NCBI GenBank assembly: GCA_004022145.1 | Contig: RCNU01000028.1 | Strand: one strand, 5' to 3' | Length of the DNA stretch: 64,000 nucleotides | Origin: Paecilomyces variotii | Lineage: Eukaryota | Shown: positions 1-64,000 of the stretch, in pieces | Layout of the letters: every line of letters begins with the position of its first letter | How positions within the stretch are numbered: position 1 is the first letter of the stretch | Notes under the pieces: model-generated | Told to the model about the DNA's origin: nothing | The model's input: the letters and a program-made list of their open reading frames with translations, nothing else | The model's database searches: none | Position numbers and translations under genes: made by a program

Positions 1-3000
1 TAAAGATAAGTTATTATTCTAAATAGTCTCTTCTTCTACTACTTTATTATTACTAGCTTTATATTTCTAATTATTTTTAATATTTCTCTAGCTTCTTTTA
101 TAGATATATTCTCCCTTATATTAATTATATTAGCTAATAATTATATATATAGTTTATAAATTAAGTTAATCTTTCTAGGATTAACCTATTATAAGACTTC
201 TCTAACCTCTTTAATATTTATATTTAGTCTATTTAGCTAAGATTATACTTTAGTTTCCTTCTTATCTAAGCAGTAATAATTCTTAAAGTTAATATTAAGT
301 CTTTATTTTCCTTAAAACTATTTTTAATAGTCTATATTAATATTCTAGTATTTAAGGTTATTATTATTATCTATAAGTATTTTTAACCTTTCTTTAAGGA
401 TATTATTTTTTGTACTTCTTAGTTCTATTATATTTTATATTTTTTTAATATAAATTTAATATATAGCAGTAGGTTTAATTCTTTCTTCCTTTAAAAGTTT
501 TAATATTTTTTTATCTTCTAAATTAGCAATAGCCTTTTTTATTAATATAGATATACTAATTTTATATTTATATCCTTTTTTTAGCTATTTCTTTTTATCT
601 TAAGTCTTAAACTTCTTTTTTCTTTTTAGCTTTTTAAGACTCTTAATCTTCTTCTTCTCTTTCTCCTCTTTCTCTATATTTTTTTCTCTTTTATCTAATA
701 TTAAATCTATTAATAAGCTCTTATTTAAATCTTCTATCTAATATTTTTCCTCTTCTCCTATAATCTCCTTTAGAAGATTATTCTTTTTTACTCTTATTTT
801 AATTTCTTATAGCTCTTTATTAGTAGGCTTTTAAAAAATTAATCTTTCTCTGCTAAGGGCTTTTCTTAAAATATCTTTTACCTTTCTAATATTAATTAGT
901 TAAAGACTCTTTTTAATTAGTATTTTTTATCTCCTAATATTATAAAGTTTATTAATTTATATTTTTACTAGATATATAGCTGCTATTCTTTAGTCTCTAA
1001 TATTAAATACTAATTCTCTTATAGCTATTAAGGTCTAATATAATTATTTAATAATTAATAAGACTTAGTCTATAATCTCCTAACTCTATTTTTCTATAGC
1101 TTTATAATAATCTTTATTAATATATTTATAGTTTTTTTCTACTTATATTTTTAATTCTTTTAGCTTATTAATAGCTAGTATTTTTTTTTTTACTTCTTTT
1201 AATAGCTCCTATTAATTTAAGAAATTATAAAAATTACTAGCTACTTTATTATGCCTGCTTTAAAAATTTAAAATAATTACTACTATATTGCTTATAAATT
1301 AAACCTTCTCTTCTTTATTATTAGCCTTATTTATTATCTCTTTTATAAGCTTATAAATTTCGCTAACTATAGTATATATATATATTCTAAGTTAAAGAGC
1401 TTTATCCTAACGGATAATATTTTATATTTTTAATATATTTTCTTCTATTTTTAACGCGTATCTTTATAAAGTAATTTTTTAAAATAATTTCTAAGCGAAG
1501 AGATATACTTAAAAGATAAGATAAGGTTAAGTTTAGCTTAATTTAGTCTTTAGTTACTTCTGCTATAATATTATATAATATAAAAAATAAAGTTTTTATA
1601 ATAAGATAAGAATTCTTTATTTATTATTTATATTCTTTATTTAATATTTTCTATTTTTAGCTTTATTTATAGACTTTTTTAAGGTATTTAAACTAATATT
1701 ATATATTTTTTAGTTATCTCTCTTTTTCTTTATTCTTAATTATTATTAAATATCTTTAAATTTTTCTCTTCCCCTAAAAAAGACGCCCTTATCTTAAATT
1801 TATTCTCCTTCTTTTCCTATTATTATACTAGTACTTATTTTATTATTATTCTTTTATTTCTTCTCCTTTTAAACTAACTCTTTATTTTATTTTACTATTA
1901 GCTTTCTACTTCCCTTCTTTTAAGCTAATATTTTTAGAAGAAAGGTACTAGAACTATAACTATATATTTTAATCTAAGTAGTATTTAATCTATATTATTT
2001 TTACTATTATTTATTTGCTAATCTTCTTGCTTAAGTTCTATATTATTATTTACTACTAGTATATCTTCTTAGTTACCTTATAAATAATAGCCTTTTAAGC
2101 GATTTCTATAGATTAGATCTTAAAAAGCTATACTATTTAACTCCTCGAGCTTATAGGAACCTTTTTAAAGGACTTCCTTAATCTAGTATAATTTAAGCTA
2201 GTAATATATTAGTTTGGCAAAGTAAAATATCTTAAGCTTTATATTATAGAGTAGAATAAGTTATCCTTTAATTAGCTGCTTCTTATAAAGTTACTTTCTA
2301 TTATTAAAGGCTTCCTTACTAGCTTCCCTTATACGCTAGATATAAAGCTGTATTTCTTCTATATCCTGATCCCTGAGTTCTATCTGCCTTACGCGAAGAA
2401 GGAGAAGGTCTTCTATAGTTTTAACTTTATCTTATACTAATATCTTCTAGGTAAATACTTCTAGTTTAATTAGTAATACTATATTATATTCTATAATTAC
2501 TCTAAATAGCGTTAAACTAGTAGAGGTCTTAATTATATTCTTATCTGCCCAGATTATAGCTAGCAGGTAGTTTACTTAATTTACCTCTATTTCTTTTGCG
2601 AGTTTCCTAATACTATATATAAAGGATTTATATATAACTTTAATTGCTTTATTTACTTATAGGTTATATAGTAAGACTTTAATATAATTAATTTTATATT
2701 TCTATACTAATATATTAACTGTAGCTTTATTCTCTAGTTCTCTATTATTAATAAGAGTCTCTATTACTTCTTAGTAATAAATCTAGTCTTCTTATAAAAA
2801 TTTAATAATAGCTCTTAAAATAAGGCTGCTAAGCACTTTATATTTAATCTAGCTAAAGTTATCTTAAAATATAGTAATATAAATCTTTCTCTTATTAAAT
2901 AGTATAATCTTATAGATATCTAGATATAGCTTTAATTTCCCTAATAGAATAAATATTAATTATAAAGCTTTTTTTATATATTCTTTATTAGCTTTTTAGC

Positions 3001-4411
3001 ACTTATTATATATCTTTATTTATCTAGTAATATACTTATATAAGCCTTTCTACTAATATTAATTAGCTACTTTCCTATATATTATTTTATATTTCTAATA
3101 TTTATATTCTTTATAAAGAGTAATAAAGATCTCTTTTTACTTTCCCTTATTATTAATAACTATTTAATAAGGCTAATTCTGCTATACTCTCTAGAAAAGG
3201 ATATTATCTTGTACTATATACTTTATAGCCTCCTTCTTAAACTTAGTATATTATCCCTAATCTATATTATCTAGTTTTATTATAATTTATAACTATTCTA
3301 TAATTAGCAAAGACTTTTTTAATTAATATAATATAAGCATTAACTAAGAAATACTATTTAATTTTACTTCTTATATATTAATATAATAGACTATATAAAA
3401 CTATAAGTCTAGGAATTTCTCTATATTATTATCTTCTGCCTCTTCTAGATCTTACTTTATTATTAGATAATTTATCTATAATTAAGTTCTTTTTCCCTAA
3501 TATATAGATAATATTAAAGTTAAATAATTAAATCTAAGCAATTTATTAAGTAATTATTAATTTAAAGAGATTTATAGCTATCTTATTTAATTATATAACT
3601 AGAGTTTTTATATTTACCTTTAGTTAAAAATATATATTATATAGATATACTTAGAATTTGCAAAGTATCTTTAATACTGCCCTATATTTTAATTTTCCTT
3701 TATTATATTGCCTCTCTGCTTATATCTATACTTTATTTTTATATCTAGCTAGGTATCTCTTATTAGACTCCTTTTTTTCTTAAGTAAATTATACCCTCTA
3801 TTTATTATTACTGGTATTAATATTAATAATAATTATATCTTTCTCTTTATAATTAATTAGCTTAAGTATTAGTACTATTATTAAAGCTATTTTTAAAATA
3901 TTTATTATTTTTTATTATTTTAGCCCTTAAAAGAAGTTTTATCTCTTTCTTAATATTAAGTATATTAGCTTAGCCTTAGTAATATATTCTTTAATCTATA
4001 TCTAGTAATAGGCTATAATCTCTAGAAATTCTCTCGCTTCTTATAAGTTTTAATAAGATAGTTATTTTAAGATCTTAATTATTTTAGCTAACTTAAGATA
4101 TTTCCCCTTAGCATTATATATATAGTCTATTATTTTAATTCTTAATATTATAAATTATAATTTCTTCTTAATAATTATTAAACCTATAAGTTTAAGACTA
4201 TATAGTACCTTATTAATATTCTAGATATATTTAAATATAAACCTTCTAATTCTTAGCAGTGTCTCTTCCTCCTTATAATTAGTCTTAGGTCCTTATATTA
4301 ATATATTATCTAGAAATATATTATAGATATTAAGAATATTATCTGCTAGTATTCTTATAACTCCTTATATAAACTCTTATACTATATTTATTTATCCTTA
4401 GAATAATCTAG
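1..4411 (-). mobile_element. Ty3/Gypsy family copy A, left part (ORF3 region, integrase, RNase H, part of RT), heavily RIP-mutated and interrupted by copy B
   Basis: Reverse complement is colinear with ~8470-12850 of copy B (1-40 matches rc of 12810-12850). It resumes at 14608 after the CTAG duplication. Confidence 0.9.
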
Positions 4412-4737
4412 TATAGTGGGGAGAATCGGTGTAAAGAATGCAATTAGTTAAGAGGTTATATGCTTTTGCTTAAAGTCTTTAAAAAGTCTACAAGCAAAGC
4501 AAGAGAAGAGAGATAATACCTTTTAGTTACTTAGAATAAAATAATTAGCTTTTCCTTTCTATTATTGTTTAGTATCAGTTCAGCATTAGATTATTATTAG
4601 TTTACTATATTAGTTTATAGCTAGAGCTTCTCCTCTAGCTCTACTCTGAGCTCCGAAGCTAAATACTCTTCTCTTCCTTCTTAATACCTACTCGCTTAAA
4701 GACTCTATGCTAAGTCTTAATATATCTTCCTATAATA
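4412..4737 (+). repeat. 5' LTR of Gypsy copy B
   Basis: TATAGTGGGG...CCTATAATA (RIP form of TG...CA); aligns end to end with 14282-14607. Confidence 0.93.
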
Positions 4738-4740
4738 AAT

Positions 4741-4758
4741 TGGAGCCAAATACGGGGG
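4741..4758 (+). promoter_or_regulatory. Putative primer-binding site (tRNA not assigned)
   Basis: TGGAGCCAAATACGGGGG starts 3 nt after the 5' LTR; degenerate rc versions lie next to the LTRs at 18331 and ~39770. Confidence 0.55.
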
Positions 4759-5275
4759 GCGTTAAAATATTAAGCAGAAATAAGGGAGAAAGGAGAACTA
4801 GAAGCTAAGGTTAAGGCTGAAGCTGAGGAAAGGGGTAAGAAGCGGTAAAAAAATAAGTAAAATAGCTGAGGAAGATTACCATTATAAACAGAAAGAGATA
4901 AATATACTTCTTAGATTAGCAGAGACAGCGAATATAATATAAGGCGAAAACGCGCATTAATAACGAGAGAAAGGAAAGACTGCTAAATATAAGGAAGAGC
5001 TCAGCAAATATAAAAGAGAAGTAGAAATTCAAAAGAAATAGGAAATTATTAAGCAAGAATTATTTATTAAAAAATAGAAGAATTTCTTACTATTATCTTT
5101 ATTACTATTCCTTTAGAAAAATATAGAGAAAAGCACTAAACTTTTTGGCGTTAGTTAAAATAAAAGGACCTCTAACTTCTCAGTGTCGCCGGGTCTGGAG
5201 GCACAGATAGCTTAGGTATTTAAAAATGCAGGACTACTAATAGTATAGCTAATCCAGGTTATATTAGCTTCGCAG

Positions 5276-7498
5276 ATGCCAATGCCTAGAAATCCTGGGG
5301 CACTATATTTTAAAGGAGATAATATTACTTATTACCTAAGGCTTTTTAAAAGGCTATATAAGGCGAATTAACTCCCGGAAGAGGAAAAAACTAAATAGTT
5401 TATAGACTATTATAGCCCATCGGTATTATTATAGATAAGTACTTAACCTAAATATAAAGAGAAGAACTACTTAAAACTGGCAGAAGCGACTAAATAAGAG
5501 TATACTTACTGTAATAAGTACCAAAGGAAATATAATATCTAATAGCTGGAAAGGTTTAAAAATGTAAAATATAATAGCTCTAAGGACCTAAAGGAATATA
5601 ACTGAGAATATTAAGCTATATCGGAAGTGTTAGTAACTTCAGGTAAATTAAGCCGATACTTGCAGGGAGTTTAGTATCTTTAAGAATTTCTAAAGGAGTT
5701 TAAGCAGCAGATAGTTCAGGAGTTAAATATAGACTATTATACTCTATCTACTATTAAATACGCCAATTTCTATAAGAAGGTAGTAGACAGGATAAGAATA
5801 ATTAAAACCCTTTACTACCTCAACAGCAGCGAACCAGAGAAAGATTAAGATATAGCGGCTTTAATAAAGGAGAAGGTAACTGAAGAAGATAATATATAAC
5901 TTCTTATTAAACCTAATAGAACTTACCCGGATAAGAATAAAAGTAGGATTAAATAATAGAGCGCTAAAGTAAAGTCGACAGAGTAGTTATAGATTAATTA
6001 GTTAATAAAAGAGTTTAAAAAGTTGAAACTATATAGTATACAATATATAGGGAGGCTTAATAGTGGCATGCCTAATGCTGGCATAAATATGTAAGCCAGG
6101 GCGCCTTTAGGATTTAACCCGACTAAAGGATCTAGAATACCTCTAAACTTATATAACTTCTACTGGGCTCCTGATTATATTTAATTCTATTACCTAGATT
6201 TAAAAAGCCTCCTAAATTAGAAGCTTATCTATTAGGGAGAAGATTGCAAACTTTACTTTAGGCCGGAAGGATAGAATAGAAAAGTTATTTATCTTATATA
6301 GGGGAATATATCGCAAAAAGAGATTGTTAAACAGAGACTAAAGAAAGAGCAAAAGAATATTAGCTTAATTAGGTATAACATCCAGTCGATCATGCTAGGA
6401 CAGCCTAGGGATAACTTAAGCTCTAAGGAAGAAGCTAGGGACATTATAGAAAATTACTACTCTGTTAATATAATAGGATTGGATAAGCCCTAAAGAGTGA
6501 AGAAAAGGCAAAACGGGACTAAATAATTATATAAGGAAAAATTATAGAAAGTAATTAAATAGGAATAGAGATTTCCTTCAGTTAAGATAAACTAATTCAG
6601 CAATTATTAGCCTCTGAGCATGATTAAGAAAGTGAGGATAGTTAAAGAAGAAATAAAGGATGCGCCTAAGCAGAGTGAGGATAAAAAGGTTATTAAGATA
6701 AAAGAGAAATAGAAGTTAAAGAGGTTTAAAGTTGCAAATAAGCTGAAAGGGACTATTGATATAATAGGGGTTATAAACTAGATATTGGATACTGGAGTTC
6801 AGATGTTAATTCGGGATCTTATCAGTCTATCTCCTAATTTGCACAAGGCCTTATTTACCTTGCAACCGCAGCAGGTGATAATAAAGGTAATATTCTATGA
6901 TACTAAAGGAGTACAGTTTAATGCCTCTGTATTAAATACAAAGTATATGGTGAACAGTGCGGATTAGTGCACTTATACGTCCTTATAACTTAAGCCTCTT
7001 AATGAAGACAAAGTGCTATACACGGCCGCAACTCTGAAGTTGCCAATCAGAATTAATGGTTATAAAGAGACATGAAATATCATGGTAGATAGTGGAGCCG
7101 AAATTAATGTAATGCATAAAGATATGGTAAATTACTATAAACTCATTATAAGCCAGAAATTCAGAGGTAATATAATATCAGCAGATGGCGGGCAGACCCC
7201 TTTTATAGGTCTCTGTAAAGAGGTGCCTATATAAGTAGGATCTTTCTATTATAAGGTCCCTTTTTTTGTGGTAAATAACAAGATTAACTATAATTGTATT
7301 CTGGGACGGCCTTTTAAGTATTAAGCATATTTGCGGCACGTTGCTCTATTAGATGGGATAGTAAAGAGCATAATTTACTCTATGGACTGAAAGAATTAAG
7401 CCGTTATTCGGGTATTTTTAATAGATAACCTAAGAAACAAATTAAGGGAAGAGGTATTGCGCGATTTATTGTCCCGGGCATAAGAGTTGTTAAACTAG
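5276..7498 (+). pseudogene. gag: Gag-protease relic ORF (true start may lie further upstream)
   Basis: One frame reads MPMPRNPGALYF..., then YNFYWAPDYI*FYY at 6152 (de-RIPs to CNFCWAPDHIQFYC, a CX2CX4HX4C knuckle) and the aspartyl protease motif MVDSGAEINVM at 7082. Stops are mostly TAA/TAG, as expected from RIP. Confidence 0.85.
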
Positions 7499-10400
7499 AG
7501 CTAGAAAGAAATAACAAATACTAGATTAGGAATAGAGAAGGCCTGCGGGAGCTATACTCAGTGAATAACATTAGCTTTGGAGCAAGCGAGGAAATTGAAA
7601 GTAAAGGGGTAGGGATATTTAAACCTACCAAATTAAACAAAGGAGTTAGAAGGTTATGGGGGTATAGACTGTCTAGAAGGTGTAACTTTTTTACCATAAA
7701 AATAAAATATTTTATTAATATGCGGTATAAGAAGAAATATAAAAAGGTTTATCTAATAAATATATTAAACAGACTTACAGCGGCTCTAGGGGGGTTATTG
7801 AAATAGAAAGAAGTTATTAGGGAGCGCTATTACAAAAACCCCTAAAGAAGCGTAAAAGAAATACACAGAGGATTTGCCGAATATATCTAGCCAAAGATAT
7901 TAGATATTAAGAGAGGAATAAGATTAATACCGGACCGTCTAAAGAACCTTATTATAGGTAATAATTTATGGCTAAGAGAAAAAGAACTATTAATAAAGGT
8001 GCTTTTCACCCGAGAAGCGGTCCTTGCCTAGACTTTTAAAGAGATTAGATAAATGCGCCTAGAAGTTGTACCTCTAATTATTATTTGGACTATAGATTAT
8101 AAACTATAGCAGATAAAAAGCTTCCCAATACTAAAGGCACTTTATAGCATAGCACAAGAAATAGTGAAAGAGAGGATAAATACAGGGATCCTTAAACGCA
8201 GTCAAGGACTCTATTAAAATCTATAGTTCTTAGTAAAAAAGAAAAGCGGTAAATATTAGCTGATTAATACAGCTATAGAAGTTAATTAAATAATAATATA
8301 AGATGCTAATCTGCCCCCTTCAGCTAATAAGTTCTTAGAAGAGTTCAGTAGAATGCTAGTGTTAACGCTTATAGACTTATTCTCTGGGTATAATTAGTTA
8401 GAGTTGGCTGAGGAATCGCGGGACTTAACAGCTTTCTATATGCCAGGGATCGGTTTAATTTATTAAGCTAGACTACCCCAAGGATGGATAAATATAGTAT
8501 AGGAGTTTATGCGAGGAGTTATAAGAGTATTGGCAGATAATATTCCTGACATTTATAATATATTTCTAGATAATATACTAATATAAGGACCTAAGACCAA
8601 TTATAGGGGGGAAAAGACGCTGCCGGGAATTAGAAGGTTTATATTTAAACATATCTAGAATATCGACAAGGTATTATACAGTCTTAAACTTGCAGATTTA
8701 ATAATTACTGGGGAGAAATTATAATTTATAGTACTAGGAATTAAAGTGGTAGGCTATGTGTATAACGCTGAGGGGAGATATCCCGAGTTAGCTAAGATAA
8801 TTAAGATCTTAGAGTAGCTATCTTATCAGAACTTATAGGAAGCGAGAGGATTTCTGGGAGTTACAGCCTATTACTGGATATAGATTAAAGAATATGCTAC
8901 TAAAGCCGAGCCGATATACTTAATACTAAGGAAAGGATAAAACTTCTTTTAGGGGCCGGAATAATAAGAAGTAATAGACACCTTAAAAGTGGCCCTAATA
9001 ATAGTACCAGCACTTAAGCCGATTAACTATAGAGAGGGAGGTATAATTATTATTAATACTAATGCCAATAACAGTAGATAGGGGGCTTAACTTGCTTAAG
9101 AAGAAAAGGAGTCTAATAAGAGATACTTAGCCAGATATAAAAGTAGAGTATAGATATAGGCAGAGAGGCAATATAATAAAGGAAAGCTAGAGTGCAGGGC
9201 AGTGCTAAAGGTGCTTTACAAATTCTGAGTATACCTATATAATATATATTTTTGACTAGAGATAGATGTAAAAACTCTAGTGGCGCAACTAAATAGAATA
9301 GCTATAGACCTCCCTAAGTTAGTGGTTGCTTAATAGATTGCTTAGATTCAGCTATTTAACTTTAATATTATCTATATATTAGGGAAAAAGAACTTAGTTA
9401 TAGATAGGTTGTCTTAGAAGCTAATAATAGAGCAAGACCTAGAAGAGGCGGAAGATAATAATATAGAGGAATTTCTAGACCTACAGTTTTATACAGTCTA
9501 TTATACTAGTGTGCAAGAGGTAGAATTAGATAATATCCCTTAATTGATACCTATATTGCATTAGTTAGAAAAATCTTTGCTAATCGCAGAATAGTTATAA
9601 ACTATAATAAAACTGGATAATATAGACAGAGGACAGTACACTAAATTTAAGAAAGAGGCCCTGAAGTATATAGTACAAGATAGTATGCTTTTCTAGAGAG
9701 TATGACAAAATCAGCTTTGCTGCATAGTTGTTGACGATAAAGAAAAATAAAAGGAAATTCTTATAGCTCTTTATAAAAAGTATAAATATTGTAAGTATAA
9801 AGCGACTTATTAAAAGGTGGCTAATCAATATTAATAAAAAGGCCTGTATGAGTATATTGCTAGATAGGTAAAGATATATAATAAGTGCTAGAAAGCAGAT
9901 AAAGAATATATAGAAGAAGCTTTATAATTAATATTTATTCTATTAGGGAGATTGAAGCTATATTTAGATATCTGTAAGATTATACCGCCTAGCAAGGGAA
10001 AGACTTATATTGCTATACTTTAGGACGACTTCGGCTAAGTTAAATACAGAGCCTTTAGCAGCCTTACTTTAGGAGCTATTACTAAGTTCTTATAGGAAGA
10101 CTAGATTTATTATTGGGGAGTAATAGAGACTCTTATTAATAACAGAGGACCAGAGAATAAAACTGCAGTTAATATATTAGTACAGAAGTATAAGATTAAC
10201 TATATTAAAGTCTTGCTATATAACCTGTAAGCGAACAGAGCAGTTAAAGTTATATATAAGTCTTTTATATATAGTATTAGAAAACTTATAAAAAGAATAG
10301 GGGTAAATTAGGTAGATTATCTACTGGCAGTAATCTAGGCGGATAGGAATATAGTTAAGACCTTTATAGGCTTAATATTATTTAGAGCAGTTATAGGATA

Positions 10401-10953
10401 TAATGCTGTACTGCTAATTAAACTAGAAGTGCCTACCTAGAAGACTTTAGCATAAGATAAGGTTAGGACTATAGAAGATCTTCTACTCCTTCACGCATAA
10501 CAGATAGAGCTCTAAGATTAGGATATAGAAGAGGCCCGACTTCGCGTCTAATGTAAAAGAGAAGCTGGTAAGGAAGTCTTTAACAATAAAAAACAGCTTT
10601 GCGAAAAATAACTAATAGAAGGACAGCTTATTCTGCTTTATAATATAAAACTTAAGATGTCTTACTCTATAAAACTGGTATACTACTAGCTCAGATTATA
10701 TAGGATTAAAGAAGTCTTTAGGAAAGGATCCTATAAGCTTAAGGAGTTAGATAGTACACCTTTTAGGGACCCGATTTATAGGAATTGCTTAAAAGGCTAT
10801 TATTTATAAGAGGACTAAAATGAAATATTAACTACAAGTAATAATATAGCACCTGAGTAAAAAAATCAGTAACTGAGTAATAATAATAATAATGCAGACT
10901 GGATACCACCTGGATTAAAATATACAGTTGTGGTCCCAGCACCCTCCTTCTAA
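7495..10953 (+). pseudogene. pol: Pol relic ORF (reverse transcriptase, RNase H, integrase) in the -1 frame relative to gag-PR
   Basis: IDLFSGY (~8371), LPQGW (~8473), IFLDNIL from FLDD (~8560), RNase H TNA from TDA (~9058), integrase NRGPENK from DGGPENK (~10141); ends ...VVVPAPSF* at 10953. Confidence 0.9.
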
Positions 10954-11599
10954 AAATGTCAGTTTAGAAGGAGAGAAGTAGAAAGCTAGCAGTGAAGCAA
11001 GTTTAATGCTAAGTAAGAATGCTACGATAGGAAGAGAAGGAGGGTGAACTTAAGATAAGGGCGTCTTTTTTTGGGGAGGGGAAGGATTTAAAGATGCCTG
11101 AAGATAATTAAGAAAGAAGAAAAAGAGAGATAACTGAAAAACACGTGATATTGGCTTAAATACCTTGAAAAAGTCTATAAATAAAGCCAAAAATAGAAAA
11201 TATTAGATAAAGAATATAAGTAACAAATAAAGAATTCTTACCTTATTATAAAAACCTTATTTTTTATATTATATAACACCACAGCGGAAGTGACTGGAGA
11301 CTAAATTAAGCTAAACTTAACCCTATCTTACCTTTTAAGTATATCTTTTTACTTAGAAACTATTTTGAAGAGTTGCTTTATGAAGATATGCATTAAAAAT
11401 AGAAAAAAACGCACTAGAAATATGAAATATTATCTGTTAGGACAAAGCTTTTTAACTCAGAATATATATATATACTACAGTTAGCAAAATTTGTGAGCTT
11501 ATAAAGGAGATAATAAGTAAGGCCAATAATAAAGAAGAGAAGGTTTAGTTTATAAGTAATATAGCAGCAATTATTTCAAATTTTTAAAGCAGGCACGAT

Positions 11600-14280
11600 A
11601 AAGCAGCTAGTAATTTTTATAATTTCCTGAACTAATAAAAGCTATTAGAAGAAGTAAGAAAGAAAAAAGTACTAGCTGTTAATAAGCTGAAAGAATTAAA
11701 AATATAAACAGAAAAGAACTATAAATATGCTAATAAAGGTTATTATAAAGCCATAGAGAAATAGGGCTAAGAGACTATAGACTAAGTCTTGTTGATTATT
11801 AGAAAGTTATACTAGACCTTAGTAGCTATAGGAGGATTAGCTTTTAATACTAGAGACTAGAGAATAGCGGCTGTGTATCTAACAAGAGTATAGGTTAATA
11901 GACTTTATAATATTAGGAGATAAAGAATATTAACTGAAAAGAGCCTTTAACTAACTAATATTAGAAAGGCAAGAGATATCTTAAGAAAAGCCCTCAGCGG
12001 AGAAAGACTAATTTTTTAAAAGCCTATTAATAAAAAGCTATAAGAGGTTAGAATAAGAGTAGGGGAGAATAATCTTCTAGAGGAGATTATGGGAGAAGAG
12101 AAAGAATATCAGATAAAAGATTTAGGTGAGAGTTTATTAATAGATCTGATATTAGATAAAAAAGAGAAAAGCATAGAGGAGGAGGAAAAAGGGAAAAAGA
12201 AGATTAAGAGTCCTAAGAAGCCGAAAGGGGAAAAGAAGCTTAAGACTTAAGATAAGGAGAAACAGCTAGAAAAAGGATGTGAATATAAGGTTGGCATATC
12301 TATATTAATAGAAAAGGCTATTGCTAACCTAGAAGGCGAAGAAGTACTAGAACTTTTAAGGGAAGAAAGGATTAAACCCGCTGCTATATGCTAAGTTTAT
12401 GTTAAAAAAGTATAAAGCGTAATAGGACTGAGGAGTGCAGAAGATAATATCTTTAGAGAAAGGTTAAAAACGCTTATAGATAGTGACGATAACTTCAAAT
12501 CCTAGAATACTAATATAGACCACTGGAAATGGTTTTAATGGGGATAGAGACTTAACGCTAACCTCGAGGATTATTGCTGCCTGGATAAGGGGGAAACTAA
12601 AGCATAATCCTGGCTAAGTGGACTAAATATAAGCGCTGAGGAGGTCGGAGAAGTTTTACAGTAGGTTGATTCTAGGAAGATTAACTTAATCTGCGAGCCT
12701 TATATATAATTATTGGCCAATATAATTAGCATAAGGGAGGATATGTCTATAAAAGAAGCTAGAGGAGTATTAAAAGCAGTAAGAAATATAAAGCTGGCAG
12801 TAGTAAAGCAGTAGAAGAAGGGATTATTTAGAGCAATAACCCATCCTTATAGAAGTTTACTTGAAGAAACCAAATAGTCTATAAATAAAACCTCTAGAGG
12901 TAAATAGGTAACAGAACCTCCCAGCAGAGCCTTAGGAACTAATATAAAGCCCTCCTTTTCTGTGGTAAACCTGGAAGACTCCTTTATTAAAAAAAAAACC
13001 GGGCACCCGAAAGATATACAAAACACTAGAACTGTATAATTTAAAGATAATATAGAGGCTAAGCAGATACTAGGCACACCCAGCAATAGCTAGGTTGAAG
13101 GAAGAATAAAGAGTCCTATTCTAGGAAGTCCTAAAAGCATAGAAGATAGAGATAATACAAAAGTTAAAGAATCCTTATCTAAAGACCTTCTCCTCAAGAA
13201 ATCCCCGGCGTTAGGGATAGTTTAACTGTTTAGAGATCTTGGGTTAATTAATACAGATACTTCTAGTGATATACCGAGCAGTTTGTACTGTAAAGTCTGA
13301 GATAACCTATATAAGGCTGAAGAGTATCCCGAATCTAAGTATGGGGATAAAAAACATTTTAACCTAAGCGAAGAAGACTTTACCCTGAATAAGATACGGG
13401 ACTAATATATTTAGTTAAGTATTGCAATAAGGGAGGACTTTAACTATTGGGAAGCGAATGGGGTTTTCTAGATTATACCCTTTGAAGGGAAACTGGTAAA
13501 AGGGATATTATAATATGCTACTACAGAAGCGAAAATAGCCCTTTATTATAAGAAGGAGGGTGAAGGAATAGTAGGGCTTAAGAACTTATCTAGGAGTATT
13601 CTCTAGAAGGTTGTTGTGTAAGATATCCGGATCTATTTGATCTGGTTAGTGCTATATAGTTACGGCGAATACAGGCTATAGGTCCGGTATCTCAGAGGAT
13701 ATAAGCTAAGAGCATTAAATATAGAGACTGCTATCCCTAAGGGAGGAATAGGCTAAAGCTTTATAACCCTGGGAACTGGACTAATTGCCAGAGATAAATC
13801 TGAGGAAACTATAGGCTTAAGAGATATTGTACTTAGGCGGGGAGAAGTAACTTTTGTTAGTGATTTGTATTAGCTAATATTAGAGAATTAGGGAATAAAT
13901 CTTAATAGTATCTGCTGTTTTGATTATAGGGAGTAAGATAAGATAAGATTTGACTAAGAAGGATCCGGGCCTTTTAATATCTAGGTAAATAGAGTTATAG
14001 CTATAGGCAGAGCGATACTCAGTTAGCTAAACTGGGATTGCTTAGAAGTCGAAGCAGAGCTATACTTTATACTAAAGCAAGATATATTATCAGTTCGAGA
14101 TTATCTGCGGAGGAAAGGAACTCAGCTTTATGAGTTAGGGGTTTTAAGGTATATATAACACTAGAAACTGGAGCATTCCTGCTTTAGAAACAATTTATAG
14201 TATTAGAAGGAGGAGATAGTGTAGACTGTAATAACTAAGGAAGGCAGATGGGGGCATTTGCTCTCGGAGGAGGGGAGGCT
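11600..14280 (+). pseudogene. Extra sense-strand relic ORF (ORF3) of unknown function between integrase and the 3' LTR
   Basis: Hand translations of 11642-~12030 and 12422-~14280 fall in the same frame, with only RIP-derivable stops. The N-part is E/K-rich. The region is also present in copies A, C and D. Confidence 0.65.
14266..14278 (+). other. Polypurine tract
   Basis: GGAGGAGGGGAGG just before the 3' LTR; an rc version follows the LTR at ~22464. Confidence 0.85.
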
Positions 14281-14281
14281 A

Positions 14282-14607
14282 TATAATGGGGAGGATTGGT
14301 GTAAAGAATGCAATTAGTTAAGAGGTCATATGCTTTTGCTTAAAGTCTTTAAAAAGTCTATAAACAAAGCAGGAGAAGAGAGATAACACCTTTCAATTAC
14401 TCAGAATGAAATAATTAGCTTTTCTTTTCTATTATTGTTCAGTATCAGTTCAGCATTAGATTATTATTGGTTTACTATGTCAGTTTACAGCCAGAGCTTC
14501 TCCTCTAGCTCTACTCTGAGCTCCGAAGCCGAATACCCTTCTCTTCCTTCTCAATACCTACTCGCTCAAAGACTCTATGCTGAGTCTTAATACGTCTTCC
14601 CACAACA
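14282..14607 (+). repeat. 3' LTR of Gypsy copy B
   Basis: Ends ...CCCACAACA with an intact CA; less RIP-mutated than the 5' LTR. Confidence 0.93.
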
Positions 14608-17600
14608 CTAGCTTAATAAATTAAACTAATTTTTAGTATATAAAAAGCTATTAAGTCCTGTAATTCCTTAGCTAGTTCTAATTAATTATACTTAGAGAAT
14701 AAGTCTATAAGTATTAATATTAGTATTTTACTAAACTCTTCTAAGAACTTATTAGTTAAAGAGAGTAGATTAATATCTTATATTATTACTTAATTAACTT
14801 TTATAGCTATATTAATTAGCTAATATTTATTGCTTTTCTTTTTTATTAAGAACTATAGATTTTAATAAGGTCCTTAACTATATTTAAGAATCTCTATATT
14901 TATTCTCTTTTTTATTATTCCTTATATTATACTATAAAATATCTTTAATATTAGAAAGCTTTTTATTTATTATAGTTTATAATCTATAGTCTAAATAATA
15001 ATTAAAGGTATAATTTCTAGGCGTATTTATCTAATCTTTTTAAAGATTTAGGTAAGAGCTATTTTTTAGGTAAAAAATATCTTTATTAATAGTTTTTTCT
15101 CTCTTAGCTATAAATTATCTTCTATAATAAGATTCTTTAGATAGTTTAATATTAGTCTTATTTCTCTCTTAATATCTAATATCTTTAGCTAAATATATTT
15201 AATAAATCTTCTATATATTTTTTTTATACTTCTTTAGGGGTTTTTATAATAATACTTTCTAATAACTTCTTTTTATTTTAATAACTCTCTTAAAGCTATT
15301 ATAGGTCTATTTAATATATTTATTAAATAAACCTTTTTATATTTTTTCTTATACTATATATTAATAGAATATTTTATTTTTATAATAAAAAAGTTATACC
15401 TTCTAAATAGTTTATACCCCTATAACTTTTTAACTCCTTTATTTAATTTAATAAGTTTAAATATTTTTACCTCTTTAGTTTTAATTTTTTTGCTTATTTT
15501 AAAGCTAATATTATTTACTAAGTATAGCTCCTATAGGCTTTCTCTATTCTTAGTCTAATATTTATTATTCTTTTCTAGCTTTAATTTAATAACTCTTATA
15601 CTTAGGACAATAAATTATATAATATCTCTTTTCTTAACTTATTTCTTAGGTTATCTATTAAAAATACCTATACTACTGCTTAATTCTTTTAGTCTATAGA
15701 ATAAATTATACTTTCTACTATTTTATCAGATAAGGCTATATATCTTAAGCGTGCTTAATATTTAAACAGTTATCCTAAGATGCAGTTATAATTAATCCTA
15801 TTATTTACTATAAAGAAAGGGACCTTATAATAGAAGGATTTTACCTATATAGGTATTTCTTTATAGAGACTTATAAAAGGAGTTTATCTGCTATCTGCTA
15901 AAATTATATTGCCCTTAAACTTCTAGCTTATAATAAGCTTATAGTAATTTACTATATCTCTATGCATTATATTAATTTTAGCTTCGCTATCTATTATAAC
16001 ATTTTATAGCTCTTTATACTTATTAATTTTAATAGGTAGTTTTAGAGTTATAGCCGCGTATAATACCCTATTATTATTAAGAGGCTTAAGTTACGATAAT
16101 ATATAAGTATACTAGTCTAAACTGTTTACCATATATTCTGCATTAGATACTAAAGTATTAAACTATATAGCTTTAGAGTTGTAGAATAATGCCTTAGTTA
16201 TTACTAGTTGCAGTTAAGGGGTAAATAAGGCTTTATAAAGCCTAGGAGATAATTTAATAAGATCCCTAATAGATATTTAAACCCTAGTATCTAAAATCTA
16301 GTTTATAATACCTATTATATCTATAATCCCTTTTAGTTTATTTACTACTTTAAACTTTCTTAGAGATAGTTTCCCTCTTATCTTAGTTATCTTCTCGCTT
16401 TTATCTAGTTTAGGTACTTCTTTTATATCTTTATCTACTACTCTTACTTGCTTAATTATATTTAATAGCTAATAATTACTAAACCGGTTTATTTTAACTA
16501 AGAGAAATCTTTACTCTTATTTAATTATTCTTTGCAGTTTTTCCTTATGCTATTATTTAGTCCCACTCTGTCTCTTCTTTATTCCTTAAGGCTTCTCTAA
16601 TCCTATTATATTAACCGAATAGTAATCTTCTATAATATCGCTAGCTTCTTTCTTAGAGCTTAAGTTATTACTAGTCTGTCTTAGTATAATAGACTATATA
16701 TTGTATTTAATTAAACTAACTTACTTCTATTTCTTCTTTAGTCTCTATTTAATAATTACCTTTTATAATATATTTCTTTAGATAAAGTAAATAACTTCTC
16801 TATTTTACCCTTTTAGTCTAAAATAAAGTTTATAGTCTTCTCTTTAATAAATAAGTTTTTAATTTAAGAGATTCTTTAAATTTAAGTAATAAGGTTAAAT
16901 ATAATTAAGAGCCTAGTAAAAGTTATATAAGTTTAGAAGAATTTTAAATTCTTTAGCTAGAGCAAATCTTAAAGATACTCTAGCTTATATATTTATACTA
17001 GTATTAGGTATACTATTATTAGGCCTCCTTATATACTATATATTATATAGTTTTAACTTCTTAAACTCTTTTATTAACTAATTAATCTATAACTGCTTTA
17101 TTAACTTTATTTTAATACTCTATTATTTAGTCCTATTCTTATTCTTATTTAAGTAAGTTCTATTAAGTTTAATAAAAAGTCGCATATTATCTTTTTTAAT
17201 TATTTTCTCCTTTATTAAAGCTATTATATCTTAATCTTTCTCTAGTTTTCTACTATTAAAGTAAGAAAGAGTTTTAATTATTTTTACTCTATCTGCTACT
17301 TCTTTATAGAAATTAATATATTTAATAATAGATAGAGTATAATAGTCTATATTTAACTCTTAAATTACTTACTGCTTAAGCTCTTTTATAAAATCCTTAA
17401 AGATATTAAACTCCCTATAAGTATTAGCTTAATTTATCTAAAGTTATTAATACTTCTAATATAGCTTAATATTCTTAGTTATACTTTCTTAAATCCTTAG
17501 AGCTATTATATTTTATATTTTTAAACCTTTCTAGCTATTAGATATTATATTTCTTTTAATGCTTATTATAATAAGTATACTCTTATTTAGTTACTTCTGC

Positions 17601-18674
17601 CAGTTTTAAGTAGTTCTTCTCCTTATATTTAAGTTAAGTATTTATTTATAATAATACTGATAGGCTATAATAGTCTATAAATTATTTAATTTTTTCCTCT
17701 TTTAAGAGTTAATTTACCTTATATAGTCTTTTAAAAAGCCTTAGATAATAAATAATATTATCCCCTTTAAAATAAAGTACTCTTAGATTTTTAGGTATTA
17801 ATATTTATAGAGCTAATATAACCTAGATTAATTATACTATTAGTAGTCCTATATTTTTAAATGCTTAAGCTATTTATACCTCTAGACTTAGTAATATTAA
17901 GGAGCTAGAAGTCTTTCTATTTTAACTAATGCTAAAAAGATTAGTGCTTTTTTCTATATTTTTTTAAAGGAATAGTAATAAAGATAATAATAAGAAGTTC
18001 TTTTATTTTTTAATAAATAGTTCTTATTTAATAATTTCTTATTCCTTCTAAATTTCTGCTTCTCTTTTATACTTATTAAGCTCTTCCTTATATTTAGTAG
18101 TTTTTTCTTTTTTTTATTGCTAATATATATTTTTACCCTATATTATTTTTACTATCTCTACTAATTTAAAAGATATATTTATCTCTTTCTATTTATAATA
18201 GTAATCTTCTTTAATTATTTTATTTATCTTTTTACTGCTTCTTATCTCTTTTTTTAACTTTAGCTTTAATCTTGGCTTCTAATTCTTCTTTCTCCTTTAT
18301 TTCTACTTAATATTTTAATATTTCTTATATTTGGCTCTATTTTATTATAAGAAGATATATTAAGACTTAATATAGAGTCTTTAAGTAAGTAGGTATTAAG
18401 AAGGAAGAGAAAAATATTTAACTTTAGAACTTAGAGTAGAGTTAGAGAAGAAGCTCTAGCTGTGAACTAATATAGTAAACCAATAATAATTTAATACTAA
18501 ACTGATACTAAATATTAATAGAAAGGTAAAGCTAATTGTTTTATTCTGAATAACTAAAAGGTATTTCCCCTCTTTATCCTCTACTGCTTTACTTATAGAC
18601 TTTTTAAAGACTTTAAGTAAAAGTATATAATCTCTTAACTAATTATATTCTTTACGTCGATCCTCCCTACTATA
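14608..18674 (-). mobile_element. Gypsy copy A, right part (RT N-terminus, PR, gag, 5' LTR at 18343-18674)
   Basis: Continues the sequence broken at 4411 (compare the uninterrupted site at ~29191-29220) and ends with rc PBS plus rc LTR. Confidence 0.9.
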
Positions 18675-21600
18675 ATATTAATCCTATATCTTATTTAAGG
18701 TAAAGTTTTCTTTATTTAGATTAAAATATTTTCTGTTCTTATATTTAGATTTAGGATACTCTTTAGCTTTATATAGATTATCTTAAGCTTTATAATATAA
18801 ACTACTAAGTATATTACTAGAAGTATTTATATTAATTAATCTAAGATCTTTAAATAGTTAAACTATTCTTAATACTAAAGATTTCTTAGGGAGAAGGTTT
18901 TTAGATAAGGTTTTTTTAACTTCTATATTATCTTTATCTTTTATACTTTTAAAACTTCTTAAAATAAGACTCTTTATTCTTTCTTTAACTTAGCTATTAT
19001 TAGATATATTTAGCATCTGTTTAGCCTTTAAATTATTTTTAAATTATATAGTTCTAATATTTTATATATCTTTTAAATGCCTAGTTTTTTTCTTAATAAA
19101 GAGGTCTTCTAGGTTTACTATAGAAAAAAAGGGCTTTATATTAATTCTTAAGGCTCTGCTAGGAGGTTCTATTACCTATTTATTTTTAAAGATTTTATTT
19201 ATAGACTATTTAATTTCTTTAAGTAAATTTTTATAAAGATAAGTTATTACTCTAAATAATCCCTTCTTCTATTATTTTATTACTGCTAGCTTTATATTTC
19301 TAACTATTTTTAATACTCCTCTAGTTTTTTTTATAAATATATTCTCTTTTATACTAATTATATTAGCTAATAATTATATATATAGCTTATAAATTAAGTT
19401 AATCTTCTTAGAATTAACCTACTATAAGACTTTTTTAACTTTTTTAGTACTTATATTTAGTCTATTTAGCTAAGATTATATTTTAGTTTTTCTCTTATCT
19501 AGGCAGTAATAATCTTTAAGATTAGTATTAAGTCTCTATCTCTATTAAAACTATTTCTAGTAGTTTATATTAATACTCTAGTATTTAAGGTTATTATTAT
19601 TATTTATAAGTATTTTTAACCTTTCTCTAAGAATATTATCTTTTATATTCTTTAATCTTATTATGCTTTATATTTTTTTAATATAAACTTAGTATATAGC
19701 TGCGGGTTTAATTTTTTCTTCTCTTAAAAATTTTAATATTTTTTTATTTTTTAAGTTAGTAATAGCTTTTTCTATTAATATAGATATATTAACTTTATAT
19801 TTATATTTTTTTTCTAGCGTTTTCCCCTTATTTTAAGTCTTAAACTTCTTTTCTCCTTTTAGCTTTTTAGGACTTTTAGTCCTTTTCTTCTTTTTCTTCT
19901 TCTTTTTTATACTTTTCTTTCTTTTATTTAATATTAGATTTACTAATAAGCTCTTATCTAAATTTTTTATTTAGTATTCTTTCTCTTCTCTTATAATTTC
20001 CTCTAAAAGATTATTTTTTTTTATTCTTATTTTAATCTTTTGTAATTTTTTATTAATAAGCTTTTAAAAAATTAATTCTTCTTTACTAAGGGCTTTTCTT
20101 AAGATATCTTTTGCCTTTCTAATATTAGTTAATTAAAGGCTTTTTTTAGTTAATATTTTTTATCTCTTAATATTATAAAGTCTATTAATCTATATTCTTA
20201 CTAAATATATAGCTATTATTTTCTAATTTCTAATACTAAAAGCTAATTCTCTTATAGCTATTAAGGTCTAATATAACTATTTAATAATTAATAAGACTTA
20301 GTCTATAGTCTCCTAGCCTTATTTCTCTATAGCTTTATAATAACCTTTATTAATATATTTATAATTCTTTTCTGCTTATATTTTTAATTCTTTCAGCTTA
20401 TTAATAGCTAATACTTCTTTTTTCTTATTTCTTCTAATAGCTTCTATTAGTTTAAAAAATTATAAAAATTACTAGCTGCTTTATTATACTTGCTTTAAAA
20501 ATTTAAAATAATTATTACTATATTACTTATAAACTAAACCTTTTTTTTTATTATTAGCCTTACTTATTATCTTTTTTATAAGCTTATAAATTTTGCTAAT
20601 TGTAGTATATATATATATTTTAAGTTAAAGAGCTTTATCTTAATAGATAATATTTTATATTTCTAATATATTTTCTTCTATTTTTAATATATATCTTTAC
20701 AGAATAACTTTTTAAAATAGTTTTTAAGTAAAAAGCTATACTTAAAAGATAAGATAAGGTTAAGTTTAGCTTAATTTAGTCTCTAGTTATTTCTGCTATA
20801 ATATTATATAATATAAAAAATAAGGTTTTTATAATAAGGTAAGAATTCTTTATTTATTGCTTATATTCTTTATTTAATATTTTCTATTTTTAGCTTTATT
20901 TGTAGACTTTTTTAAGATATTTAAGCTAATATTATATATTTTTTAGTTATCTCTTTTCTTCTTCTTTTTTAATTATTATTAGGTATCTTTAAATTCTTCC
21001 TCTCCCTTAAAGAAGATACCCTTATTTTAAGTTTATCCTCCTTTTCTTCTTATTATAATACTAATACTTATTTTATTATTATTCTTCTATTTCTTCTTCT
21101 TTTAAATTAACTTCTTATCTTACTTTACTACTAGCTTTCTGCTTCTTTTCTTTTAAGCTAATATTTTTAAAAGAAGGGTATTAGAATAATAATTATATAT
21201 ATTAATCTAAGTAATATTTAGTCTATATTATTATTATTATTACTTAATTATTAATTTTCTTACTTAAGTACTATATTATTACTTGCAGTTTATATCTTAT
21301 TTTAATTCTCTTATAAATAATAGCTTTTTAAGCAATTCTTATAAATTAAATCTCTAAAAAGTATATTATCTAACTTCTTAAACTTATAGAATCCTTTCTT
21401 AAGGACTTTTTTAATCTAATATAGTCTAAACTAGCAGTATACTAGTTTTATAAAGTAAGGTATCTTAAGCTTTATATTATAGAGTAAAATAAGCTATTCT
21501 TTTATTAGTTATTTTTTATAAAGCTATTTTTTATTATTAAAGACTTTCTTACTAGCTTCTCTTATATATTAGATATAAAATTAGGCTTTTTCTATATCTT

Positions 21601-22131
21601 AATCTTTAAGCTTTATTTATTATATGTAAAGAAGTAAAAGATCTTCTATAGTCCTAACCTTATCCTATACTAAAATATTCTAGATAGGTACTTTTAATTT
21701 AATTAGTAATATAGTATTATATCTTATAATTACTCTAAATAGTATTAAACTAATAAAAGTCTTAATTATATTCTTATTTACCTAGATTACTACTAGTAAA
21801 TAGTTTATTTAATTTATTTCTATTCTTTTTATAAGTTTCTTAATGCTATATATAAAGGACTTATATATAACTTTAACTATTTTATTTACTTATAAGTTAT
21901 ATAATAAGACTTTAATATAGTTAATCTTATACTTCTATATTAATATATTAATTATAGCCTTATTCTTTAATCTTTTATTATTAATAAAAGTCTCTATTAC
22001 TCTTTAATAATAAATTTAATCTTTTTATAAGAACTTAGTAATAGCTCTTAAAATAAGGCTATTAAGAGCTTTATATTTAACTTAGCTAAAGTTATCTTAA
22101 AATATAATAATATAAGTCTTTCTCTTACTAG
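18675..22131 (-). mobile_element. Gypsy copy C fragment (ORF3 region to integrase), host of copy A and interrupted by copy D
   Basis: Colinear with 23335-26795 and with rc of copy B ~10000-13410. Confidence 0.85.
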
Positions 22132-25100
22132 TATTATAGAAAGACATATTAAGACTTAATATAGAGTCTTTAAGCGAGTAGGTATTAAGAAGAAAGAGAA
22201 AAGTATTTAGCTTTAGAGCTTAGAGTAGAGCTAGAGAAAAAGCTCTAGCTGTAAACTAATATAATAAACTAATAATAATCTAATACTGAACTAATACTAA
22301 ATAATAATAAAAAAGAAAAGCTAATTATTTTATTCTAAATAATTAAAAGGGTATTATTCCCCCTTTTCTCCTGCTTTATTTATAAACCTTTTAAAGACTT
22401 TAAGTAAAAACACATAATCTCTTAACTAATTATATTTTTTATACCAATCCTTCCTATTATATAGTCTCCTCTTCTTTAAGAATAAATACCTTTATTTGCC
22501 TTCTTTAGTTATTATAGTCTATATTATCTCCTTTTTTTAATATTATAAATTATTCCCGAAGCAGGAATACTCTAGTTTTTGGTATTATATATATCTTAAA
22601 ACCTCTAACTTATAAAGCTAAGTTCCTTTTCTTTACAGATAATCTTAAATTGATAATATATCTTATTTTAATATAAAGTATAGCTCTGCTTTAACTTCTA
22701 AGTAATCTTAGTTTAGTTAATTAAGTATTACTCTGTCTATAGTTATAACTCTATTTCTTTAGATATTAAAAGGCCCGGATCTTCCTTAATTAGATTTTAT
22801 CTTATCTCGCTTCTTATAATTAAAACAGTAGATATTATTAAAATCTATTCCCTAATTCTTTAATACTAGTTAATATAAATTGCTGATAAAAATTACTTCT
22901 CCTTACCTAAGTATAATGTCTCTTAGGCCTATAGTTTTCTCAGACTTATCTCTAATAATTAGTCTAGTCCTTAAGATTATAAAGCTCTAGCCTATTCCTC
23001 TCTTAGGGATAGTAGTCTCTATATTTAATATTCTTAGCTTATATCTTCTAAGATATTAGATCTATAGCCTATATTTACTATAACTATATAGCGCTAATTA
23101 GATTAAATAGATCTAAATATCTTGCGCAATAACCTTCTAGAGAATACTCTTAAATAAGTTCTTAAGCCTTATTAATTCTTTATTCTCTTTTTTATAATAA
23201 AGGGCTGCTTTTACTTTAATAGTAATATATTATAATATTTTTTTTACTAATTTCTCTTTAAAAGGCATAATCTAGAAAACCCTATTTATTTCTTAATAGT
23301 TAAAATCCTTCCTTATTATAATACCTAATTAGATATATTAGTCTTATATCTTATTTAGGGTAAAGTCTTTTTTACTTAGGTTAAAATATTTTCTGTCTTT
23401 ATATTTAGATTTAAGATATTCTTTAGCCCTATATAGGTTATCTTAGGCTTTATAATATAAGCTATTAAATATATTACTAGAAGTATCTATATTAATTAAC
23501 CTAAGATCTCTAAATAGTTAAACTATCTCTAATGTTAGGGATTTCTTAAGGAAAAGGTCTTTAGATAATAATTCTTTAATTTCTATATTATCTCTATCTT
23601 TTATACTTTTAGGACTTCCTAAAATAGGACTTTTTATTCTTCTTTTAACCTAGCTATTACTAGGTATACTTAGTATTTGCTTAGCCTTTATATTATCTTT
23701 AAATTATATAGTTTTAGCGTTCTATATATCTTTTAGGTGCTTAGTTTCTTTCTTAATAAAGGGGTCTTCTAGGTTTATTATAGAAAAGGAGGTTTTTATA
23801 TTAGTTTTTAAGGCTCTATTAAGAGGTTTTATTACTTATTTATTTTTAGAGATTTTGCTTATAAATTATTTAGTTTCTTTAAATAAACTTCTATAAAGAT
23901 AGGTTATTACTTTAAATAGTCTCTTTTTCTACTGCTTTACTATTGCTAGCTTTATATTTCTAATTATTTTTAATACTTCTTTAGCTTCTTTTATAGATAT
24001 ATTCTCCCTTATACTAATTATATTGGCTAATAATTATATATAAGGCTTGCAGATTAAATTAATCTTCTTAGAATTAATTTATTATAAGACTTCTTTAATT
24101 TCTTTAGCACTTATATTTAGTCTATTTAGTTAGGATTATATTTTAGTTTCCCCCTTATCTAGGCAGTAATAATCCTTAAGGTTAGCGTTAAGTCTCTATC
24201 TCTATTAAAACCATTTCTAGTAGTCTATATTAATATTCTAGGATTTAAGGTTATTATTACTATCTATAAGCATTTTTAACTTTTCTCTAAGAATATTATT
24301 TTTTATACTTCTTAGTCCTATTATACTTTATACTTTTTTAATATAAACTTAGTATATAGCGGCAGGTTTAATCTTTTCTTTCTTTAAAAGTTCTAGTATT
24401 TTTTTACTTTTTAGGTTAATAATAGCCTTTTTTATTAATATAGATATATTAATCTTATATTTATATCTTTTTTTTAGCTATTTCCCCTTATCTTAAGTCT
24501 TAAGCTTTTTTTCCCCTTTTAGCTTCTTAAGACTCTTAATTTTCTTCTTTTTTTTTTCTTTCTCTTCTATACTTTCTTCTCCTTTATCTAATATTAGATT
24601 TATTAATAAGCTCTTACCTAAATCTTTTATTTAATATCCTTCCTTTTTTTCTATAATCTCTTCTAGAAGATTATTCTCCCTTATTTTTATTTTAATCTCT
24701 TATAGCTTTTTATTAGTAGGTTTTTAAAAAATTAGTCCTTCTCTACTAAGGGCTTTTCTTAAGATATCTCTTACCTTTCTAATATTAATTAGTTAAAGGC
24801 TCTTTTTAATTAGTATTTCTTATCTTCTAATATTATAAAGTCTATTAATTTATACTCTTACTAAATACATAGCTGCTATTCTCTAGTTTCTAGTATTAGA
24901 AGCTAATTCTCCTATAGCTATTAAGGTCTAATATAACTTTTTAATAATTAATAAGACTTAGTCTATAGTCTCCTAGCTTTATTTCTCTATAGCTTTATAG
25001 TAATCTTTATTAGCATATTTATAGTTCTTTTCTGCTTATATTTTTAATTCTTTTAGCTTATTAATAGCTAATACTTTTTTTTTTTTTACTTCTTTTAATA

Positions 25101-27456
25101 GCTTCTATTAGTTTAAGAAATTATAAAAATTATTAGCTGCTTTATTATATCTGCTTTAAAAATTTAAAATAATTGCTGCTATATTACTTATAAACTAAAT
25201 CTTCTCTTCTTTATTATTAGCCTTATTTATTATCTCCTTTATAAGCTTATAAATTTCACTAACTATAGTATATATATATATATTCTGAGTTAAAGAGCTT
25301 TATTCTAACGGATAATATTTTATATTTCTAGTATATTTTCTTCTATTTTTAATGTATATCTTTATAAAATAATTCTTTAAAATAGTTTCTAAATAAAAAG
25401 ATATACTTAAAAAGTAAGATAAGGTTAAGTTTAGCTTAATTTAGTCTCTAATTACTTTCGCTGTAGTATTATATAATATAAAAAATAAGGTTTTTATAAT
25501 AAGGTAAGGATTCTTTATTTATTACTTATATTCTTTATCTAATATTTTCTATTTTTAACTTTATTTATAGACTTTTTTAAGATATTTAAGCTAATATCAT
25601 ATGTTTTTTAATTATCTCTTTTTTGCTTCTTTTTTAATTATTATTAGATATCTTTGAATTCTTCCTTTCCCTTAAAAAAGACGCCCTTATCTTAAGTTTA
25701 TTCTCCTTCTCTTTTTATTATAGCACTAATACTTATTTTACTATTATTTTTCTGTTTCTTCTCCTTTTAAACTAGCTCCTTATCTTATTTTACTACTAGC
25801 TTTTTACTTCTCTTCTTTTAAGCTAATATTTTTAAAAGGAGGGTATTAGAACTATAATTATATATTCTAATCTAGGTAATATCTAGTCTGTATTATTATT
25901 ATTATTACTTAATTGCTAATTTTCTTACTTAGGTATTATATTATCTCTTACAGTTAGTATTTTATTTTAGTTCTCTTATAAATAATAGCCTTTTAAGTAA
26001 TTCTTATAAATTAGGTCTCTAAAAGGTATATTATCTAACTCTTTAAGCTTATAAGATTCTTTTCTAAGGACTTCTTTAATCCTATATAGTCTAAGCTAAT
26101 AGTATGCCAGTTTTATAAAGTAAGATATCTTAAGCTTTATATTATAAAGCAGAATAAGCTATCCTTTTATTAATTATTCTTCGCAAAGCTATTTCTTATT
26201 ATTAAAGATTTTCTTACTAGCTTCTCTTATATATTAGATATAAAGTTAGGCCTCTTCTATATCCTAATCTTAGAGCTCTATTTATTATATATAAAGAAAT
26301 AAAAGATCTTCTATAGTCTTAACCTTATCTTATGCTAAAGTCTTCTAAATAGGCACTTCTAGTTTAATTAGCAATATAGCGTTATATCTTATAATTGCTC
26401 TAAATAGTATTAAGCCTATAGAAATCTTAACTATATTCTTATCTGCCTAGATTATTGCTAGTAAGTAATCTACTTAATTTATTCTTATTCCTTTTATAAG
26501 TTTTCTAATACTATATATAAAGGACTTATATATAACTTTAACTGCTCTATTTGCTTGCAGGTTATATAGCAAGACTTTAATATAGTTAATCTTATACTTC
26601 TATACTAATATATTAATTATAGCTTTATTCTCTAGTTCTTTATTATTAATAAGAGTCTCTATTACTCTCTAATAATAAATCTAGTCTTCTTATAAGAACT
26701 TAGTAATAGCTCTTAAAATAGGGCTATTAAGGGCTCTATATTTAACCTAGCTAAAGTTATCTTAAAGTATAGTAATATAAGTCTTTCTCTTACTGGGTAG
26801 TATAATCTTATAGATATCTAGATATAGCTTTAATCTCCCTAGTAGAATAAATATTAATTATAAAGCTTCTTTTATATATTCTTTATCTGCTTTCTAGTAT
26901 TTATTATATATCTTTACCTATTTAGCAATATACTTATATAGGCCTTTTTACTAATATTAATTAGCTACTTTTTAATAAATTACTTTATACTTATAATATT
27001 TATACTCTTTATAAAGGGCTATAAGAATTTTCTTTTACTTCTTCTTATTATTAATAATTATATAATAAGACTAATTTTATTATACTCTCTAGAAAAGTAT
27101 ATTATCTTAAACTATATACTTTAGGGCCTCTTTCTTAAACTTAGTATATTATCTTCTATCTATATTATCTAGTTTTATTATAATTTATAACTATTTTATA
27201 ATTAATAAAGACTTTTCTAACTAATATAATATAGGTATTAACTAAGAGATACTATTTAATTTTACCTCTTATATACTAATATAATAGACTGTATAAAACT
27301 ATAGGTCTAAGAATTTCTCTATATTATTATCTTCTGCCTCTTCTAGGTCTTACTCTATTACTAGCTTCTAAGATAACTTATTTATAACTAAGTTCTTTTT
27401 CCCTAATATATAGATAATATTAAAGTTAAATAATTAAATTTAAGCAATTTATTAAG
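22132..27456 (-). mobile_element. Gypsy copy D (3' LTR 22132-22461, PPT, ORF3, integrase), truncated
   Basis: rc LTR followed by rc PPT, preceded by CTAG (22128-22131); homology breaks at ~27456. Confidence 0.85.
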
Positions 27457-27820
27457 TATTAAAGGAAACTCTTTACTTAGCTTAAAGATAGTAAAGCTAT
27501 TCTCTATTACTATATTAATAATAGTAGTAATAATAGTTTTAATTAGTATTTTAACAGTAGCTAGTTTAATCTAAGTCCCTATATTAATAACTTCCTTATA
27601 CTCTATACTTTATCTCTAGGGCCTCTTTATAGTATAAGTAGGAGTTATCTTTAGCTTAGCTATAGTAGCTAGCTTAGTAATAAGATAAGTTCTCTTTCTC
27701 TTTAGTAGGCTTTTTAATACTATTATTAAATTAAATAGACTTATTTATATAATAGCTAAAACTATAAAAAAAGGTTAATTTAGTAGAGATATAAACCTTC
27801 TATGCCTTAATTCTAGCGCG
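27457..27820. other. ~360-bp unassigned RIP-like segment at a rearrangement junction (possible fragment of another LTR)
   Basis: No match to the Gypsy family seen; starts TATTAAAGG (possibly RIP of TG...). It separates two overlapping Gypsy segments. Confidence 0.45.
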
Positions 27821-30800
27821 ATATTTATAGGCCCTTTTATTAATATTAATTAGCTATCTTTTAATAAATTACTTTATACTTATAATATTTATACTTTTTA
27901 TAAAGGGTTATAATAATTTTTTTTTACTTTTTTTTATTATTAATAATTATATAATAAGGCTAATTTTATTATACTTTCTAGAAAAATATATTATCTTATA
28001 TTATATACTTTAGGGCCTCTTTTTTAAATTTAATATACTATTCTTTATTTATATTATCTAGTTTTATTATAGTTTATAATTATTCTATAATTAATAAAGA
28101 CTTTTCTAATTAATATAATATAGGTATTAACTAAGAGATACTATTTAATTTTATTTCTTATATGCTAATATAATAGACTATATAAAACTATAGGTCTAGG
28201 AATTTCTCTATATTATTATCTTTTGCCTTTTTTAAGTCTTACTCTATTATTAGCTTCTAAGATAACTTATCTATAATTAAGTTTTTTTTCCCTAATATAT
28301 AGATAATATTAAAGTTAAATAGCTAAATTTAAATAATCTATTAAGTAATTATTAACTTAAGAAGGTTTATAGCTATTTTATTTAATTATATAACTAGAGA
28401 TTTTATATTTACTTTTAATTAAAAATATATATTATATAGATATATTTAAAATTTATAAAGTGCTTTTAATACTGCTTTATACTTTAGCTTTTTTTTATTA
28501 TATTACCTCTTTACCTATATTTATACTTTACTTTTATATTTAGCTAAATATCTCTTATTAAACTTCTTTTCTTTTTAAGTAAGTTATACTCTCTATTTAT
28601 TATTATTAGTATTAGTATTAATAATAATTATATCTTTCTCTCTATAATTAATTAGCTTAAATATTAATACTATTATTAGGGCTATTTTTAAAATATCTAT
28701 TATTTCTTATTATTTTAGCCTTTAAAAGAAGTCTTATCTCTTTCTTAATATTAAGTATATTAGCTTAGCTTTAATAGTATATTCTTTAATCTATATCTAA
28801 TAATAGGCTATAACTCTTAGAAATCCTCTTACTTTTTATAAGTTTTAATAAGGTAGTTATTCTAAGATCTTAATTACCTTAATTAACTTAAGATATCTTC
28901 TCTTAGTATTATATATATAGCTTACTACTTTAATTTTTAGTACTATAAATTATAATTTCTCTCTAATAATTATTAAACCTATAAGTTTAAGACTATATAG
29001 TATTTTATTAATATTCTAAATATATTTAAATATAAACCTTCTAATTTTTAATAGTATTTCTTTCTCTCTATAATTAGTTTTAAGTCTTTATATTAGTATA
29101 TTATCTAGAAATATATTATAGATATTAGAAATATTATCTGCTAATACTTTTATAACTTCTTATATAAACTCCTATACTATATTTATCTATTCTTAAAATA
29201 GTTTAGCTTAATAAATTAAACTAATCTTTAATATATAGAAAGCTATAAAGTCTTATAATTTCTTAGTTAACTTTAATTAATTATATTTAGAGAATAAGTT
29301 TATAAGTATTAATACTAGTATTTTATTAAATTTTTTTAAGAACTTATTAGCTAAAGAGAGTAAATTAATATTTTATATTATTACTTAATTAACTTTTATA
29401 GCTATATTAATTAGCTAATATTTACTGTTTTTTTTTTATTAAGAATTATAGATTTTAATAGGGTCTTTAACTATATTTAAGAATTCTTATATTTATCTTC
29501 TTTTTTACTATTTCTTATACTATACTATAGAGTATCTTTAGTATTAGGAAGCTTTTTACCTACTATAGTTTATAATTTATAGTTTAAATAATAATTAAAG
29601 GTATAACTTCTAGGTATATTTATTTAATCTTTTTAAAGATTTAAGTAAGGGCTATTTCTTAAGTAAAAAGTACTTTTATTAATAGTTCTTTCTTTTTTAG
29701 TTATAAATTATTATCTATAATAAGGTTCTTTAAATAGTCTAATATTAGTTTTATTTCTCTCTTAATATTTAATATCTTTAGCTAAATATATTTAGTAAAT
29801 TCTCTATATATTTTTTTTATACTTTTTTAAGGGTTCTTATAATAGCGCTTCTTAATAATTTCTTTTTATTTTAATAATCTCTTTAAAGTTACTATAAGTC
29901 TATTTAATATATTTACTAAATAAACTTTTTTATATTTCTTTTTATACTATATATTAATAGAATATTTTATTTTTATAGTAAAAAGGTTATACTTTCTAAA
30001 TAGTTTATACTCTTATAACTTTTTAATTTCTTTATTTAATTTAATAAGTTTAAATATCTTTACCTCTTTATTTTTAATTTTTTTACTCGCTTTAAAGCTA
30101 ATATTATTTATTAAATATAGTTTCTATAGACTTTCTTTATTCTTAATTTAATATCTATTATTTCTTTCTAGCTTTAATTTAATAATTCTTATACCTAAGA
30201 TAATAGATTATATAATACTTCTTCTCTTAATTTATTTCTTAGGTTATTTATTAAAAATACTTATATTACTGCCTAATTCTTTTAGTCTATAGAATAAATT
30301 ATGCTTTTTACTATTTTATTAAATAAGGCTATATATCTTAAGTATACTTAATATTCGAATAGTTATTCTAAGATATAGTTATAATTAATCCTATTATTTA
30401 TTATAAAAAAAAGGACCTTATAATAAAAGAATTTTACCTATATAAGTACTTCTTTATAGAGACCTATAAAAGAAGTTTATCTATTATTTACTAAAATTAT
30501 ATTATCTCTAAACTTTTAGCTAATAATAAGCTTATAGTAATTTATTATATCTCTATATATTATATTAATTTTAACTTCGCTATCTATTATAATATTTTAT
30601 AGCTTTTTATATTTATTAATTTTAATAAGTAGTTTTAGAGTTATAGCTATATATAATACTTTATTATTATTAAGAGATTTAAGTTATAATAATATATAAG
30701 TATACTAGTCTAAACTATTTACTATATACTTTATATTAAATATTAAAGTATTAAACTATATAGCTTTAAAGTTATAAAATAATACTTTAATTATTACTAG

Positions 30801-31199
30801 TTATAGTTAAGGAATAAATAAGGCTTTATAAAGCCTAGAAGCGGGATATAGCTCGGCCCAGCCGGGGCTAAGCTTAGCTTACCTGAAAAGCTCAGCCCAC
30901 CTAAGAAAAATCTAGGTTCAGCTCAGATACTAAGTTAGTTTCAGTATAGTATTTAGGTGGGCTTAGCATATATATAGCTTATATAACTTACAATAAAGTT
31001 TTTATATTATATTGCAGTAAACTATATTTGTCAGAAACTATATATAACATATGCTCTATACTATATTACAGCATATGCTGAGCGTAGGTTAGAGTAATGC
31101 TAAGATATATACAGGGAGCTAGAACTAATATTATTCTGCGCGGTTTATTAAGGCGGTATATATAAAGGCGGTTATTAAGCATATGCTAAAGCAATGTTA

Positions 31200-32990
31200 G
31201 AATCCTGTTGCATAGAAGTTTGCATTATTTATATTATCTTTAACCTCCTTAATAATACCTTCGCCCTGCCTCTATAGCACTATAGTTTACTCTCTTATAT
31301 TACTGCTATATAACTATAAAAATGCCGCTGTATTTAAAAGAACTCCTTACCTATAATACAGTTTTATCAGCAGATAATCTAACAAACTATAAATATTACT
31401 ATAGTAAGTATATCTCCGCTTAATATTAAGCATATACTAAATAAAAATAGGCCCAGTTCTTAACCTAAATCTAATATAGATCCTAGACTTACACACCGCA
31501 GCCAAGCAGGAAAATAAAAAATCTAGTAAGTAGATATTGCGCATATACTAGAAGCATACTAAATATAGACAGTGCCTGCGATTACCGCTGAGAAAAACGC
31601 CTATATATTAACCCCTAAGTCTTCTATCTTAAGCGTAAACAGGAACATATAAGTCCTTTCTTTAAAATTAACTGAGTATATACTGAGCTTCTATAGTTGC
31701 TAGGTATAGATAAATATAAATAACCTACTTATATACAGTAAGGTTATTAATTTGCAGCCTACTATAAGTCTAATATAAGTTCTGCATATATATAATATAC
31801 TAACAGTTAAAGTTATAACACTATATAAGGACCGCATACCCGAGGGCGAGTATATTATTATCCTTAATATATACTAGATATATACTAATCTGCTATAGTA
31901 TTAAACTGCAGTGCAGAGACTAGTAATATAACTATAGATAAAAAGATAATTAAGCTATAATAAGTTTAGGATCTATTCCGCATATACTAGAGCTATACTA
32001 ATAATATATAGTATACTAATTAAATATATTTTGCTCAGCAAGTAGCAAGATGCTAATTTTATTTATAAACTATAGTAAGTCTTAGGCATATGCAGAGCTT
32101 ATATTAAGCTAATATTTCTTCTAGTACAAGAAGTATACTAATTAAGAGTATTATTATATCCTATAAAGAAATAGCTTATATTAATAATAAGTTCAGAAAC
32201 AGCTATAAGAGCTAGTTTTATTAGAGAGTAAGTTTAGTATATGCTAATATATAAATAGGATCTATATGCTATCTTCTTTGCTATTTATATTGCTATTTAT
32301 ATTGCTATTTATATATAACTTATAACTCTTAGTAGGCTTTTTAGATATATTTAATATATGCCTAATATTAACTTTAATTAATCTTAGCCTTTATTCTAGT
32401 ATCCTATACCTTTATTAACCCTATCTTATAAGCGCGCAGTAAGTATACCTCTACCTATATTATATATATGCTAACCTTATATAAACCGGAAATATTTTAT
32501 TACCGTAAGATAATAATAACAGAAGTAATAATAAGTAGCCTTCTAATTTATCCTGCGTATATATTAAACTAGGTTATAATATAAGTCTTACCTTAACTCT
32601 ATTAAAGCACAGATAGTTTATATCTTATAATAAATATGCGAGTAGATATACTATTAATAAAGAAACACTAACTAAACTAGAATATAGCTATACTTATAGT
32701 TATAGCTATAAATATTCTTATAGCACTAATAGCCGCAGTGCTAAGTTTATTAATAAATTTTTCCCTTTTATATACAGAGTATATACTGAGTTTATATCTA
32801 TAAGTTATAATCTTCTCTTTTAAGGATAAGTTTTTAAAGGCCTTAAATATATAGATATTTAAGCCCAGCTCTCCCCTAAGCATATATTTAATGCCGAACT
32901 TTAGTTCAATACTAAACTCTTATATTTAAAGATTATTAATGCCGAACTTCGGTTTAATACTAAGTTCTTATACTTAAAGATTATTTTTCT
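31200..32990 (-). pseudogene. Relic ORF-L of TIR element copy 1 (unknown product; boundaries approximate)
   Basis: The ORF-track fragment 32677-32883 is homologous to 50970-51176, and copy 2 reads on with RIP-type stops. Confidence 0.45.
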
Positions 32991-33190
32991 ATATCTTTAA
33001 ATAATTGCAATATAATATTCTTTATTTTTTTATTTATTCTTATTATAGGGGAAAAGGAAATATATATATATATTTACTATATAACTATAGCTATATAGAT
33101 ATATATATTTATTATATAAACTACTGTAATAATCTTTCTCTTTCTTACTTAAATTCTTATTGCCTTTACTCTATTATTTCTCTTAATTAA

Positions 33191-36100
33191 ATAGCAAAAT
33201 CAGTCTCTGCTATTTCTTCTAATAAGGGTCCTCTGCTATAGTATATATAAGCTCTATTCTATCTAGAATCTATACTTAACTCCTAAATAATATATGCCAG
33301 ATATAGAGTTAGTATATGCTCTAGATTAGAATTAGTAGAGCTATCTGAATCTAATAAAGGGGTTTAAACCCTTCTAGGTATTAGGATAGTATTAAATTAA
33401 ACCTGGCCTTAAATATAACCAGAATCTCTAGGTCTACCCCTTCCTTAACCTCTATTTAGCATATGCTCTTTACTTAATCTGCGTTAAGAAATGTGATCTG
33501 AGTCTAATTCTTTAGAGCTTAGCTTAGTCTGCTTAGTCCTAGATTAAACCTGGCTCTGACAATAACCAGAACCTCTAGGTCGACCCCTTCCTTAATCTCT
33601 ATTCGGCATATGCTCTGCACTTAATCTGTGTTAAGAATAACAATCTGAGTCTAATTCTTCAGAGCTTGGCTTAGTCCGCTCAGTCTTAGATTAAACCTAG
33701 CTCTAATAATAACTGGAACCTCTAGGTCGACCTCTTCCTTAACCTCTGTTCGGCATATGCTCTGCACTTAATCTGCGTTGAGAATAACGATCTAAGTCTG
33801 ATTCTTCAGAGCTTAGCTTAATCTGCTTAGTCCTAGATTAAACCTAGCTCTGACAATAACTGGAACCTCTAGGTTAACCCCTTCCTTAACCTCTGTTCGG
33901 TATATACTCTGCATTTAATCTGTATTGAGAATAATAATCTAAGTCTAATTCTTTAGAGCTTGGCTCAGTCCGCTTAGTCTTAGATTAAACCTGGCTCTGA
34001 TAACAACCGGAACCTCTAGGTCGATCCCTTTCTTAATCTCTTCCTTGACCTCTATTCGGCATATGCTCTGCACTTAATCTATGTTGAAAATAACAATCCG
34101 AGTCTAATTCTTTAGAGCTTGGCTCAGTCTGCTCAGTCTTAGATTAAACCTGGCTCTAATAATAACCGGAACCTCTAGGTCGACCCCTTCCTCAACCTCT
34201 GCTTAGTATATGCTCTATAGATGTTTTATCTCTAGCCGGTATATATTCAGCAGAAGGTTTAGATGAGGATATTGAAATAACCTTAAAATTAGCATTTTTA
34301 TTAGAAGATCGATTATTACTATTATCTAAAGATATATTATAGGGATTATTAGGATTAAATAGTAAATAAGATTAATTCATTTAATAATTAGCAGCTCTTT
34401 AATTCTATTAGTCTAAAAGATATATTTAGCATATGTTTAAAGGCATATTAAATTTTTATCTTACTATTTTTCTGCATCTGTTAAGAGATCCGCATAGTAT
34501 TACTATAGTTTTGCTATATATTATTAATATTATAGCTAAAAAGCTCTTATTATTTAGTAATATCTTCTATATATTATTATAGACTAAATATAAATTAGCC
34601 TTATTAGTATTTAATCTATGCTAGACAGATGCTAAGCATATGCTAAGTATAGATATACTATTAAATAGCCCCTAGTAAAGATAGGTTTCTCCCTATATTA
34701 TAATTATCTTAGAAGTAACTACTTTCAGATAATCTAATATGCTTTTAAGTATAACTCTACTATTTAAAAAGGATTTTTAATATTTCCTATAATAATATAG
34801 TAAGAATCTATAGTTTTATTTTACTTTAAAGCCATTTTTTAATATCTAGATATTCCTTACCCTATTAGTGTATAGTTTGAAGGATTTCTTAGTAAGAATA
34901 TAGATCCTATAGATATTTCAGTTAATAGATAAGGAGATAAGATCTTTTAAACTTTTTACGGAAATTGCGTTTAATATATATTTAGCAAAAGATAAGTATA
35001 TGCTTAAGATATTCTTACTAGTTAAGGGAAGGATAAATAGAATACAAGTAGTTATTAAAACCTAAATATACTTAGTATATACTCTGCATCTATTAAGATA
35101 ATACTAACTAAGTGCTTATTTCTTATATATATCTATAGTAATAGTCTGTATCCCTTCTCTATTTAAAATATGTGCCCATTAAATATATTAATATGCAGCT
35201 TATAATAATATTTAAAATAGTAATTCAAATATTTAAAAATATATGTAATAAGTTTATAGAGAGATAAAAGCATAGCAATAAGTATCGATCCCTAACATAA
35301 AGTTAGCATATGCTAAATGTATAATAAGGAGAAGTTAAACATATATCTAGCTTCAGAATTCTAGCTTAAGATTAAAAAGATATTTATATTTCTAAGTATT
35401 ATCTTATAAGCTAAATCTATTTTAAGATATTTAGCTTTTATAAATACTTTTACTTAAGCATTTATATAATAAATAATAATATATTCTCCAGTTTTACTAA
35501 TATTAACTATATAAATCTATTATTTGTTACTTTCTCTGCATTAGTTAAACTTATACTCTCACATAACCCCTATATAGTATTAATATATGCAAAATATATA
35601 GTAAGAATAGATTCTAACCAGCAATATCTAAATTAAATAAGTATTGCAGAAGTTTTTGTTTTTAAATTAAATAAGCAATTTTATCCTTAATATTTAAAGA
35701 AGCTCTAATTGAATTTAGAGCTTAACCTTAATACTTTTATTTAAACGCATATACTTTAGGAGATATTAAGAATTTATCTATAAGTATTTAGTTAGCATAT
35801 GCAGAATGCAGGCTTAAGGTATATATAATATACGCGCAGTTATAATAAGAATATCTCCTTAGTTAATTAGATCTGTAAGTTCTTAAGCAAAATCTTAACT
35901 CAACTTAGTTGATAACAGAAGAAAATATATATAATCTTCTTAATAAATAAGAAGGATAAAAGGAAAATAATCTTAATTATAAGGAATAAAAATATTAATT
36001 AAAGTATTATATTCTTTATATAAGACTTTAGATATATCTTAAGAATAGTTAAATCTTAAACCTATAATTAGTATATGCCTAGTATATATAGAGTAAATAC

Positions 36101-37500
36101 CTACTGCAAGTTGTATGCCTTAAAGTAGTATAGTTAATATAGGTATAAGTAGATTAAATAGGAGTATTAATACTATATATTCTATAAGCTACTAAGATAT
36201 ACAGATAAAGCATATAAATTTAAGCTATATATATAGAAATAGCTTATATAATATACTATAATTTAAAATTACTTGCTAATAGGCAACTAATAAAGGTAAC
36301 TAGTAGCTAAGGATATATTTAACATATGCTAAGATTAAATATAGAGTTAAACTTATTTTATGCCGTTTAAAGATTACTAGAGTTTAATTTAAGCATACCT
36401 ATATTTTACTTTCTAGATAAAAATAATGCTCTGCTAATTGTTAATTCTAAAAATAAAAAAATCTATTATATTAATTTTTAGTTTCTCTTTTAAGAAATTT
36501 ACTAGCAGAAGTAGTATTAGATACATAGCCTGCTTCTTTATAAAGCGTTTTAAAGATATTTAGTTTAATATAGCTATATTTATAGCATTATCTAAGCATA
36601 TGCTCCGGCATATACTTGCAATATTTAATACCGCTGCATTTATATGCCTAATAATATGCCTTACTTTAAATTTTGTCCTTTTTATCCTTTTAAAGAAGTA
36701 GGAGAGATAAGGTCTTATAATTGCCTTAAGTATAGAGCCTAAACTAGATCTAAGCTATACTTAGTATATGCTTATAATATATTAAATATCTGCTTAAGAT
36801 AAGGTATAGATATACCTTTAATAAAAGTTATTGAAATATTTAATAGATATTTATACTAGAATAATTATAAAGTAAAGGATTCTTTTAGTAGATAAAATGC
36901 AAGATACTATTAAAATAAGTTATTAGATATTTAAGAATAGATAATTTATTCTGAACATTATTAACTATAATCTCAGAGATATTACTACGGCTAATAATAA
37001 TGCCTATAAGAGAAATAGCCTCCTAGATATATTTAGTATATGCTCTGCTAAAACTTATATAAAAAGAATATATCTAATTAAGTCCTATATAAAGAGGAAA
37101 TTTAAGATATATCTTAAATTTTTTATTTTTGCTTTTTATATAGGAATAGATACTGCTTTAATTACTTATTATATCCTTAAACTAGTTTAAATATACTTTA
37201 TAAAGATTATAGTTCTATATAAGTTTGCTCTATAATAAGTTAGTATTTAGTTTAAATATAATAGATGCTAAGTATATGCTTAGCGTCTGCTAGGCCTCTA
37301 TAAGAATTATATTAATATACCTAAATAGGAATATTATGCAGCTATTAACTAAGAATGCTATTAACTTAGCTATTAGTTATAATTACTTAGTTCTTAGCTA
37401 TTTTTAAGTATTTAAGGAAAAAGTAATAATACTTAGCTTTATATTAGCTATTATATATATATATATTGCAAATTCTAAAGAGTTTTATTATATAAATATT
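33191..37500 (+). pseudogene. Relic ORF-R of TIR element copy 1 (~1,400 codons, candidate transposase; no motif recognised)
   Basis: ATA (from ATG) GCA AAA TCA GTC... The same frame passes through the 49-codon repeats into DVLSLAGIYSAEGLDEDIEI at 34220. Frame continuity further 3' is less certain. Confidence 0.45.
33394..34217 (+). repeat. Tandem repeat, 147-bp unit, ~5.5 copies
   Basis: Units start at 33394, 33541, 33688, 33835, 33982 and 34141 (the fifth has a 12-bp internal duplication). Confidence 0.93.
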
Positions 37501-40111
37501 ATTATTAATCCTTAAATAGGCTAATCTTATATTAATTATGCAATCGGCTTATACTAAGCTTATACTTAATCTGTGTATAAGGTGGGTTAAGCTCAACCTA
37601 GCCAAGGATAAGCTCTAGGGTAGGCTAAGCTCCTAGGGTGGGCTAAGCTCGGCCCCGGCTGGGCCGAGGTATATGCCCGCCTAGAAGATAATCTAATAAG
37701 GTCTTTAATAGATATTTAAACTTTAGTATTTAGAATCTAGTTTATAATATCTACTATATCTATAGTTCTCTTTAGTTTATTTACTATTTTAAACTTTTTT
37801 AGAGATAGTTTTTCTTTTATCTTAATTATTTTCTTGCTTTTATCTAGTTTAAGTATTTTTTTTATATTTTTATCTATTACTCTTACTTACTTAGTTGCAT
37901 TTAATAGCTAATAATTATTAAACTAGTTTATTTTAATTAAGGAGAATTTTTACTTTTATTTAATTACTCTTTGCAGTTTTTCTTTATATTATTATTTAAT
38001 CTTATTTTATCTTTTTTTTATTCTTTAAGGCTTCTTTAATCTTATTATATTAATTAAATAGTAATTTTCTATAATATCTTTAGCTTCTTCCTTAAAGCTT
38101 AAATTATTATTAGTTTATTTTAGTATAATAAACTATATATTATATTTAACTAAATTAACTTACTTTTATTTCTTCTTTAATCTCTATTTAATAATTACCT
38201 TTTATAATATATTTCTTTAAATAAGGCGAATAACTTCTCTATTTTGCCTTTTTAGTTTAAAGTAAAGTTTATAGTTTTTTTCCTAATAAATAAATTTCTA
38301 ATTTAAGAGGTTTTTTAAATTTAAGTAATAAGATTAAATATAATTAAGAGCCTAATAAAAGTTATATAAGTTTAGAGGAATTTTAAATCTTTTAACTAGT
38401 ATAAATCTTAAAGGTACTTTAACTTATATATTTATACTAGTATTAGGTATGCTAATATTAGGCTTTTTTATATACTGTATACTATATAGCTTTAATTTCT
38501 TAAACTCCTTTATTAATTAATTAATCTATAACTATTTTACTAACTTTATCTTAGTAATTTATTATATAGACTTATTCTTAACCTTATTAAAGTAAGTTTT
38601 ATTAAGTTTAATAAAAAGTTAAGTATTATCTTCTTCTATTATTTTCTCTTTTATTAAAACTGTTATTTCTTAATTATTTTTAGGTTTATTATTATTAAGA
38701 TAATAAAGAGTTTCTATAGTTTTTACTTTATCTACTATTTTTTTATAGAATTTTATATATTTAATAGTAGCAGGGGTCTAATAGTCTATATTTAGCTCTT
38801 AAACTACTTATTACTTAAACTCCTCTAAAAGTCCTTAAAGATATTAAACTCCCTGTAAGTATTAACTTAATTTACCTAATATTACTAAAGCTTCTAATAT
38901 AGCTTAATATTCTTAATTATATTTTTTTAGGTCCTTAAAGCTATTATATCTTATATTCTTAAACTTTTCTAGCTATTAAATATTATATTTCTTTTAATAC
39001 TTATTATAATAAGTATATTCTTATTTAATTACTTCTGCTAATTTTAGATAATTCTTTTTCTTATATTTAAGTTAAGTACTTATCTATAATAATACTAATA
39101 GGCTATAATAATCTATAAATTATTCTGTCTTTTTTACTTCTAGAAGTTAATTTACTTTATATAATCTTTTAAAAAGCCTTAGGTAATAAGTAATATTATT
39201 ATCTTTAAAATAAAGTACTCTTAAATTTCTAGGTATTAGTATTTATAAGGCTAATATAACTTAAATTAGCTGCACTATTAATAGTCTTATATTCTTTAGT
39301 ATTTAAGCTATTTATATCTTTAAACTTAATAATACTAAAGAGCTAAAAGTCTTTTTACTTTAATTAATATTAAAAAGATTTATACTTTTTTTTATATTTT
39401 TTTAAATAAATAGTAATAAAGATAATAATAAGAAATTCTTCTACTTTTTATTAAATAATTCTTGCTTTTTAACTTTTAATTCTCTTTAAATTTTTACTTC
39501 TCTTTTATATTCTTTAAGCTCTTTTTTTAGCTTAGCTATTCTTTCTTCCTCTTATTAATAATATATATTCTTAATCTATTTTATATTTATTATCTCTACT
39601 AATTTATAAGATATATTTATTTTTTTTTATTTATAGTAGTAATCGCCCTTAATTATTTTATTTATCTTTTTACTGCTATTTATTTCTTTCCTTAGCTTTA
39701 TTCTTAACCTTAACTCTTAATTTTTTTTTCTCCCTTATTTCTGCTTAATATTTAAATATCTCTTATATTTAACTCTATTTTTATTATAGGAAGATATATT
39801 AAGACTTAATATAAAGTCTTTAAGCGAGTAAGTATTAAGAAAGAAGAGAAAAGTATTTAACTTTAAAGCTTAGAGTAAAGTTAAAAGAGAAGCTTTAGCT
39901 ATAAATTAATATAATAAACTAATAATAATCTAATACTAAACTAATATTAAATAATAATAAAAAGATAAAGCTAATTATTTTATTCTGAATAATTAAAAGG
40001 TTTATTTTATTTTTTCCTTTACTACTTTACTTATAGACTTTTAAAGACTTTAAGTAAAAGCATATAATCTCTTAACTAATTATATTCTTCGCGCTAATTC
40101 TCCTTACTATA

Positions 40112-41650
40112 GTAGCAGTTAGGTACTATTAAAGGCTTAACTAATTTATTTAATACTACTATTAATAGCTTATTTAATACTTTCTTTAGCCTTTAAAAAG
40201 TAATTAAAGCAACTAATCTTAGCTAACTAACTCTTATATTAATTAATATTAGACTTAAAAGTAAGAAATCTCTTAAAAAGCTTAAATAATCACTTAAGCT
40301 TAAGCTTAAACTTAAGCTAAAGAACTTCGCGAATGCCCCTAATGCTAATAGTAACTCTAAAGATAAAGACTTTAAGGATAAGAATAAGACTATAGAAGAT
40401 ATCTTGCAAGTATTTAAGTTTAAAGAGAAATTTAAGAAGAAGTCTAGTAAAGAATTTAAGGAAGAATTTAAATCTATAAATTAATCTTAATATAAATATT
40501 AATATAAACTTAAACTTAACTTTAAGGTAAATAAAAATATTAGTAATAGTGTAATAATAATAGCAATAAGGAAGTATACGGCGAAGGGTAAAGCTACTAT
40601 CTATAGCTAAGATTGCTGTATATAGCCTAGGATAAAAGCTATCTTACCTAGAGATATAGTATAAAGAAGGTATTATAGATAGCTCTTTCTATTTATTTTA
40701 TTAATACCCTAAATAATATAACTATAAATAGTAATAACTAGTTAATTAGTTTTACTAATTATTATTACTATCTGCTTATAATTAATACCTTATAAGTCTA
40801 TATATAGCTTTCTATTAGGTAAATTACTATAATAGTTTAAGAAATTAGTTTTATAAGTAAGACTAGGACGCGTATAGCGCGGCTTAAGGGCTTATACTAT
40901 AATAATAGAGTATATATAATCTTTTCTTAAATCTTCCTATATTTAGTTTTTATATTACTTTTAAATACTTTATAATTAAATATTAATAAATTAAAATAGT
41001 AAAGATTTAATAAATTAATAAACTTAAGTATTTTTATATAATAAAAAGATATATTAGCTATAATTATATATTAAAGAAAAGTCTCTTAAAAGTTCTTAAT
41101 AAAAAAATAAGAGACTAAATAATTATAGTATAATATAATATTTCTATAATAAAGACTAAATATTAATAATATATAAGTATATTATAAAAGACTTTCTTAG
41201 TATTATAGAATAAAATATTCTTTTTATAAAGTAATTTAAGACTTATTAATTTAATATAAGTTTCTTCTTTTATATATCTTAATATTTTTTATTAGAAAAA
41301 TATTATATTATTATTAATATTTCTTATAAATATATAGTAAAGTATAAGATTATATAATAATAAAAAGAATATATAACTATAGATTAATTAGTTTTTATAT
41401 TTATAATTTTATAGTATTATTTCTATATAGAGATTTTATCTTATTTATAAAGTTTATTATTTTAATATAAATATTTAATTTTAGTTTTTAAGATTATAAA
41501 TACTTTAAAAAATAATATAGTTTAAAACTAATTATTAAATATATTAGCGGTTTTATTAAACTATAAAATATATTAATAGTTTATATATATTAATTTTAAT
41601 AAAGAGTTTAATACTTATACTTTTAAAGAAAAAATAATTTAATTACTTTT
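40112..41650. other. Unclassified RIP-mutated repeat relic(s), host of the Copia insertion (continues after 53810)
   Basis: AT/TpA-rich, with an acidic-codon-like tract at ~40360-40480; no family motif recognised. Confidence 0.35.
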
Positions 41651-41920
41651 TATTATAAAATAATAGTTAAAACTAGTAAGTTCTAGTATAATAAAGATTT
41701 TATTTTAAGAAAATCTTTAAGAATAATTTTACTTTAATAAAATTAGGCAGCTTAGAGAAACTACTTCTTAAGCTTTATTTAAAATCTATTGCTTTAACTA
41801 AGAATATATAGATATACTTAGTATTTACTATATATATTAATACTCTTTTTCTCTAAATATTATTAGCCCTTTAAGTTAGTTAAATAGTCTAGGAAATTCT
41901 ATTTAAACCTATTCTTTTTA
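41651..41920 (+). repeat. Copia 5' LTR
   Basis: Direct repeat of 53541-53810. Confidence 0.88.
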
Positions 41921-44900
41921 ACTAATTATAAGCTTAAGTTTATAGTAACTTAAGAGAAATAGCTATATAATAAAAACTTTTTTATCTTAAATATTTAAGT
42001 TTAAACTAGTAATAATAAGCTATTTTTATATAAGAAGATTTATAATAAGATTACTCTAGTATTATATTAAGTATTAAATCTAATAGAAGTTAAATCTTAT
42101 TAAAGGTTAAAGTATTAACCTATTATTATTATATTCTTAATAGATAATATTAAAAATAAAAAAGGAAAACTTATTTTTATTCTTTTAAAGGAGAATTATA
42201 AGAAATAGTTTATTTATATAAAAAAATAGCTTATTAGTAAAGATTACTAAAGAGTTATTAAGTTTATTAAAAAGCTATATAATAATTAGTTTAATAAAGT
42301 TAATATAGCTATTTAATATTAGATTACTAAATATCTATTTAAAGATAATTAAAATAAATTTATTAACTCTAATAATATATATATATTATAAAAGGCTTTA
42401 TAAGCAAAATATATAGAAACTCTCCTTAGTTAAAAGCGTTAACTTATTTAGTTATTTATATATTTTTAAATAACTCTTAGATAAATAATCTTAAATACTT
42501 AAAGTTAATTATAATAAATAGAAAAGAGAATTATAATATTTAATAGTATAATATCTTTTTTAGCTAAGTCTAAGGCTAGAATATAATAACTGCTTTTAGT
42601 ACTATTTAAAGAGTATACTATAACTAGGGTAGTAATTAATATATATAAGAATTTAAAGATAGATAATATTTTAGCTATCTTAAAAGAAATAAAGACTTAA
42701 TTTTAAATAAAACTAACTATTATATTCTTAGTAAAAAATAGATAAATCCTTATTAAATACTATATTTATAAGGAAGATTATTATATTAAAGATTGCTTAT
42801 TTTTATCTATTACTTAAAAAAGCATAAGAAATAGCTAAAAATAAAGAAAAGAGTCTTTTAAGTAAATATCTAATAATTTTATTATCTGAGATAAAATAAT
42901 AATAGAGATAATTAATAAAATCTATAAAGAGGTTTAATTCTTAAAGAATAAGGGATTAAAGAATAAGAAGTATAAGGTATATAATATAGAAAAAACCTTA
43001 GATATTAAGAAAAGCTAATCTTAATTAAAATCCTTAGTCTTAGTTATTTTTAATAACTAAGTCTTATATAAGATTACTTACCTTTTAAAAGATATTATTA
43101 ATAAGAATTTAACTTAATAATATATAGATAATAATACTAGTTTATATATAATTAATAAAAATTACTATTTTAAAGAATTACTAATTTAAATTTAATAGAA
43201 GTATATTTATATAAGTAAAGAGACCCTATATTTAAAATATATAGAAATAACTATTTTAAGAGATAAGAATAAGAAAATATTAGACTTAAAAAATATATTA
43301 CTTATATTAAACCTTAGGGTAAATCTCTTATTAATTAAGATATTTTACTAGTAGTTAAATATATATAAATACTTTAATAAAAGAATAATATCTATATTAA
43401 ATAAGTTAAATAAGGTTATAATTTAAGGTATTATTAAATATAGAGTTTATATTATTAAGAGAGTTTTTTTAAACTAAATACTTAAGTTATAGTATATACT
43501 TATTATATTACTCCCTATTAAAAATATTCTTAATGCTATAATTATAGATTAAGAAGAAGAATTTTATTAAAATAAAATTAAGGAAAAAGAAGGATTTTAT
43601 TAAAATAAAATTAAGAAAAAGTATTAACTATAGTATAGAAGAATTAGCTATTTTAAACTTAAAAAGGTTAAAAACTTATATAACTTAACTATATTAAAGA
43701 AGCCTATTAAAATAGTAATAAACTATTAGTATATAATATATACTATAGCTAATATTAGAAATAAGAGAGAGACTATTAATATATAAAAGGCTAATATTCT
43801 TAAACTTATCTATATAAATATATGCAGTTAAGTATTAAAGTTTAAGAATAAATATATTTACTTTTTAATAGTTATAAATAATTTCTTAAAAAAAAAATAT
43901 AGATATTTTTAATAAGAGCTAAATTTAATATTGCTTTAATTTTAAATAAATAGAAAAAAGAGATTAAGATAGTAATAAGTCTTTAAATTCTTAGTATATA
44001 ATTAGATAATATACTAGAATTTAAGAATCTTTTTAAAATCTAGAAGAAATAGTTTAGTATTTATTATAAACTAATAGTTCTATATATATTAATATAGAAT
44101 AAAGTTATAAAATAAGTATATTAAACTATTAAAAAAGAAATAAGAGCTATACTTAAAGATTTAAACCTTTTAGTTAAATTATATAATAAAATAGCTTAAA
44201 CTAATATATATATTAAAAATAAAGTATTAAATAGACTAATAATTAATAGGGTTTAAATATCTCTAAAAAAAGCTTTTATTAAAGTTAAGCTATTAATTAA
44301 TTATTTAAAAGTATAGAAATATTAAGCAGTATTATATATAAACCTAGAATCTTTACTATAAGATATATAGAGGAATAAGTTAATAAATTAAGGTAGAATT
44401 TATATTTTTATAAGATATATTAAGAGAATAAATAAATAATAGAAAGTTTAGGCTCTAGATATAAAAAAGACTATTAAGACTTATTAAGCTAAGTTCTTTA
44501 AAAATAAACTAAGAAGAGATCTAGATCTTAAGATTCTCTAAAGATTATTACTAAATATAGTACTAATAAGAAACTTAAGAGATTAACTAGTAACTTAGCT
44601 TATTACCTTAAGTATATATATATATTCTTAAATAAAAAAGAGAATAATATTAATAATTAGGAGAAGAGTTATAAAGAAGTTTTAGCTTTTCTTTAAAAGG
44701 AAAATAAAGTTTTTTATTAAAAAGAAATTAAAATATTTTATTATAATAAAATTAAGGAATAAGAGAAAATATTTAATTATTCTTACTTTAATAACTTAAA
44801 TAATTATAAGAACTTATAGATAAACTCCCTATTTTAACTAAGTAAATAAGTTATATTTTATATAGAGATTCTCTAGCTAGTAAAGATCTCTTATATAGTA

Positions 44901-45996
44901 AAGTATAAGAGAGAGAAAGTTAAGTTACTAGATAATAAATAAAATACTAAGAAGTTATATTAAGCAATATTTATATTAAATCTCTTACCTCTAGATATTA
45001 ATATAGACTAAGAGAAGTATATAGAATAAGTATTAAATACTATAATAGTAATATATATAGTAAAGGAATATATTTTAATCTTAAACTTATATTATACTAT
45101 AATTAATAACTTTACTTAAAGTAAATTATAGTAGAATATATTTAAAGCTAAAATAAATATACTCTAAGTAAATAAAATTTTTAAAATAGTTATATTATTA
45201 CTAAAAGCTAATATTATAATTAACTATTAAGTATTAGCTATAAAATATAACCTAGATAATTCTCTTTAAAAGCTTAAGATATATCTTATTACTTAAGAGT
45301 TTACTTAGAAATATAGTATTAATTTTAAGTATACCTTTATTCTTATCTTATAATATAATATACTATAAGTATTCTTAGCTATTATTATAATAGAGAATTA
45401 TAAGTATTATACTATAAATATTAATAATACCTTTATAGAGTTAATATTAAAAGAGAAGATTTATATAATACTTTTATTAAGAATAAATATACTATTAAAA
45501 ATAATACTAAAAGTTTTTTAATCTCTATATAGTTTAAAATAAGCTATAAGAGATTAAAATTAAACTTATATAAAAATACTTTAAAAAATAAGTTTTATAT
45601 AAACTAATATTAATTTATACTTATTATAGCACTTAAAGAAAGAGATCTTACTCTTAATATATATTAATAATATCTTAATTAATATAAAATAAATAAAGAA
45701 TATTTATTAATTTAAATAAGAGTTTAAATTAATATATAAAATAAAGAATCTAGAAGAAATAAAGAAAATTCTTAGTATTTAAGTTATTTAAAATAAGAAG
45801 GATTAAATATTAATAATAGACTAATCTTATTATATTAAAGAACTCTTATTATAATATAGAATAAGTAAGAAAAAAATATATTTAGTTAATATCTTATTAA
45901 ATAAATATAACTCTTTAAAACTATTTAGTCCTTAAGATAAAAGAGTAAATTAGAGAAAGTATTAAAGAATTATTAATAGCTTAATTTACTTAATAA

Positions 45997-46491
45997 TAGA
46001 GTAGTTATATAGGCGGTTCGGTTCGGTTCAGGGGGGGGGTTAAACCGCCCGTAGCGGTTTTCGGTTCGGGGCAGATAAACCGTACCTGAACCGAACCGTA
46101 TACTAGTAGTTCGGTTTAAAACCAAAAAAACCGGATCGGCATAATTAGTTACTAACCTAAGTTAGATCCGGTTATATAACTATGCTCTAGCTATATTAGG
46201 ATAAATAAGCGAAAATTACAATACCGTAATTTACCGATTTCTAATATATTTTTATTATATATACTAAATACTATAGTAATTTTATACCTCCGATATAAGT
46301 ATCGATAAATTACATAGTGTAATTTAAATACGAGGTTAAAATTACGGTTCAAATGGTTTAAACCAAAAACTACCGGTTCGGTTCGGTTCTAGTAGACTCG
46401 CACCGCGGTTTACTAGGAAGCGAACCAAACCGAACTATGGGCGGTTCGGTTCGGTTCGGTTCGGTTTTTTCGGTTTACTATAACTACTCTA
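45997..46491. mobile_element. hAT-like non-autonomous element / MITE (495 bp)
   Basis: 13-bp perfect TIR TAGAGTAGTTATA, 8-bp TSD CTTAATAA (45989-45996, 46492-46499), and subterminal (CGGTT)n/(AACCG)n arrays. Confidence 0.85.
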
Positions 46492-47140
46492 CTTAATAAT
46501 TTTAATAAGACTAGATATTATATTTATAATAGGTAAATTAAGTTAATATTTATTAAATCTATTTAAAAAGTATTTTAAGATATTAAAGTCTTTTATAAAA
46601 TACTTATAATTAATTATATATCTTAGTCTTAAGTTTAATATAAACTAAGACTAATAATTTATTAAGTACTTAGACTTAGATAGGCATATACCTCGGCCTA
46701 GCTGGGGCCAAGCTTAGCCCATCCTAGGAGCTTAGCCCACCCTAGAGCTCATCCTTAGCTAGGTTGAGCTTAACCTACCTTATATATAGATTAAGTATAA
46801 GCTCAGTATAAGCCGATTATATAATTAATATAAGGTTAGCCTATTTAAGGATTAATAATAATATTTATATAATAAAACTCTTTAGAATTTATAATATATA
46901 TATATAATAGCTAATATAAAGCTAAATACTATTACTTTTTCCCTAAATACCTAAAAATAGCTAAAAACTAAGTAACTATAACTAATAGCTAAGTTAATAA
47001 TATTTTTAATTAATAGCTACATAATATTTCTGTCTAAGTATATTAATATAATTCTTATAGAGGCCTAGCAGATACTAAATATATACTTAGTATTTATTAT
47101 ATTTAAACTAGATACTAACTTATTATAAAGTAAACTTATA

Positions 47141-47332
47141 TAGAACTATAACCTTTATAAAGTATACCTAAACTAGTTTAAGAATATAATAAGTAATTAA
47201 AATAATGTCTATTCCTATATAAAAAGCGAAGATAAATAGAACTATAACCTTTATAAAGTATACCTAAACTAGTTTAAGAATATAATAAGTAATTAAAATA
47301 ATGTCTATTCCTATATAAAAAGCGAAGATAAA
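47141..47332. repeat. Perfect 96-bp tandem duplication
   Basis: 47141-47236 is identical to 47237-47332; single in copy 1. Confidence 0.9.
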
Positions 47333-50300
47333 AAATTTAAGATATATTCTAAATTTCCTCTTTATATAAGACTTAATTAAATATATTCTTTTTATATAAG
47401 TTTTAATAAGGCATATACTAAATATATCTAAGAGGCTATTTCTCTTATAGGTATTATTATTAGCCGCAGTAGTATCTCTAAGATTATAGTTAATAATATT
47501 TAGGATAAGTTATTTATTCTTAAATATCTAATAACTTATTTTAGTAATATCTTGCATTTTATCTATTAAAAGAATTTTTTACCTTATAATTATTCTAGTA
47601 TAAATATCTATTAAATATTTTAATAACTTTTATTAAAGGTATATCTATACCTTATCTTAAGCAGATGTTTAATATATTATAAGCATATGCTAAATATAGC
47701 TTAGATTTAGTTTGGGCTCTATACTTAAGGTAATTATAAAACCCTATCTCTCCTACTTCTTTAAAAGGATAAAAAAGATAAAATTTAAAGCAAGACATAC
47801 TATTAGGCATATAAATACAGCAGTATTAAATATTATAAGTATATGCTAGAGTATATATTTAAACAATGCTATAAATATAGCTATATTAAACTAAATATCT
47901 TTAAAACGCTTTATAAAGAAGCAGGCTATACATTTGATATTATTTCTGCTAGTAAATTTCTTAAAAGAAAAACTGAAAATTAGTATAATAAATTTCTTTA
48001 TTTTTAGAATTAATAATTAGCAGGGCATTATTTTTATCCAGAAAGTAAAATATAAATATGCTTAAATTAAACTCCGGTAATCTTTAAACAGTATAAAGTA
48101 AGTTTAACTCTATATTTGATTTTAGCATATGCTAAATATATTCTTAGCTACCAGTTACCTTTATCGGTTGCCTATTAATAAGTGATTTTAAACTATAGTA
48201 TATTGTATAAGCTATCTCTATATATATAGCTCAAATTTATATGCCTTATCTATATACCTTAGTAGCTTATAGGATATATAATACTAATACTCCTATTTAA
48301 TCTATTTATACCTATATTAACTATATTATTTTAAGGCGTATAACTTATAGTAGGTATTTGCTCTATATATACTAGGCATATACTAACTATAGGTCTAGGA
48401 TTTAACCACTCTTAAGGTATATCTAAAGTCCTATATAAAGAATATAATGCTTTAATTAATATTTTTATTCCTTATAATTAAGATTATTTTCCTTTTATCC
48501 TTCTTATTTATTAAGAAGATTATATATATTTTCCTCTATTACTAACTAAGTTAAGTTAAGATTTTGCTTAAGAACTTATAGATCTAATTAACTAAAGAGA
48601 TATTCTTACTATAATTATGCGTATATTATATATACCTTAAGCCTGCATTCTGCATATGCTAACCAGATACTTATAGATAAATTCTTAATATCTCCCGAAG
48701 TATATACATTTAAATAAAAGTATTAAAATTAAGCTCTAAATTTAATTAGAGCTTCTTTAAATATTAAGGATAAAATTGCTTATTTAATTTAAAAATAAAA
48801 ACTTCTATAATACCTATTTAGTTCAGATATTGCTAGTTAGAATCTATTCTTACTATATGTTTTATATATATTAATATTATATAGAGGTTATACAAGAGTA
48901 TAAGTTTAATCAACACAGAGAAAATAATAAATAATAGATTTGCGCAGTTAATATTAGTAAAACTAGAGAATATATTATTATTTATTATATAAATGCTTAA
49001 GTAAAAGCATTTATAAAAGCTAAATATCTTAAAATAGATTTAGCTTATAAGATAATACTTAAAAATATAAATGTCTTTTTAATCTTAAGCTAGAATTCTA
49101 AAGCTAGATATATATTTAACTTCTCCTTATTATATGTTTAGCATATACTGACTTTATATTAGGGATTAATACTTATTGCTATACTTTTATCTCTCTATAA
49201 ACTTATTATATATATTTTTAAATATTTAAATTACTATTTTAAATATTATTATAAGCTGCATATTAATATATTTAATAGGCATATATTTTAAATAAAGAAG
49301 GGATATAGACTGTTACTATAAATATATATAAGAAATAAGTACTTAGTTAGTATTATCTTAATAAATACAGAGTATATGCTAAATATATTTAGGCTTTAAT
49401 AACTACTTATATTCTATTTATCCTTCCCTTAACTGGTAAGAATATTTTAAGTATATACTTATCTTCTGCCAAATATATATTAAACACAATTTCTATAAGA
49501 AGTTTAAAAGATCTTATCCCTTTATCTATTAACTAAAATATCTATAGGATCTATATTCTTACTAAGAAATCCTTTAAACTATATACTAATAGGGTGAGGA
49601 ATATCTAAATATTAAAAAATAGCTTTAAAGTAAAATAAAACTATAGATTCTTACTGTATTATTATAGGAAACATTAAAAATCTCTTTTAAATAATAGAGT
49701 TATACTTAAAAGTATATTAGATTATCTGAAAGTAGTTACTTCTAAGATAATTATAATATAGGGAGAAACCTATCTTTACTGGGGGCTATTTAACGGTACA
49801 TCTATACTTAGCATATACTTAATATCTATCTAGCATAGATTAAATACTAATAAGGCTAATTTATATTTAGTCTACAATAATATATAGAAGATATTACTAA
49901 ATAACAAGAGCTTTTTAACTATAATATTAATAATATATAGCAAAACTATAGTAATATTATGCGGATCTCCTAATAGATACAAAAAAACAATAAGATAAAA
50001 GTTTAATATGCCTTTAAATATATGCTGAACATATCTTTTAGACTAATAGAATTAAAGAGCTATTAATTATTAAATGAATCAATCTTATTTACTATTTAAT
50101 CTTAATAATTCCTATAATATACCTTTAGATAATAGTAATAATCGATCTTCTGATAAAAATGCTAATTTTAAGGTTATTTTAATATCTTTATCTAAACCTT
50201 CTGCTAAACATATACTAGCTAAAGATAAAATATCTATAGAGCATATACTAAGCAGAGGTTGAAGAAGGGGTTAACCTAGAGGTTCTGGTCATTGTCAGAG

Positions 50301-50869
50301 CTAAGTTTAATCTAGGACTAAGTAGACTAAGCTAAGCTCTGAAGAATTAGACTCAGATTATATTTCTCAACGCAGATTAAGTGAAGAGCATATACTAAAC
50401 AGAGGTTAAAAAAGGGGTAGATCTAGAGGTTCTAGTTATATTTAAGGCTAGGTTCGATTTAATACTATCCTAATACCTAGAAGGGTTTAAACCTCTTTAT
50501 TAAATTTAGATAGCTCTGCTAGTTCTAATCTAAAGTATATATTAACTCTATATCCGGCATATATTATCTAGGAGTTAAGTATAGATTCTAGATAGAATAG
50601 AGCTTATATACGCTATAGCAGAGGACCCTTATTAGAAGAAATAGCAGAGACTAATTTTGCTATTTAATTAAGAGAAATAATAGAATAAAGGCAATAAGAA
50701 TTTAAGTAAGAAAGAGAAGGATTATTACAGTAGTTTATATAATAAATATATATATCTATATAGCTATAGTTATATAGTAAATATATATATATATTTCCTT
50801 TTCCCCTATAATAAGAATAAATAAAAAATAAAGAATATTGTATTATAATTATTTAAAGATACAGAAAAA

Positions 50870-52620
50870 CAGTCTTTAAGTATAAGAACTTAGCATTGAA
50901 CTGAAGTTCGGTATTAACAATCTTTAAGTATAAGAGCTTAGTATTAAACTAAAGTTCAGCATCGAGCATATGCTCGGGGGAGAGCTAGGCTTAAATATTT
51001 ATATATTTAAGGCCTCTGAAAACTTATCCTTAGAAGAGGAGATTATAACTTATAGATATAAACTCAGCATATACTCTGCGTATAAAAGAGAAGAACTTAT
51101 TAATAAACTTAGCACTGCAGCTATTAATACTATAAGGATATCTATAGCTACAATTATAAGCACAATTATACTTTAATTTAGTTGGTATTTCTTTATCGGC
51201 AGTATATCTACTTATATATTTATTATAAGATATAAACCATCCGCGCTTTAATAGAGTTAAGGCAAGACCTATATTATAACCTAGTTCAGCATATGCGCAA
51301 GATAAATTAGAAGGCTACTTACTATTATTTCTATCATTATTATCTTGCGGCAATAGGATATTTCTAGTCTATATAAGGTTAGTATATATATAACGCAGGC
51401 AGGGGTATATTTACTGTGCGCTTATAAGATAAGGTTAATAAAGATATAGGATGCTAGAACAAAGGCCAAGATTAGTTAAAGTTAATATTGGGCATATGCT
51501 GAATATATCTAAAAAGCCTGCTGAGAGTTATAAGTTATATATAAATAGTAATATAAATGGCAATATAAATGGCAAAGAAGATAGTATATAGATCCTATTT
51601 ATATATTAGCATATGCTAAACTTATTCTCCGATAAAACTAGCTTTTATAGCTGTTTCTGAACTCATTATTAGTGCAAGCTACTTTTTTACAGGATGTAGC
51701 AATACTCTTAATTAGCATGCTTCCTATATTAGAAGAAATATTAGCTTAATATAAGCTCTATATATGCCTAAGACTTACTATAGTTTATAAATAAAGTCGG
51801 CGTCTTGCTATTTGCTAAGTAAAACATATTTAATTAGTATACTGTATATTATTAGCATAGCTCTAGTATATATAGAACAGATCCTAAACTTACTATAGCC
51901 TAATTATCTTCTTATCTATAATTATATTATTAGTCTCTATATTGCGGTTTAATGCTACAGCAGATTAGTATATATTTAATATATATTAAGGATAATAACA
52001 TACTCGCCCCTAAGTATATAGTCCTTATATAGTGTTGTAACTTTAACTGTCAGCATATTATATATATATAGAACTTATATTAGACTTACAGCAGGCTATA
52101 AATTAATAATCTTACTATATATAAGCAGGCTATCTGCGTTTACTTATACTCAGCAACTATAGAAGCTCAGTATATGCTTGGTTAATTTTAAAGAAAGGAC
52201 TTATATATTCCTGTTTATGCTTAAGATAAAAGACCTAAGGATCAGCATGCGGGCATTTTCCTCAGCGGTAATTGCAGGCACTATCTATATTTAGTATGCT
52301 TTCAGCATATGTGCAATATCTGCTTACTAGATTTCTTATTTTCCTGCTTAGCTGTAGTGTGCGAGTCTAGGATCTATATTAGATTTAGGTTAAGAACTGG
52401 GCCTATTTTTATTTAGCATATGCTTAATATTAAGCAGAGATGTACTTACTATAATAATACCTGTAGTTTGTTGGATTACCTGCTAATAAAACTACATTGC
52501 AGGTAAGGAGTTCCTTTAAATATAGCAGTATTTTTGTGGTTGTACAGCAGTAATATAAGAGGGTGGACTGTAATACTATAGAGGCAGAGTGAAGGTGTTA
52601 TTAGGGAGGTTGAAGATAAT
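50870..52620 (+). pseudogene. Relic ORF-L of TIR element copy 2 (unknown product; boundaries approximate)
   Basis: ORF-track fragment 50970-51176, plus a downstream frame with RIP-type stops (e.g. YWAYAEYI at ~51486). Confidence 0.45.
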
Positions 52621-53540
52621 ATAAATAATGTGAACTTCTATGCGATAGGATTCTAACGTCGCTTCAGCATATGCTTAATAACCGCCTTTACATATACCGC
52701 CTTAGTAAACTGCGCAGAATAATATCAGTTTTAGCTCCCTATATATATCCCAGCGTTGCTCTGACCTATGCTTAGCATATGCTGCAATACGGCACAGAGC
52801 ATATGCTATATACAGTTCCTGACAAATATAGTTTATTGCAATATAATATGAAAACTTTATTATGAGTTATATAAGCTATATATATGCTAAGCCCACCCAA
52901 ACGCTATACTGAAACTAACTTAGTATCTGAGCTAAACCTAGATTTTTCTTAGGTGGGCTGAGCTTTTCAAGTAGGCTAAGCTTAGCCCCGGCTGGGCCGA
53001 GCTATATCCCGGACTTAGATTATATAATAGATAAGATTAATTAGATATTAATCTTAGAGAATATTTTTACTTTAACTAAAAGCTTAATAAGCTAATTAAA
53101 TAAAAAATAAAAGTTTATTATAATTTTAACTATAAAGGCTAAATATATAGCTATATATTAAGCTATAAAGTAGTCTTAATAATTAGCCCTTCTTTTAAGA
53201 GATATAAGATATAAATACTATATTAGTCTAAATAAATTTAAGCTAATAATAAGAGAAAAATAAGCTTTTATTATTAATTCTCTAGTTAAAATCTATAGAG
53301 ATAACTAAGTATTATTATTACTAATTAAAGATACCTATATTTATAAAAGGTTAAAGTATATTAATATTATATATTACTATATATATAACTTATATTAAAA
53401 GAATAAAATTAATATTAAGTTTATTAGAATATAGAATATAATAGTAAATAATTTTACTAAACTACTATTAAAAACAGACTTCTTAAAATTTTTAAGTTAA
53501 CTAAGATTAACTAACTTAATAAGTATAAATTAAGGAGAAG

Positions 53541-53810
53541 TATTATAAAATAGTAATTAAGACTAATAAATTCTAATATAATAAAGATTTTATTTTAAGA
53601 AAATCTTTAAGAATAATTTTACTTTAATAAAATTAAGCAGCTTTAAAAAACTATTTCTTAAGCTTTATTTAAAATCTATTGCCCTAACTAAGAATATATA
53701 AATATACTTAATATCTACTATATGTGCTAATACTTTTTCTCCCTAATTATTATTAGCCCTTTAAGTTAATTAAATAGTCTAGGGAATTTTATTTAAATCT
53801 ATTCTTTTTA
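53541..53810 (+). repeat. Copia 3' LTR
   Basis: Direct repeat of 41651-41920, preceded by a purine tract. Confidence 0.88.
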
Positions 53811-54249
53811 ACTTTTTTTAATTAAAAAGATTAAGTTAAAGTTTTAATTATAAAATAATATTATTATTAATAATATTAAATAATTAAAATTATTAGTAAA
53901 ATAAAGTATTATTTAAAGAGACTATATTATTATACTTCTTATAGAGATAATAATAGTTAAAAAGAATAGAGAATAAAATAACTTTTTATACTAGCTTTAA
54001 AAGAAAGTATAACTTAAAATAAGAATAAAGTATAAGAAATAGAACTAATACTAATATATCTTTATAATATAATTAGTTAATTATATTAAGTTAGTTAAGT
54101 TCTTCTCTTAAGCTAATATACTTACTATAAGAATTCTTCTATTAAGCTAACTATTTTCTATAACTATATATATAATTATTTTAGACTTTTTTATAAGAGA
54201 ACTTCTTATATATTCTCTTTATAAACTGCTAGTTTTAACTGCTATATTA

Positions 54250-64000: not shown

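Follow-up and report, generated by a model that had tools for sequence, protein, structure and literature searches.

The question raised by this locus is whether a Ty3/Gypsy retrotransposon of the mould Paecilomyces variotii carries a third gene downstream of pol, and what such a gene would encode. LTR retrotransposons are usually taken to need gag and pol alone; to our knowledge, most of the additional ORFs on record come from plants and rotifers, and hardly any has been given a function. The DNA analysed, referred to as the window, is a stretch of 64,000 nt from contig RCNU01000028.1 (GenBank assembly GCA_004022145.1), which holds four copies (A to D) of one Ty3/Gypsy family. In copy B, pol is followed by a frame of 941 codons, ORF3, before the 3' LTR is reached. 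We regard ORF3 as a genuine protein-coding accessory gene (aORF) of this family, and not as an env, with a probability of about 0.6. In the window it has been destroyed by repeat-induced point mutation (RIP), while an intact form persists in P. variotii.

Copy B provides the framework for this analysis. Its features, all on the + strand, are as follows.

4412-14607, +: copy B, RIP-degraded Ty3/Gypsy element of 10.2 kb
4408-4411, +: target-site duplication CTAG, 5' copy, read from the sequence; matching CTAG at 14608-14611
4412-4737, +: 5' LTR of 326 bp (direct repeat; ends read from the sequence)
4757-7316, +: gag and protease region, frame 2 mod 3, RIP-degraded (stop depletion; Pfam aspartyl protease)
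7500-10953, +: pol, frame 1 mod 3, with RT, RNase H and an integrase-like stretch (Pfam; stop depletion)
10951-10953, +: candidate pol stop codon TAA
10954-11398, +: pol-ORF3 spacer of about 445 nt, no frame depleted of stops
11399-14224, +: ORF3, 941 codons and TAG stop, RIP-inactivated (gapless BLASTP to the intact protein P0021; tblastn)
14266-14278, +: polypurine tract (PPT) GGAGGAGGGGAGG, immediately 5' of the 3' LTR, read from the sequence
14282-14607, +: 3' LTR of 326 bp, followed by the CTAG target duplication at 14608-14611

The two LTRs are 92% alike over 300 nt as a direct repeat (partner 14282-14581) and 91% over 324 nt by blastn, and a PBS-like stretch starting with TGG at 4741 was read from the sequence after the 5' LTR. 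The empty site is represented by contigs that join 4407 to 14608 (two from run X3 and one from run X19). Pfam gives the domain order PR, RT, RNase H, with PR and RVT_1 just below the cut-offs: aspartyl protease matches at about nt 7043-7316 have an E-value of 7e-5, slightly under the curated cut-offs, and RVT_1 reaches 4.9e-5, below its cut-off; RT_RNaseH (7.5e-8) and RT_RNaseH_2 (9.6e-8) are both above theirs, the three together covering about nt 8353-9283. A DUF4100 match in gag is weak. The RIP-mutated pol has no Pfam integrase match, the integrase-like stretch downstream of RNase H being recognised by eye only. From the candidate pol stop at 10951-10953 to the LTR at 14282 there are 3328 nt, in line with the roughly 3.3 kb given by a first-pass annotation made from the sequence alone.

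The codons of ORF3, which begin about 445 nt past the candidate pol stop, run from 11399 to 14221; the stop codon occupies 14222-14224 and leaves 57 nt to the 3' LTR. The start ATG is mutated to ATA in copy B. Over 11900-13900 this frame (codon start = 2 mod 3) contains 5-7 stops per 133 codons and the other two + frames 11-19. The gag frame (5-10) and the pol frame (4-12) of the same copy are depleted to an equal degree. With stops read through, ORF3 aligns by BLASTP to P0021 with 681/941 identical residues (72%), 777/941 positives and no gaps. P0021 is an intact, single-exon 'hypothetical protein' of 941 aa from P. variotii (KAJ9246654.1 / KAJ9396751.1), and its initial Met coincides exactly with the start of the similarity. 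ORF3 therefore has defined limits and is colinear with an intact 941-aa twin in P. variotii; where a RIP-degraded frame can be matched to an intact homologue in this way, exact gene limits become recoverable. The frame of about 900 codons noted at first thus proved real, but it starts at 11399 and not at 11600, and it ends 57 nt before the LTR rather than at the PPT.

All 52 in-frame stops of copy-B ORF3 fall at codons for Q (26), R (18) or W (8) in P0021. The earlier statement that the stops are only RIP-derivable is no test by itself because every stop codon is RIP-derivable. The test is the comparison with the intact protein: at each of the 260 mismatching codons (260/260), C>T or G>A changes suffice to turn a codon of the P0021 residue into the one observed; in 1000 shuffles of the pairing, the derivable fraction averaged 0.21 and never exceeded 0.29. 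A de-RIP consensus of the four copies, the check originally proposed, removed almost no stops because copy B is already the least mutated copy, and the intact homologue consequently became the test of openness. The search for intact homologues, also proposed at the outset, had supplied it in P0021, which is annotated in P. variotii and aligns without gaps over 941 aa.

ORF3 is present in all four copies within the window, as the first-pass annotation had stated for A, C and D; copy A is cut by the window edge, and copy C is without about 273 codons.

6-1448, -: ORF3 of copy A, codons 1-482, the remainder lying beyond the window start (tblastn with P0021)
18681-20681, -: ORF3 of copy C, codons 1-668 (tblastn with P0021; alignment)
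22540-25275, -: ORF3 of copy D, full length (codons 24-935 by tblastn, all 941 by alignment)

Copy A, the element into which copy B inserted, has 478/482 codons identical to P0021 or RIP-derivable from it, 36 stops and a 3-nt in-frame deletion. Copy C passes straight into the LTR, without the last ~273 codons and the PPT region; 659/666 of its codons are identical or RIP-derivable, and it contains 44 stops. For copy D the corresponding figures are 935/941 and 67, and a TA run at 11461 (B coordinates) has gained 2 nt. The codons of A, C and D are consistent with a P0021-like progenitor, with at most 7 non-RIP codon differences each. This family, with four copies of near-identical progenitors, was recently active. 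Transversions occupy only 17 columns in 2823 nt among the four ORF3 copies (7/3/7 by codon position), numbers that give no power for selection. Transversion differences among the copies are clustered in 10715-11120 and rare from 11121 on.

An exhaustive HMMER search of 1.84 billion representatives with an X-read-through query returned 20 proteins at E<=1e-3, of which 9 reach <=1e-10 and 4 reach <=1e-30; together the 20 tile ORF3 residues 1-910, and all match P0021 (E 8e-156 to 5e-14). Eight of the 20 clusters contain an organism-named record, in each case P. variotii. Only one of the representatives is a full-length intact sequence; the other 19 are fragments of 42-340 aa, and most relatives thus look decayed. 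Relatives of 24-60% identity (alignments A1 and A2) keep blocks of the protein and diverge in the linkers: CxC...CxxH is kept in P0007 and P0010, and the C-terminal motifs are kept in P0004, P0005, P0006, P0012, P0013, P0015, P0017, P0018 and P0020. The gene model P0016 is fused to a reverse-transcriptase piece (RVT_1, E 2.8e-4), and two relatives on large contigs of the reference strain consist of the C-terminal domain only (P0013, 340 aa, on a 4.5-Mb contig; P0022, 159 aa). A single locus came out of a metagenome scan: L001, of 1512 nt, holds a piece of a P0005-like relative that bears RIP marks, and the sequence upstream of that piece is unrelated. A word-index protein search with the RIPped ORF3 read-through found no relative among the matches listed, where K/E-rich words may crowd; searches with P0021 residues 1-941 against targets of 517-1647 aa, and for longer proteins with the C-terminal profile A2, likewise found none among the matches listed, which is weak evidence. 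With an intact 941-aa homologue, presence in 4/4 copies and diverged relatives with conserved motifs, the original proposal of an uncharacterised accessory gene of the family is upheld, and the P. variotii 'hypothetical proteins' and fragments gain a name and a context as relics of a retrotransposon ORF3.

The following regions can be distinguished in the ORF3 protein (coordinates of copy B).

11399-12151, +: aa 1-251, N-terminal region, largely helical by prediction (from DSSP on an AF2 model of low confidence)
12188-12274, +: aa 264-292, lysine-rich NLS-like patch (phmmer alignment, sequences)
12278-12400, +: aa 294-334, module 1, CxC-x34-CxxH (regex and positions)
12572-12703, +: aa 392-435, module 2, CxC-x37-CxxH (regex and positions)
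12839-13273, +: aa 481-625, acidic S/T/P/G-rich linker (composition; AF2-model DSSP)
13274-14221, +: aa 626-941, conserved C-terminal domain (alignments A2 and A3; phmmer)

The N-terminal region, which is matched by P0016 (aa 57-143) and P0007 (aa 151-367), is predicted to form long helices at aa 45-86 and 95-147 in the low-confidence AF2 model, which is indicative only. In the phmmer alignment P0007, a divergent relative, shares the basic patch KGKKRTKSPKKP letter for letter, and the lysine-rich stretch at aa 264-292 may be read as an NLS. Module 1, mutated in copy B to C-E-Y ... C-X-V-Y, retains all four Cys/His residues in P0007. Module 2 is preceded by the W-rich patch DHWKWFQWGW, whose DHWKWF had been noticed previously and lies at about 12521; its CxC and CEPH are retained in P0010, and CEPH in P0009. 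The spacing from CxC to CxxH is x34-40 across the modules and divergent relatives. An internal duplication relating the two modules is a lead only, weakly supported by BLAST (E 0.001 in a tiny search space) and by hhalign (probability 3%, P 0.014). The linker at aa 481-625 has a net charge of -16, consists of 41% S+T+P+G and is without predicted secondary structure. The C-terminal domain carries the motifs NLSRSxLQK..QDIR.YLIWLAL.G.GEHR and DQGG.G.FD..V.GVTAIG.A.LGQ..WD..EV..ELY, and alignment A3 (4 sequences) has 25 invariant columns within it.

Apart from RVT_1 in P0016, Pfam has no significant family for P0021 or 10 relatives, and PDB sequences gave no significant match to P0021, alignment A2 or P0007. 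The ESM Atlas contained no match to the whole protein or to aa 626-941, the best score (0.84) falling within the range of shuffled proteins. The suggested AlphaFold route failed, both AF2 models being unusable (pLDDT 42.2 for the C-terminal domain with an 11-sequence alignment and 37.0 for the whole ORF3 protein alone). The modules were also compared with the C2CH modules of THAP (C-x2-4-C-x35-53-C-x2-H) and SWIM (CxC-xn-CxH), which have the same order of Cys, Cys, Cys and His and roughly the spacing of CxC-x34/37-CxxH. However, the first spacing of ORF3 is x1 and not x2-4 as in THAP, and its last spacing is x2 and not x1 as in SWIM, with a longer loop. The ORF3 modules are predicted to be helical. 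No THAP or SWIM Pfam match was found in ORF3 at E<=10, and membership in either family was rejected on the absence of a profile match and on these spacings.

Sequencing-run contigs over the element are short, repeat, RIP-type fragments only. Run X19, a metatranscriptome, spans the element from end to end, but DNA may be present in it; of the two presumed P. variotii RNA runs, X21 contributed three tiny pieces and X22 none. No joint between a leader and ORF3 occurs among the contigs from these runs, none of which demonstrably carries transcripts of an intact copy.

Because ORF3 reads in the sense direction and occupies the place of env, after pol and ahead of the PPT, it might be an env equivalent mediating cell-to-cell transfer, as in errantiviruses and plant Athila-type elements; the long N-terminal helices, predicted with low confidence, would suit this. 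Membrane segments were sought with Kyte-Doolittle 19-aa windows, for which the usual threshold is 1.6, and signal peptides by simple hydropathy of the N-terminus. The first 30 aa of ORF3 average -0.71 with no hydrophobic run, hence no signal peptide, and the best window reaches 1.27, hence no transmembrane anchor. Pfam has no envelope family for ORF3 even at E<=10, and the lysine-rich patch and acidic linker fit a soluble protein. Retroviral, errantiviral and Athila-type env genes thus share the position and orientation of ORF3, but ORF3 is without their signal peptide, transmembrane anchor and envelope family match. Env identity was rejected, since neither of its two defining features (signal peptide and membrane anchor) was found, in keeping with the first-pass view that nothing pointed to a true envelope protein. 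Judged by these sequence features, the ORF3 product is soluble and not an env, and the env reading is extremely improbable. It is no more credible that the frame is a chance product or a gene-caller artefact in repeat DNA. The database relatives are all automatic predictions, called 'hypothetical protein' or without name, and no transcript was shown in the examined runs; against this, chance would not be expected to leave 941 codons open in non-RIPped DNA, specific blocks persist in relatives with as little as 24% identity (A1) as the linkers diverge, and the frame-specific stop depletion matches that of gag and pol. ORF3 could also be a C-terminal extension of Pol, joined by frameshift or splice as part of the polyprotein, given that it has the same orientation directly downstream of pol and that the true pol stop is indistinguishable from RIP-made stops. 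This is quite unlikely: the ORF3 frame differs from that of pol, no frame of the spacer is depleted of stops (12/20/13 per 180 codons), the spacer varies by a 40-nt gap at about 11005 between copy B and copies A, C and D, and the annotated intact protein begins with Met precisely where the similarity starts. No protein longer than 596 aa with the C-terminal profile appeared among the matches listed, which counts weakly against a fusion.

The remaining alternative is a passenger: one master element would have picked up a gene of host or foreign origin by transduction, and a recent burst would have multiplied that gene, which would contribute nothing to transposition. Transduction of ORFs is on record for LTR elements, according to the available text of a review (PMC7264820); the only organism name attached to this orphan family is P. 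variotii, and copy C exists without the C-terminal part. The short C-terminal-domain-only relatives P0013 and P0022 could be host copies, and since the four progenitors are nearly identical (at most 7 non-RIP codon differences each), the shared ORF3 would on this account reflect one recent burst and not long retention. However, transduced ORFs are typically found in one or few copies, as far as the same text goes (PMC7264820), and here the frame is in 4/4 copies. The many fragments of 24-60% identity, some RIP-marked (L001), and the RT fusion of P0016 suggest several old lineages of elements and not a single capture, and no full-length host paralogue was found by HMMER over 1.84 billion representatives or, among the matches listed, by the word-index search. 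We therefore consider a passenger origin doubtful and retain an accessory gene of the element as the main reading.

As to how such a gene would work, we infer that ORF3 has a transcript of its own, initiated within the 445-nt spacer, and that it is translated from this and not within Gag-Pol, because its frame differs from that of pol, the spacer is closed in all frames and a 40-nt indel separates the copies there. Its product might be a nuclear protein that serves the element as a regulator or adaptor, a tentative reading suggested by the conserved NLS-like patch, the two conserved, putative zinc modules, the acidic disordered linker and the conserved C-terminal domain. Possible roles are nucleic-acid or chromatin binding to drive LTR transcription, guidance of the pre-integration complex and blunting of host silencing. 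Slightly more speculative is the full picture of a retrotransposon-encoded nuclear regulator with two putative zinc-binding Cys2-Cys-His modules, a fungal counterpart of retroviral accessory regulators in role and not in ancestry. If this were true, the element would encode a protein that switches on its own LTR, steers integration or counters genome defence, and ORF3 would be the first described case of a fungal LTR retrotransposon with an accessory regulatory protein on its sense strand. What extra genes do for an element is now directly testable, because the family was recently active, an intact copy is public and the mould is tractable.

Several known systems bear on this interpretation. 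Experimental RIP activity has been reported in P. variotii, and transformation and crossing methods exist, as described in the available text of PMC6300479. The same text describes Tn123, a 'Tf2-type' P. variotii retrotransposon of 7.09 kb, as Gypsy-type, with copies that form RIP-mutated, AT-rich regions, in the species that holds the intact ORF3 homologue; copy B, in contrast, measures 10.2 kb, and a third ORF is not mentioned for Tn123 in that text (PMC6300479).

In Botrytis cinerea, brtn of Boty/BcGypsy1 likewise adds a gene to a fungal Ty3/Gypsy element, placed as ORF3 is between pol and 3' LTR; going by its partial description only, brtn is antisense, whereas ORF3 is sense, on the same strand as gag-pol. 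This gene was reportedly described by Zhao et al. in 2011. Botrytis elements carry further additional ORFs besides the antisense brtn in Boty, according to the available text of two sources (10.1101/2021.04.13.439636, PMC7264820), and the first-pass remark that gag and pol are usually all that fungal Ty3/Gypsy elements encode has to be qualified to that extent. The aORFs of LTR retrotransposons, ORFs beyond gag-pol that have been reviewed for plants, provide the broader frame; for some of them, regulation in the nucleus has been put forward as a role, as stated in the available part of that review (PMC7264820). Like ORF3, they lie between pol and the 3' LTR in all copies seen. Compared with the plant sense aORFs covered there (PMC7264820), ORF3 is fungal and without ENV-like traits, and among aORFs it stands out as very large (941 aa) and outside any described protein family.

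Between pol and the 3' LTR of copy B, a Ty3/Gypsy element at 4412-14607, lies a third sense ORF (ORF3, 941 codons plus stop) whose frame is littered with stops. P0021, an intact 941-aa P. variotii 'hypothetical protein' (KAJ9246654.1 / KAJ9396751.1) found as a fellow member of the cluster of the relative P0002, aligns over residues 1-941 with window 11399-14221 without a gap (681 identical, 777 positive), and the next codon is TAG; this colinearity also shows that a single exon makes up the intact gene model. At all 260 mismatches, C>T and G>A changes alone suffice to turn a codon for the P0021 amino acid into the window codon, against a mean fraction of 0.21 and a maximum of 0.29 in 1000 shuffles. 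In copy B the start codon is ATA, and of the 52 in-frame stops 26 replace Q codons, 18 R codons and 8 W codons. Further copies of the family carry the same ORF, with codons identical to or derivable by repeat-induced point mutation (RIP) from P0021 at 478/482 positions in copy A (one 3-nt deletion), 659/666 in copy C (2-nt and 1-nt deletions) and 935/941 in copy D (one 2-nt insertion). Judged from these alignments, the window ORF3 is a P0021-like gene mutated by RIP, a process demonstrated experimentally in P. variotii (PMC6300479). The long frame, and its retention in copies A, C and D, had been claimed by the first-pass annotation, and both are borne out.

The coding signal is also visible in the stop distribution. 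Within 10801-14700, 80 stops occur in the frame of ORF3 (codon start 2 mod 3) versus 141 in each other frame; across 11900-13900, the ORF3 frame has 5-7 per 133 codons versus 11-19 in the other plus frames, a depletion like that in the known frames of copy B (gag, 5-10; pol, 4-12). The alignment of the four copies is nearly indel-free over 11045-14281. A de-RIP consensus, the check suggested with the original claim, was built from them and hardly lowers the stop counts because copy B is already the least mutated; thus, it has no power for or against an open frame. Of the transversion differences among the copies between 10715 and 12849, most crowd into 10715-11120 (27 of the 36 columns), and they are sparse in 11121-12849 (10 columns). 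Within ORF3 the copies differ at 17 transversion columns in 2823 nt (7/3/7 by codon position), too few to give a codon-position test any power. At ~11005, copy B lacks 40 nt present in A, C and D, and 11121-11398, immediately upstream of ORF3, is near-invariant except for RIP. The clustering shows a variable zone comprising the pol end and the start of the spacer, not selection on ORF3.

The copies and their surroundings are arranged as follows.

Features of the window
1-4411 and 14554-18677, minus strand: copy A, interrupted by copy B
4408-4411 and 14608-14611: CTAG on both flanks of copy B
4412-4737: 5' LTR of copy B, ends read from sequence
From 4741: PBS-like stretch, TGG start
11399-14224: ORF3
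14266-14278: polypurine run
14282-14607: 3' LTR of copy B, ends read from sequence
18669-22131: copy C
22093-30827: copy D
59623-61422: 18S rDNA
61608-61761: 5.8S rDNA
From 61935: 28S rDNA

The direct repeat 4412-4711 / 14282-14581 is 92% alike (324 nt at 91% after blastn extension). Copy B sits inside pol of copy A with a CTAG duplication, and the empty, uninterrupted site, in which 4407 is followed directly by 14608, is present in contigs from two public sequencing runs. The contigs of the runs surveyed, short repeat pieces, showed no leader-to-ORF3 joint and yielded no usable sign of transcription. With stops read as X, Pfam recognizes an aspartyl protease (frame 2, ~7043-7316) and reverse transcriptase plus RNase H (frame 1, ~8353-9283) in copy B; it finds no integrase, of which putative remnants are seen by eye, and nothing downstream of pol. 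At 18669-18720, copy C runs from ORF3 codon ~668 directly into the LTR, so that B coordinates 13409-14270, with the C-terminal domain and polypurine tract, are absent; copy C is a deletion derivative or recombination product.

Over its first 56 kb the window is AT-rich (GC 13-35%), and AT-rich regions of P. variotii are attributed to a Tf2-type element (PMC6300479). In its present state, 4000-16000 holds only four ORFs of at least 60 aa. More AT-rich repeat DNA fills 31000-56000, with only short matches to the element (for example, LTR and gag sequence at 37682-40116). GC content rises to 47-68% in the last 8 kb: a spacer of up to 68% GC at ~56-59.6 kb precedes the rDNA unit (18S, 5.8S and the start of 28S; 59623-64000). 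Thus, the RIP-degraded retrotransposon nest adjoins the rDNA array.

A word-index protein search with the translation of 11480-14281, stops as X, gave no match, and no full-length or longer relative was among the matches listed in such searches. Exhaustive HMMER with the read-through query against 1.84 billion representatives returned 20 proteins at E<=1e-3 (nine <=1e-10, four <=1e-30) of 42-340 aa, which together tile query residues 1-910; all 20 match P0021 (E 8e-156 to 5e-14). Eight of the 20 clusters have an organism-named record, P. variotii every time; the remaining 12 are Logan, ENA or JGI records. Several relatives, among them P0007, P0010, P0004, P0012 and P0020, are truly diverged rather than RIP-worn. 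Diverged relatives retain IEDLGESLL.DLTL, an identical KGKKRTKSPKKP, NLSRS.LQK..QDIR.YLIWLAL.G.GEHR and DQGG.G.FD..V.GVTAIG.A.LGQ..WD..EV..ELY, as well as module 1 (CEC-x34-C..H; P0007) and module 2 (W.WF..G.R.DANL..C.C...WSW...CEPHV.LL; P0010, P0009). In the gene model P0016, a piece of reverse transcriptase is joined to an N-terminus like that of ORF3, and the metagenome locus L001 is a fragment with RIP marks. Two short, non-RIP-looking proteins of the P. variotii reference annotation, P0013 (340 aa) and P0022 (159 aa), are relatives of the C-terminal domain alone, annotated on large contigs of 4.5 Mb and 0.83 Mb, respectively; they may be relics or domesticated copies, or the domain may have originated from them.

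The ORF3 protein has no match in Pfam, PDB sequences or Atlas, and both of two AlphaFold models were unusable. Its layout is as follows.

Features of the ORF3 protein
N-terminal half: predicted mostly helical (low-confidence DSSP)
aa 264-292: lysine-rich patch
aa 294-334: Cys2-Cys-His module 1
aa 392-435: Cys2-Cys-His module 2, weakly like module 1
aa 481-625: acidic linker, S/T/P/G-rich, net charge -16
aa 626-941: conserved C-terminal domain

An envelope protein, for which the first-pass annotation saw no evidence, is ruled out by hydropathy: the N-terminus lacks a hydrophobic run, and the 19-aa maximum of 1.27 leaves no membrane-grade segment. The motifs hint, tentatively, at a nuclear regulatory or nucleic-acid-binding role.

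The intact P0021, its gapless match, the 260/260 RIP-derivable mismatches and the RIP-consistent ORF3 in A, C and D argue that this Gypsy family, which was recently active, carries in ORF3 a genuine accessory gene (probability about 0.9), in keeping with the earlier proposal of an uncharacterised accessory gene. That it is by origin a passenger gene is unlikely. The literature search found no description of ORF3. A Botrytis retrotransposon paper places more additional ORFs in its supplement (10.1101/2021.04.13.439636). As that class is outlined in PMC7264820, ORF3 belongs to the heterogeneous additional ORFs. The fungal precedent found, brtn of Boty, is described as antisense, unlike ORF3, which lies in the sense orientation.

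What the first reader, a model, noticed from the sequence alone, without database searches (positions are those of the whole stretch)
46681..53011. Palindrome (A)GCATATGC(T) is scattered throughout the TIR element
Seen: intact GCATATGC in copy 2 at 47683, 48125, 48652, 50966, 51289, 51492, 51609, 52416, 52667, 52775 and 52799, and in copy 1 at 31071, 31179, 32086, 33459, 33606, 33753, 34059, 34636, 35306, 35795 and 36596. There are many more RIP-decayed forms (AGTATATGCT, AGCATATACT). Well under one copy is expected by chance in 6 kb of this composition, and I did not notice it in the flanking retroelements. It lies inside both ORFs in different reading frames (AYA, HML, ICS), so it is a DNA-level rather than protein-level signal. 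Inference: dispersed binding sites for a dimeric element-encoded protein (synapsis, self-marking or anti-silencing), or footprints of a repeated mutational or insertion process.
Basis: partly seen in the sequence, partly recalled or inferred. Interest (0 to 1): 0.8.

Follow-up and report, generated by a model that had tools for sequence, protein, structure and literature searches.

The report
Palindrome-studded fungal Mutator-like transposon
Two dead copies of a fungal jumping gene carry the same 10-letter palindrome about every 200 bases, and relatives in other fungi carry it too, even inside their introns, so it is most likely a docking site for a protein that recognises the element.

Summary
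GCATATGC occurs 22 times in the window, all at the stated coordinates, against 0.16 expected. With RIP-decayed forms (GYATATRC), 53 of 54 hits lie in two inverted copies of one element and 1 lies in the other 50.8 kb.

The element (30842-37679 and 46681-53011) has long TIRs and an 8/9-bp TSD. It is a heavily RIP-mutated member of an unannotated Pezizomycotina Mutator-like (MULE) family. I found its transposase remnant by homology.

The motif is a DNA-level signal:
- It sits in all three codon phases.
- It sits in the arm where no gene was identified.
- It sits in a coding 147-bp tandem repeat.
- It lies in 3 of 4 homology-defined short introns, with a further-decayed copy in the fourth. In all four it runs straight into a branch-point-like word (GCATATGCTAAC, RIP-decayed in some).

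Small non-autonomous relatives in metagenome contigs share the terminal signature and the TSD. They are packed with the palindrome at 16-18 per kb.

Best reading (0.45): recognition sites for a dimeric, probably element-encoded, DNA-binding protein, comparable to VANDAL/VANC. An RNA-level intron or splicing role is a real rival (0.2). Binding itself is untested.

The parts
30834..30841 (.). Left target-site duplication of copy 1, CCTAGAAG (9 bp if the neighbouring base is counted)
   Evidence: Read directly. Contigs that join the flanks skip 30832->37679 = 6846 nt = 6838 + 8, seen in runs X1, X2 and X20.
30842..37679 (-). Copy 1 of the TIR element (6838 bp), with the transposase gene on the minus strand
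30842..30906 (+). TIR end A of copy 1, starting CGGGATATAGCTCGGCCCAGCCGGGGC
   Evidence: I15: 64-nt arms, 78% complementary
37614..37679 (-). TIR end B of copy 1, starting CGGGCATATACCTCGG. It holds a decayed motif copy at 37669-37676 and GCTTAGCC(C/T)ACC subterminal repeats.
37680..37687 (.). Right target-site duplication of copy 1, CCTAGAAG
33052..37016 (-). RIP-degraded homologue of an uncharacterised fungal MULE-like transposase. Mapped exons are about 37016-36531, 36035-35820, 35775-35617, 35570-35343, 35289-35107 and 35065-34664, followed by the C-terminal frame 34359-33052.
   Evidence: phmmer hits; tblastn colinear HSPs with P0017-P0021, E down to 1e-19; R/Y 3-periodicity
33388..34281 (-). 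147-bp (49-codon) tandem repeat with 6 units in copy 1. Each unit encodes ..SAEHMPNRGRGRGRPRGSG.. (AT-hook-like by inspection) and holds one motif copy in frame (EHM).
   Evidence: Pfam AT_hook was not reported.
35776..35819 (-). Homology-defined intron 1, with GCATATGCTAAC (site 35795) 13-16 nt before TATAG
   Evidence: Frame change between colinear HSPs; sequence
35571..35616 (-). Homology-defined intron 2, with a further-decayed motif GCATATAT + TAAT before TATAG (not counted among the 34 sites)
35290..35342 (-). Homology-defined intron 3, with TTTAGCATATGCTAAC (site 35306) 9 nt before TTAG
35066..35106 (-). Homology-defined intron 4 (after the ..DMCKKQAxG exon), with GAGTATATACTAAG (site 35075) before TTTAG
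   Evidence: read-through peptides in homologues
30907..33051 (.). Arm in which no gene could be identified. It holds 13 of the 34 aligned motif sites and has coding-like R/Y 3-periodicity at about 31322-32100 and 32400-33000.
   Evidence: No Pfam hit in the six X-read frames. No tblastn hit of the family proteins maps here.
46673..46680 (.). Left target-site duplication of copy 2, GACTTAGA
46681..53011 (+). Copy 2 of the element (6331 bp; the span given in the finding), inverted relative to copy 1, with the transposase remnant on the plus strand
47438..50802 (+). Transposase remnant of copy 2. tblastn HSPs span 47438-49805; the C-terminal part runs to 50802 by alignment with copy 1.
50173..50466 (+). 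147-bp repeat region of copy 2. It has 2 units; 600 nt are missing relative to copy 1.
   Evidence: (D5)
53012..53019 (.). Right target-site duplication of copy 2, GACTTAGA
31071..31078 (.). Intact GCATATGC, copy 1, arm without an identified gene. The other intact sites in this arm are 31179-31186 and 32086-32093.
33459..33466 (.). Intact GCATATGC in the tandem repeat. The others in the repeat are 33606-33613, 33753-33760 and 34059-34066.
34636..34643 (.). Intact GCATATGC just after the last mapped exon, in an intron-like context
35306..35313 (.). Intact GCATATGC in intron 3
35795..35802 (.). Intact GCATATGC in intron 1
36596..36603 (.). Intact GCATATGC in the N-terminal gene part (exon or intron not resolved), paired with a decayed copy 12 bp away at 36608
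47683..47690 (.). Intact GCATATGC, copy 2, gene part. The other intact sites in the gene part are 48125-48132 and 48652-48659 (intron 1).
50966..50973 (.). Intact GCATATGC, copy 2, arm without an identified gene. The others there are 51289, 51492, 51609, 52416, 52667, 52775 and 52799 (each +7).

Best explanation
The palindrome A-GCATATGC-T is the family-specific cis motif of a previously unannotated family of Mutator-like (MULE) DNA transposons of Pezizomycotina. I read the copies as recognition sites on double-stranded DNA for a protein that binds as a dimer. That protein is most probably encoded by the element itself: either the transposase, whose C-terminus has a basic or AT-hook-like patch followed by a coiled coil, or an unidentified product of the other arm.

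Many sites spread along the whole element, with denser arrays in small non-autonomous derivatives, would let the protein coat or mark every family member. The purpose could be transposition (end synapsis, cis-recruitment) or keeping the element's chromatin open, as the VANC proteins do for VANDAL MULEs.

Inside the transposase gene the sites are kept mainly in the short introns, where the right half of the site (GCTAAC) doubles as the branch point.

Shown here: the enrichment, the DNA-level nature, the MULE-like gene, the intron placement, and conservation in relatives. Inferred: that a protein binds, that it is dimeric and element-encoded, and what binding achieves.
For: 1. Specificity. 53 of 54 GYATATRC sites in the 64 kb lie in the 13.2 kb of the element, against a shuffle mean of 0.84 per copy.

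2. DNA level. Within one homology-defined frame the motif starts at all three codon positions (7, 2 and 2 of 11). It also lies in introns, in an arm with no identified gene, and in one TIR.

3. Symmetry. Both flanks extend the palindrome (A at -1 and T at +1 in 77% symmetrised). In the gene-less relative L076 the flanks are symmetric up to CTTAGCATATGCTAAG, and neighbouring sites are 11-12 bp apart, about one helical turn.

4. Conservation where other sequence differs. L076 9391-10523 (1.13 kb) and L108 873-1367 (0.5 kb) are TIR elements with a 7/8- or 8/9-bp TSD. They share the terminal signature CGGG-N3-7-AGCTCGG, which was found only at the window's end A (2 copies), L076 (2 ends) and L108 (1 end) in 541 kb + 64 kb. 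They have different subterminal repeats, no gene, and 17.7 and 16.2 motif sites per kb, against 0.1 and 0 per kb in the rest of those contigs. L074 and L056 are partial members.

5. The family is a real, mobile, high-copy one. Runs X1 and X2 gave 3254 and 2923 contig pieces at 80% or more, with transition-only differences, plus an empty-site joint.

6. The gene. phmmer gave 15 hits (best 3.2e-15). Longer homologues are named in Aspergillus alliaceus, Penicillium argentinense, Tricladium, Elaphomyces, Hypoxylon and Annulohypoxylon. tblastn maps six colinear exons. The best named Atlas cluster scores 0.96 and is MULE, and 10 of the 10 best hits are MULE.

7. Precedents read in passages. VANC21 binds a 9-bp motif that is enriched in VANDAL21, lies mainly in non-coding regions and introns, and often forms tandem repeats (PMC5735166). 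A homodimer (EBNA1) reads an 18-bp palindrome whose test oligonucleotide holds TAGCATATGCTA (PMC2853575).
Against: - No binding was or could be tested here.
- The protein that would bind is not identified. The N-terminal DNA-binding domain is only a lead to the WRKY-GCM1 class (Atlas scores 0.89 and lower), and it would more naturally read the family-specific subterminal repeats.
- The AT-hook-like repeat is peculiar to this species' element. Homologues have only a short basic patch.
- Each of the 4 resolved introns holds the motif (3 counted, 1 further decayed) running straight into a branch-point-like word, so an RNA-level role could explain the sites within the gene.
- The metagenome relatives were found by a search for three motif copies, so their minimum motif content is ascertained. 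Only the excess over three, the TIR signature and the TSD are independent evidence.
- Conservation in the named homologues rests on peptides of read-through introns (HML, SIC, CIC, AYA), not on their DNA, which I could not fetch.
Confidence: 0.45

Rival explanations
1. RNA-level intron signal. GCAUAUG is an extension of the branch-point region (GCAUAUGCUAAC) shared by all introns of the element's transposase gene. It would serve as an intronic splicing enhancer or silencer, or as a self-complementary pairing site, that controls splicing and hence transposase production. Copies elsewhere would be remnants or by-products.
For: - Each of the 4 homology-defined introns holds the motif (3 counted, 1 further decayed) immediately 5' of a TAAC/TGAC/TAAG/TAAT word, 9-14 nt before YAG.
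- The strict branch-point word T[AG]A[CT] follows the motif at 4 sites on the gene strand against 1 on the other strand, of 34.
- In-frame retained introns in P0017, P0024 and P0026, lying between the KKQAxG and GDYL exons, read ..CICLAYV..PMLT....RIC.. and ..SIC..HMLT... P0004 has LHMLT after the same exon.
- Within the mapped 1372 nt, introns (about 184 nt) hold 3 counted sites and exons (about 1188 nt) hold 2.
Against: - 13 of the 34 sites lie in the arm with no identified gene, 7 in coding tandem-repeat or C-terminal frame, 2 in mapped exons and 1 in a TIR.
- The gene-less 0.5-1.1 kb derivatives have the highest density, 16-18 per kb, in 11-12-bp arrays with TAAG, not TAAC, flanks on both strands.
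- The upstream flank is as conserved as the downstream one. A branch-point extension does not require that.
Confidence: 0.2
2. Host-factor sites. The palindrome is a binding site for a host transcription factor or chromatin protein that the element has collected as promoter or enhancer modules, or as a way to target or avoid particular chromatin.
For: - The motif is conserved across sub-families whose presumed transposase-binding subterminal repeats differ: GGGGTCAC in L076 against GCTTAGCC(C/T)ACC in the window. That would fit a conserved host reader.
- The first arrays lie 110-340 bp from the ends, where promoters would be.
Against: - Outside the elements the motif is at or below chance in every flank examined: 0 intact in 42.8 kb of the window, in 9.4 kb of L076 and in 4.8 kb of L108.
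- I recall no fungal factor with this site, and none appeared among the 30 listed of 764 papers or the 25 listed of 71.
Confidence: 0.12
3. No function. The motif spread inside the element by repeated local duplication (slippage of an 11-12-bp unit, duplication of the 147-bp repeat, intron duplication) and hitch-hiked with a successful family.
For: - 6 of the 34 sites are copies of one tandem repeat.
- Adjacent 11-12-bp repeats occur in L076 and L056.
- Repeat number varies between the two copies and among genomic copies.
Against: - Outside the tandem repeat the flanks of the sites share nothing beyond about 14 bp.
- Sites sit in three codon phases of a conserved protein.
- The same 8-10 bp persist in elements with otherwise unalignable interiors. 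blastn between the window copies and the 112 loci gave only low-complexity hits.
Confidence: 0.12
4. Footprints of a mutational or insertion process (excision scars, tiny nested insertions), or an artefact of RIP or base composition.
For: The element is heavily RIP-mutated, with 611 transitions against 3 transversions between the copies. Hairpin-mediated excision can leave palindromic scars (recalled knowledge).
Against: - The motif contains the RIP targets CpA and TpG, and RIP destroys it: there are 32 decayed forms against 22 intact.
- Equally RIPed flanks hold none.
- No variant cores exist.
- Sites keep the reading frame in the repeat and exons.
- The non-RIPed relative L074 has 11 intact sites in 1.5 kb.
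Confidence: 0.03

Closest known systems
VANDAL21 (Hiun) MULEs of Arabidopsis and their VANC21 anti-silencing protein with its YAGTATTAY motif (PMC5735166, passages read)
   Same: - Same superfamily (MULE).
- A short motif that is highly enriched in one TE family and rare elsewhere.
- The motif is spread along the element, mainly in non-coding parts including introns.
- Motif number changes through tandem-repeat gain and loss.
- Density, not a single site, seems to matter.
   Different: - Here the motif is a perfect palindrome with no orientation. VANC motifs are arrayed in one orientation.
- It is conserved across sub-families instead of diverging quickly.
- It also lies in coding sequence and is fused to intron branch points.
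- No VANC-like gene was identified, and binding and any effect on silencing are untested.
- The host is a fungus with RIP.
Subterminal transposase-binding repeats of cut-and-paste elements: Ac/Ds AAACGG, En/Spm 12-bp motif, Hermes and Tag1 subterminal repeats (recalled knowledge, not read here)
   Same: Many short copies of one word inside the element. They are kept in non-autonomous derivatives and are presumed to raise avidity for a multimeric element protein.
   Different: Those repeats are confined to the terminal 200-300 bp and are usually asymmetric. This motif runs through all 6.8 kb, and the element has separate, sub-family-specific subterminal repeats next to its TIRs.
EBNA1 and the repeat arrays of EBV oriP (PMC2853575; PMC3597695; passages only)
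   Same: The core of the site is the same word: the test oligonucleotide in the passage holds TAGCATATGCTA. A homodimer reads it, and the sites come as an array of repeats. EBNA1 also carries Arg-Gly-Arg AT-hook-like regions that bind and decondense chromatin, and the window's protein frame has RGRGRPRG repeats.
   Different: There is no sequence relationship. The fungal family profile matched no PDB chain at E <= 10. The hosts and replicons are unrelated, and the RGR repeat is specific to this species' element. I treat this as coincidence or convergence. It shows only that a dimer can read this palindrome.
Ordinary fungal intron branch points (CTRAY; recalled consensus) and intronic splicing enhancers
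   Same: In the resolved introns the last two bases of the motif plus TAAC form GCTAAC at the usual distance from the 3' splice site.
   Different: The seven bases upstream are not part of any general branch-point consensus I know. Most motif copies are not in introns.

Membership tests
Mutator-like elements (MULE superfamily) | Transposase with the MULE DDE domain (Pfam PF10551) | tested here: inconclusive
   PF10551 matched the same region (profile positions 2-52/61, at the first catalytic D) in 3 of 8 long homologues scanned: P0020 E 0.042, P0022 0.097, P0023 0.12. All are below the 27.6-bit cut-off. For P0020 residues 40-450 the best named Atlas cluster scores 0.96 with 189 shared features, 78% of its members carry MULE, and 10 of the 10 best hits share MULE. 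Fold search of a pLDDT-60 model gave nothing at E <= 0.001.
Mutator-like elements (MULE superfamily) | Long terminal inverted repeats | tested here: met
   Arms 30843-30906 and 37614-37677 are 64 nt and 78% complementary, with subterminal repeats further in. 'Long TIRs and 8-10 bp TSDs are features of MULEs' (PMC5225508 passage).
Mutator-like elements (MULE superfamily) | Target-site duplication of 8-10 bp | tested here: met
   The TSD is 8 bp (CCTAGAAG; GACTTAGA), or 9 bp if the terminal C is assigned to the target, in 2 of 2 window copies and in L108. It is 7 or 8 bp in L076. The empty-site joint skips 6846 = 6838 + 8. Muta1 makes 8- or 9-bp TSDs (PMC5225508).
Mutator-like elements (MULE superfamily) | CxxH motif after the second catalytic D (shared with hAT) | tested here: met
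   By inspection of alignment A3 the order is ..EMDLxFKMV.. (D)..TVDMCKKQA.. (D)..LxxCxxHxxRxF.. (CxxH) and ..HTGISESSH.. (E). The CxxH statement comes from a PMC5225508 passage. Assigning these residues as catalytic is my inference.
Mutator-like elements (MULE superfamily) | N-terminal WRKY-GCM1-type zinc-finger DNA-binding domain | tested here: inconclusive
   A C..C..HSH pattern is seen by eye. Atlas leads for P0019 residues 180-400 are GCM, FAR1, DBD_Tnp_Mut and AFT clusters, all below 0.9. Pfam reported none. The link between this fold and MULEs comes from the abstract of PMC1702500 in a search listing.
VANDAL/VANC-type sequence-specific anti-silencing system | Short motif highly enriched in the TE family, rare elsewhere, at high density | tested here: met
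VANDAL/VANC-type sequence-specific anti-silencing system | Element encodes a VANC-like protein that binds the motif and removes silencing marks | not testable with these tools
   No gene could be identified in the 2.2-kb arm. No binding or chromatin data are available.
Subterminal transposase-binding repeats (Ac/Ds, En/Spm type) | Copies confined to the terminal few hundred bp | tested here: not met
   34 sites are spread over the whole 6.9-kb alignment, with mean spacing 204 and median 156.
Ordinary splice or branch signals | Motif explained by the 5' splice site, branch point or 3' splice site consensus, and found only in introns | tested here: not met
   There is overlap with the branch point in the 4 resolved introns. 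But 3 of the 34 sites are in those introns, and 22 are in exons, the coding repeat, the C-terminal frame or the other arm, and 1 is in the TIR. The small derivatives have no gene (no tblastn hit of family proteins in the loci).
RIP or composition artefact | Word favoured by RIP or present in other RIPed DNA | tested here: not met
   0 intact and 1 degenerate site in 42.8 kb of flanking RIPed DNA. RIP destroys the word. The non-RIPed L074 carries it.

The most novel reading that the evidence does not exclude
A widespread but unannotated MULE family of filamentous ascomycetes carries a 'self code': one 10-bp palindrome kept at roughly one copy per 200 bp along autonomous elements and at about 17 per kb in their miniature derivatives. 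The element's own protein would read it as a dimer, through the C-terminal basic or AT-hook-like patch plus coiled coil, or through a second gene product. This would coat all family members and either hold them open against heterochromatin or gather them for transposition. The transposase gene's introns would have been built around these sites, so that the binding site also supplies the branch point, coupling DNA marking and splicing in one word.
Probability: 0.2. Interest if true: 0.8.

Novelty: new variant of a known kind. Interest (0 to 1): 0.6.

Why it matters
If the palindrome is a protein-recognition code, this would be the first fungal counterpart of the plant VANDAL/VANC principle, in which a transposon family recognises itself through a dispersed short motif. 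It would be an unusually clean case:
- The motif is a perfect palindrome.
- It is conserved across genera.
- It is present in autonomous and miniature elements.
- It is tolerated in coding sequence and fused to intron branch points.

It also gives practical handles. One is a k-mer that finds members of an unannotated MULE family, even after heavy RIP. Another is a set of named intact homologues in Aspergillus, Penicillium, Tricladium, Elaphomyces and Hypoxylon in which binding, transposition and splicing can be tested directly.

If the motif instead proves to be an intron signal, a transposase gene whose introns all share an extended branch-point word would itself be an unusual case of element-specific splicing control.

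Tried and rejected
- **Whole genome.** None is held for this window, so there is no genome-wide density map.
- **Earlier scan notes.** Nothing by place, words or sequence.
- **Pfam on the element.** All six frames of copy 1 read with X at stops gave no family. Only FoP_duplication (E 0.036) and Nbl1_Borealin_N (E 0.0081) appeared, both below their cut-offs.
- **Stop-codon maps.** Maps of the two-copy merged state showed no frame.
- **TIR pattern in metagenome contigs.** 0 hits.
- **Triple-motif scan.** By spacing, most are unrelated short-period tandem repeats. Only L074, L076, L056 and L108 were taken as relatives; L112, L018, L021, L014 and L026 were looked at and left out as different repeat types.
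- **Comparison with the loci.** blastn of both copies against the 112 loci, and six-frame blastp against the four relatives, gave only low-complexity matches. tblastn of the family proteins against the loci gave no real hit.
- **Intron model for L074.** A dynamic-programming intron model was uninformative because there were too many candidate introns.
- **Word-indexed protein search.** The AT-hook and coiled-coil frame (P0001 residues 145-562) gave no hit at E <= 0.01.
- **PDB profile search.** Alignment A3 gave 0 matches at E <= 10.
- **Structure prediction.** AlphaFold models had mean pLDDT 46.2 (5 sequences) and 60.1 (25 sequences). Foldseek against the PDB gave 0 matches at E <= 0.001 and TM <= 0.12, so there is no fold assignment.
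- **Dimer prediction.** The P0020 C-terminus (residues 556-626, 2 copies) gave no verdict.
- **A wasted call.** One search compared alignment A3 with itself and carries no information.
- **RNA contigs (X19, X20).** No listed joint coincides with the homology-defined introns. The only GT..AG joint (35137->35427, one X20 contig, side 23, 3 letters between) does not match them. These libraries may hold DNA, and the copies are RIP-dead, so this says nothing about splicing of intact elements.
- **Considered and dropped.** hAT membership: the TSDs do not fit the recalled nTnnnnAn pattern, the TIRs are long, and the D-to-E spacing is short. A hairpin or cruciform role: an 8-10-bp palindrome without a loop is too short.

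Full report
**1. The observation**

The expectation is 0.16 (largest 2 in 100 dinucleotide shuffles).

The window is a fungal AT-rich block (15-30% GC) that ends in an rDNA unit. The two carriers of the motif are inverted copies of one element, 91% alike. They differ by 611 transitions and only 3 transversions, which is the signature of RIP.

RIP should turn the word into GTATATGC, GCATATAC or GTATATAC. Counting GYATATRC gives 54 hits:
- 29 in copy 1
- 24 in copy 2
- 1 in the remaining 50.8 kb

Two hundred dinucleotide shuffles of each copy give means of 0.07-0.10 intact and 0.84 degenerate sites. The 42.8 kb of equally RIPed flanking DNA holds 0 intact and 1 degenerate site.

Every CATATG in the element has the G..C frame or a one-transition variant of it. 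No site has a core other than ATAT, so RIP did not create the word; it destroys it. In copy 2 it is the most over-represented 8-mer.

Aligning the copies gives 34 site positions per element, with mean spacing 204 bp and median 156 bp. The consensus is A-GCATATGC-T, with weak symmetric T/A at -3/+3. Six of the 34 sites belong to one 147-bp tandem repeat, so they are not independent.

**2. The element**

Copy 1 is 30842-37679 and copy 2 is 46681-53011. Both begin and end with CGGG. They have TIR arms of at least 64 nt with subterminal GCTTAGCC(C/T)ACC repeats.

Both are flanked by a perfect duplication: CCTAGAAG for copy 1 and GACTTAGA for copy 2. This is 8 bp, or 9 bp if the terminal C is given to the target.

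Contigs of two DNA runs of the same organism and one metatranscriptome run join the flanks of copy 1 and skip exactly 6846 = 6838 + 8 nt. That is an empty paralogous site.

The same call laid 3254 (X1) and 2923 (X2) contig pieces at 80% identity or more on this stretch, with almost only transition differences. So the family is high-copy and RIPed throughout that genome.

**3. The gene**

No open frame longer than 94 aa survives, and Pfam sees nothing in the six X-read frames.

RIP makes only transitions, so the purine/pyrimidine sequence is untouched. Its 3-periodicity shows that most of the element was coding (control on a retroelement remnant).

One frame on the minus strand of copy 1 reads a 49-aa repeat..SSKELDSDCYSQHRLSAEHMPNRGRGRGRPRGSG.., followed by a coiled-coil-like tail.

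A full phmmer scan with the stretch upstream of the repeat (34282-35340, stops as X) found 15 proteins at E <= 1e-3, the best at 3.2e-15. All were short fragments.

A profile of these fragments found longer proteins in Aspergillus alliaceus, Penicillium argentinense and Tricladium varicosporioides. A second profile search added Elaphomyces granulatus, Hypoxylon and Annulohypoxylon. All are named 'hypothetical' and none has a precomputed Pfam domain.

tblastn of these proteins maps six colinear exons on the minus strand of copy 1 (37016-34664) and on the plus strand of copy 2. It also shows weak similarity of the C-terminal linker.

Evidence on the superfamily:
- The family shows D, D, CxxH and E in the order expected of MULE and hAT transposases (CxxH statement from PMC5225508).
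- PF10551 (MULE) matches the first-D region in 3 of 8 long members, but below threshold.
- The protein-language-model atlas puts P0020 next to MULE clusters: 0.96, with 10 of the 10 best hits MULE.
- The N-terminal C..C..HSH region gives only leads to WRKY-GCM1-type domains.
- Structure prediction was too poor for a fold assignment.

Together with the long TIRs and the 8/9-bp TSD, I file the element as a divergent MULE. The catalytic-domain test counts as inconclusive but leaning positive.

**4. Where the motif sits**

Within the homology-defined frame 33052-35340 the motif starts at codon position 3 in 7 sites (EHM/EHI), at position 2 in 2 sites (SIC/SIY) and at position 1 in 2 sites (AYA/VYT).

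The 34 aligned sites fall as follows:

| Location | Sites |
|---|---|
| 2.2-kb arm where I could not identify a gene | 13 |
| Unresolved N-terminal part of the gene | 7 |
| Coding tandem repeat | 6 |
| Homology-defined introns | 3 |
| Mapped exons | 2 |
| C-terminal coding frame | 1 |
| Just after the last mapped exon | 1 |
| TIR | 1 |

The unexpected result concerns the introns. Colinear HSPs change frame across gaps of about 41-56 nt, which defines four introns. Three of them hold a counted motif copy and the fourth holds a further-decayed one. In each, the motif runs straight into a branch-point-like word, followed by a 3' splice site 9-14 nt later:
- GCATATGCTAAC...TATAG
- TTTAGCATATGCTAAC...TTAG
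- GAGTATATACTAAG...TTTAG
- GCATATATTAAT...TATAG

Homologues that were predicted without splicing show the same thing as peptides. Between the exons ..DMCKKQAxG and GDYL.., the proteins P0017, P0024 and P0026 carry 17-18 extra residues: RLCICLAYVKPMLTRIG, RMRICRHCARHVLKFYL and MLSICWWYVMHMLTHLYL. The spliced models P0019, P0020 and P0022 lack them.

**5. Relatives without a gene**

Most are unrelated short-period tandem repeats. Four are different:
- L076 9391-10523 is a 1.13-kb element with TIRs, GGGGTCAC subterminal repeats and a 7/8-bp TSD.
- L108 873-1367 is a 0.5-kb element with TSD AAGCCAAG(C).
- L056 is a contig end like L076's right end.
- L074 is a non-RIPed 1.5-kb contig that starts like L076's subterminal region.

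Their termini share CGGG-N3-7-AGCTCGG with end A of the window's element. That signature occurs nowhere else in the 541 kb of loci or in the window. By my own arithmetic about one chance hit would be expected in that much sequence. But the hits lie exactly at the inverted ends of the motif-rich segments.

Motif density is 17.7 per kb in L076 and 16.2 per kb in L108, against 0.1 and 0 per kb in the rest of those contigs. L074 has 8.4 per kb.

Ascertainment guarantees three copies per locus, but not 11 intact plus 9 decayed. It does not guarantee the TIR signature or the TSD either.

In these gene-less elements the flanks are symmetric (CTTAGCATATGCTAAG) and neighbouring sites are 11-12 bp apart. 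Family proteins find no coding match in them.

**6. Interpretation**

The motif is conserved while the interior sequence, the subterminal repeats and even the coding capacity differ. It is symmetric on both flanks, and it is densest in derivatives that keep only cis-acting parts. That points to recognition of double-stranded DNA by a dimeric protein.

Because the sub-family-specific subterminal repeats are the natural targets of the transposase's N-terminal domain, the palindrome may be read by another module or another protein. Candidates are:
- the C-terminal basic patch plus coiled coil that all long homologues share, which in this species has expanded into RGRGRPRG repeats. Each duplication of that repeat also added one DNA site;
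- a product of the 2.2-kb arm.

The closest worked-out case is in the same superfamily. VANC21 of VANDAL21 binds a 9-bp motif that is enriched in the family, lies mainly in non-coding parts including introns, and grows by tandem repeats (PMC5735166 passages).

As proof of principle that a homodimer can read this very word, the EBNA1 test site holds TAGCATATGCTA. EBNA1 also carries Arg-Gly-Arg AT-hook-like chromatin-binding regions (PMC2853575 and PMC3597695 passages). There is no sequence relationship, and I treat it as coincidence.

My odds:

| Reading | Probability |
|---|---|
| Protein-binding sites read by an element protein | 0.45 |
| RNA-level intron or branch-point role | 0.20 |
| Host-factor sites | 0.12 |
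| Functionless spread by duplication | 0.12 |
| Footprints or artefact | 0.03 |

The remainder is unassigned.

**7. Novelty**

Full-text searches for the 8-mer found 764 papers, of which I saw 30 listed. Searches for the 10- to 12-mers found 71 papers, of which I saw 25 listed. By title these were primers, POU or EBNA1 sites and the like, and none concerned a fungal transposon. I saw listings only, not all the papers.

The protein family has no Pfam-level annotation.

Dispersed TE-specific binding motifs are a known kind of feature. What is new here is a palindromic motif, conserved across genera and fused to intron branch points, in a fungal MULE. I rate it a new variant of a known kind, with interest 0.6.

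Noticed in passing
window 59623-64000: An rDNA unit: 18S at 59623-61422, 5.8S at 61608-61761, and 28S from 61935, cut by the window end. The GC-rich 56000-59600 is presumably spacer. The RIPed transposon graveyard directly abuts the rDNA.
   Followed up: partly
window 4000-14000: A purine-rich stretch (GC skew +0.1 to +0.3) with steady R/Y 3-periodicity in long single-phase runs. It looks like the RIPed coding remnant of a retroelement on the plus strand.
   Followed up: no
window 47124-47315: A 96-bp tandem duplication (94% identical) in copy 2 that copy 1 lacks.
   Followed up: no
window 45063-46681 and 53015-55890: Several inverted-repeat pairs flank copy 2: 45063-45795/55158-55890, 45806-45997/54956-55147, 46490-46681/54775-54966 and 53015-53576/54219-54780. 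So copy 2 sits inside a larger inverted structure of another repeat.
   Followed up: no
window 37618 (end B of copy 1): Contigs of runs X2, X19 and X20 share only the outer ~62 bp of the TIR and then continue with unrelated sequence. This suggests other genomic elements with the same ends but a different interior, possibly non-autonomous derivatives (table 7).
   Followed up: no
window 33388-34281 and runs X1, X2, X19, X20: The number of 147-bp units varies: 6 in copy 1 and 2 in copy 2. Contig joints that go back 138-474 nt or skip 325-481 nt inside the array point to further variation among genomic copies.
   Followed up: partly
L076 9391-9490 and 10400-10523: The subterminal repeats of this relative are GGGGTCAC (4 per end), unlike the window element's GCTTAGCC(C/T)ACC. 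The word contains TGAC, the core of WRKY-type W-boxes (recalled), which would suit a WRKY-GCM1-like transposase domain.
   Followed up: no
metagenome loci L001-L112: GCATATGCT is part of more than 100 unrelated short-period tandem repeats (periods of about 10-160 bp) in metagenome contigs of many kinds. A motif-spacing search alone is therefore a poor way to find relatives.
   Followed up: partly
window 32888-32983: A 48-bp tandem duplication (88% identical) in the arm without an identified gene of copy 1 (D18).
   Followed up: no
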